From assembly GCA_002633005.1 (NCBI GenBank), contig NMRA01000659.1, forward strand, positions 158,419 through 222,418: a DNA stretch of 64,000 nt, in the 5' to 3' direction. The translations under genes were made by a program, and so were the position numbers. Positions 1-64,000 of the stretch are shown here, one piece after another. This stretch comes from Phoronis australis (Eukaryota > Animalia > Phoronida). Each line of letters starts with the position of its first letter. Position 1 is the stretch's first letter. Under the pieces are notes generated by a model that saw only the letters and a program-made list of their open reading frames with translations, was not told the DNA's origin and searched no databases.

Positions 1-1316
1 CCTGAGTCAATCTACAGTGCAAGTCAAAGGAAAAAAGACAAAATGACCTACAGTTAATGTGTGTCATGACAGTCAAGCACAAAAAGGATTATATGCTTCA
101 ATGGTCGAGTGTAATGGAATTGACTGTCCTGATAGTAACCCAAGTCATGACTGGTAAAATAAAACAGTACACATGAATAGGTTATCTACTAATGCCTATT
201 GTTTGGATCTATTCAATCGTAAACAAACCTCAAGACACTTTAAAAAATATCTACATCGCGTGACAAACACTGATGACAGAGTACACTGTAATTAGGTCAA
301 CTATTGCCTCACAACTACATATGGGTCACACTTTCTGTTGCAAGTTTCATCGGGTTAAAATTGATACATACAGCACATGAATTTACATTTTATAAAAGAA
401 CTGATGTTGAATGATTTCACATCAAAAACATTCATAATGTTTATGCCTGTTCCATTGTTCACGGCATCAGCACGCTGACCTTTGACCTAATTAAAGCACT
501 CACAAAAACTATGATTTGCATCTCCACACTCTACTGTCCTCTTTCATGGGTCTCAATTTTGCATGATACAAACAAAATGACAACATTTCCAAACGAAAGA
601 TATCAAAAAATTTTCAAAGAGCAACCAAAGAAATCATTTAGGGAAATTCTGACATGTATTAATCCAGCCGATGTTTGAATTGTCTACAGAAAGATGACTT
701 AGTGTCTTCGCACTTCCTTGACAATTTTGAATTCCCAGTAGCACTGTGGAACGAATTTACGTTCCTAAGACATTTGCTTGCCATTGCCATGGAGCAAGTA
801 ACAGCCCTGGCATTATGTTCACATGATGATGTAACCAAACGGTAGGTCCACACACACAGGCTCATCCACACCAACTGAATTTGAACTCCAGGTACTGTAC
901 CGATCTGTGAGGACATTTTGGGTGCACCCTGTATAGTCCTGATTCACATGGCATGCTTCAAATAGTTTGCCCATTTTGCGCAATGCTATTGGACTAATTT
1001 TCCAGTAGAGTCTCATGTTCAGGTGGTAACGGGCCCTGAACTCTCAAAAAGCTGAGAGACCTTAGCACACTGATATTGTTTGCATCAGTGTAATACGAAA
1101 CCAGTCACGTTAGTCTAATCATAGTTTGTATGTAAATGATAGCTAAATTAAATAAACAATATCCAAGTCATCTGAAAATCGACACATAAATATTTGATGT
1201 CCATTTCCAACATTTCCTGAAAAGTTCAGACATAAAAACTTGACTGTAGCATATTGTATGTTTAACGATACATGACATGCACATGATCAATCTACATGTA
1301 TTGTTGAAATGGTTAC

Positions 1317-4300
1317 CTTCTCTGACTGAACTCTGTGGTCAGATCACATTGACCTAGAATGTCCCGAATAGACAACCTCCAAGACGAGCGCCACCTGGGG
1401 AAAAATACAGAACAATCAGAATGCATTATACACTGTGAACACAATGTCAAATTCAATCACAGAGCTGACAGATCCGGAAGATGAGCGCACAGATGTGTTA
1501 CGGATCAACATATTTTCAATAACACAAATATACTCTGCCAGACTTCTGCAACTTGAAACAGTTACTGATCACAACCTCATTCCATCCACTTACAATGTCA
1601 AGACTGCTGTAAACAACTGAACCAGCTGATGGTATCATATCCACACAATGCATAGTAAGGGTTATCCCAAATATCGCTAAACAAAACAAATTCAACAACA
1701 AGAGACTGACACACGGGATTCCCACAAAACTTGCACAATTTCTACATATTAAGTACACTGATATGACAACTAGAAGTTTGTCAAAATCACACTTTAAATG
1801 CTAATGTTACGCTAGCTTTTATCAACATGTCTGTGTTTAAATATACAAAAACTACAGACATTAAATCAGCAGAAACATTTTATTTTAAAAAAATTAAGAA
1901 AGTAGAAACCCAATAGAGTTCAATTTGCCACTTTTTACCAATCTGCCATCAACTCGGTCACATGACCATGTCTTTTTGTCAAATTTAGAAAAAAAGTTAA
2001 CAGTAACTTTCACCAAATATGGTTTGAGATGAAACCTCAAAAATGTTGTTACGGTTTTCTCGCATTTTCGATTTGTGTTACTTTTTTTCATGAAAACAAT
2101 AAAAACCCAACTTTATTTACGCTTTGTTGCAAACATGGAACATTCTAAAACAATTCCTAACAGAGTTTTGGAGAACAGTATCACCCATTGAAACTTCTCA
2201 AATAAATCCGCTCAACCATTTCTGAAAAATGACATTCGCAAGTTCGCAAAATTTCGACACTTGCCTAAGGTCTATATAAACATAAATCTTGGTAGTGAAC
2301 AAGAACACGTTTCCTACTGCTTACTGCAAGTTGTTATCTCACCTGGCTAGTGTCTCCAGGCTGGCATTGTGACTTTGAAGCCATAAGACATCAGGCAGAC
2401 CAACTGGGTATGTCGCATGCAAGACTGGGAACAACTTGGCATTCAACAGACACATGTCACTGACCTATAAACACATTGTGCAACATGCGATCAGTTTCCA
2501 AGGCAGTTAAGCAAGGAACTTTATGATACTATTACCCCCCTGTCATGTGATTTTCTTAGAAATTCAAGGCCATTGTTTTACATCATGATCAGCAGCTGTT
2601 CAAACACAGAAATTGTTGTAACAACGCTAAGATTTCAAAAACATGACTGTGCATTGACGGCTAAATTTAATCCAGAGTGAATAGAATTCTTCTTAATTTG
2701 CGAGTATGCCAAGTTACAAGGCCACAAATAGAGATGAACATTTTGCATTTATAAACTTGTGATACAATTTTAAGTGATAAATGAAGACTGAGGTAAATAT
2801 TAACAGCGAAAAAATGAGGAACAAAGACATGTAATTAACTGCCATGTCAGTATGGAAAGAGAAAATTAACAATAATTGCAAATAACGCAAGCATCGTCAT
2901 TGTTGACAGGATTCACAAGCAAATATTGACAGTGTATTATTACCATAACTAGCATACGTGCGCCCTTGTTCAGGTTTAAACCAAGTTGTGACGAAGAATG
3001 AGACCTGGTGCAGCAGCCTGGTCCAATGGTACTTCAACCTATGACTTTGAAAACTAACCAAGTTTGGACCATGTTTTACAAATATTGCATTTCCCCTTCC
3101 CCAACAGAGCGCCATAAACCAACAGGTGAATGCCATTCAAGACACACAGACTCCAGCAGCAGGACACAATCGTCACACTGCACCTCAGGTACAGAAAAGA
3201 GGCAGAGAAGTTTAAAATATTCAAAGATTCGACTATGATTTAAAGACATTTTGTTTCCCTTACCTTGTCTGAGTCCCATATGTCAGCAGACGTAATACCC
3301 GTCTGCTCAAAGAAATCATTCCAAGGCTTGTTACAAAAGGTGGCACCGGGGTCACTCACAGGCAGCTGTCAAAAAGATAGTGGGACAAATGATATCAAGA
3401 GAGCGGTAGCAATGTTTAAAGAAGAAAGTCAATTTATTCATAAACTTCTCACAATAGGATGTTATCTTCGGCAAGTTTTCACACTCACCATGTAGTGAAT
3501 TTATTTTATCAATTATTAGTAAATATTATTTGTATCACAGGAGATTAATGAATGCTAAGGATTGTGCTGGATACTAAGACAGGCATTAATTTTTTATTTT
3601 GAAAATTTCTTGTACTAAATTTTTAGTAACACCAGGGTTAGAGTCAATTAATGTTTTAGCAATACCCAGGTTAGAGTCAATTCGTGGGCTTGGGAAGAAC
3701 AGGCAATTCGTTGTTGTTTAAACTGTCAAGAATTTGTAGTTGTTTGAGATAAGGCTTGATAAGTTGACTTGTCACAGTCCATCATGTTATAGGTAATGGT
3801 CTGATATAACGTGCAAGAATTTTGCAAACCAGTTTTCTCCACTGAATAACGGGCATCAAACTTGTTCTCAAAACACGGGCGCGTTATATCAGACTATTGC
3901 CATGTTATGTGCAAAGCACGATCTCAAGTACAATCAAACTGTTCTTCTATGGCTTAGAAACCATTCTTATCTCAGTAAAGTAGGAGTGAGACTGGTTTTA
4001 CAGTCAGGGACAGGTCTATATCAAAACTTCTAGCAGTTTAAGGTGCCAAATTCTTGCCTTCTTTACCTCTAAAACTGAAATGATAGTGACATTTTGTGGA
4101 CTAAGCTGTTTTTTTCATACAGGGTAAGGGCGCAAACTCGAATCAACTGATAATGAAAACATGCACTAAGTTGAACTACTTCAAGACTTTTTATTTCATG
4201 AAAAACTAATAATTGAATAAATGCAGTCAACAAGACTTATTTCTTTAATTTGAAAATTGTGCTGCATTGCTCCAACACATCTTCAATACTTAGTCACTTG

Positions 4301-7300
4301 AAATGAGAAAAAGGGGGAGTTTGCCACATTATCTCTTTGGATGTTCAATGATCACATTCATGTGGGAGGTCAACCCTAGAACTTTGGCCGGTGTTTTTCA
4401 ACTGTGTTTTCTCCTATTTCAAGTTGAAAACTTGAACATAAATGTCCGTTGATTCAACTTTCCCACTGGAACTAATTGCATCATCAAATTCTTCGACCTT
4501 CAGGTCTTTAAAGGTCATTAGGTAACCAAAGCGACTGTATAGATTAACAGCACCTAGTAGGGTAAACCCCACAACCCAATTTCTTAAAATTACAATTTAA
4601 GTACCCATGTCTAATTTGATTTCCAGGATCGCCAACTTAATTACCCAAGGCATTAACCCAAATTTTTATGGAGAATAAAGTCACTGTGCACTACCTTATT
4701 TTCCACTATTTCATGCCGAGTCTGTTTTTTCCTATTCTCAAAATAGACAAGGCAGTAACTTCACGATTTGACTGTATAACTGCCAATCAGTCGTCATCTG
4801 GCCACCAGTATAGCACATAGGACATACACCAAATCTTACTAATGAAATAACTTCAAGTTGGTAAATCACATAGTTACATAATCAAGATATTAAGAAGATG
4901 CCAGTTTCACCAATTGGTATGACTATTAAATGAAAAAGTGGATCAGGTGATTTTTTTAAATAAAAAATGCATGACTTCCACTTATGAAATATTATTAGAA
5001 ATAGCAAGAAAATATTTTACCTGGACCCATTTTTGTTATCTCACCTGTAAGTTGTCGAACTTGCCAGATAATGTAAATACATTCGTTGTTGTCTTGAGGT
5101 GGCCCAGAAACATGTTGAACCCTTGTAGCACAATGCCGTCATGGATGTGGATCTTGTCCAGCTAATGTAGAGAAAACAGAATACATAATCATTCTGCAAT
5201 ATAGAAAAATACATTTAACAAAGTTTAGGCAAATGTCACATAAAAGTTCATTTTTACTACTAACATAACTTTGCATGTAATCTACAAAATTCGAATCATA
5301 GTGAAAAATTCCCCTCCTGCAACACCATGAAAGTGATTCTCACAACTGCTTTGTGGATATACTAAAAGTGAAATAGAATGTGAAAAACTGACCAAAGTCC
5401 CTTATTTAAAGTGCTTCTCTGCCACCATAGACTATAATAGTACAAGGACCGCCAACACCATATATTTTCAATGAATGAAATCTGTGGTCAGACGCACAAG
5501 CAGTGATGTCATTATTCACTAGCGAAACCTGGCCAAATTAGCAAGTTTTATTTCCGGCAAGTACGTCATCTGCTAATCATGGTGGGTCGGCTGTTTTGTG
5601 GCTGGGTGTTCGGCCACACACGTGAAATGTAAAGGACTAAGTTGCCACAGTGTCCACCAACCACACAACCTGCTTTGGAAGCAAAAGCTCATTTCCTGCG
5701 TGAAGGTGAGGGGTAGCTGCCTCAACAAGAACACTTCATTCATTTGTTCAAGACATTTTGATGATGCATGTTTTTTAAGAAGCTCTGTTGATGTCAAAGC
5801 ATTTTTCGTTTGGTTTCAAATTTTGATAAAACGATCAATCAACAGCTCGTCACTTCGTCGATTTTTCTCCCACATGGCAGAGAACCTCCATTAATTTGGT
5901 ACGGCAAGACACTGATGTAACTAATTTCCCCTATGCGGAAAATGTGACATTTGACCTTTGATGTAAACAAAACAATGGCAATTTCAACCAGCAGCAAATC
6001 CAACTTCTTTGAATGTATGTGCGGAACATATTGTTAGGGGCGAGGAATGTGAATACTGCACTGGGATGAAATTTTTAAATATTTCAAATTTATTTAGTAG
6101 AATCTGTGTTTCAAAATTGTGAATGTCAATTTTTTCTAGACATTCTTACAACTTTCGAAGTGAATAACTCTTACATTAGCATTTCAAATAAGTACGTCCA
6201 CCACAATCTGTTGAAAAGTTATTTTTAATTTGGAGTTTTTGTGTTCCATGCCTCTTTAAATCCGTACAACAGCAATGCATTACACAACTCAAGACACATA
6301 CCTGGACAGATACATCAGACTGTAATACTCTGACACCAGATACCAGGCACTCACTGCCGACTGAGGTCCGTGCTGGCAGCGAGCAGTGACTAATGATGGA
6401 CTGTCGTCCGACACTGGAGCCCGTCCCCAACATCGAGTTCATCACAACACTGCTGAGGTCAATGGAAACATCCTGATATAAAGAGAACATTAAACTGATC
6501 ACATTCATCAACACACAATACTGTAGAGACATCCCTGTGATAACACTAGCTGTTTTAAATTTATTAGTTAGACAGAAAAAACAACATAACACTACAGGCA
6601 ACTGACATATTCAGCAGAAATAGAAAAAAAATTTACATTGATCCTACATAAAATCAAGTGGCACAGTCTATGTAAACTGGTTTCCCTTTCAATTCACTGT
6701 TTAAATAATTTTATGAAACCAAAACAGCACAATAAGGAAACCCATAAAAACTGGATTGTCTTGAATATTACTTGCCATCTGTGATATCGTTTTCAACATT
6801 GAGTGGGAACAGAGAAATAACCTGCTATTGGCTTAAATTGGTGATATTATGTTCTGAACAGATGACGTAACATTATTTTTTTTTAATTAAAATTGATGCG
6901 GTCATATTATGATTTTCCGAATTGAAGAGATTATAATTTTATGAATTGAAGCAGACATATCAAGATTTTCTGTTATAAAGAGGTCGTATGATTTTTGAAT
7001 TACAGTGGTCATATAATAAATTTTCTGAACTGAAGAGGTCACATCACGATTTCCAGAATTAAAGAAATCACATTATGATTTTCTGAATTATTGTACTCAT
7101 ATCATGATTTTATAAATTGAAGCAGTCATATTAGGATTTTCTAAATTGAAGTAGTGATGATTTTCAGTCGAGTGCTCAAAATATTACGATTTTGTGCATC
7201 GAAGCTGTCATACTATGATTCTCTGAACTGATGACATCACAAGATTTTCTGAACTGAAGCGGTGATAGGATATTTTGAATTGAAGCACTCATATCATGAG

Positions 7301-10300
7301 ATATTAATGAATATAAATTTTAAATTAATTTCTGAATTGATGCTTCGATATTGACGAATTGAAGCAGTCGTATTATGATTTTTTGAACTGATGCAGTCAT
7401 ATTACGATTTCCTAAATTGAAGCCATCACATTTATTTTTGTGAATTAAAGTGGTTACACACTTCTTTGAATTAAAGCAAAGCCATAGTGTGATTTTCTGT
7501 TTTCAAGCGGTAAAAATCATGAATTTCTGAATTCAAACGGTCATGTTATGATTTTCTGAAGCATTCTATGAGTCGTAAAATAATGCTCTGAATGTTCTTC
7601 ATGAAATGGAGGTAAAGTTCTACGAAGGCTAAACACACCAACAATCGGTGATACTTAATCGCCGCAGAGTGCTCTGAACGCAACTACCCACAATTTATCT
7701 CTCCGCCCTTAGCGGCAGATTTTACTAGAACAGCCTTGAGACTGCCTAGGGTAATGTTGACCTAGTTGTGAGCTTGATTTTTTGGACAGCTGAACAGAAG
7801 GGATGTACAGTACGTTTAACTACTTCACTGCCAAGATTTCCTTAGAACTGCACTTCCCAATCCTTTTTGAGGATACCCACAACATTGGGTGCAGTCACTG
7901 AAAATACACTAAAGAAACACTAAGAACAATCAATGAAAGGTTTTACTTAAAAATAAATTCATCCCAATCCCAGTACATACATGTACATGTAACACTTAAA
8001 ACTCGGATCCCCAATCGGATTCGTTTTGCAGTTGAGTCAATTAAATCTCGATGATGACCATTACATCAATCGCAGTTTGACAGGTAAGATATTAGCCACA
8101 GTTTGCTATAAAATATGCAAAAAATTCAAAAAGGTCTAAATCCATTTGATATTTGGTAATACTGGCTTTTTGTTGTTAAATTGTTAACAGTAGTTACTAC
8201 ATGATATTGAAGATCAAGAACAGCAAAGTACCCGACTCCCAGATCAACAGATTTGGCAGTGACCAATGACTTACCAGAAGGTGTGCATGGCAGTGACTGA
8301 TAACTTATCAGTAGGTGTGTATGGCAGTGACTGATAAATTACCAGAAGGTGTGAGCGGCAGTGACCGATAACCCACCAGAAGATGTGTACGGTACTGACC
8401 GATAACTTACTAGGTGTGCAAGGTAGTGAAAGAGTTTTGTAGGCCCAAAAATAACATAAATGTGTGATTTGTAGCATGTACACGACTTAAGCAAAAAGAA
8501 TGGCTACTGGCAATGCTTATTCAAGCTTGTTTTTTAATAGTTTTTAGTACCTCAATGACTGCAGGCAAGTTAAGACGAGGCCCATCTCCTGGGGAGTGTT
8601 TAGCAAGGATGAACCTCATGTAGTCACTGGCAGACAGTGATAAATAGTTGAATGCAGCACCCTCTAGTGACACTGGAAAACATCAAACAACAATGTGGTC
8701 CTGGCCAAGGAACTCAGTCACATTCATGTGAAAGAAATTATTAAATAAGAGCAACGCGAAGCGTTGAAATGCGCCCACGAATGCATCGCAAATGGTGTGC
8801 TTTTAGGTTTATTTATTTGTGGATGGACAGACGGAGATGGCGGAATAATGCGTCCACATATAAATATGTGGGCGCAAAAAAGGCTTCTTAGCATTGTAAA
8901 ATTTTATACAATTATCAAATCTGATTTCTATGTGGCATCTGCTAACTATACAAAAATCTATTCAAAAATGATATTCAAATTAACTAGATAATTCTTTTGA
9001 ACAGACTTGAGAGTCAATTCAAACACCATAATAACAATTTCATCGTCAGTAATGAACGGAGTAATAACAACAGAGATGCACTCAGAAGAGGTCAGCACCG
9101 TGTCAAGAAAAACATGACTTCAGACAAATTAACCATTCTCGATCTAATCTCTTCCAGAAGTGAATTTTCTGCTTGGCTTCTACACAACCCCATACTATAA
9201 TACGCCAAGCCTTGTCAAAACAGAACAGAAGGCATGCTCAAGGTCAACTATGACGCAGTGTCGCAGTCCCCTAAGATTTTAGGAAATATCCGAACATGCC
9301 ACGAGCTGACTTCTCAGTATCCTCTTAATTAACTTCACATTGTGAAAGTTGGTCAAATATAAAGGACTTGATATTTAAGCTATTCTTAGGAAACCACGCA
9401 GATAGGATAACCAAACTAAGATAAAGACCACAAACAAACGTCCAGTGAAAACACTAGCAACTGCAACTCTTAACAAGATGGATAATTGGAAAGCTGAAAG
9501 TAGTCCAGCACAAAGCCCCACAAACAGTTGCAGGTCCATATAGTTACTGTTACTTGACACAGTCCCTAGATACATACCAGCCTTAACCTTCAATCTGTTC
9601 AGGTTTCTCCACAGTACAGCCCTGGCATTGTATATCGTCGTCTGCGTAAAGGTATCCAAGGACTCTACGCGACAGCCTCCACTGGTTGTGCGGAGATACT
9701 TGTGCAGCATATGGACAAAGTCCTTCTCTTCAGTTTCTGTGTACATAGGCGCGAGCAGATCGAAGAAGATTGAAAACTGCAAAAATTATTAAATGCCACC
9801 AAGCAGGGTTTGACACTAACAGTAGTCTGAGAGGCAGACAGCAAGTAACTTTTGCTATTGGGTACTAAGTGAAATTTCAAAAGTAGAATGTCCGACAGCT
9901 AGGCTACTTGATTAGAACTTAGTAACAGTGAACTTGACTGTATATCCAGATCAATTGGCACAACCACCAAGCTTGCAAGCTTGACTTGAAGGCTTTCCAA
10001 CTCAATAATTTGGGCAAGCGAAGTGTTTCCTTCAGGCAAGTGACAGGCGAGTTAATGAAAACGTTAAGTGTCAAACTCTGCCTCAGGCTTAAAATCATGG
10101 CTGCTGTGAATAGACTACACGGACCATAACATTAGGTGCTGCACTATTTAAAACTGACAGGATTCTATAAGTAGATCAGTCAGATAGGCGCTCTATATTG
10201 TGGGGTTACCTACACAAGGTTGATGATTATCTTTCTGATGATTCTTGAATTTGGGATGATAAGCATTTCCTATTTCTAGAATTTGGGACAATTGTCGGCC

Positions 10301-13300
10301 TTGAGCAAAATAACTCAATTTTCACTGTCTCAAACTGGATAATTTTTACCGTTAATGTTTCAACAACCCTAAAGGGGGACGAATGGAACAATGCAACAAA
10401 AGAGTAGAAATTGCAATGCACGAGTTTCTCCTTTTCTCTTGTAGTTAACAATTTTTTTGTAAATCAAAGACAGTGATTGGGCTCAACTTTTAAAGACAAC
10501 TTCAATTTTGATAGATTGCAGTGCTAAAAATGGCCTGCAATTTTTTGCTGACGGTTTTGTAGGACAAATGGGCAGAGAAAGGCAATCCGAGTGCTTATGG
10601 CACTAAATGTTTAAATGCATCAATTGTTTTTTCTTACCTCTATAGAGGGCGCCCCGCTGTCTAACCCATAGTAAGTGCATCCATTCAGCGGTGGTATTGC
10701 GTGGAATGAAGTCAGAATATCCGCTACCCTGGGACTAAAGTAGACAACTCCGAGAACCTGAGAGTGGAAAATGAAACAAGAATCATAGTACAGTAGCCAA
10801 CGAAAGTTTTGTGCCACAGTTGAAATAATACACCTAATCATAATTGTTTTTACACAGAAATGTGATGTTTCAACAAATTCATAGTGCTTCATGATAAAAT
10901 GGAGTGGCCTCGAAAAAATGGAAAAATGGTTAACATGACATTCCTTACCAATCCATTATGAAATGCATGTTGAATTGATAAAACTTTTATCAAAATAAAA
11001 AATAAAAAAATAAAATTGATTAAATAATATTGAAAACTTCCATCTATCTTGTCAGCTACATATGGCTCCATTTACCCACAGCTCATCATGAGAACATCAT
11101 ACTGAATGCTTAATTTAATGTAAGGTAAAAATTAATAAAGTTTCAATGAAACAATTATACCTGTTTTATCATTCTCAAGACTTGTTAAATTGCTGCTAAT
11201 TGACGAGTAATATTGATAAACAGAATACAAAAATTATAAAGATAATTCAGATAAAACAACCAAAACCCAGTAAGAGCTTGGATATCTCAATGCACACTTA
11301 CCAGATTGTATTTGCCATCAAACCTGGCATATTGCCGCAGAGTCTCTGGGCTGCCTTTGTATACAGTGTTCGCAATGTAACCCTAAAAATAATACAAAGT
11401 CCAGTTATGGACATTGTGGACCAGGATGCCAGAAGCATTATGTCAATTACAACACGCCCCGCACACTAAGTAAGGTTGACCGAAGAAGAGTGATCTATTG
11501 TGAAGCCTGGGTTGAGTTCAGTATTGTAAACCCCTATGGAAAATAGGCATACGCACTCATCTGGCTACACGCGTTACAGTTTGTGTAAAATAAACAGCAA
11601 TACCACGCAATGAAAAGCCACATCAGCTTGCAAACGAAGTTGCCAAGGCAACCTAATGTCAATCACGAGCTGGTGTTCAGTCGCTACTATGACACGTCCA
11701 GCATTGAGGAAGGACACTACCTGGTTTAACTCTCTAGTACTCACTAATTACCTGATGGATGACATCAAAGTAGATAAATTGTGTCTTCCCGCAATGGATG
11801 CCATCAAGATAAAGGTCACGCATTTGGAAAACATTAGCAACTACTTTGCATTCGGCACACTTGCATCAGGCATGCACTGAAGTTTACGTATTGTAAGCCT
11901 GTAGACAAACCACCCATACCTCATCATTTATCTTGTATACACCATGTTGACAGGCAATGTCTAGCGATGATATAGGAACACTAAGAGACAGAACATCAAT
12001 ATCATCGGTCCACTGGATATCTGCAACAGTGTATCAAATGTAATACCAAGGCCACTGGATATCTGCAACAGTGTACCAAATGTAATACCAAGGCCACTGG
12101 ATATCAACCCACTACATTATTATTAAAATTTAATACACAATATTTATGTGAGAATGCAGCCTACATGAAACACTTGAGGAAAACGGAAGGGCAAAGATTA
12201 AAAGATTTAATTTAGTATAACCTCATGGTCTGAAATGCATGACTATTGTATTACACACAATCACGCACACGCATGGCAACATGGTTGTTTTCATTTATTG
12301 AAAATTAAGCAAGTTAACACTATCTACTGATAAATATATAGCGTAAATCTTATACAGTATCTACCGATAAATAAGTGTAAATCTTAGACCGGTGTGGAAA
12401 TATAGATTCACAATTTTTTTAAGTCTGGTCTGCATGCCACCTATTGGCCACATCATGTGACCTAATGAATATAAGTCCAACAAGATTTCTGGCCCCGAGC
12501 GGGACTCGAACTCAAGACCTTCTGCTAACTGTGCAGATGTTCTAGCCACTGAGTCATCAGGACCACCGGTCAAACACAGAAATCCAATCAGACTTAGCAG
12601 TGGGCATACCGCCCATAAAATTGTGAGTGTAAATATAATTATGTAAATCTTATACCGGCGTGGAACTATAGATTACAAACATTTTTAAGTCTGGCATGTA
12701 TGCCACATATTGACCACATCACATGACTTAATGAATATAAGTCCGAAAAGATTGCTGCCCCCGACCGGGACTCGAACCCAGGACCTTCTGCTAAACGTGC
12801 AGACGCTCTAACCACTGAGTCATAGGGAAAATCAGTCTTCAAATTGTCAGTCAATGTACGTAATGCAAAGAATTTTACCACTGGCCAACAGAAGAGAAAG
12901 AATCGAAAAGAAAAATATACTGTTGGTACCAGGATGACAGATGTAACAGGAAGTTAGTGCTCTGATAACTACAACAGCAGTGTGACTTACTAGGACTGAC
13001 TGGCACATCCAGCAACATGTCTGTACTACACACCCACACACCAGGTGGCGATCCCACTGTTATCTGAACAGAAAAGAGAAAGAAATATTATCATAGCTGT
13101 GCTACACTTTCAGCTGCCACTATGACCTGGTAATAAAATTCAGCTTGTCTCATTGCCATATTGCATCCACTTTACATTGCTATTTTGTTTAGGTCACTCG
13201 GCAAAAGCCACTAAGTTACAGGGGCCCAACAACTGGAGAACCTGCAGTGAGTTTTCTTAAATAAATAACGAGTATCAAACTGGTCAAAATGCAAGACCAG

Positions 13301-16300
13301 TGTGAGCGACCATTGCCTGTGACTAACTAGGGGCATCTACAAACTTACAGCCTGTGGAACAGTCTAATAAAGATTGAAGTACAACTTCTCAACTTCAGGG
13401 GCTGACAACTTGCGACAATTAAATTCTGTGATGTTGTGTTCTCAATTGAAGAAGCTTGTGCAGGCCCAAATTGTCATAAAATCTAAACTTTGACACAGGT
13501 GTATACACGTGATCAGATGTTCCGTGGAAGGTGTCTTTTTAGGGTGTTGTTTTAAAAAAGTACCCTCTTAGATGCGATTTGACTGAGCACACAGTAAAGG
13601 ATTCTGAAATTCGAAAAATAATTGCTTCACCAAAAACTGTCATTTTTCCGTAAGAAAAGATCAAAATTTCATCATGTGTGTGTTGATGACAGCTGCACAG
13701 CATAAACTGACAAACAATAAAAGTGAAATTTTCTTCCTGTTTATTTTTGTCGAACATTTCGCTTAAAGTAAAATTTTGGTGGTCCATCATATCACGTTCT
13801 AAATTAAAGAAACTTTACTCCGTAATTTGTATTTTTCCGCTCACAAAATATAATAAATACACCAAAGTTACAAAACTGGCATGAAACGTACTGTCGCCAC
13901 TACAGGATGAGCAATTCTCTATTTTTATAAAGCAAAGAAGCAAGATGTTTAGTTTATCAAATAACGAAATCAATGAACGTGAACATAAAACAATAAAATA
14001 CATTAATTAGTAAAATATACAGCAGGCAGAAGAAGTGAAAAGTCCATCAATTTACAGGGGATAGGAATGTTGAGATAATTTTTTAAGGGAGGCTGTGACA
14101 CTTTGGACCTGCACAAAGCTACACCACATATTGTAGTAGTACACACTGTGCTCAATGCTCAGTTCATGTAATGTCCATGTTACCTTATTCTCTAGTGTTT
14201 GTAGTAAGGCATCAATGTTGCTCATTAACCCCTCATGTCCAAGCTCCGGTGGAGCCATCTGTGGGAGTGTGGTGAACGTTCTGCCACACGCATCGTAAGG
14301 GAAATCCCTTCCCTGAAATGACAGCCAGAGTACACATGACATGAAGTTTGAGAATAGCATTAGGCCCTCAACTATTCAAATATATCTAAGCCCTTTTACA
14401 AGATCAGTGCAAAGCACTTAAATGTGCCCACAACTGCACTGCGAATGGTATGATTCTAGGTGTTTATTAGTATCAATAAAAAGGCCACTAGAGGGAGCAG
14501 TATATGTCAAATCTGAAAGGAACAAGGTAAGCATTGTTTTCTCCTTAATAGAATCCTATTTGCAAAATTTCATGAACAACAGTCAAGGAACTGTGGAGAT
14601 GTAGAGCCATATGCAGGCACACTCTCCTCAACTAAAACCAAATATCATAAGATTCGTTAAGACACTTGGTAGATACTGAGGTACCGGCAAAAAATAACAA
14701 AATAACATTAGGGGGTGCCACAGCAGTTGGACCCATTGAAAAATCTTTCACTCACAATTCAAATAAGACTGGACTGCCACCAAGGGGCACAACACATGTT
14801 TGATTCCATCCGTAAATGGGAACATGTAGTCAGGTCTTTAATAGAAAACTCATAGGCAAATTTCAGGAAAATCCGTTTAGGAACTTGGTAAAAAGAAAAC
14901 TTGCCAATAATACATCGACAAATTGAAAATTGCCACTAAGGGGTGCAGATTATGCAGAATCTGTCTAAAAATGTCAATTAATTGAGGTACTGCGCCTCCA
15001 TAACAGAAGCCTCTTTGCAAAATTTCAGGAAAGAACTTGGTGGATGTTGAGGCAAACGTAAAGAACTACAATTACCACAAGGGGGCACAGCCGTAGTCAG
15101 ATCTATCCAAGAATTCACTCGTGGTGACCCATACAAAATATGATGTCCGCACAAAATTTCGTGAACATTCATACGGGAATTGAGAAGACAGTGTGGCTCA
15201 GTGGTTTGAGCTCAAGACTCCCAATTGGGAGACCCGGGTTTGAATCCACTTTATACTGGCTGACAACTGAGCACTGCACAAAGGTGTATCTTACTCCCCA
15301 GAGATCAACCTTACTAGTGAATGTATGCATGGTAATGAATGAGAACTTGGATATAATGCAGAAGCAATTTCTGGGGCTGGATTCACATTAAAATTCACCA
15401 GGGGTTTTGGAGATGCAGCAGATGAAACTGGCCAGATGGAGATGATAGCATAATATGAACGCCCCCCACACAGACCAGTCGCAGACCCATTTCGTGTTCT
15501 GTTATGTACAAAATTCTGGCAGCCAAGCCCCAATTGGTGAATTTGCCAATTGAATACGCTGAACAATATACACATGGACACGTTATCTTTATGGTTTTCA
15601 TTCATCAGTGCTGTCAAACAATCAAGGATTTGAAAAACAATGAATCGGAGAAGGCAAAAACGTGGTTTGAGTTTCTCAATATTGACATGCATACCCTATC
15701 ATAACCCTTACATATAAGTATAATATAGTCACATTGTGCTAATTACATAATCCACGCCAGCTGTTCTACAACTAATGCACAGCCAGTGAAAATGTAGCAA
15801 AATGTTAAGAGACCTTTGCCACTTGAACACAGGGGTATGACGAGACTAAAGTTCACTACCAGCTGTTAATGAAATCTCAATAACAGCTGCTGCTTGTATC
15901 CCCAAAGACAAATCAATTTTCACAACCAAGAAACTGTTAGTAACATAAAGCATGGTGGTGAATTTTATATCTTCATGAGCTGCCAAGATTGATTACATAG
16001 TACATCAAAATAAAGAACATAGCATTCCAACAAGGTTTGAAAATCAAATAGGAGTTAGTCAAAAGTAAACGTCCAAAAAGGCAATCATGACAGTGTGTAG
16101 TTAACAACCATGTGATTACCTGTGTTCGTATAGCACAATATCAAGAGAGGCCTTTATTCAAAATGAAGAAATTAGAGCGCTGTTACAAAGATATTTTTTT
16201 GTTTTAGTGGTCACTGACACCAACTTAACAAGAGCATTTTTATTGCACATCAAAGGCATCTCAACGATAAAGTAACTTTGGGATTCACCAAACAACATAA

Positions 16301-17726
16301 AGCGCCGGGGTGATATCAAAAAGAGTTGATTATGGTTAATGATACTGTGACAAATGGATAATATTGTTAACAAATACTCACCATATGCATCACAACTATC
16401 CTGACATTCAAGAACACATTGGAGTTGACAAGCTGAAAATGTGTTAAAAATTAATAAACATCATTCATCATAAAGACCTGATTAATCAAATATGGACTTC
16501 AATCTCTACATTTAAAACTACCTGATACATCTATTTAATGATGTTAGGATACATTAATAGGTTATTTCCTGTATTTAGACTCCTAAATCGTTTCGGAAAT
16601 CAAAGAGCCGTCACATTTATTAACTGTTTGGTTTGAATTTAGAAATCTGCAGAGAAAATAACTAGCCAATGCACACAAAACTGTTCACAATTTACTGTGT
16701 GGCTAGAGGCAGACCTTGGCTGTTTGACTTCACTGCTGTTGCATGTGCTTTGAAAGTGGGTCAGCATGTTTTAACCAAATTTTCATTGTGTTACCTTTCA
16801 CTATGGGCTTTAAAAGACAAACTGACTCAGTAATAAATATAATTTTGTCCACGCAAATCTTTTTGAATGAATGCAAGTCTACATGCAACAGGCTTCCCGG
16901 TTTGTAATCTTAAAGTTGATTTACTTCAGAAACCTTGCAATAATAGGATACCAGTGGAAACCTTTCCTACGTCATGTAAATGATTCAACGTGATATTGTC
17001 ATTTCTACACAGAGGAAGTTTAGGAAAAACAAAAGAAGTAAAATAAAAAGTACACATGTGATATCTGAAAAAAACAGCAAGCTGACTTACCGGAAACCCA
17101 GCTTTTGCACAAAGATATTCTGCAACCAAAAGTAGAGCGTTGACAGTGGCACCCCCACTTCCCACCCTCTGTGTAGGGTCCTCTACAGTCAGTATGAGTA
17201 CATCCTTGTGGATCAGTCCTTTCTGCTGATGCAGTTCAAGCTCTGAAATGAAAAATTTAACACAGTTTCATTACAAAAGCACTGCACAATGCTTGGCATG
17301 ACGTCAACACACCAAATGTGACCTAGCAAAATTCCCAGGTCTCCAAGGAAACTGAGGTCGCCAAACCTCGCTGGCAAGAGCCAAAAACAAAATAAAAGAG
17401 ACATTTGAAATGGTAAGTCAGCAAAATCAGCAAAAGTGTGCTAGCACAATAGATTTCGCACTATTTTGGAACTATTATGGGATTTTCTCCTGCATACCAA
17501 GATTTGTGACGACAATGGGTTTAAACCAGAGTCTGTCCGCATTTGTGACAGCAGACATTTTCCCATTGCAATGCGTCACAATGTCCAAGTTCACGTAAAT
17601 GTTACGTCAAACCGCACACGTACTAGTAATGGTTTACGCACCTCTTTGAAAAGCATGAGCATTATTGCGATTCTGACAGGTGAGGACAAGTGCATCCCAA
17701 GGAGCCGCAGAATGCTGTCTGGACAT
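1317..17726 (-). CDS. FCSK: L-fucose kinase, 5' part (15 coding exons, 567 codons in window; C-terminal GHMP kinase half lies beyond the left edge)
   Basis: Phase-consistent GT-AG exons: 17642-17726 (ATG; MSRQHSAAPWDALVLTCQ), 17091-17242 (VEDPTQRVGSGGATVNALL), 16382-16432, 14184-14312 (GRDFPYDACGRTFTTLP), 12991-13063 (GSPPGVWVCSTDMLL), 11920-12020, 11302-11382, 10638-10757 (PPLNGCTYYGLDSGAP), 9578-9776, 8551-8672, 6302-6472, 5045-5161, 3264-3365 (TFCNKPW), 2343-2464 (AKLFPVLH), 1317-1394 (WRSSWRLS). Motifs match vertebrate FCSK as I recall it. The first coding exon has an acceptor at 17744/5, so at least one upstream UTR exon exists. Confidence 0.95.
5410..6130 (+). mobile_element. Non-autonomous THAP-bearing DNA transposon relic (Kolobok-like) in an FCSK intron
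   Basis: Frameshifted THAP zinc finger at about 5579-5780 (CFVAGCSATH...WKQK...FICSRHFDDACF). TTAA|AGTG putative terminus at 5406-5413. Right end not defined. Confidence 0.6.
6870..7570. repeat. Degenerate ~29-30 bp minisatellite (consensus approx. ATTATGATTTTCTGAATTGAAGCAGTCAT)
   Basis: About 20 diverged head-to-tail copies visible. Confidence 0.85.
8255..8430. repeat. 34-bp minisatellite, about 5 copies (GGCAGTGACTGATAACTTACCAGAAGGTGTGCAT)
   Basis: Direct tandem copies with no spacers. Confidence 0.85.
8743..8881 (+). mobile_element. Miniature HINE/DINE-1-like non-autonomous element
   Basis: 5' hairpin CAACGC-GAA-GCGTTG followed by TGCGCCCAC. Short GGAC/AGAC microsatellite. 3' stem-loop TGCGTCCACATAT-AA-ATATGTGGGCGCA (8849-8876) that repeats the 5' motif. 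A-run flanks. Confidence 0.55.
12010..12105. repeat. 42-bp tandem duplication (about 2.3 copies) spanning an FCSK splice acceptor
   Basis: CCACTGGATATCTGCAACAGTGTA[T/C]CAAATGTAATACCAAGG twice, plus a partial third copy. Confidence 0.9.
12340..12826 (-). mobile_element. Two tandem ~267-bp tRNA-derived repeat units (SINE-like / tRNA pseudogenes)
   Basis: tRNA-like heads at 12490-12564 and about 12756-12826 with A box (TGACTCAGTGG), B box (GTTCGAGTCC) and TCTGC/GCAGA anticodon stem. The loops differ (ACAGTTA vs ACGTTTA) and lack U33. Both share a conserved non-tRNA body. Confidence 0.75.
14470..15175 (+). repeat. Degenerate tandem core repeats of a HINE-like element
   Basis: Recurring GCCAC..AGGGG and CAAAATTTCA[T/G]GAA...GGAACT blocks. 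The same family occurs at 62630-63110. Confidence 0.5.
15189..15335 (+). mobile_element. tRNA-derived SINE fragment
   Basis: A box TGGCTCAGTGG and B-box-like GGTTTGAATCC at tRNA spacing, with no intact acceptor stem. Confidence 0.55.
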
Positions 17727-18951
17727 GGTGCTTCACTCAGCTATCTGAAAAGAAATGCAGGTATGGTAATTCAAAGAAGATGTTAATGCATATTACCCTG
17801 ATGGAGAGTAATTTATTCTGGCAATACAATACAATACAATACAGCCCTCAAGACATTTGGAACAGGGAAGAAATATTGGTTTATGGATCACGATGGCATT
17901 AGCGTTGAGAGAGTAGAGCGAGTTGCACTTGATCAGTTGCATGCTCCAGTGTCAACTGCATATCTAAGCACAACTGGGGCAGGGTGGAAAGGGATCATCT
18001 TTCAATGCACTTGCGTAATATAGCGTATGTGGGTGATCCACTGGCATTCCATAGGATTTGGACGTTCGCTAATGTTCATGTGAGCATGTGCAGACAGCCT
18101 TTCTGTAAATGACTCGTGCTGATCCAATGTCGTGTAAATGCGAGCAAGTCGCACCACGACAACTCACACTGTGACAACTGTTCCCCATGTGAAAACAAAT
18201 CAACAGATGCCTGTATTATAATTCATAGCTATCGTTGCTGTGTTATAATTTAATTGTAGCTGCGAAGGGTAACAGCTATAATTAGAGATATTCATGCAAA
18301 CAACACTTGTTGTCATGCTTTCTCTCATTCAGCTCAAATCCTTCGACTCTTAATCATTCAGTAGTCTACAACAAATCATACAAACTATTAAGAACCTTGC
18401 TAAGTATTGCTATGTACTGTAAATAATGAAGAAGAAACGAAACAAAATACTGTCACAGTTACCGGACAAAAAGCCAAAACCCATAATGACCTAGAAAATA
18501 ACCTTACTTACATGTACAGGAATAGAGAGCTACAACAAAAACAGTATACATACTCTGCAAACCACTTAATGTGTCAATCAATCATGTCGCTGAAACCTCA
18601 ATGCATTTTAGACTCAATAAAATCAATGAAAAAATGGCAACCCAGCTACTATACAAATAAACTGAAAGCTCAAATAACTTCCTAAGGACAGTTCACAATG
18701 GAGAAGGATTACATTGCAAGTAGTCAATTAAACTACTGGGGTATAACTTGTCTCAAGTCAGCGGAACATACAAACTACTAAATAAATACTAAAAAATTCG
18801 TTCTCTTGTTCTACACATCTCCATTTCAGAAAGCCTAATTAAATTACAAAGTGCAATAGCATGGAAAGGTCATATGACTTTGTAAACTTAATGCGGCAAA
18901 ATAGACTGTTATTCAGCTACACAGCCACATGGTTGAATGCACAACATAACA

Positions 18952-21900
18952 AACGAGAGCACTCGGAGGAGCGACACTTGGCGGAATTAATCGAAAAGAC
19001 GACGATGAGGGAGACGACGACAATCATGACGATCAAGGCAGCAATTATGAATAAAACGAGAACATTCATGTGACTAGCGAAGAAATCAATTAGAGAGCAT
19101 ACAATCAACTACAACAAAGAACAATAGATGGCGCAACATGACGGTCCAGTCTACAGTAGGACAGTGCTGGCTGGGTCAGTCTGGGTCAACTAGGAATTAC
19201 CAAAACAAAGTGAACTGAAAGCCAGCCAGATGGGTCCTTGCATAGGTGACCGAAGGAACAACGGTATCCGAAAATCTCAACTAATTCAAAAAGTAGACAT
19301 CGTAGTGCAAAATGGACAATATCTTCTGAAAGCCGGTTCAAAACTCTATCTAAAGTGGTAGTTTGGCAAAAATCCAAAACATTTTTGAGAAAATTGAAAA
19401 TTTGCCGGTTTTTTTAAATTCAAAGTCAAATAACTCGAGAACGGTAAGTCTGAGAAATACGCTGTCTAAGACTTTTTGAAAGGCCATACTTCAAGGAATC
19501 CACATGCAACAATTCACGTCATTTCCTCTTCCCGTTAAAAATGCGACACCAGAACGACTGAAACCGGGTGAACATGTGCCACAGCCGCCATCTTGAAAGT
19601 GACTTCCGGTTCAATAATTTTTTATAAAAGCTTATTAAACTCAACAAACACGTGACCAGTTTAAAAGTGATTGGTTTACAAATGCGCCCTCTACAGGAGA
19701 AAACGTTTTTGGCCATATTTCGGGATGCACAGGCGCCACTTCCAATATTTCCGCCATCTTTGACCGGAAGTCAACGATTTTCTACACACTTGTAGCACAT
19801 GCGTTCTAGTAAATTCGTACCGATTTTCAGCCATGCACGTCGAAAAATGCGGCCTTTACGAGCATTTGACTGTGAAATCGGATACATGACCAAAAACAAT
19901 AGGCTTCCAGGACTTTTCGATCTACACGTTGTGAGCAAATTTCGTGAAAATCGGACGAAAATTGCGGCCTGTAGAGTGCGAACAAACAAAGAAAAAAATG
20001 AAAGCGCTCCGAGGAGCGAACCTTGGTGAAATGAACCAAAAAGATGACGATAAAGATGATGACGGAGATGACGAATATGACGACGATGGTGGCGAGGATG
20101 AACAAAAGAAGTAATAACATACACATGACGAACGTAGAAGTCTGAAATCATTAAGAAAAAGGCTAGTCTTGAGCGACACTTGGCGAAATTAAGGAAAAGA
20201 CAACGACGGAGATGATGACGAAGATGATGACGAATATGATGATGGGGGTGGCGATGATGAACAACATCACAACATTCTTATGATGAACTTAGATGTCATA
20301 AATCAATAAGAAATAGGCTACAGTCTAGTTCAATAGAATATAAACCAACATCAATGCAGCAAGAGCGCTCAACAAAGGAACAGCGTTATCATAAAATCTC
20401 AAATAACTTGAAAAGTAGACGTCCAACCGAAAAATGGAAAACATATTCTGAAAGCCCGTTCAAAATTCTATCTAAACTGATGGTATCGCCTAATTCCGTA
20501 AATGTTTCGAAAAAAATGAAATTTTGCGTTTTTTTTAAGAAATTCAAACTCGAAAAAGGTAAGTGTGAGAAAAAAATTGTTACAGGCCATTTGAAAGAAT
20601 ATACTTCAAAGAATCCACATGCAAAAAATCACGTCTTTTTCTCTTCCCGTTTAAAATCGCACTCCAGCACGACTGAAAATGGGTTAACATGTGCCAGATC
20701 CGCCATCCTGAAAGCAACTTCCGGTTTTTTGGCTTTGTATAATAGCATGTCATAAGAAACTAATACCTGTAAAAATTCGAAGGAATTGGTCTTATAATGC
20801 GCCCTCTACAGGAGAAAACCTTTTTAGGCCAAAATCGAGGTGCGCATGTGAATCGCCGATATTTCCGTTATCTTTCACCGGAAGTACACAATTTCCGATA
20901 TACTTGTAGAAAACTTCCGCCATCTTGGATCCGATTTTGACGAAAAACAATAGGCTTCCAGTACTTCCGGATGTACGTGTTATGTGTAAATTTCGTGATG
21001 ATCGGATGAAAATTGCGACCTGTATCGTGCGAACAAAAAAAACAAAACAAACTTAGTGACAGAGCAACATACTTGACGAAATTTTCTTGGCGAAATAAAT
21101 TTCGCCAAGTAAATTTCGTCAACTTGCTGTCAGACCAACATACTTGGCGGAAGAATTCCGCCAAGTAACTATGGAGGTACTCTAAACCAATGCACACAGG
21201 AATAGCAGCACACAAAAACAGTCTGCAGTTATGTTGGTCTTCCATCAAGTTTTTTTTTGTTTGTTCGCACGATACAGGTCGCAATTTTCGTCCGCTCATC
21301 ACGAAATTTACATAACACGTAGTTCCAGAAGTAATGGATACCTATTGTTTTTCGTCAAAATCGGAACCAAGATGGCGGCTGTGGCGGCCATTTTGTTTTC
21401 TTTTAAAATTCAAAGGCTTCTGGAGGCTACAATTTTTTACGTACAGGTTTGAAACTCAACACAATTAATGGCCTGGATGTGCACTACAAGTGTACTGGAA
21501 ATTGTTTACTTCCGGTTAAAGATGGTGGAAATATTGGCATTCGCGCATGCGCACCTTGATTTCGGGGAAAAAACGTTTTCTCCTGTAGAGGGCGCAATAT
21601 AGGGCCAATTCCTTTGAATTTTTGCAGTTATTAGTTTTTTATGACTTGCTATTATATAAAGCCAAAACACCGGAAGTTGCTTTCAAGATGGCGGTTCTGG
21701 CGCATGTTGACCTATTTTCAGTCGTGCTGAGGTGCCACTTAAACGGGTGGAGAAAATGACGTGAATTTTTTTCTCAGACTTACCGTTTTCGAGATATTTG
21801 ACTTTAAATTTCTTAAAAAAATGCAAAATTTCATTTTTTTTCGAAAAAATTTACGGAATTGTGTGATACTATCAATTTGGATAGATTTTTGAACGGGCTT

Positions 21901-23537
21901 TCAGAAGATATTTTCCATTTTCCGCTACAATGTCTACTTTTCGAGTTATTTGAGATTTTCTGATAACACTGCTCCTTTGTTGAGCGCTGATTTTTGCTGC
22001 ATTGATGTTGGTTTAGCTTCTATTGAACTAGACTATAGCCTATTTCTTATTGATTTATGACATCTAAGTTCGCCATATGAATGTTACGATGTTGTTCATT
22101 ATCTCCGCCACCATCATCATATTTGTCATCATCTCCTACGTCATCTTTTCTTCAGCTAATTTCGCCAAGTGTCGCTCAAGACTGTAGCCTATCTCTTAGT
22201 GATTTCTGACATCTACTTCCGTCATATGAATGATATCACAACTTGCATTGTCCTTATTTCTATTGTTCATCCTCACCACCATCGTCATCATATTCGTCAT
22301 CTTTGTCATCATCTTTATCGTCATCTTTTTGGTTAATTTCGCCAAGTGTCGCTCTTCGGAGCGCTTTCATTTTTTTGTTTGGTCACACTCTACAGGTCGC
22401 AATTTTCGTCCGATTTTCACAAAATTTGCACACGACGTGTAGATCTGAAAGTCCTGGAAGCATATTGTTTTTGGTCATGATCGGATACAAAATGGCGGAC
22501 GTGGCTGCCATTTTGTATCCGATTTCACACTCAAATGCTCGTAGGGGCCGCATTTTTCGACGTACATGGCTGAAAATCGGTACGATTATACTAGAACGCA
22601 AGTGCTACAAGTGAAAATTGTTGACTTCCGGTCAAAGATGGCGGAAATATTGGAAGTGGCGCATGCACACCCCGAAATATGGCCAAAAACCTTTTTCTCC
22701 TGTAGAGGGCGCATTTGCAAACCAATCACTTTCAAACTGGTCACGTGTTTGTTGAGTTTAATAAGCTTTTATAAAAGTTTATTTAACCGGAAGTCACTTT
22801 CAAGATGGTGGCTGTGGCACATGTTCACACGGTTTCAATCGTTCTGCTGTCGCGTTTTTAACGGGAAGAGCAAATGACGTGAATTTTTTGCATGTGGATT
22901 CCTTTAAGTGTGGTCTTTCAAAAAGTCTACGAGAGCGTATCTCTCAGACTCACGGTTTTCGAGTTATTTGACTTTGAATTTCAAAAAACCGGCAAATTTT
23001 CAATTTTTTTGAAATCTTTTTTGATTTTTGCCAAACTACCACTTTAGATAGAGTTTTGAACCGGCTTCCAGAAAATATATTCCATTTTGCGCTACAACGT
23101 CTACTTTTTGAATTATTCGAGATTTTCGGATACCGTTGTTCCTTTGGTCACCTATGCAAGCACGCAGCTGGCTGGCTTTCAGTTCACTTTGTTTTGGTTA
23201 TGCCTTGTTGACCCCGACTGACTCAGCCAGCACTGTCCTACTGTAGACTGGAATTCCACACCAAATATTTTAAACATAACTTTGCTCTGCAGACTGTCAC
23301 ATAGCGCCACCTATTTTGGAATGTGGGAACAAAGCATGGCTCGTCCGTCATGTTGCGCCATCTATTGTTCTTTATTGTAGTTGATTGTACGCTCTCTATT
23401 TGATTTCTTCGCTAGTCACATTAATGTTATCGTGTTATTCATAATTGCCACCTTGATCGTCATGATTGTCGTCGTCCTTCCCATCGTCGTCTTTTCGATT
23501 ACTTCCGCCAAGTGTCGCTCCTCCGAGCGCTCTCGTT
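18952..23537. mobile_element. 4.6-kb foldback: two ~2.1-2.3 kb inverted arms of a modular HINE-like repeat
   Basis: Left arm 18952-~21052 is the diverged reverse complement of right arm ~21249-23537 (ends AACGAGAGC... / ...GCTCTCGTT). Each arm has two ~1.1-kb subunits with GAT/GAC-rich tracts. The spacer carries hairpins. Confidence 0.9.
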
Positions 23538-23699
23538 CTTTTCTTTCTGACCTTTTCCAGAGCTTAATATCCTCTCTCAAATGACTCAACTTTCAACTTC
23601 GAAACTTTCCAAGTACATTTGAGTCGTCTATGAATTTTGTAAAATATATTTTTGGCTCAAAATGCACTGGAAGTGATCAATAGGTGGAAAGGTCATCTC

Positions 23700-24490
23700 A
23701 TTTTAAAATATCATTTCTGCTACATTTTTCAATTAATTCATTTCAATTTCAGAGTACAGGTGTAAGTCTATATGCCAATCAAATGCATTTACTTTTCTAA
23801 GTAATCGGGTCACCCAAACAGATAAAATAAGTCAAAGGTCATTGAGTGCAAACTAAATTTTGAACTATGCACTTGAGTTCTAATTCTGAAGCTTCAGGTC
23901 ATTTTGTGCAACCAAGGGGTCATTAAGTGCATTTTTCTTCAGAATTTTTTGCCTTGTCATTCAACATGTATTCTAATATGTCAACAGTTAGACAACTGTG
24001 ATTGTCAGTATTAACCACACTTTTCATGGACTTTGCAATAATTCCACTACAAAGGCTTATAATGCACCAGATAGAATTAATTAGTGCAAAGGCCATCTAA
24101 TTTCCAAAATGTTATTTGTCCTACCTACATTCTTAAAAGAATTCTCTTCAATTTCAGTTAACAGATGTAAATGTACGTGCCAATCAAATACACTACTTTT
24201 CTAAGCAATCAAGTCACCCAATAAAATAGGTCAAAGGTCATTGAGTACACTTCAGATTTACACATGTGATTGGAACATGTAATTGAATAACAATTCCAAA
24301 GTTTCAGGTCATTTGGTGCAACAAAGGTGCCATTAAGTACACTTTCCTTCTGAAACTTTGATCCTTCCATTCAACATGTTAGACTACTTTGATTCTCAAC
24401 ATTAAGTACACTTTTCACCAACTCTACCACAATTCCCCTGCAAGTGCTCATAATACACCGAAAAGGGTCAAATACAACAAAGGATACCTA
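23700..24490. repeat. Diverged tandem duplication, unit about 404 bp, about 2 copies
   Basis: Blocks TGCCAATCAAAT...GTCACCCAA...GTCAAAGGTCATTGAGT...TTCAGGTCATTT...CATTCAACATGT recur at about 23770 and 24175. Confidence 0.75.
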
Positions 24491-24902
24491 ATTTATTCAA
24501 CATGTATCCTTTTTATACAATTTCTATTCTACTGTGCCAACAGTCAAACATTCGTTATACAGCATGATCCTCATTTTTACATTCTTGTACAGTTCTGCTT
24601 TGGTGCACAAGCCACCAGAAAGGTAGTAAACTTTCCAAAGCCAGACTCGCGCAGAGTCATTATTTGTCACTTTCTAATAATAATCATTCCAGTTTATATA
24701 GCTGTCATAGCTCTGACACAACATCATTTCAAAGACACCAGACTGCAGCAGCAGGACAACAAACTTAACTTCTGAAATAAAATGCTGAAGCCCATAATTG
24801 AAACAAAATTAAGGTTCGGCTTTAGTCATTTCTTAAGTTTTTAGATAATATTTTAGTATCTTTTTTCATATGGCCTGCTGTATTTTTATATGGTATGTCT
24901 GC

Positions 24903-24960
24903 AATAAAACATATATTCATTCATTCATTCATTTATTCATTCATTCATTCATTCATTCAT
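24903..24960 (+). repeat. (TTCA)n microsatellite preceded by AATAAA, a probable retroposon 3' tail
   Basis: AATAAA followed by about 11 ATTC units. Confidence 0.75.
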
Positions 24961-26949
24961 GTGAAATGATTAGATCAACATCTCATGTCGAATTTGATGG
25001 CTCCATTGTCAATGGAGTTGATGGAGATTTATATTTTTAAGTTATACATGATTTAATTCTGTTGGTCTTCCAACCATCACTTTCACAAAGTTAACTAGAG
25101 TACTTTTCTAACAGTTGAAATTGGGAATATTTCCACAATAATACAGCTGGACAGTTTCCGACACAACCTGTGAAAATGTGCTTGACAATCACATTTTGAC
25201 GAAGTCAATGAAAACAACATGCTATCTAATACCTCCTGGAAATAGAAGAGTTCTATCATAGTGTAATCCGGGATGTCGCTATTTGGGAACCTGCTTCTGC
25301 TTATTATGGACAGTGTATGAGTAGGAGTGCCTGCACACACCCACAAGACTAACACCAGGTGAGAGGTAACAACAAACGGAACATGGTGCATACAAAATCT
25401 TTCGCAATGGCTCATCCTGTTAATTAAGTTACCATCATCATATGGTAATTGAATGTTATATTACATTATACCTTGTTATATGGCGGTAAAACCCTTTATT
25501 TGTGTGGAAGGTACCCACTCTTAGATGTCTCTGTTTATCTTAGTAATACCTTATTTGGGCACGCTACATGTGATAATAGGCAATTGCCCATTAGCGAGTG
25601 GCTCACAGAGGCTCATATGATTCACCAGAAGCCCGTCTACAACACCCCGCTCCCCAACTGAACAGTCGCCCTACCTGACGACAGTGTCTGTAATAGTACT
25701 GTGGTTTGTACTCAGGAACTACACTTACCTTACATGGCACAATTAGAATGGTTTATTATATAAGTCTTGCCAAACTGTTCTATGAAATGTGACTCATATG
25801 CATGTGGTCTTGTGTATTGCAAAAACATGTTGTTGTACAGTAGTTAGTCAGTCTGCAATAAAGTAGTGTTCAAGTATTAAGATGTCTTCTTCACTCCTCT
25901 CTCCACATTAGACATAACAGTGTCCACTGAACACCAAATTGTCTTGCACGAAAGTCATCAACTTCACTTGATATCCTTACCGCGCCACAACACAGGAGAA
26001 CACAAGGTTGTCTCTCTGCTGGTCCTTGACTCCTGGAACTTTTACCATCACCACACCGTGCACACCATCCGACATCCATAGGTACTAAGTTGGCAGAAGT
26101 TTTTCGGTATGATCATCTGTTTGCAGGCTACCCCAGTTATTAAGTAATAACAGTGGGATAATTTGACTAGGGAACCGAATTAGTGACCCCCATAAAACCA
26201 GCAAGCGTGCTAACCATTCAGCTAATACTATAGTATTTTTAGTATACTACTAGGCAATTGCCAGGCTTACTAAGTCAGAACTGCTGAGGCTGGTATTATT
26301 CATATAGGAAGCAACAATATAACAACATGAACAGCCTCCTAAGTCCCAAGGTGTCCCTCTGTGCTCACAAGGTACTTAATAGCAACTATTTTTGCGAAAA
26401 TTGAAAAGCTTCCGTAGTATGGCGGTGATGATCACAGTCTGCCAGCTAAGCTGGCCTTAATATTATACTAGTATTATACTATAATACTAATACTATTATA
26501 GTATACTATGATAGGGTAGGCCATCCAAAATCTGGGAGACTATCAAAAGTTCTTAGCCTTAGGGCCTTAGGTATTGAAGCGCAGCACCGAAAAAAGTGTG
26601 GGCTACAGCCTACAGCCCCCGTGATGCACAGCCCACCCCATATGGACCATGGGTACATATACTAGCCCCCAGGCCCAGCCCCTACGCTGCCCATGTTGTT
26701 AGATCATAACTCATACTTAGCCAGCTAGCTTTGTACCAAGGCTAACTCATACTCTACTCTAGTAGGCTAACTGAACAAATTCATAGTAAGGATACTTGCT
26801 TTTAAGCGGCTTTCATCGGTGACCGGGCAAGTCTACGAAATAACCGCTCTCGGCTCACAAACCCGTCCAACCGGGACAACACCGCGTCAAGCAACCACCT
26901 CAATAACTTTTTACTCTCGCGACATCTGGCGAGCTAGCGTGTGATGTAA

Positions 26950-27135
26950 ATCCGAGGCGCGTATTAGCGCGGAGCGCAGGGAAGGTCGGGAGGGGGTTTT
27001 ACCCTCCCCTGTAAGAATTTTTGTGGTTTTTAATTCCTGATTTCGTTTTTCTGGTGAAATTTTTTTCAATTTTCATTTTTGACCCTGTCCCGAGGAAGGT
27101 TTGAACCCCCTGAAACCCCTGTAGATCCGCCTCTG
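26950..27135. mobile_element. MITE-like fragment ending in GATCCGCCTCTG
   Basis: G/C-run-rich terminus (TTTGAACCCCCTGAAACCCCTGTAGATCCGCCTCTG). Related termini in the opposite orientation at about 48128 and 63970. Confidence 0.45.
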
Positions 27136-30100
27136 GATTCCGTACATGCTCCCGACCACCTTGACGAGAATTCTACAGTTACAACCAGTGGCAACTGTTA
27201 TTCTTTTGTTGATGTGTTATGTACCAATTACCTAATTTTTGTAGCCAATAAAAACTATTGCATAAGTCATGCCGAACGGTTTAGAATTATTTCAAGGTAA
27301 CTTTTCGGTTCCGGACACAAGTTTTGACGGAGCGTGTAAGTCACCAATGAAGAAACCGTTGTTGCAATGGTAGAGTGTCGAACCGCCAGGTTCACTTAAC
27401 TAAGCGTTCACAGTACAACTCAGGTCAGTCACGACAACAATGCAGCTAGGGTACTGCCATGCTCGTTAATTGAATAGTGACACGGCATGGAAATTGTTTT
27501 CAAAGGGGGGTGTTCCTGATATCAACTTTTTTTAGGAAAACCAATCACCTATGGATACGAAATGCAGTTTTTAATCTCCACTTCATTCATTTAACAAAAA
27601 AGAGTGAAACAGTGACTTCAATTGACGTATCGCAAGCTCCGCCCCCTTACGAAAAGACCAAAAACGTCGAATTAACCAGACCCACTGATGATAGTCTGAC
27701 AAACCGTTGAAACTGAAATCGAATGACCTAACTTACATTGGCAATTTATGGCCATATAACGTTTTGTTGTGGTGATGGACCGTTCGGAGTAGGCAGGCGG
27801 GTTACTACGGACGGTCAGAAACCGCAAGTCCTTCCGTTCGATTATTCTTTATTGCTCTTCAATCTGACTGCGGCGCCTAAGATAAGAGTTTCCTGAAGAA
27901 TTAAGACGACGTCTGATTTCATCTTTCTCCCTTTTTGTCGACGGAAACAGAGTTCATATTTGAATTCCTCATAAAAATCGGAGTATATGCCCTTTTTTCT
28001 CACAAAAAAATCGGTCAAGTTTTGTGGGAGATAGCTGTAAGCGATTTGGATCAGATGATTTCATTGTCTATCCGGTATTACTAAACGCGTCGCTATTTGT
28101 GAAATAAATACTTTTCAAATGTCATGAACTGGTAATTCACCAACAAAGGTACATATTGAAGTCTGCGGGGAGATTAATTTTAGTCAAATTTGAGCGAAAA
28201 CAACAAATGCTATGATTTGTTTTGTAACTCAACAACGGTCTACAATTCGCGCAGTGAACTCAGTGGTTAGCCTCCGGTTTCTACTCGTGTGTGCAGATGC
28301 GCGTTATCTATAACATAAAGGAAAGTTCACATGAAGTCCGTCGCTCCACTACAGACCTTCGTTGCGCCCATTTCGTCATCGCCAGCTTTGTCCCAGGTAG
28401 TGCACCTCGCCTTTAATTAGTGTCGAAGTGTTTTAGTCTTTTTTCGGGGACGCGGGGGGAGGCTGGCTGGTTCCCTACTGGCCTTTAGCACTAGTAAAGT
28501 CAGTCGGTCGGCTAAATGGCCTGGGTGACGTCAGTTCGTCGGATTTCACTCCCTTCAGCATCCATTGCGTAATATATACATATGTGCTTCTTCGGACCTG
28601 TCGCCGCCAAACTTGATTCTCGTTTTCGCGGTAATTATCGCCTAAATTTCGCCACATTCCGCCTCTGTTTTGTTTTGTAATCATTCGCCGGTATTTCGTC
28701 ACACCAAAACCATTGCACTCTTCGATCGTTGTCTTTTTATTTCTTTCTACGTGATGTTACGCGGACACACCCGAATAGTTACAAAACAGTGAGAAACAAC
28801 ATGACCGCCGGCCCTCCAAATCGGACCGACTCACCACAAAACAGGACCTACGGGGATCAAATGGGACCGCAGGACCAGAAAATCAGACCAGATAAAATGT
28901 AGTTATCAATACCTGTGGGTTATGACTAACCGGTCATACAGCTAGCTGTATAAAGACAATCGCCAAAATACAGCTGGTACATGTAGGTAGCACTGTGTGT
29001 TGAGTTGCGTAAGACCCCGAAATTTCCCACAGCCCGGGTGGTTCTGCTCGTCACCTCGTCGTGAAACTTTCAACATGTAAAGTTAACAACCGGCAGATGC
29101 AAAATCTGTGAGTCAACCAAAACTCACCATGCCCGTTGCAGCCGCTTGAGTGAAAAACAATGTAATAAACGTCATTTTCTTGCATAATTAATTCTTTGCC
29201 TTTTGTAACAAAGAAAGGCCTGTCGCGGTCATGACACGCGCACGCGCCATTTCCTAAAATTTTGCAACATCTTTCGGAAGATTTTGACAGCTTCGCAGCA
29301 AAATTTGTTCTAAAATTCGGTCTGCTGGCATTAAAATGCTAAAAACATGTAACGAAATGAAACCAGTTCCCACGGACAATTTGTTGTACGCAGCTCCGTG
29401 GAAGAGAAGAACAGTTGATTGAAGAACGGCAAAAAACTGGCCAACGAAAGCTGACCCAAAAGACCGCATCACAATTTTAACAGCAGAATAACGGCAGAAC
29501 GACAATTTTTGGCAAGCTCAGATAAACAATTTAGTTTACTCAAGGAGGAGTGTCATCAATAACACTAATTTTGTGAAAATTTTACTTGTTCAGTTTTTTT
29601 ACCCTCATCGGCCCAAAGCTGTATATTTAGTATAGTATTACAGTTTTGCCGCACCAAGGCTTACTCCCGTTTTTGACTTAAAACGTCAAATTGGAGAAAA
29701 TGAATTTCAGTTTATTCTAAAACTTCTGCAGTGGATAAAATGATAATTATTTAGTTCAGAAGTGTACAACGTACGTGACCAGTGCTGTACGTGGGGCGTA
29801 GGCGCACGTAAGCGCAACCAACCACTTTTTGTCATTCGAACATAGCGCATACCCTACGTAAGTTACGTTAAGTACTAAAGGTGGCTTTGGGCGCCTACTT
29901 AGCCTACCTCTAATTTTACCCCTACAGTACTGACAACGTCAGTGGTTTGGGGTTGGATTTATTAGCAAGCATTAAAATTGACCACTGGATTCTAAATTGG
30001 CGGCCAGTGAATATTCTTATTCACTAAAATGTTTGTCTAATTTCCGTCAAACTCCTACATTTCAATCTTGATTATTCTGACCGCTTTTGGGCCTATAGGC

Positions 30101-33099
30101 AACTAACCGGCATGTGAAAGGCTCGGTCGAATCGTTTACTCACAGGCAGTTTCGGGTTTGTTTTCAGCGGCGATTTCACTGATGGAAGCGACAAAATAAG
30201 CCGAAACTTTGACCATAATATGTTAAACATTAACATTCATCAAATTTTGAAGAAACTTGGCCACGTTTTCAAAGTACTTGTCTATGTTATGTGCTATCGG
30301 CAATGTGATTGGTTCAAAAACAAGACAACCACGCTGTCGGTTTTCTGCAAATCCCATGCATGTATCCTGTCTCCCGTTCCGTAACGGCTAGGACCTCGCT
30401 GAAAAGCAAGACTTCGCGAGATTACGTGATATATTGCCGTGTATTTTGTAATATGAACACGTGACTTTGGCTAGATTTTAGCTAGGTCCTAGCGCGAGTC
30501 GATCCCAGCGCGCTGCTGAACGCATGCCTGGATGTAGGCAACACGTAGCCCCGGCATCGGTTGGCCATTTAGGGGCTACAGTACTTTCCATCGCTTTCTG
30601 TACGCATTTCGTTCTATGTATTTTAAACGGGCGGTAGGCCAAATAAGACCACCGATTAGGAATTTTCACCTCGTCAAAAATCGCCACACTTAAATCTATC
30701 ACTAAAAAAGCGCTTACTTTCTTCAGCGCCTTCTTTCTACTTCTACACAGATCTTCGATAAAGCTTAGTTACGAGAATAAGGTGACTTTGGCGAAGACTT
30801 TCAACTCCATTTTTTGGCCACCGTTAACTTTTTCACCACACGCGCGATAACCACAAAGTATTTCAACTGAGTCACATGAGTTAGGCAAAGGCTAGCGCGA
30901 GACGTGGAAGCGTGACACTTGCAAAATAGCACGAGAAGGATCCGGTGAAATTTGTAAGATTTGTGTTTCTTCGTTTTTTTACTCGTCAACATGCGTGATT
31001 TCACGTAACTTCCTTAAAATGGCACCAGAAACTCGAGCAAACAACCACAGATTTTTATCCGATTTGTTCAAATTATCGTAACTGAATCGTTTCCCAACTT
31101 ATGATGTGTGTTAATTATAACTCCATGTGCATATATTCATGTTGCATTTGATTTTATTTCCTGTATTTTGAAATTCGTAACTTTTAGTGGGGATGTACTA
31201 TCGCCCCTGTATGCCTGCGGGATCCAGGGCGATGTATATTGCCTAGCCTGGATGGAGTTAACAGAGTGATTTTCGCGCACACACAGTTCACGGTTTCAAT
31301 ATTGATGGTAATGGGTACAGTACAATGAACTTTCATCCTACCAACACGACTTGTCCATCCATGCTCTGTAACGCCTCGGCAACCCTCAGAAGTTTGGAGG
31401 AAATTTAGAAAACTCCTTTCAAAGTCTGCCACATGGGTAAGCGTGACTTGGGCTTTTTTAGCGAATTACACGACAATTGTGGGGCCCCCAAGGACCGTAT
31501 CCAATTTGTGAGATAGGGAGTGCGAGTTTTTAAGTTAATTCCTGTCTTTATCTTTCACTAATGACGCCAATGACAAAACTAGGATTGGTTGAAATCATCA
31601 CAGGGTTTGTACCCTTTTATAAACCGAAAGAACATGACCTTGGTAACTGGTAATCGTTACTTATTCATTTTTGTTATCGAAAACCTAAGGCAGTATCTGA
31701 TCTGCTTGCTTCAGTGGCTCTTTTGTTATATCCGACAAAAGTCTGGACGCAGAAATTAACAAAAGAACCGGATGCTATCACTAAGGTCAGATCCAGTTTC
31801 TCTGATAAAACCTATTGAACTGGAGAAGGCTCTAATGATGGGGTATAGTTGAAGATTCTGTGGGTTGTTCGGTGGCGAGTGTGGAGGACGCTGTAGAGTA
31901 TTTTAGACTGCTGTGGTCATTGTAGGGGTGATCTGAAGTTTGTAGGATGTTGTGAAATTTTTTTTTTGCTTGTTGTGGTGTTTGTGGGATATGTTATAGC
32001 ACGTACGCTTTCATAGACATTTATCCGAGGCATAGACCACTATAAATTATGACATTGGAACGAGGAAAATCGAGACATGGAATCTAGAGAGCGGGAAACA
32101 ACAGGAATATAAAAAAATTGCAGGTGGTCTGGTACACGTTGTACCAGACGTGCGCAAGCCCCTCAGGTGGGGCTATTGTACTGATTACCTGTTATCATTT
32201 TTATGCTTTATTAATATATAGATAAAACCGAGCTAAGAACCTTACTAAGTGTGCCCCAGTGGGATTCGGACCCACCGAAGAGGACACTTGCCTCCTTTAA
32301 ACAAAAAGAAAATGAACATAGGCCTATTGTTTTGGAACGGTGAATTTGCCGTGTTGAACGTCCAAATTTAAAACTTTTGACACCCGTGAAAAGTTAATTT
32401 GGGAAATAAAACTGACCAAGAAACAGTCATTATACGAATTCCAAATGTGTTGTTTCCTTTCGACCTCGAGTTCAAAATTCATGCCACCTAAAGTGGACGG
32501 CAACGGCAACGGACCAATATTGCCGTCTTTGCGGCAATAGGACATGTCCAATAAAGGGGTGTGGAGGTTATTTTTAAATGAAAATAAAGTCAAATTTCTG
32601 GATCCTGAAGAAGAATGAAAAATGAAAATATAAATTTTTCGTCCGGGTTTGAGAGCCCCAACCCCCACCCCCTCTGAATAATGCATCAATTGTTACACAA
32701 ACGTAACCAAAGTTACAGACTTTTGAAATCAGTCAGTGGATTTTTAAGTGAATGGACGATTCACAGAGATATAATTAGAATACTCCTTATACTTTTGCAC
32801 AAAAACCTGAAAATTGTACAACTTTGCTTTTTACAGCAGTGTTTATCAAAATGTACCATAGATAAATCTTCTCCAACGGATTACAAAGTAGCCGGTTGAG
32901 CACAAATTTCAGTTCAACAAAAGTTGCCATGTTTTCGGTGCGGAACTTGAACAACGGGAATTGTGATCATTTTAATCACTCCAAAAGTAACATCTTCGTG
33001 ACTAAAAATTGTTGATAACAGTTCAGTCATACAGAATAATATGGAAAAGATAGGTCTCATTAAATTTCACCGTAAAATATTGGTGAAAATAATTTATAT

Positions 33100-34010
33100 G
33101 CAGTTCTAAACTCGAAACCCAGAAGAAACGCGTTATTAGCTTTTAAATTATTTAACACAATGATAGCACTCAATTTATTATATGGAACATTATTATGGGG
33201 TACTACCCATTGGAAACAAACTGAAAATGTTCAAACAAAATTCTTTAAATGGTTACTGTGTACTGGTATTAAGACAACCAACGCCTTGGCAAAGGGAGAG
33301 TGTGACCGTCATGATAACTCTATTAAAATATTTTTTGAAAATAATATTGAGAATGCAAAATGATAGACTTCCAAAACAATGTTTTTCAGGTTATATGAAA
33401 GGCACAGACAAAATAATTGGTGTACCCGTATTAAAAATTTGTTTACAACTGGTTTCGGTCATTGAAAAAGGGAGTCAACTATGAACAATATTTTTGTCGA
33501 AATTCAAACAAGATGTTAACATTCAAAGTTGGTTGTAGGTAGTAGAAAATACAAATTACTGCGAATTTCAGAGGGGAATTAAGGCTTAGTTGTGTTGTGA
33601 AAAGTACTATGTGGGGAGATGACGCAGCAGCAAATATTTTACACAGCGAACATTAGATGTTCAACTCACTCATTATAAATTGAAAACGGCAGAAGAAATG
33701 GTATTCTCCGAAGTGAAAAGAACTTGTAACATTTGTAATACAGGAGAGATTGAGACAGACGAGCATTTCATATTACGTTGTCCAGTAACAGTGGATTTAA
33801 GAAACAGATTAAACCACGCTACCACGATATCAGGTATCTTTTTAATTCGAGAACAGCAAACACCTGTAAAGCATTTAGTGTGAATAAAAAGGGCAATGAC
33901 AATCAGAAAATAAATGTTAAATCTTTATTCAATGGCTGTGTTTGTATATACTATTGTGAGTTGTGGGCCTGTGGACCGTCTTGTTCAAAATATTAACTAA
34001 AATAAACTCG
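33100..34010 (+). pseudogene. Decayed 3' end of a non-LTR retrotransposon ORF2 (CR1/L2-group)
   Basis: Interrupted translation KLFNTMIALNLLYGTLLWG...ENVQTKFFKWLL...RMQNDRLPKQ...RCSTHSL*IENGR...RTCNICNTGEIETDEHFILRCP, the typical post-RT and CCHC C-terminus. Contains stops and frameshifts. Confidence 0.8.
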
Positions 34011-35357
34011 TAACCTATACCACGGTCGTCCAAGAAGGCCTACCCGTTGAACAAGTGACCCAAATTCCGCCACAAAAATGCATAACCCAATTTTGATACT
34101 TTTATTTCATCTGCGTGTGATGCATTATCATCCTCAACATTGGAAAATTAGGCAAATCTTTCGCTCACAGGATTTCCACGTAAGTGGACGAGAAAGCGTG
34201 CTCTGTTTCCTCGAGAGTATCTAGCGAATTCCTCGGCATATCAAAGGCTTTATGGCGCCGCCACGGAGCAGTGAGTCGGTAGCTATCCATAGGCTACGTG
34301 TTGGATGAGACAATTCAGTGCTGACGTAAACCAACATGCCTTTTTTACGTACGAGTTCCAAGACAAAAACGAACAATAAATAAGGCAAACGACCAAAGTT
34401 GAAAAGTAAATAGTACCCGTCATTGAATTTTTAAAATCGATGTATTGTAAGAGAAATTGACGAATAGGTTTTCTTCAGCATCGCGGCTAAACCATGATTG
34501 CATTTATTTGTGAATCGATTAGGAAAAATCGACTAGTCACAGTCTGGCTTAGGCTCGCTTAGGCGTTGGGGTAATACTGAAACCTCAAATGTTAGCCATG
34601 TCTCTTCGTGAAACCCCCAAAAAATCGATCATGGGTCATTTGCCCCTTATTCAATATTTTATGAAAGACGATAGAACGACGAAGCATCTCCATTACCCCT
34701 GCTCGCGCAGCCAACTATTGCATAAAAATCTATCCACAATTAAAGTGAGTACATTCTGCCTAGAGAGAAATGTGTTCTTGCTTCAAGAATCCACATAATG
34801 AAATGATTCTCTTTCAACATCATGACGAATGAACTAATTGATGACGTCATACGAAAACACTCTACAGGTGGCCATTGCATAGTTGGAAACCAAGCAATGA
34901 TCTCAAAAAATTGTGATGTTCTGTTTCAAGCTCTAGTTGTCATTATGGTACTCGCAAAACATCCGTTCCCTGCGTTCGTGTCACTAAACTTTCAATAGTA
35001 TCACGGCGCACGCAGGGCTTAGGTCTACTTCGGAAAAGCGTGACTAAAACATTGCAAACTGAAATGCGCTTATCTATGCTTCGTTCTGTGGAGACTGAAA
35101 ATATTGCCTTCACCTGTTGGGATAATTTTGCCTTTATAGACAACAAAAGATACCTATCCGATACCCAAGAACTGTTCACATTACCCTTTTATGGTGACAG
35201 TTAGGCAGGCGCAATAGAGGCAGATCTGGGAGTTTTCATTATAGTCCTAGAGGCAGATATACAAAATCAGATAAGAGATATTTATCTCTTCCTGACTGGC
35301 TGGTGAATAGTTGAATTTGTCAAGAATTGTATCTTGATGATTATGTAGATTTATAGT

Positions 35358-35428
35358 GCCGTTTACACTTGAAGTTGACACAGATCAGCTGACACGGAAC
35401 AACTTAGTTGTTCCAGAGTGTAAACGGC
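35358..35428. mobile_element. 71-bp mini inverted-repeat element
   Basis: 12-bp TIR GCCGTTTACACT / AGTGTAAACGGC and an internal hairpin GGAACAACT-T-AGTTGTTCC. Confidence 0.5.
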
Positions 35429-35610
35429 CTGACACGGAGCAAATTGACACAGCGTGACAAATTTTTGCCACCCGTTTGTGAGGTAAAGCAAACGGGACTT
35501 ATGTTAGCGACCACTAACGGCCACTTATAGTATTGTGACTGCCAATCACTTGACTCCTCCCAGTGACCACACATGTTCCTGTAACCACATGTGTTTCTTC
35601 ATCTAGTACA

Positions 35611-35635
35611 AAAAATATATATATATGTATGCAGT

Positions 35636-35668
<33 letters not shown>

Positions 35669-35680
35669 TATGTGTGTATG
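35611..35680. repeat. (TA)n / poly-A microsatellite
   Basis: Directly visible. Confidence 0.9.
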
Positions 35681-35914
35681 CATGTTACGTATTAGCTAGT
35701 CGTGTCTTGTTCTATTTATCCAACCTCGTCGTTCGTTTTCCTATAATCACAAATTCCCACCAGGGACACTTACAACTACTTGTCTTCAAAACAGAATTTT
35801 TATTAAGATTAGGTTAAAGTTGATGTTGACATGTATTTTGACTTAGTGCAGTGCAAACTTATCGTGAACATGCTTATTGGAGTGAGCTTCTCAGTAAAGT
35901 TTCATCGTGCATTA

Positions 35915-36020
35915 TAAGTTCACGATTCCAAGTTCATGACTTACTGTACGTGAACTTGAGAAATTCATTCCAAGTTCACTCAAGATTCCAAGTTCACTCA
36001 AGATTCCAAGTTCACGTACA
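35915..36020. repeat. 18-bp tandem repeats (ATTCCAAGTTCACTCAAG), related to the MITE at 55185
   Basis: Repeated ATTCCAAGTTCA motif shared with 55185-55373. Confidence 0.7.
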
Positions 36021-36480
36021 ACACGCACATCATAAGTGCCGAGCTATATACCAAAGACGTCTACTGTCTCTGGCTATACTAAGCAGAGATGTCGCTCGTG
36101 TACCGTGTTGGGTGATGTGATTCGATCATAGACATCTTAATTAAAGTGATGTCTATGGATTCGACCTTTCTACGAACAGCGAAAATCAGAGACGCGTTCC
36201 ACCTTTCGTTTGGTCTACAAGCTCATGACCATTGCGGGTTAGAAGTTGGTCAATTTTTAATAGAATCACAAGACGCGATGACTTCACTTTGTAAAATCGT
36301 GGTGCAATTTGCGCGTGACGTGTTTTCGTCTATTGACCCATATAATTATGTCGTCAACGAGTGACCTAGTTTACAGCGATAACAACGGAAGGAGGACCGT
36401 CTCGTTGAGTTGCACAAACGTAATCTCCTAGCTGAGTATGAAGTGAACGTTGCTGTCTTGATAGTGTTTAGATTGTCAAA

Positions 36481-39400
36481 ATGTTCGCTCTGCGAGCTCA
36501 CACTGTGGCCCAAGCTATTACAGGCACATCTAAGTTGCTCTTGGACATCGTTTGTAATTGCAGCCGTAGGAGTCAACATCAGGTTCGGTACAGTGCAGTA
36601 ATCAGTTGTCTACTCTACTAGGTTGTAGCAATTGTAAATCACCTTGTTCCCAGTTTTTGACGCGGCACCAGTTGATTCAAAGCTAGGCGTCATAAGTAAG
36701 GAGCAATTATTTGTCGGCGAGTGATTAAGACAAGCTTAGGTTAAATTACAACCACTAGGTCTACTGCAGACTAACATCGCTTGTGGACAACGCAGGCGAT
36801 GACCTGCTGCACGGCTGGCTTTTTCAAATTTTTGGTGTAGGACTAGGGGATGGAACGTACTATGGAAAATATGTCTTTGACATTTGTACAACACTGTACA
36901 GATCAAAATTACAGATTATGGGAAGTTGGGCAAAACAACTTGCTTTCTGAAACTTGATTGTGATGGCCATTTGTGTATTGTGATGAACAAGTTTTTAATG
37001 CTTTAGAATGTGTTGGAATGTTGGACAATGTTATGTTTCTATAGAATGATACCCATGTAAAGGGTATCTCAAACCATTTTATTGACCTCCATTCTAACTC
37101 ATTTATCCAAAAACCTAGCCTAGTCTAATACTAAAGGTACATATTTAAAGAAAAAAGATCAGGGAATGCAAAAATATGTTTTATATTTATGTGCATTATC
37201 ATTATTACATTTTTCAAGTTAAAAATTACATGTTTAAGAAAGCTATATTCATAGCAAAATGAGCTCTTGATTAATTTTAATGAAACCTTTTTAAATGAAA
37301 ACTTGACAAGTTACCTCAAAAGTGCTGTTAAGAATTTTCAATTAGTCCTTTTGTTTGATTGCTATCTTGACAATTAAACAATTTGCAAAGCGTAAGGTAT
37401 TTTTGTAAAAAATAAAAGATGTATACATCTTTGTTACATTGCGCAAAAACTTTTCATCAAAAATCCTAACAGTGTTTTTGAGACTGATGAATATCTAGTT
37501 TGAAAGTTTCAGCGAAATCCACCAAGTCGTTTTCAAGAACGTGTGTTCAAGTTCAAATTAGGTTGATGTGTTGAGAAAAAGCCAATTATGTGGCGATACA
37601 TGAAAATCTCAAGGTCTTCAATTAATTATTCAGTGGAAACTTGTTTTTGGTCGATATAACCTATACAAGTCGTGTTCATTATTTCAACATTCATGCGCAA
37701 TGTCAACTGAATTTGCAATGCTTCGTTAAAACGTTAATACTTTTTATCGTCCCCAGCCGAGAGGCAAGATCAACTGTTGACTTATTTAAACAGTACACAC
37801 CGTGGATTTTTGCACATTTTGAATTACCGGTGGCCACAGACTAAATGTATGACGTAAAATTTAGCTAAACCCATGTTTATTTTGTGTAATTAGCTAGAAA
37901 TTTTGATTTTTCTTTCAATTTTGCCAATTTTCACATTTCCCGCCATGTGACGTCATGGGTTGAACACAAGAGATCAGTGACTAGCATTGAACAATGGCGG
38001 AGAGCAGGAAATTTGAAAGCGACGACGATTATGAACAAGAATTGAAAAAAATACTATAAAGAAACGTACTGGATTGGAGGACATGGGGTTGCACGAAAGC
38101 GAGAATAAGTTTAATGTGCTTCCGGCAGCGTACTTTTCTACTTTGAGCCTTACGAACTGGATCCTCCCGCGAGAGAAGCGGCCTCGGGCTCAGCGAGTCA
38201 ACCCAGTCATCAAACAGACGATCCTGAATTAAGAGCTAATGTTTCTGAATGATAAATATTGTCCTTTATTGAACCAGGCCTTCATCGTAACGTCTCCTGT
38301 GACTGGAGTCAAAACACGAGTCCTCAAAGTGGGCAGAACACAGAGTGGCCCAGGACCGAATCGCTTGGTCCACGATGACGTCCCACTCTGTCGTTGGCGC
38401 ACGAAGCGATGCCACTTCTGCGCAACTTTGGTGTCCTTCGGAACACCGAGACGTTCTCTGTCTGGCTGCTGTTGCTGCAGCCTCCGGAAACATCTTTTGA
38501 TCTCTCTACGAACCTTCTGGACGCTAAATGTACTTTGCTTTCTCTTCACTCTATACACTTTGTCTCTGATCCGAACAGTATGGCGAACGACTTGGGTTCA
38601 ACACATGACGTTGTACATGATTATTATTTTTTCAATTTTTGCGTGTTTCTTTATGAGATGTGCACTAAAGGCAGTGAAATCTAGTAAGATATAATAATAA
38701 AATTTATTTTGAGGTACTAGAGTCATGTTGTGTACACTTTAAAAGTTGCCGGGTCAGGAGTTCATTCCTATACACACCACGCGTCAGGAGACTGATAAGA
38801 AACCAAGTAAGAACTGGTTAAAGCACGCCGTGAGCATGAGATTGAAACTGTGGAATGTCAAGTTACCTATCAAATTAAAGAAATTGAATGAGGATTTATC
38901 TCTTTTCACAACTTGCTGTGTTTGTGAACACAAAGTCAAAGATGTGTGAGGTGACTCGTAGCATTCATTCTCAACAGTTGTATGCATGCAGACACACAAC
39001 TCCCTCAGGATCAAAACTTATAATGTTTTGTCATTGTTTTCCTCGGCTTCGTTCTATAATTTGTACACCTCGGTGATTCAATGTTATGGCGACTCGGTGA
39101 ATGAAGGGACTGAGGGTACATAGGAAGCTGCTCTGTACCTGGCATGATAGTCGATTTGAACGACATTCCTGTAACCTTTGACCTGAGATAAGTAGTCAAA
39201 GTAAACAAATTTTCATGGTTCTTCGTCTTGCGTAATTATTTTCTCTCCTTTGACGGCAATATTTTCTGAATATGACAAGAAGAAGAACCTGCAATATTAC
39301 TGTGTTGTTATTCATATTTAGCATATTTTCAGGCATTTAAAAGTGCGGCGGTGACAGACAACTTAGTGAGTGCATTGACAAAGGTTGTTGGTGAGGAAAA

Positions 39401-42400
39401 CTGTACAACATCATCTGGTGTTAGGCAACATCATGGCAAAGATGAGTCGGCACATGGGTAAGAGTACACATGCCCTTAGAGGGGTGACACGTGTGAATGC
39501 AATCCCACATTGGCATTTGAGGTTCCCCTCAGCCGACACGAGTCTGATTATAACTGATCTAGAAAAGATTGATAACTGCTGAGGAATAGAGATAGGAAGA
39601 ATTGGTGAGAACTGTGGTCAAGATAGAATGTTTGCATTGACAAACTCCTAAGTGGAAAATGAAAGTTATATTGAAATATTTCTTGTGCACAGTGGCACTG
39701 CTTTTCCCAGAAGTAGCATCGCAGAAGCAGCGTACAAACTGAGCATAGGAAACAGCTGGTGGAAGTCTGTATAGTGATTCTGATATAGAAATCGATCGTC
39801 AAACTTTCATAATACAGTGGTGAAACTTTCAAAATGTAGACCTCTAGCTGCTGTAAAACTCTCGTCAGCCTTATGTTTAGAATATAGACTAATCCACTAA
39901 GTTTTTATGAATGGTAAAAAAATTGAGTAATCTTATTGAATCTGCTGGCTTCAGTGTACGCTAGTCGTGAAATTATTGTCCAATCAAAATAAATGGTGCT
40001 ATTTCCTTATGAACTTTCGACTTAAAGTCATTGCATTATAGTGCACTGTGTTACCTGCATGGTATATCCTTGTGAAAATTTAGTTTATTTTGAGGCATGC
40101 AATGGTGATAGTAAGACATCCATGTTTTCAGGAGGGCACTTCCGGTATTCTCTGTTTACATGTTTACATTAATCTTCTGTACTGTCATGATCTTGTGAGC
40201 TCCCCCCTATTGATTCAGAAATCATCCTCCAGATGTCGTTGTATTCCCTGAGAGCACTGAACAAGTCAGTGACTTGGCCAAGATTTGCTATGAACACTCA
40301 GCCCCCATAATTCCTTTTGGAGCTGGATCTGGCTTTGAAGGAGGAGTAACAGCACCTCACGTATGTTGGTATAATGTTATTTTGAGTTGATGGTTTTCCG
40401 GGCTAGAAATTATTAATGCCTGGGCCCATGGGCCAGGTTCATGAATATGTACATGTAGGTACTGTATAATGAATCAGAAAAGCCATATGCGATCAGTAGT
40501 GTTAATTTTATGGAATAAATAGTGACTTTGGTTCTGTTTTTCACTTTTTGATTTTAGCATCAATTGTTAAGAAGCCAACCATTGTTTCTTGTTTTTGTGA
40601 AACGTCCATGTTCATTGGGTCAGGTGATGTGACTAACAGGTGGCGTGCAGACCAGACTTAAAAATGTTTGTGATCAATGGGTTATGCTGAGTGGTTTGAA
40701 TTTGGAAGAGGCATAAACTCACATTCCGTAGGCCACGTTACTACAGATGTTAAATTGGTCTCAACTCGACCTTAATATTCAGCCGTCATCATGTGGCGAG
40801 ACGTTTGAGGTCAAAAGTTTGCTTATTGTGATGCTGTGAAAATCGACAACATGCTGTGAGTCCGCTCTAAAGTACTCCCGCTACACGAATGGGAAGCAGA
40901 ATTTATCAAAACCAGAAGTGGCTTCTTAGAATGGCTTTTGATGCCCGATATTATAGGATAATGTCATGTTTTTTCGTCTTTTAATACTACACCTGATTAT
41001 ATGTCGACTGACTAGATCTCAATAATATGATGCGCTAGTGTTGATCGTGCAAAGAACTGGCAGTTTACGCGTTATGTTTGCGTGCTATATTATCCAGGGT
41101 GGTGTCAGCTTTGACATGATCAAGATGGATCAAGTGTTGTCAGTTAATGCTGAAGACTTTGACTGCACAGTGCAGCCAGGTGTGACAAGAATTGGCATTA
41201 ATGAATACCTACGAGACACGGGGCTGTGGTTCCCTGTTGGTGAGTCACTGTGGTGTTTTCACATTGCGTAACCGGGCTTACTATCTTGTTATACGAGAGG
41301 CTTAAAGATGACAAACTGTTTTGAGAGCATACAGGGCATTGACTTGAAGTAGCTATGAACCCGGGTTCCATAAAAAAAATTACAAACTTTTGATTTTGGT
41401 CACTTTTGACTGTGACACTGGTCTTGACTGATTCCTTACTCAGATTAGAAGTGAGTTCTGGGTTTGCACAGGACTGATAGTTTGTTTCCTGAAGCCATGC
41501 TTGATGCGTAAAATGACACGGTGTGACCAGCCAACTTGTAGAGTCTGGTCTTAACCAATAACAAACTTACAGTTCTTTCAAAACCCAGAAGTCACCTCTA
41601 AATTGACACAGGAACACTTTGAAACTAGTTTCATTATAGTGGTGAGTGGTAAAAATATAACAAAAGTGATAAACAAGAAGACAGGTTTATGATCACTAAG
41701 TCTTTTAATTTCTGTTGTTTGTTGCTTTTGTTGAAATTCGTATTTATTTTTGAATTTCCACCACAACTTTGCTAAGACTAGACATTTGTAATAAAAACTT
41801 GTAAAATGTGACAGTAACTTAAGGTGACCTGAACTCTCTTTTGAGTGACTAACAAATTTTCTTCAATGTTTTTGGCGTTATGATTACTATGACAAAAGCA
41901 GGTTGTCATGCGACCAACTATTCACTGTAAAAATTGCCATGTGACCCATTTTCCCAGAATGCAACAAATATATTCAAAAACGGTATGTCAAGCTCTACAT
42001 CTAGCTTGTGTAGAGGTAAATATCCAACTCTCTCAGAAACTTATAATTCTACATTCCAATGATGATCACATAGTTTTCAAGCGACACAAGTCATGGTAGA
42101 TGTTGACAATGATGGCTGTCAAAAACAGATGAATGAACAAGTATGCAGAGTTGAGATCACTGGCATTTGATTGACAATGTTTGAGACTTTTCTGTCACAC
42201 TCATCAAACTTTTCATTGCAATATTCAAAATACAATTGTGCGTAGATTTTACTAGCACATTTAGATGTATAGTGTCCTTCAATTGGCCGCAACACATCTG
42301 TGTTGTAATAGCATTTTCATTAAACGTGATCAGAATGGAGTTCTGCAAGCAACACCCGTCGCATGCATACTTGAAAAAAGACGGCTCATAATGCAGGTAA

Positions 42401-45400
42401 CTGACAGGAAACCAACAGCGGCTGCGCGCAACCATCGTATTTGCCAAAGTGAAGTCCTGCCAACAACTTAAAATTTTAATTTTTTCACTACTAATAATTT
42501 TTTTACATTTCTGCAAGCGATGAAGTCGCTTCTGGGCTATTGGAAACCACAGTTATGTAAGAAAGCTTATTACACCAAAAACCGGATACAACATGCAGCA
42601 AATAAGACAGATGGCTAACAACAGGATCCGATGGCGTTCGGTCACAGAGACCCTATCCACCACGGGGTGGCAAGGGTTTTACTACGTTATTACACAAAAG
42701 TGAACTGGTGATTTCTTTGAATGTAACCTTTGACTCTAGATCCTGGGGCCGAGGCGTCGTTGTGTGGCATGTGCGCCACCAGTGCGTCAGGAACCAATGC
42801 GGTGCGCTATGGAACAATGAGGGAGAATGTACTTAACCTGGAGGTGGTCCTGGCAGACGGACGAGTAATTCACACAGCTGGCGAGGGCAGACGAACAAAG
42901 TATGTTGATTTCAAAGGAGGCTTTAATTGATTGAACATTGTTTTTGTTTGAGCAAATGATCTTAACACGAGTCCTCAAAATTATAAATCACCAATTTTTT
43001 GCCTATATAATGTCTTTCTGTTGAGGTTTCCCAGTTGTTTGACTGGGTGAGCGATGTTGCACAATGTAAGGATGCTTCATTTATGGAGTCGTGCTGATCA
43101 CTTTTAGGCTGCAAGAGAGCCATCAACGCAGCGTTCAAAGACATGCAAGCAAAAGTTACACTATAGCAGGTCATTAGTTCTGGCGGCTTGCCTAATTAGG
43201 AAACTCAAGTGTTTCCACATTACTGTTTTGTTACAGGAAGACGTCTGCTGGCTATAATCTGACCAATCTGTTTGTTGGGTCAGAGGGAACGCTTGGTCTC
43301 ATCACCAAGGCAACACTGAGGCTTGCTGGACAGCCTGAATCTGTACGTCGTATTCTTACACTGGAGCTACATTAAATGACAAGAAGTTTTGTGTTGGTTA
43401 GCTGGATAGGCATTTTTCTGCTTCTTGTTTATAAGATTGATTTGAGTCTCTAGCAAAACTCACAATTTTGGTGAGCTGCAGTTTTGCCGAATTTTGACAC
43501 AGATCAGTACATACTGAATGTCTACACAACATGATATCTTTGTTATAATGCATTTAATTGTTTCTTTATCTATTTCGAACCTCTTCTGGATGTTTTTTTT
43601 CGAAATCTTTCTAAAACATTTTGAGAAAACACTGGTTGCTGACTGATTGGCTCAACTAGTGATTGACATACACTCAAAAGTGGCCAAACATGGCTTCCTC
43701 CCAAGACTGGCTTAAGAGATTGTAATCATGAACAATTATGGACTTTCACAGTGGATCAATATGTTGGTTTTCCAATCCCAGAAATATGATAATGACCTCG
43801 ACTTGAGGTTTTGTTACTACTGCGTGTATAGATGATTGTTCTGAATCCATCTATTTTCTCGTTTTATTGTCTTACAGATAGTTTCTGCCGTGTGTCATTT
43901 TCCTTCCATTAAGGCTGCTGTAGACACGAGTGTACAAGTCTTGCAGTGTGGGGTACCTGTGGCGAGGATTGGTTTGTTATAAAACTTTTCTAAGTCTCTA
44001 TGTGTTGACAGTGTTGACCCATCTGTGAAACAAAAACGGAAGGGTTGCTGACCAAAAATTTTGACATCATTCTAAAGGATGCGAAATTCGATTTTGTAGA
44101 TTTCTTCCAAGCTTTCATTTTTAGCACAGTTTGAGTGTTGTTGAATGAAGGTTTAGAATGTATCATTCCATGCTCAAACACATCCTTCTAGAGCCACGTG
44201 GAAATTATGATGAAAGTTACCAAGGCCAAAAGGATCGCCTCTCAATCTTGCAAAGATTGAGCAGTGAAACTTGCTTTAAGTGCCTATATTTTACAAAGGT
44301 GATAAAGTTATTTTGATTGTCTTAGACTAGTTAGTTCGACACATCACCAAGGTGGAATACACAAAGCACTTTTTTAGAAAGACTGAGGAATGAAATCTTG
44401 TCTGTCAGATTGGTTCCTTTTGTCAAAGCTGTGGCAAAAGTTATGAAATAATCCAGAAATTATAGTTCTGTATCGTTCAATAAAAAATACTTGCACCTGT
44501 GATGTTTTTACACCAAAATGTGTTTCACTGATTTTCATTGAAAAGTGTTTCGATTTTTTTGTTGAAAAGTTCGCAGTTATAATTCAGTTACTAAATGCTT
44601 AGAACACGCTGGGTTTTAAGTCTGCACATTGACACATGTCAATTGTTATAGAGAAATTACTAACTAGTACAATATCAACTGTAAATATACCACATTGCTC
44701 TACATATAGTGTGTAGATCTACTAATCATCAGCTTACATTGATGCCCTAACTGGGGGTCAGACCATAGTCATACCTTGAGACATATCAGCCAATGGTACC
44801 ACTGATTTATGTACAAAGTCTTCTCTTGAGTTGAGTGAGTGTGGAATAGAATTTGTTTTTTTTTACTTTTTACCTATCTTACATTAATTATTTTTTAGTG
44901 AAGTGTGACAAAAAGTAAAGGCTTTATTCCTACAACAGTGGCAGTAACATGATCAAATTCCTGGATGGATGAGATATGACTTTCTGACGTCAGCTAAAGC
45001 TAACTCTGTTAAAATACTGGTTGCAGAATTACTGGATGAAGCTCAAATTGAAGCAAGCAACCGATACAGTAAGACGAACTGGGAGGTGAAACCTTCACTG
45101 TTCCTAGAGTTCCATGGAACACAGCAACATGCTGAGGATCAGGCTGTTGTCACCAGTGAGTTGCACAGTCATGTTTTTAACACTCATATACACGTACATG
45201 TGGCTGACTGCATAATTATTGTTAAATGTAATATTAACAGTTTTTCAATTTGAGAAAAAAATAATTGCTAAAATTGCCATATTTTTATTTTTCAGTGATT
45301 TACATTTAGTTGTTAGTGCAAACAGTCAAAATTTCACAAATTTTTGTTTCGTAATGGCTATGCCATGCCATACTAACCATGCTAAAAGCTAATTAAATTT

Positions 45401-47649
45401 TGGGTGCAAGTAAAGTTTTGTGAACAGATATTTTAGTTGAGAAAATTTGACTAAGTGAAATTTCACCTGCTGCAAACTGAGGAATGTTTACCATACACCC
45501 CATAGCACTTTGGTAAAGAATTCAGCATTAACAGCTAAACAGTGGCAAACTACCACAGTAAGCTTGACCAGGCTTGGTCATGTTTCGCTAAGTACTGTTT
45601 TGTTGCAGAGGAAATTGCTGAAATGAATGGGGGTGATGACTTCCAATGGTCGCATGACCTGGAAGAGCGTAATCGTCTGTGGAAGGCGCGTCACGAGTGT
45701 TGGTACGCGTGCCTGTCACTGAGAGCTGACTGTAAGGTTTGTGTTGTAACTAAACTGTCGATCAATGTTCACTGTGTCAGGGTCCTGGGACACCGTGTCA
45801 CCTGAGCTAGGAGACTTGTCTCGCACAAATTTGACGAATTTATCAGTTTGTGTGCTATTTAAAGATCTCTAGCCTTCATGTTTTGGATATGTTGAGAGAT
45901 TAATTTTTCATCTCTTGTTTATCATCGAAACTTGTCCATTTTGAGTGTTGTTTTTCATAGAAAATTGCACAAATAATTTCAATATTTCACTTGGCTTGTA
46001 GTGTCGGTGTGAGACAGTGGTGATGAGGCGCTTAAAATGGTGATGTGACTCTCTTGGAATGTTTCACTGAATTTTGGGCACACATTCCACAATATGCACA
46101 TGTACTAAAACTGTCGAATGTTTTCTTTAAATGCACATCATGGTTTGGCTTCATTTCAGGCAATTTCTACTGACGTTGTTGTACCAATATCACATTTGCC
46201 TGATGTGATTGTACAGACGCAAGAAGACATAAAGAATTTTGGGCTTACAGGTGAGCTGTGCACACTGTTATGAAGACATGCTTTGTGAGTAAACCGGCAC
46301 TTCTTAACCCATTTACATAACTTTTCATCAGACTGCCAGCTGTTCATGGCACAAATTGTTCTAGTGCAGCTGAGATGTTCTGTATAATTTTAACATCACA
46401 AGAGCAATTTGGGATCCGCTTGCTCTATGATGTTGCACAAATTAGTCAATAATTCGGCAGGGTTGCATAAGACTTAATCTTCAACAATTGCAATGTAACG
46501 CGTTTGCCTTGCCAATGCATTGTCATTGTTGCTATCCAGCATGGTGTAACATTGTTGCTATTCAGCATGATGTAACATTTATGTGAGGCCCTGGGTCTAA
46601 TCTCAAAATTATTTTTGGCAGTTTCATTTCTAATGTTTTGCTAACTCGAGATAAGTGTCTATTAGAATTCTGTGTTAGATTACACTATGGATCATGCATG
46701 TGACTGTGTTTCTAGTCCAAAATTGAGCTTGATTACAACTAGATTCAAAACTCGAGATTTCAGGTAATAACTTGAGGTTTTTAGTTCAAACCTTCAATGC
46801 TGAGGATTAGACAGTTATCCGCATAAACTATAATGTATATGAACACAGAATAATGCATTGTTATCTTGAATTTGCACAGACGTAGAGTGGAGAAATTGAC
46901 AAAAAAAAAAGATTTTGAGTACTAAGATTAAACCCTGAGGTAGCCATAATCAAATGTAGGACATGCAAAATGCAAACAGCTAGGTGCTGTCTGTAATCTA
47001 CACAGTGTAAAATGAACCAGTATCCTCAGGAAAGTCAACCGTAAAAGTACATGACTGTGCACTGTCAGATGACTTGCTGGCTCGTGTCATCATTTCGTGT
47101 ATTTTTTTCTGCATACAGGACCTCTGTTGGGACATGTTGGTGATGGTAACTTCCATGTTTTCCTTCAAGTGGACGTCAACAACAAGGAGGAAATGGAAAC
47201 TGCCCATTTATTTATTGACCGACTGGCTGAGTACGTACTGTACAGTAATGCTTGGGGGAGGGGCTTGAATTTGGATTGATGTAATCCTTGGCTTCTATAG
47301 CTCTGTTGACATTAACTCATTAGAAAAACTGCAATTTTGTGATGGTGTATTTATGAGGAAATTAATTCTTGTTTATATGTCTACTACAGGAATGATTTAA
47401 AATATAATTCATGGAGGAAAGTTTTCGTACCAGATGAAGATGTACCTTTGTATTGGTTTCATTTGCAGGAGAGCACTGGCTGTCAACGGAACCTGTACTG
47501 GGGAGCATGGGATTGGCTTGGGAAAGCGCCATCTGTTGCCAAAAGAGATTGGCGCTACTGGCTTAGAAGTGATGAAGCAAATTAAAAAAGCACTAGACCC
47601 TAAAGGGCTCATGAACCCTGGCAAGATTTTTTACTATGAGCAACAATAG
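36481..47649 (+). CDS. LDHD: Mitochondrial D-lactate dehydrogenase (FAD-linked oxidase family), complete, 12 coding exons, 503 aa
   Basis: GT-AG exons: 36481-36582 (transit-peptide-like [11 protein letters not shown]..., least certain), 39333-39457 (HGKDESAH), 40219-40360 (PDVVVFPES...[12 protein letters not shown]), 41098-41239, 42740-42899 ([27 protein letters not shown]), 43237-43342 ([17 protein letters not shown]), 43878-43971, 45027-45155, 45609-45736, 46160-46250, 47119-47230 (GHVGDGNFH), 47469-47649 (GEHGIGLGK...MNPGK). Total 1512 nt, in frame. Confidence 0.96.
37900..38738. mobile_element. Internally deleted Kolobok-like DNA transposon in LDHD intron 1
   Basis: Minus-strand frameshifted THAP (KRC.SGGCSNS...[15 protein letters not shown]...[13 protein letters not shown], about 38300-38500) converges on a plus-strand acidic ORF start at 37994 ([16 protein letters not shown]...[11 protein letters not shown]...[10 protein letters not shown]). 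Imperfect subterminal inverted repeat at about 37945-37970 and 38591-38619. CACT|TTAA end at 38738. Confidence 0.65.
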
Positions 47650-50231
47650 ATAAACTTGTTTATAAGGTAATTATCAACCTTCACATTCCCTATTTATCAA
47701 TTTTTTGGAATATCAAGATGGAAATATGAAACGAGAAATTTTGTAAGGATATCTCACATGTTCTATAGACATGACAAAATGTACGTTTTCTAGCTGATAG
47801 CAAAGTTTGTTTCAACTTTGGAGCAGAAAGTGTTTGTGTGATATTACCATGTTCTGGTTAAAGCAATAGACTATCCTCCACTGTTGTCTGTGATCGTGGC
47901 ATTGCATTATGGGATGCTTGCAGTGTTTGAAGAAACAAACTGCACATGTATACCGTTGCTGGTTGGACAGTGAAGACAGAGTAGACTCAGTAATGGGACT
48001 TGGTTACATACACTTTCCTTTTAGTTTGTATTTGCTGCTTTTGACTAGCATTATATAGCTTTGCATTGCCATTAAAAGACCCTTAATTAGCTATTAGCTG
48101 GCGGGAATTGAACTGTAGATTCGAGGCAGGGGCGGATCCAGCTTGTTGGTTTTCTGAAAGCGATTGTGTGATTGGTGTGTTCAAACATGAATCATCATAA
48201 ACAACAATAGTATGGCAATATAAACAGTAGAGTACAAAATTCAAAAGACTATTATTGATTAAAAATAAAAATAATTTCATAACGAAAAGCGCCAATGATT
48301 AAGTACAATAATCAAGATTCAGATTTCTTTCATGGTGTTTTGATAGCTGTGATAGCATGGACAAAGGTAGCCATCTATTAATGAAAACTACGTCGTGGTT
48401 AGTCTGGTCCCCCCCGCAATGAAGGTGCAATAGACCTTGTTTCTGTGTTCGGTTTTGGTTTGTTATCATTAACACTAGATGCTGGTGTTTACGAATATTG
48501 TGCTAAAACTTTGACAAAATGTGGTCTGTGAAATAAAGTGCTAAGTGAAGTCTCTTTAATTTTGGCTTTCCGTGTTTTTAACATGGTCACATGATTTGTT
48601 AGTTATATGGTGGAAATGCCTTCTTCTATTTAGTGTGTGGAATTTTCAAATAAAAGGTAATTTTAAGGAGTTTGTACTTCATTCACAAAGCGGCTATAAA
48701 CTTGGATTGTGTACATGAAACTAACTTTTGGTGTATACCACTTAACCTACAAAATTTGTTCCTTACTTGGATGAGAAGTGTTTGCTGACAATTCATGCTC
48801 GGAGAGTAAAGTGGTCGGTACCCTGTGATGAGTCTACTGGTAGATTATGGTCTTAAGCAACAACGACAGTCAGTTCTTTCCAAATCCAGATATTGTACCT
48901 ATTTTGACTAAAAAACATTTTGAAATCAGTTAACCCCCATAAGTGAGAGGTATCAGCATTTGCAACAGTCAAACTTTTGGAAAAATGGCGATTTCAACAA
49001 GTTTTGTCCACAGGTAAATCAGGTTGTGTACATGATGTATGTGTTCTCATTACAAACCTTGGTTTTCGTTGTAAAATAATGGGGGCATGTGGCTTACCGT
49101 GTAACATTGTTTTGTTTGCTGGCATTTTTAATGTAATATTAAATGTTGGTAATGCCCTTGAAATTTTTTGAAGGTACTAATAAATATTTAATTAAATTAT
49201 AATTTTTTTGTTCAAATTTGCCCATGGTCATCTGCTCGACTTCTTCACTTTTGATTGAGTTCGGAGATAAAATTCTAGATCCAGGTCACATTTCTAATCT
49301 GAGTGAGGAACAATTCAGTTGGTGGTCTATATAAAAAATGTCTTTTTGCAGCAGCATATGTGATGAAGCTTATCAGCTGGGAGAAACAACACGTCGGTGC
49401 AGATAATCATTTTATTTGTATTTCTAGAAGCAGGAACGGTGTAGATCTACATCAAAGCAGGAAATTGCGTCAAGAGTTTCATAATCCGATAGTCTTCCAG
49501 TCATTTTCCAATGGTAGTCTGTCCCGGTCTGTAATCGAATGAATGCACAAGGCAGTCGGTGACCTTAATAATGCGTAATATTTTAGCTGGCTGTCAATCC
49601 TGGCGACATTGCCAAATGTCACTTACGTGTAAATTGCATTAAGAATTATCTAACTCAACCTTTAACTAAGAAGAAACTAAATGCTACAAAGGGAATGATG
49701 ACGTCAGCACTGGAAACACATTCTTAGTTGCTCCTGCTGTCAATGAGAACGTGGGTGATTGGTCACGTGGGACCCGTTGGCAGTGGCCTCTAGAGGACAA
49801 CATAGGAATCGATTTATTGTTAGATGCCACCTGATGCGAAGAAAAGTACTTCCTGCTAGAGCCAGATGGCGATGAATCGCCGGTCCTATGTGATCAGCCC
49901 CCATTGCTTCTTGAAAAGCTCTCAATGGATTAGAATAACTTATAGCAGCTTGACTATTATCATTACAAAACATCTCAAGGCGAGCCATGAGTTTCATCTA
50001 CATTCACCTCACGCTCTGATTCGTCAGTGCATATCTTCGTTCTGCAGATACTTGGCAAGCTCCCTGGCCATTTCATCGTCAATCTCGTCCTCTGAAAATA
50101 CACTCTTGATTTGAGCTCTTGATGAATGGAATTATTTTTTCACTGTTCGTGTCCGTGAACATATTGGCTGGGGTTGGAATGTTTCACAAGTTAGTTTCTA
50201 ATTTTGTTCCGTTTTATTTTCACGTTTTGGC

Positions 50232-50609
50232 TTTAGGCCTACTGAGTTATGGTTATGAATATTCGGTTTTATATTTTTCCCTGAAAAACTAAAACAAATA
50301 TCAAAACCTATCAAGTAATATGTAAATAACTTGTCAAAAAAACTTAAAACTCAAGTTTAACCTTACTTTGCTACACTTCACTGGCTGCCTTTTCTTAGCC
50401 GCCATCTCGTGGCCGGATCAGTATCCCTAGTGTCTGAAGCTTTAAACTATACTGAACAGCTGAGGCAAATGTTTCATTTCTCTTATAAAAAATTGGTATT
50501 GAAGTTCACAAATTTTTATACTGATAGAAACAACTATGTTCGGCCGTTCGGCATTATTTGTACGCTAACTGATCGGATAAAACGGGCAAGTGTTTTAGGT
50601 GTGATCCCT
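50232..50609. repeat. Copy 1 of a ~377-bp near-identical direct repeat (copy 2 at 54434-54810)
   Basis: Identical to copy 2 apart from about 5 small differences. Confidence 0.92.
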
Positions 50610-53317
50610 GTTGTATATCTTGACCATAGAGGTCGCTAGCAGTCCAGTTTTCGAAATAAAGTTCTGTATCGGAACTCACGACGTTTTTGTTGGCTGCTTA
50701 ATGAAGCAAACTCAACATATTGGCGACGAGTTACGGAACTGAAACCCAGGATTTGGAGAATTAGGACCTGTCTGCACGTAATTTGCGTGAAATGACGATT
50801 GTTGGTGCTACCAATGGGTAAATTTTGACTGAAACCTGTTTCGTGAAAACTCACACTTGAGCGTGGTGCTTCATTTCTGTACGTTGTTTATTGAGCCCCA
50901 GACGTGCCTGGATTTCTGGGCCAGACAAGTTATATACATTGTAACTGGTAATATGGCTGGTAAAATTGGAAAAATAGACGTATTTGATGAAACAGTAGAG
51001 ACTTGGTGTGCATACAAAGAACGTTTAGATCAATATTTCATTGTGAACGATATTTTTTTCTTCGGAAGAAAGTAAATTGGTCCCGGCATTGTTGAGCCTA
51101 ATAGGTGCAAAAACATATTCGTTACTGAGAGATTTGACATCTCCAGCCTTGCCGTCAACTAGAAGTTACCATGATTTATGTACTATACTTGAACAACACT
51201 TGGCACCGAAGCCATTGGTTATTGCAGAACGGTTCAGGTTTCATAAGCGGGATCAGCGCGAAGGGGAAGGAGTTCTAGAATTTATCGCTCAACTCCGAAA
51301 GCTCAGCACTTACTGCGAATTTGGTGCAAGTTTGTCAGATACCATTAGGGACAGGCTAGTTTGCGGTCTAAGAAATGAGGAAACACAAAAGGAACTTTTG
51401 AGTAAACAGGACTTAACCTTAGCTAAGGCACAAGAAATAGCGGTCGCCATGGAAGCCGCGGCTCGAGACGCCGTGGAATTGCAAAAAAGTACGTCTGTAA
51501 ATAAAGTAAGCTCGACACGTGAGACCACCGCGCGCGAAAAGTCACGCGCGAAAGAACAGGCCCATAATTTTGAGGCCTCAAGGGGTTGTTCTCGATGTAA
51601 TAATAAAAACCACGATGCGAACTCTTGTTTCTTCAAAAACGCAAGGTGTCACAAATGTCATAGGGTCGGACACGTGAAACGCGCCTGTCGTAGCGCAGGA
51701 ATGAATGCGCTAGACAGCGATTCGGATAACGGAAGTAACTTGGGGGTGCTAGATACTATTGAGATCAATAAAGTTTCAGTCGATGACATCATATGGGTAC
51801 ATGTCGAAATTGAAGGCAAGCCATTAGCAATGGAGCTAGATACCGGGGCGAAAGTCTCTGTTATATCCAAGGGGGATTACGACAAACTTATCACAAATAA
51901 ATTGCGTAAAAGCAGCAAGCGTTTGAGAACATATTCCGGTGAGAGTATCACTCCGCTAGGCGTAGCACGCGTAAAGGTGCGTTACGATGAACAGATCGCG
52001 GCAGTTGATTTATACGTGACCGAAAATGGTGGGCCGCCCCTCTTCGGCAGGGAGTGGATAAGAATGTTTCGAATGAGCCCAGAGGATGTAAAGCGCGCAT
52101 TTGGCTTAGGCGAAGATAACGTCAAGGTGCTGAACGAACAGTGCATTACCCAATCAGCTCCTGACCATGCCATCGAGAAAGTTAAGGCCCTTTGTGAAAA
52201 ATACAACGACGTATTCAGTCCGGATCTAGGAACATTAAAACAGATTCAAGCGAGTGTTAAACTAAAGGAAAATGCACAGTCAAAATTTTGTAAAGCCCGC
52301 CCAGTGGCATATGCTATGAGACCAAAGGTTGAGCGCGAGCGTGATAGACTTGTAGAGACAGGAGTGGGCCACGCCAATTGTACCAATTTTAAAGAAAGAT
52401 GGATCCAGCGTGCGACTATGTGGCGATTTCAAAGTGACTATCAACCCGGCTCTAGAAATAAGTAAATATCCATTACCACGGGTAGAAGACATCTTCGCTA
52501 CACTCGCAGGGGGGCAATACTTTACAAAATTAGATTTGAAGAACGCATATCTTCAAATGGAAGTGTGCCCGGAGGACCGTAAATTCCTTACCATTAACAC
52601 TATGAATGGATTATACCAGTACAATCGCCTTCCATTTGGAATAGCATCAGCGCCGGCAATATGGCAAAGAGCCATCGATCAGGTGTTACAGGGTATACCC
52701 AACACCCAGGTCATGCTTGATGATATCATCATAACGGGAAAGTCAACTGAGGAACACCTGGATACCATTGAAAGAGTCCTTAAACGTTTGCAAGAATATG
52801 GTCTCAAGGCAAACTTAGACAAATGTGATATGTTCAAATCGAGGATTAGCTACTGTGGACATGAACTTGATAAGCAAGGTCTTCATAAGACACAAGAGAA
52901 AATTGACGCTGTAGTCAACGCACCTTGCCCCAAAAATGTGAGCCAACTCCGATCGTTTCTCGGATTAGTAAATTACTACCGCAGTTTTCTGCCAAACGCG
53001 TCCTTGGTTCTGGCGCCCTTAAACAAGCTACTGCAGAAGAGTACTATATGGAAATGGTCTGCAGACTGCAGTCGCTCGTTCGCGGAAGTTAAAAGGTTGA
53101 TAACTTCGGCTCAGGTTCTCACCCATTATGACCCGGAAATGCCCATTCGGTTAGCTTGTGATGCAAGCAAAGAAGGTCTAGGTGCTGTTCTCTCACATAT
53201 CATGAGTGATGGAAGCGAACGCCCGATAGCGTTTGCCTCCAGATCGTTGAATTCAGCCGAGAAGAATTATTCTCAAATAGACAAGGAGGCATTGGGAATT
53301 ATGTGGGCAGTAAAAAA
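50609..53317 (+). mobile_element. Ty3/Gypsy LTR retrotransposon (Mag-like), defective, truncated by the assembly gap
   Basis: Short 5' LTR TG...CA at 50609-50717 containing AATAAA. PBS TGGCGACGAG at 50721. gag-pol follows. Confidence 0.93.
50953..53317 (+). pseudogene. Gypsy gag-pol (Gag with two CCHC knuckles, aspartic protease, RT, RNase H), two frameshifts
   Basis: MAGKIGKIDVFDE...; CSRCNNKNHDANSC and CHKCHRVGHVKRAC; ELDTGA; RLCGDFK; LPFGIASAPAIWQ; MLDD; ACDASKEGLGAVL...AEKNYSQIDKEAL. Frameshift at the T-run near 51055 and a deletion near 52362. Confidence 0.9.
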
Positions 53318-53755
53318 NNNNNNNNNNNNNNNNNNNNNNNNNNNNNNNNNNNNNNNNNNNNNNNNNNNNNNNNNNNNNNNNNNNNNNNNNNNNNNNNNNN
53401 NNNNNNNNNNNNNNNNNNNNNNNNNNNNNNNNNNNNNNNNNNNNNNNNNNNNNNNNNNNNNNNNNNNNNNNNNNNNNNNNNNNNNNNNNNNNNNNNNNNN
53501 NNNNNNNNNNNNNNNNNNNNNNNNNNNNNNNNNNNNNNNNNNNNNNNNNNNNNNNNNNNNNNNNNNNNNNNNNNNNNNNNNNNNNNNNNNNNNNNNNNNN
53601 NNNNNNNNNNNNNNNNNNNNNNNNNNNNNNNNNNNNNNNNNNNNNNNNNNNNNNNNNNNNNNNNNNNNNNNNNNNNNNNNNNNNNNNNNNNNNNNNNNNN
53701 NNNNNNNNNNNNNNNNNNNNNNNNNNNNNNNNNNNNNNNNNNNNNNNNNNNNNNN
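53318..53755. other. Assembly gap (438 N)
   Basis: Run of N. Confidence 1.
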
Positions 53756-54433
53756 TTTAGTGATCTGTGACATGTATTGAATCATATGGAATTGGTTTTG
53801 TGTGGTACCTCGAATGTATGTGCTAGCTCATTTTTGGGGGGTCCTTTTTTGGTTTCTGCCGGACCCATTCCAGAGTGCAATTTGTCTGTCATGGGTCATT
53901 TGGTGTTCAGTGCGGTACTATTGTTCGTTTAAAATCAGTTTTGGCCGGTACCTCGAAAATCTAGTCTAGCTCAAATTTTTGATGGCATACCATGGTTGAG
54001 ATTTTTGGGGGTTTCTGCCGGGCACAACCCAGAGTGTATTTTGTCTGTCATAGGGGTTTTAGTGATCTGTGACATGTATTGAATCACATGGAATTGGTTT
54101 TGTGTGGTACCTCGAATGTATGTGCTAGCTCATTTTTGGGGGGTCCTTTTTTGGCTTCTGCCGGACCCATTCCAGAGTGCAATTTGTCTGTCATGGGTTA
54201 TTCGGTGTTCAGTGCGGTATTATTGTTCGTTTTAAATCAGTTTTGGTTGGTACCTCGAATATCTAGTCTAGCTCATTTTTTGGGGTCTTTGTAAGGCCCC
54301 CAGGGGTCACACCCAGAGTGCAGACAACGGCAGACGTCCATTTCTGTACATACTGAGGTGGACTTTAAATACTCCCGTGGTCAGATGTTGGTACCTCGTT
54401 CATCTATGCTAAGTGCTCTGGGCTGCCGGTCTA
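53756..54433. repeat. Satellite-like tandem array, 302-bp unit built from two ~150-bp subunits; probable HINE-like element end
   Basis: TTTAGTGATCTGTGACATGTATTGAATC at 53756 and 54058. Recurring GGTACCTCGAA, CTAGCTCA and CCAGAGTG blocks. Confidence 0.8.
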
Positions 54434-54810
54434 TTTAGGCCTACTGAGTTATGGTTATGAATATTCGGTTTTATATTTTTCCCTGGAAAACTAAAACAAA
54501 TATCAAAACCTATCAAGTAATATGTAAATAACTTGTCAAAAAAAACTTAAAACTCAAGTTTAACCTCACTTTGCTACACTTCACTGGCTGCCTTTTCTTA
54601 GCCGCCATCTCGTGGCCGGATCAGTATCCCTAGTGTCTGAAGCTTTAAACTATACTGAACAGCTGAGGCAAATGTTTCATTTCTCTTATAAAAAATTGGT
54701 ATTGAAGTTCACAAATTTTTATACTGATAGAAACAACTATCTTCGGCCGTTCGGCATTATTTGTACGCTAACTGATGATAAAACGGGCAAGTGTTTTAGG
54801 TGTGATCCCT
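54434..54810. repeat. Copy 2 of the ~377-bp direct repeat
   Basis: Matches 50232-50609. Confidence 0.92.
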
Positions 54811-55184
54811 ACGAATGTTAACAAAAAAGCTTATAAGAATAATCGCAATAAGGGTGATGATGGCGATGATAATGAATAAAGTATAACAAATGAAATTGTA
54901 ATCATCTTTCAGTTGACCGTATGAACCCATATACACTTCCGGTGTGAAAATGAAATGTTCACCCGACATGATACGTGATGGGCAAAATACCCACCCGAAA
55001 AGATGCTCAAAAGGAAAAAGGCCAACGGTGAAGACAAAATACCCGGCCGAGCTTGGTCATGGTGGCGAAATACTACATGAGGTTGTGGCACGTCGCTAAC
55101 AACCTCTCTCTAATGGAAGAACCCTCCCCCCCGGCATGTTGATCTCTCGTTGCAATCTTGGTCGTTCGTGGTTGAGTCGGCGGT

Positions 55185-55373
55185 TGTTGTACTTCAACTT
55201 GGAATCATGAGTGAACTTGGAATACGTTTCTATTCCAAGTTCACGTACGGCCGGGGGTTTGGCAGTTTGCTTAATCTCAAGATCACTTGGTTGATCTTGG
55301 AATTCCAAGTTCACGCAACACTCACTTCTGCTTATTCCTGAGATTAAGCAGGATTCCAAGTTGAAGTACAACA
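55185..55373. mobile_element. MITE with 22-bp perfect terminal inverted repeats
   Basis: TGTTGTACTTCAACTTGGAATC (55185-55206) and GATTCCAAGTTGAAGTACAACA (55352-55373), with internal (A)TTCCAAGTTCAC repeats. Confidence 0.75.
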
Positions 55374-55458
55374 GCGCAGGCGATGCCAGGGAATTAAAAG
55401 TGGTCAACAGGTGACGTGCAGACTAGACTAAGATGCTGTGCTGTACAACTGCGGCGAT

Positions 55459-58227
55459 TTAGTTACCTAATCCCCTTGTGTCTTCGTTGAGTTGCGCGGC
55501 CTCGTCGAGTAGTTCGGCCTTGTCTTTAGCTGTGGAAGGAGGCAGTAACAATATTGCGATTACTAATTAAAAAGTCTGTCCAGCAGCATGATTTGCCAAT
55601 TGATGCAGGCCTAATCTCATCTGATTTAGTGATTACCACGTATTGCGTTCCCTAAAGGGCCTGCTACTACCCCTAATAGTTATACTCAAAACTACCCCTA
55701 TAGTATCGCCGTCGTCAATTCATACAGAGAAGTTGGGTCTTCGCGGGTTCTGCTACTGAACCGTGCACTCACGACCCGGTCAATTTTATTTTGAGTGTGC
55801 AGAGTAGTTAGAACTCCATGGTCTCTTCAAATGTTTGTTTGACTAAGCATTAGTTTTCAAAACCTGATAATTATTTACCGAATCCTTCCGGTTCCCTCAT
55901 GTATCGAAGCACCGTTTCCTTTTCGTCAGCTGGAACGTACTTCAGGATCGCCTGGTAATCTTCATCGGTCAACTCGGACAACTTAAATGATAAAAAGGGA
56001 TAAGCACACAGCCACGTAAAGTTTGCTCATGACAGGAACTTAACTCTGAATTATTTATCTAGTGTACCCTGTGTCTGCACTATAAGCGCCACAGTTTCTC
56101 CTAACGTACGATTGGCCGGGGACTGAAAACATGTAAAGTGACATGTCGATATCATTTAACCGTTGCACGACGGTAGGGTTGCAGACCAAATGCGAATCGG
56201 CCTTTGTTGAAAGCAACGCTGATCATAAAGTTATCCTCCTAAATATGGCGTTGAACGAAAAAGGTGTGATAAAAAACCTGTTCTAGTCGAAATCTGATGT
56301 CGTTGGATTGATCTGCGTTAAATTTTTGTTTACTTCATCGGTCTTCACAACCTAATGAACTATAAGCGGAGTAAACCCACTTACTTATCCGACTGCCGTA
56401 CAGCCTGAAAATGTGTTAACAGAGCCGTGATTATTCCCATGTAATTGTTTTCATTAGATGGTCAAAAACCCACAAAGGAGCGTATTTCAGACAATGTAAT
56501 TATTCTTGAGCATTGTAATTTTGGTAAGAGACAGATACAGGTTCTCTCAATTCGTCGTCATGCTGTCCTGGCAAACAAGGACACCGCGCGCTTGTAAGGT
56601 TGAAGCGCCCAGTCTCGGACTGCCGCTGGGAAAGATGGGGCTCCCGATGGTTAGGTTTTTGTTATCAGGGTGGTTTATTCCGTGACATCTCCAGTCGACT
56701 GTCATATCCCTAAATTTGTTCTTCTTTGGTGTCACAACTGATAATGACCACCCGGCCGGAAAACTATCAAAATGAATTTGAGACAGGAATAAATTGCTTA
56801 CGATTGTAGACGTCAAAAATTGACATTCATTGCAACAGAGAGTTTTTTAAAACTCTCTGTTGCAATGAATGTAAGCAGCCCATTAAAATGGGCTGCTTAC
56901 ATTCGTAACCCAAAGTAGCCATAAGACACTGAAATCCGGTAGATGTCTCCAGATGCCACTTGGTGACTGGACCCGCCAATAAATCAAAGAAATGCGTTAC
57001 ACTCACAAGACCATCCCCAAAAAGACCGTGTGAACAGGCGTTAAATATAATTACCTCTTTCTTCCCGACTAAGACCGTGCAGCCTGCTTTTTTCAAGAGA
57101 CTGAAATCAAAGCGAAATAGAACAGTAATGGCCGTGACCGTTTTAGTTGTGTTAGACGATTTGGTCACGGAATTAGAAAATAATAAATGATCTACTCCCC
57201 GCTTCACGTCTCTGACAAACTTGGCAAACCAATTTAGTTAAAATGTGTTTCCAAATAATGGTTCTTCAAATATGATAAAATTTTTAAATGAACATAATTT
57301 TAAGGGACTGCACCCGCCATCCGTTACTTTTTAATTAGACTACTTTCCGCTATAAATCTCAGACTGGTATTTGATTTGTTCCTTACTCGGCCATGGAAGA
57401 ACTGGCGGCTCGTTTTCACTTGAAATCAAGTTTGTGTGTTCGGCTTCTCATTTCAAGAGCCAGTAAGGAACATTTGAGACAAACTGTCTAACGGAAACTG
57501 GCCTTTTAAGTTCAGTAGTATTTTTTTAACGGTCAAATAGGGGGTTTATTACTGCTTAAAGCGGTTTTGAATTTCTGGCGATGCATCCATTGGGTCCCAC
57601 AGAAAAGACATTGAACTGATAATTAATAGTAACAAGAGTAAAAGTATTCAGGTCTATGATTTATCAAGTGTTCTTTAGACAACACGTTTCGGGGTTTGAT
57701 AGAATCTCACCAATTTCGGACAAAACTGATTACTGGTCCTACACCACAGCTATGAATTATTGTTTGAATATTTAGGGGGTCAATTTCAACGGGACCACCC
57801 AAGGGATAACAAAAAGTGTTAATGACCGTCTTACTACACAAATAACAGTTTCTACGTTGAAGTAAATCAATTTTAGTAATACTGCTCCGTTAGAGCCAAT
57901 TTTGCAAACAGAGAAATTAAAAACATGTCTGTTAGGCTGTCAAGGTATTCTTAAGGGCGTGTCATTTTCAAATAGCTATTAAGATAGCAAATACTTGTGA
58001 AACTTTACCGATGACTATCTATACACATTGTTTCACACTCGTTGTAGTAATCAAGATGTTCACGTTTGAGAGCTTGGAACTTACTAGTTTTTTGCCGCTC
58101 GCTTAATCCAAATGCGGTGGCGCCTCCAGGCCCTTCGAACTCTGAAGCGAATACGCCAGGCGTCGCTCTCCAGCACTACGCTCAGCAGTACGGTTAGCAC
58201 GAGAAAGGCGACTATAGCCTTGTTCAT
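55459..58227 (-). CDS. Putative antimicrobial/host-defence peptide precursor, 120 aa, 4 coding exons (signal peptide, cationic Trp/Arg peptide, GKK, acidic propeptide)
   Basis: Exons 58085-58227 (ATG; acceptor at 58237/8), 57055-57100, 55879-55981 and 55459-55529 (stop), all GT-AG and phase-consistent (2,0,1). Translation: MNKAIVAFLVLTVLLSVVLESDA-WRIRFRVRRAWRRHRIWIKRAAKNYLLKKAGCTVLV-GKK-ELSELTDEDYQAILKYVPADEKETVLRYMREPEGFAKDKAELLDEAAQLNEDTRGLGN*. The C-terminus is uncertain because a donor-like GTAACT at 55466 could add a further exon. Confidence 0.82.
56823..56904. other. Two overlapping perfect palindromes (24-bp and 18-bp stems, 2-nt loops)
   Basis: ACATTCATTGCAACAGAGAGTTTT-TT-AAAACTCTCTGTTGCAATGAATGT and GAATGTAAGCAGCCCATT-AA-AATGGGCTGCTTACATTC. 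Confidence 0.92.
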
Positions 58228-59902
58228 CTTGATTCAGCTGCAAATAGCAAGAACACAATGATGGCGTCAACGAAGACGTCGAAGATGAACATGATGGTGA
58301 CTATAATAATGAACAGAAAGTAGTATGATAACAGCTACACATTATTATAGTTATGAAAGAGTAACCATGATGCGCATTCAAAGGCGGTTCATGAGCGTGA
58401 CTGTTGTGGTTGACTTCCTTGGCGTCTTCGACCGATTGGGTGGGAGGCTATCGTCAGCAAAAATGCGATCTTTTAAAAGGATCTCTTTACGTGGCATTAT
58501 TTTGCAAGCGTCGGAATGCATGCGAATTAATGACGATCTCAAGATTTGCTCTTTTGTTCTTGTTTCATGTGAGACATGTCGCTTGTCAATAACTTCAATA
58601 AAACAACACGTCTTTTCAGCGTAACGTGTATATTATTCTAAAACACTCGACAAACAAGAACATTTACACAATTTGAAGATGTTCTTTCCTTTATCTTCAT
58701 CAATTTAGAACATAAAACAGCAATTGAAGGGTATGGTTAAAATTACCTAACATGTACATCTTTATTTGTTCTTTTTTCTCGCGGTTTTTGCTACCGACTT
58801 TTGAAAAAATGTTATTCAGCGTCATTCTGCTGTGGCAGTTATTTTGTTAGTGCTCTATAAAAAAAGTGTTTTTAAGCAATTGAAATTTAAAACATGAATT
58901 CCTTCAATTATATTCTACTCATGAGGAGTTCAAAACTGCGTGAAAATAACAATTAATTATGTTAATACTATTTTACCATGTGACAAAATATTATACACCT
59001 GTAAAATAGTTAATGTTGCCATCTGCTCTAGCAGAGAGGCACATGTGTGCTATTTGTCCAGCTGAGCTCATTGTAGTTTTAAAAGTATAAATTGTTTTGT
59101 TGCTTATGAACATGCCGCTATGATTTTGAAAATACTTTTGTCGAAAGACCATCAGGTGGGAATACGTTGCGTAAATTGTTTTGAGCTATTAAAGCAAGAA
59201 GGATATGTTTGTAAAAAAGTGTGCAATTTTATATTTTTTTTCTGATCAATATGGTACGTACAGTCTCAATGTGACAGCCTTAAAGTGAAACATATCAACA
59301 CGTTTTTTGTCCATTGTCAAAAATTAATTGCCTGTTTGTGTCCCTTTTGTGCATCAGTGCGCGTTTGTATACGTGTTTGAAAGTCTCTAAGTGGCAAGGA
59401 GAAAAGTTTTAATTGGCTCAATGCGTTTTTGTCGCTGTGACGCTTATTTTACTCGAATCGCTACCTTGTTTTAAAATACAAAATTTAATGCAACGACCTA
59501 GAAAGATGCAACGGTTACGGTACTTTTTTTCAAAAAATGAGATTAAAAAACAATAACGAATGCAATAGTATATTAAATGATACAGACTTAACGTTGATGA
59601 TCTGATGCACATTGATTCAGTTTCGCTAAACGATACGCGCGTTCCAAAAACCCATCTTTGAATAGTAAGGTGTGGGTAATAGACCAGCCCATAAACTACA
59701 GGGTGGAAAATAATTTTAGAATAATAATTCGTGTGGCTCAAAACAGCTAACTTTAACTAATTAGTAATGTCAGCGGAGCCTTTGTCAAACACTCGTCTGC
59801 GCAGGGCTCCGAACAGTAAACCAGTAAACCCAATTAGAGTCTTTGGTTTAAAGAGCCTAAGTTGAAATAAATAAATAAATCTCACACAAGTCAAATACTT
59901 AC

Positions 59903-59984
59903 GGTGTCCTCAAGAGGATACTGTGAACAACCAAAAATCTTCGTTAGATGACAACCAGACTGCATCTCACTCCCCATTTTTATA
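59903..59984 (-). promoter_or_regulatory. TATA box and short non-coding first exon of the peptide gene
   Basis: TATAAAA on the minus strand at 59978-59984. Strong donor ACC|GTAAGT at 59903/59902, about 80 nt downstream. The coding exon has an acceptor that needs an upstream exon. Confidence 0.6.
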
Positions 59985-62029
59985 GAGTTTATGGCGAGCG
60001 TTCGTGTGGGAAAGAGGACGCGGAGCTCACGACTTTTTGTATTGAAGTCGTGATGATATCCAGTGGAGCTGCAAAGTAGACAAATTATGGTTTAATTTTA
60101 CAGACTACTTTTGATCGTGACATGGCAAGTAAAAAGGTGAATTGATTCTTTTCATACAACACATCTTTGCAATAAACACGAAGAAAGGTCTTCGATAACA
60201 ATAGGGAAACACTATTTTTTATTACGCGAGTTAGTGTATCGAAATTACACACATAAACGATATTTCTGCAATGATGTAACGATGCCTTCTATACACGCAC
60301 GTTATGGTTTTAGAGCAGTCACGGCTTGGAACCAAGGATTCCCCATTGTCGAAGTCACGATTTCCACTGAATAGACATCCTTATTGTTTGTGTAGATGTT
60401 TTATAGTGTAACAGTTCTGAATACGCCAACTCAGGCAACATTTATTTTTATCGTGTAAATCCATTTGCATGCTCTGCAGCCCCTTACAGCAATGTGCGTC
60501 GATTTTTTCCAGTAAGTGTTACTTGAATGTGTCGATGCAGCGCCCTGCTTTCTGATGAGGTCCTGTAACCTTTGTACCGGTCTTACACACTTCGTCACCC
60601 ACTCCAGTGTATAGTAACAACTCAAGGGGACGCTGAATAGATTTCCAAATATCGTGAGCACACATTCTATACTACAACAATTTATATGTTCACTTCGTAA
60701 ATTATACAAGACGAATACTGCTTTTATTTAATTTCTCTATTTCAAATCACGAGAGAGAAATTTGTGGTAAAAACTGGTAATTTCATTGTTTTGTATCGCA
60801 CATGTTAGTTATCTGCGTGAACCTCAGTATTTTTTACATTTCTCTTGTCGTGATCTGCTAACAATCAAATAAAGCCTTTAGGTAATCTCAGCGTTTGAAA
60901 AAACATCCAACAATGAGGATATTTTAAACGATTCTTTGGTGTTTGGATCTTCAAGGGAGTGTTTTTTTTTCATTTTGGTTATCAATTGCATGTATGAAAT
61001 CTATTCTTATCATTACTTTTGAGGGATATCTAAAAATAATCCTATTGCTTGAACAGGTTCAATTTACAAGTAACGACATGATCGTGTCTTGATGTAAACA
61101 GCAAGAATAGCTTAGTTTTTTTGATACTACAAAAAATCCTTTATTCGTTCTTTCACCCAATTATGATTTTACTAAGTGTCGTGACTACCAAATTACCTAA
61201 TTACTGGGATGTGTAAATTAATATCATATGACTAGGCTGTTAGACTTACCATCACTTCAGATTTGTTGATGGGACCCCGATCAAATTCTCTACCGTTCAT
61301 CAATCTGTGAAGTTGTTTTTAAGCGATTACATTTCAGTTACATAATGCATGCCTCCGAACATCAGTTGTAACCACAAACTCTCTGAATCGGGAGGCTAAC
61401 TTTGGCTTGTCCAAAGAAATACTGATGTACACATAATGTCACCTTTTTCTTTAAATCTCAAACGTTAATCATCTCAATCAAGAAGAGCTTGTATCAATAA
61501 TAATGTACTGACTTCTGCGAAATTCTGTTTCACAACCGTTAAAACGTTGCTGATTAAAAATACACCCTTTTGTAACCCGTGCGTTTATGCAGTGGTAGCA
61601 TTTTTGATTCATTTTATTGTGCTGAGACAATATAGAAAGGCTAGTCTGAGGATGGTCGCCTCCGATCTAGCCTTTACAAGGTAGTAAGTTTATATTTAGT
61701 CAACATGTAAGGAGCAATATATGTAACTTGATGGGGAAACGGGACGGGGGTAAGACTTTTATAGTTACATGATTCCCCACAGGGTGGCGATATGATTGAT
61801 CGTTGCAGAGTATTGCTGTGGTGCGAGGGGGATTCTTAGCACGTGACTTCTCACTGTTAGCTTAGAACAGTCTAACATTCGGACATTCTGATGTTGAGAA
61901 ATACCACAAGCATACTGTGTGCTGTCTAGTTTAGAAATGCTGTTGAAACTTGCCGCTTCTGCAACAAGAACCAACTAAATCGGTGCTAATTTCTATCGTT
62001 GGCCAAATAGGTGAACGTTATGCACGTAA

Positions 62030-62590
62030 ACTGCGTGCGTATGTTAATTATTGCTAACCTCGTAAATTAATTCTTTACCGTGTAAATTGATTATAAACGG
62101 CGTAATTATTTACGCCAGATATTAATTATTTGCTGCACAAATTAACTTTTAATGACGTAAAGTGATTATTTGATGGGCCAATTAAATTTTAACCGCGTTA
62201 ATTAATCATTGCATAACGCACGTTAATAATTAATGTACGCCGTAAATAATTTACGCCTTTAAAAGTTATTTTTTGCCAACTAAAACGGACATTTGCATGA
62301 ACCAAGTGAATTGTCCTGAAGGGCTTGCGGGTAATATTACCCTCTTGACATATCAATTTACACTTGTTGTAAAATGGTTTATGTGATGTTCTGTTGTCTT
62401 GTCATGTTCTTCTGATATCGGTAGTCAATGTAGAGCGTATCCGCCGATTGTAAAACGGTCGGCGATTGGACAAGATGCATTAATTATCCACGTGTGTAAA
62501 TTACGCTGACTTTATATTACGCCGTACATAATAATTTGGGCCTTTAAAAATAAGTTTGCGCAGCAAATAATTGCCAGGGGCCGTAACACA
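62030..62590. repeat. AT-rich degenerate ~35-bp repeats (TAATTATTTACGCC-like), probable non-autonomous element
   Basis: Recurring TAAT[T/A]ATTTACGCC and CGTAAATT motifs. Confidence 0.45.
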
Positions 62591-62629
62591 GCTCATCCGC
62601 CTGAAACGACAAGTATTATCGTCTCCTTA

Positions 62630-63110
62630 ATAAAAACCTATTTGCCAAATTTCATGAAAATCCACCAAGGAACCTGGTAGATATCAAGGGCAAACGCAAA
62701 GAAAAACAAAATTGCCCCTAAGGGACTCAAAAGTGGGATTTGTCGCAACATCCACGTCAATTGTCCACAATAGGTACATAAACCTACATGTAAGGCACAT
62801 AAGAACTTGGTGGATATAGTGCCGCATGAAAAAATGCAGATTAGCCACCAGGGGGCCACAGTTGCCAGACCTGTCCAAAAATAATCGCCTTTCCCCAGTA
62901 GGAACACAATTTGAACATTTTTCCTTTGAGCTGTGTAGCCGATAGCGAGGCGTACGCGAAAAACCAGACTCGAAAATTATTAAGATACAAGTAAGTCAAA
63001 TTTTTCTGAAAAGGGGAACGTGTAATCGTCTCCTCCGAAGTCAGACCTAATCGTCAAATTTCATGAAAATCCGTCAAGAAAGCCCGAAGGTACCGAGTTA
63101 ATGTAAAAAT
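62630..63110 (+). repeat. HINE-like repeat related to 14470-15175
   Basis: Two CAAATTTCATGAAAATCC..CAAG blocks and GCCACCAGGGGGCCAC. Confidence 0.5.
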
Positions 63111-64000
63111 AAAATTGCGATTGCCACGTCTTACAATAGGCTTGTCATGCTCTCAAAACAGACACATCGTGTTTCACTGAATTATTACAATCTTGAGAAC
63201 CATTTTACAATAGATAAACAAACGTTGCGCCTCACAACATCAAAACAGTGAGGAACAGAACTATAAAAATAACGCTGATGTCTCAATTGACGTAGAACAA
63301 ATGACGTCCCAAGAATACCGCCTCGAGCTCAAAGTAATTAGTAATACACAAACACCGGTTCAGATTAGACACAGTCGTTTGAAAGCCACTGACATGCAAA
63401 TTACTATTTAGAGCAGCAACGCTCGCTACAAATACACCAGTGCAGTAAGTTAGTCTTGAAACGAGTCAATAGATGTCCTGCCGTTAGAAGTGGGTTGCGT
63501 CGAATGCAGCCGCGGCGGCCGCAAAAATACCACTAGGGAGTGTCACAGTAATCGGAGCCGTCTGAAAATTAACGTGAACTAAATTGTTCCTAGTAAGAAC
63601 ACATCTCTATAGAGCCTCAATGATTCTTTGAACTGTATGGTGGACGGAGAGTCGGATCGTCTCTCGCTTATAAAACAGACTGCAAAACAGTAATAACAGA
63701 TAGGCGGTGCAGAATACGTCGATCCATTCGAAAACGGGTAGAAGATTGTCGTCTCTTTAACAGATATCCAATTTGCTAAATTTAGACATGAACATCCATC
63801 AAGGCGAATCAGAGAAGAAGCAGTAGGCAAACGTCAACAACTTAAAAACTGGTCGGATCCGACCCAAACCTCGCTCGTATCGTCCCATTCATGATAGGAA
63901 CATGTCAACGGTAGTTTTGGGAACATCCGTCCATGTGTTGTGGAGATAAAGCATTAAAGCAGCGGACATAGGCAGATTTAGGGGGGGGGCAGGGGGCTCG

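Follow-up and report, generated by a model that had tools for sequence, protein, structure and literature searches.

The window, that is, the whole stretch of DNA that was analysed (64,000 nucleotides), carries on its minus strand a real, coding, multi-exon gene whose exon structure, open frame and charge layout can be read directly from the nucleotides. A putative TATA box (TATAAAAA; 59977..59984, read from 59984 to 59977) is followed by exon 1 (59903..59950, 5' end approximate), which holds 5' untranslated sequence only and rests on a donor at 59903, ranked 6 of 270 GT dinucleotides, and on coverage in RNA run X3; both upstream elements agree with an earlier preliminary description of the locus. 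Exon 2 (58085..58237) carries the ATG at 58227, a predicted 23-residue signal, residues 1-24 of a cationic peptide and a phase-2 donor, and scoring with a local matrix ranked its acceptor first of 259 and its donor second of 270. The remainder of the cationic peptide with a single cysteine, and then Gly-Lys-Lys-Glu, are encoded by the 46-nt exon 3 (57055..57100), which ends at a phase-0 donor. Exon 4 (55879..55981; phase-1 donor), recognised from sequence and from two transcript types, and exon 5 (55467..55529), whose acceptor is used in three reads and which runs to a candidate donor at 55467, encode the first and second parts of an acidic propeptide. All four introns are GT-AG, the coding introns lie in phases 2, 0 and 1, and the exons splice into a continuous open frame. 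Across the window, 301 ATG frames are open for at least 40 amino acids, 10 of which have a signal-like core and three of these 10 a cationic stretch behind it; the gene described here ranks first on both measures, and the other two frames are one ORF antisense to the neighbouring LDHD gene. No second copy of the gene was found within the 64-kb window, and simple patterns recovered no NF-kB-like site between 58237 and 61500.

A probable terminal exon

Where does the protein end? Reading through exon 5 past 55467 meets a stop at 55461-55459, which yields the four-exon, 120-residue precursor that had been proposed at first. Its exons, GT-AG ends and open frame hold, but its C-terminus is probably wrong, as indicated by the donor at 55467 (just ahead of that stop; score 5.4, rank 17 of 270) and by a probable exon 6 overlooked in the first reading (50024..50091). 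Exon 6 has a phase-1 acceptor (TTTTCAG), 22 acidic residues and a stop at 50026-50024, and a candidate poly(A) signal, AATAAA (49813..49818, minus strand), lies ~206 nt past that stop. Among 4003 candidate terminal-exon frames it is one of four with at least 35% Asp/Glu and the sole one on the minus strand. It resembles the beginning of exon 4 at a borderline level, 477 of 10,000 shuffles being as alike, and metagenome contigs searched for a perfect 30-nt match to exon 6 yielded none. With the predicted junction 55467>50091, the precursor would probably have 140 residues and a 78-residue tail of net charge -16, such that the charge from residue 24 to the end would move from +6 to -1.

The probable last intron contains an insertion zone (50232..54810, no strand assigned) in which a 378-bp direct duplication (50232-50609 and 54434-54810, 98.4% identity) flanks a broken gypsy-type retroelement on the plus strand, an N gap (53318-53755) and another repeat; with the insertion removed the intron would measure ~1173 nt. 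The duplication was considered as a pair of LTRs and rejected as such, the LTR-like end beginning at 50609, where the duplication stops. If the insertion were absent, an AATAAA at 50218 would lie ~1 kb past the 120-residue stop, and for this reason the 120-residue form is possible.

Composition of the predicted precursor

The spliced frame contains the layout noted previously (signal, cationic peptide, Gly-dibasic site, acidic tail), and recounting reproduced the earlier residue counts of peptide and tail exactly. The predicted signal has an uncharged hydrophobic core (11-residue hydropathy 3.3) and ends in Ser-Asp-Ala. The 36-residue peptide behind it comprises 9 Arg, 4 Lys, 3 Trp, 1 His and 1 Cys with no Asp, Glu or Pro (net +13, pI ~12, 50% hydrophobic residues) and runs directly into Gly-Lys-Lys, after which the 58-residue tail holds 16 Asp/Glu against 7 Lys/Arg (net -9, computed pI 4.2). 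Amphipathicity of the peptide does not exceed that of shuffled sequences, 2583 of 5000 of which equalled its helical moment and 301 of 5000 its beta moment. An AlphaFold model of exon 2 alone, built with no alignment, gave one helix (pLDDT 79, pTM 0.39) and is uninformative.

Two internal basic sites, R29-V-R-R32 and K42-R43, and the single cysteine, Cys55, bear on what would be released. RVRR and KR conform better to the convertase consensus than G-K-K does, Lys-Lys being weaker. For this reason the amidated 36-mer originally put forward, whose Gly-dibasic site is indeed present and whose mass would be ~4.58 kDa, is only one of several possible products. The internal RVRR and KR sites would allow shorter products, and Cys55 could link the predicted peptide into a disulfide dimer.

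Transcripts of the window copy and of related genes

Same-species RNA comprised three raw runs and one contig set. Of the junctions expected for the gene, 55879>55529 (CT..AC on the plus strand) is spliced in 3 reads, so that splicing of one intron is directly observed in a closely related transcript; no read of the window copy in these runs spans 58085>57100 or 57055>55981. The spliced reads carry ~8 differences from the window copy, so their source is a paralogue, or else a divergent allele. First mates of reads over the exons lie on the plus strand, consistent with minus-strand RNA. Exon 4 is covered by two divergent transcript types, and coding-type conservation of the acidic tail is evident in their differences: among the 40 of 67 variants listed, which come from reads matching to 92% or better, the differences fall in 10 codons, 7 of them silent against an expectation of 25% (P 0.004 counted by codon, 0.015 counted by site); the other three exchange a residue for a similar one (L>I, T>V, E>D). 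Two divergent types with mostly silent differences point to a small expressed gene family.

The end of one paralogue read extends the exon-4 alignment with 5 of 8 residues identical (hand translation) and has Arg-Asp in place of the terminal Lys-Glu of exon 3. This stretch matches the end of exon 3 at 4 of 6 nucleotides and the intron or the alternative donor at 1 of 6. The read end thereby favours the exon-3 donor at 57055 over an alternative in-frame donor at 57007, although a small local matrix scores the latter higher (6.8 versus 2.2).

The window copy itself is barely covered, with a depth on exon 2, in one of the three raw runs (X3), that equals ~2 reads beginning at the acceptor. In the same run the bin of exon 1 holds ~73 read-bases and the intron bins none, and in all 4 runs no read covers either of the two bins over the 46-nt exon 3. 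Paralogue type B reaches up to 9 reads per run, and the related transcripts map to the acidic tail, not to the peptide exons. An X4 contig over 58124-58383 is unspliced, may be DNA and was left out of the expression counts. A transcribed repeat at 55232-55373 shares its depth bin with the region of the 55467 donor.

Searches for relatives

Homologue searches used single exons in place of the spliced protein, at some cost in sensitivity. Against a 5.8-billion set confined to longer proteins, exon 4 with its flanks gave no match from 1 candidate and exon 2 none from 21. HMMER with exon 4 against 1.84 billion representatives returned three matches at E up to 0.001, which were ruled out as homologues, all being long repeat proteins aligned at unrelated stretches. 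The ESM Atlas yielded no usable match (best 0.79), the PDB 0 and 0 matches, and Pfam nothing at threshold in the four of five coding exons scanned (2, 4, 5 and 6); no BRICHOS domain was found in the exons scanned. No published description of the family was found in the open literature (APD3/DBAASP lay outside this scope). These exon-wise protein, family and structure searches are in line with the initial impression that the sequence belongs to no recognised named family. The neighbouring LDHD gene groups outside the vertebrate clade and away from the sampled deuterostomes. The locus is best read as belonging to a new family of linear cationic antimicrobial prepropeptides that is restricted to its lineage, with the activity being predicted.

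Discussion

The preliminary description had likened the layout to tunicate and fish precursors. The piscidin-like plan does match, but the closest type described from what is probably the host's part of the tree is that of the mussel myticalins. Among tunicate peptides, styelins and clavanins have an anionic tail. The precursor described here resembles the myticalins and modiocalins, as far as the cited accounts describe them, in its 5' exon of UTR only, an ATG near the start of exon 2, a 23-residue signal, an Arg-rich cationic peptide (theirs 23-42 residues, pI >11) with a Gly and dibasic site, an anionic C-terminal extension (theirs 35-75 residues) split by a phase-1 intron, and a multigene family with a conserved tail (PMC5577615, PMC12294457); the same tripartite plan with Gly and a dibasic site is given for myticalins in PMC5577615. 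However, those accounts give myticalins three exons versus five or six here, and a single phase-1 coding intron with the signal, the entire peptide and the dibasic site all in exon 2, whereas the coding introns here (2, 0, 1) interrupt the peptide (phase 2) and directly follow the cleavage site (phase 0). The cleavage site is Lys-Lys here and Lys-Arg or Arg-Arg, frequently behind a Gly, in myticalins (the paralogue read has Arg before an acidic residue), the signals share 4 of 18 defined consensus positions by hand comparison at equal length of 23, and the present peptide, unlike theirs, has one Cys and no Pro. The gene thus appears to differ from the myticalins, which are described as confined to Mytiloida, in how its exons are arranged, in its signal and in its cleavage site. 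Exon 4 gave no accepted match in the two protein libraries searched, which may or may not include myticalins.

Comparable partial likenesses extend to other phyla. The fish piscidin epinecidin-1 shares the order of signal, cationic peptide and anionic prodomain, a gene of four or five exons and a TATA box, and its prodomain is proposed to neutralise the peptide (PMC6879556); its precursor, as reported there, has 67 residues with a prodomain of 20 and a His-rich peptide of +5, and the host here is not a vertebrate by LDHD grouping and exon 2 has no Pfam match. The tunicate halocidin and dicynthaurin are linear peptides paired by a single disulfide, and halocidin, like the predicted peptide with its one Cys near the end, starts with Trp, but theirs are of 18+15 and 30+30 residues and there is no sequence match (PMC10608444). 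Botryllin, with a 158-residue prepropeptide, a 23-residue signal and a 37-residue peptide of ~+11, is near in size and charge, but the peptide here lacks the KHK motif that styelins and botryllin are described as sharing (PMC9966394). The polychaete hedistin, a linear, amidated, Trp-containing marine-worm peptide, is comparable to the predicted product but has 22 residues with two bromotryptophans (PMC10608444, PMC11767717). BRICHOS-linked annelid antimicrobial peptides, in which a BRICHOS domain precedes a mature peptide at the C-terminus, differ further, the present precursor being too short, its peptide N-terminal and its scanned exons free of a BRICHOS match.

How would such a precursor work? 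Signal peptidase would cut after Ala23 and expose an N-terminal Trp. If exon 6 at 50091 is used, the 78-residue acidic tail (net -16) would nearly cancel the +15 of the peptide plus Lys-Lys, and by this balance the stored pro-form may be neutral and inert. A proprotein convertase would then cut past Gly-Lys-Lys, and carboxypeptidase and PAM would give the +13 peptide, at most 36 residues long, an amidated C-terminus. Once freed, and possibly after trimming at the internal basic sites or pairing through Cys55, the peptide would bind anionic microbial membranes and make them permeable. We consider it fairly likely that the locus is a spliced coding gene, probably one of a small family, for a predicted secreted prepropeptide whose Trp/Arg-rich part is a membrane-active antimicrobial; the antimicrobial function is our best inference from the sequence.

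An alternative hypothesis is that the product is a cytolytic peptide secreted in mucus, skin or gland against predators or prey and not microbes. The precursor plan is common to linear cytolytic peptides, and those of scorpions and spiders follow the same logic of signal, cationic peptide, Gly-dibasic site and acidic tail. However, the searches gave no sequence match, expression is low in the three RNA runs (tissue not stated), and an Arg/Trp-rich peptide of unremarkable amphipathicity would sooner be selective for anionic membranes than strongly haemolytic, which makes this hypothesis improbable. A neuropeptide or hormone precursor with one amidated 36-residue ligand is slightly less probable still. 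A peptide right behind the signal and closed by Gly and a dibasic site is equally a neuropeptide layout, but a net charge of +13 is atypical, Pfam gave no match at threshold in coding exons 2, 4, 5 and 6, and related transcripts fall on the acidic tail and not on the peptide exons, the opposite of conserved ligands. To our knowledge, moreover, the C-terminus of the peptide fits no neuropeptide motif. The G[KR][KR] motif is described as serving in neuropeptide screens (PMC8557429).

The family may also be real and the window copy a duplicate that is silenced or in decay, upset by the retroelement insertion between exons 5 and 6. The ~2 reads for this copy against the higher depth of type B, the weak Lys-Lys site, in place of which the paralogue reads Arg ahead of the acidic residue, and the many such pseudogenes described in myticalin families (PMC12294457) all agree with decay; the intact frame, splice sites and TATA box and some spliced-looking X3 coverage speak against it, and we judge it about as improbable as the cytolytic peptide. 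Least probable of all, the secreted peptide may serve a structural or adhesive purpose, as in an egg coat, tube, cement or mucus coacervate, through pairing of its cationic and anionic blocks: the two blocks are almost charge-balanced in the 140-residue model, but the precursor is short, has an amidation-type site and shows neither repeats nor a Tyr/Ser/Gly/Pro bias. Returning to the antimicrobial precursor, a more specific form of it, which we regard as rather unlikely though less so than these alternatives, is an undescribed non-mussel, probably spiralian family whose tail grew exon by exon, exon 6 being similar to the beginning of exon 4, until it nearly cancelled the +15, and whose product is a disulfide dimer or two peptides from one precursor; the two-peptide variant would comprise an 18-residue Trp/Arg peptide of residues 24-41 and an amidated Cys peptide.

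The precursor design is familiar and would not surprise a specialist; the sequence family appears to be new. Very few linear cysteine-poor antimicrobial peptides are listed for molluscs in the cited account (PMC12294457). Being short, spread over small exons and lineage-restricted, such peptides escape similarity searches. If active, the peptide would be a new natural +13 Trp/Arg-rich lead, and its family would allow a direct test of acidic-propeptide length against cargo charge.

Gene structure and genomic neighbourhood

The peptide gene (minus strand, 59984–55459) is genuine, and the model offered in the preliminary description is correct for residues 1–118, its end being probably incomplete. 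All of its named exons are found on the minus strand, bounded by GT..AG introns; the spliced frame is open for 120 aa, with coding-intron phases of 2, 0 and 1 and the precursor composition originally stated; the TATA box placed upstream was located as TATAAAAA at 59984–59977. Among the window's 301 ATG frames open for 40 aa or more, a signal-like core is present in 10 and a cationic stretch as well in 3. The peptide gene ranks top for both, and the other two of the three form a single ORF antisense to a neighbouring gene. A splice-site matrix built from 10 donors and 11 acceptors in the neighbouring D-lactate dehydrogenase (LDHD) gene places the acceptor of exon 2 (58237–58085) at rank 1 of 259 and its donor at rank 2 of 270, and later sites score lower (acceptor ranks 7, 56 and 68; donor ranks 59 and 19). 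A poor matrix score cannot exclude a site, because the pair 55879/55529 occurs in reads. The introns also contain a C/EBP-like palindrome (59167–59174, intron 1, simple pattern match) and nested palindromes of 50 and 38 bp behind exon 3 (56823–56904).

The adjoining LDHD-like gene occupies 39333–47652 (~39.3–47.7 kb) on the plus strand, with 11 coding exons traced in open frame downstream of its first exon(s). Its last exon reaches a top identity of at most 82% among database proteins, the best named full match being that of the brachiopod Lingula, at 78% across 55 aa. In a thinly sampled 24-row tree, which names no tunicate, mollusc, annelid or cnidarian, the window sequence sides with Lingula, rotifers, an oomycete and further rows, and a 97/98 split separates this side from a crinoid and vertebrates; the host would thus probably be a spiralian. 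Fucose kinase/pyrophosphorylase-like exons lie at about 9375–17267 on the minus strand (Pfam matches below threshold). A large inverted duplication within 18952–23537 (19145–20909 versus 21484–23252, 82.6%; outer arms 92.7%) is likely a foldback or nested repeat.

Transcripts

Four runs of the same species label, comprising three raw RNA runs (X1–X3) and a contig set (X4), were aligned to window 54200–60800 at 92% likeness. Junction 55529/55879 (CT..AC), predicted in the preliminary description, is present in three spliced X1 reads (type A) that carry ~8 differences from the window copy. Type B reads, found in X2 and X3 at up to 9 per run, cover part of exon 4 with different differences. The two types therefore represent at least two related transcripts, and the peptide gene probably belongs to a small expressed family; type A may instead be a divergent allele. 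The predicted junction 57055>55981 is backed by homology, and exon 3 of the window copy (57100–57055) had zero read depth in all four runs. The homology comes from the type B loose end (9 reads, X3, at 55957), which on hand translation extends the alignment as far as the start of exon 4 (5 of 8 residues identical), up to and including its first base, before giving Arg-Asp. This stretch matches the terminal Lys-Glu of exon 3 at 4 of 6 nt, versus 1 of 6 for both the intron and an alternative donor at 57007. In X3, the bin that contains 60 nt of exon 2 has 119 read-bases and that of the UTR exon has 73, with no coverage between them, from which we infer two reads spliced 59903>58237 under the listing threshold.

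The window copy itself has barely any read coverage, and a reading as a decaying copy is unlikely. In exons 4–5, 12 differences among those listed (40 of 67 rows) hit 10 codons, of which 7 are silent and the remainder L>I, T>V and E>D; among these listed differences the silent excess over the 25% expected has a P value of 0.004 when codons are counted and of 0.015 when sites are. The acidic tail shows purifying-type change.

A probable sixth exon

A candidate donor at 55467 (TAG|GTAACT, score 5.4) stands immediately ahead of the originally proposed stop, and no AATAAA occurs on the gene's strand in the sequenced part of the interval from that stop to 50892, an interval interrupted by a 438-N gap. 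Candidate exon 6 begins at 50091 (minus strand) behind a TTTTCAG acceptor, in phase 1, and encodes 22 residues (9 Asp/Glu) before a stop, with AATAAA beyond at 49818. Candidate terminal-exon frames with at least 35% Asp/Glu number 4 of 4003 in the window, and exon 6 is the sole minus-strand one, in the required phase; its likeness to the beginning of exon 4 is weak (equalled or exceeded by 477 of 10000 shuffles). The resulting 140-aa precursor has a 78-aa tail (25 D/E, 9 K/R), and the net charge from residue 24 to the end is −1, versus +6 without exon 6. Against this form, no read in the alignments to 54200–60800 shows the exon-6 junction, and with the insertion removed an AATAAA at 50218 would fall ~1 kb past the original stop. 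The 140-aa form is probably the true precursor.

Exon 6 sits past a plus-strand gypsy-type retroelement (50609–53755) with an aspartyl protease match and a gag-pol broken over several frames, continuing into the N gap; we take 50609–50717 to be its LTR-like end, with a primer-site-like motif behind it. Either side of the gap lies a 378-bp direct duplication (50232–50609 and 54434–54810, 98.4% identity), which may represent two haplotypes or two tandem copies merged in assembly. If tandem copies, exon 6 would be part of a sister copy, with the family's gene plan unchanged. A small element with 25-bp inverted ends (55185–55373) also occurs in other transcripts, with related sequence near 35946–36023.

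Predicted peptide and comparison with known families

The preliminary description recognised no named family, and the searches agree: single-exon queries of 20–47 aa gave no homologue in 5.8 billion proteins, the Atlas, PDB or metagenomes, no Pfam family and none accepted in 1.84 billion representatives; distant relatives might escape because of the query length. Three matches among the representatives were dropped as repeat-driven. No published description of the family was found in the literature searched. The predicted precursor would share its operating logic with myticalins (PMC5577615, PMC12294457) and piscidins (PMC6879556). However, it departs from myticalins in exon plan and signal consensus (their sequence files could bear on similarity), and from piscidins in host and sequence. 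Botryllin is close in size and charge but has a KHK motif missing here (PMC9966394), and the annelid families reviewed in PMC11767717 give no match.

The precursor opens with a hydrophobic leader; next comes a segment of charge +13 and pI about 12, half of it hydrophobic, and then Gly-Lys-Lys followed by the acidic tail. Amphipathic moments are no better than shuffles (2583 and 301 of 5000 as high), and cuts at R29-V-R-R32 and K42-R43 could yield shorter products. The unpaired Cys55 might join one chain to another; halocidin and dicynthaurin are described as single-Cys dimers (PMC10608444). A cytolytic secretion is as improbable as the decaying copy, a neuropeptide (screening motifs from PMC8557429) somewhat less probable again, and a structural polyampholyte the least probable.

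The precursor belongs to a well-known kind, the linear cationic prepropeptides whose C-terminal propeptide is anionic, and an antimicrobial role is its most probable reading. By established secretory-peptide processing, signal peptidase-type cleavage would follow Ala23 and a convertase would cut after Lys62, with trimming and then PAM amidation at Gly60. The acidic tail would neutralise the cationic peptide while stored, and the freed peptide would bind and permeabilise anionic membranes, leading to killing.
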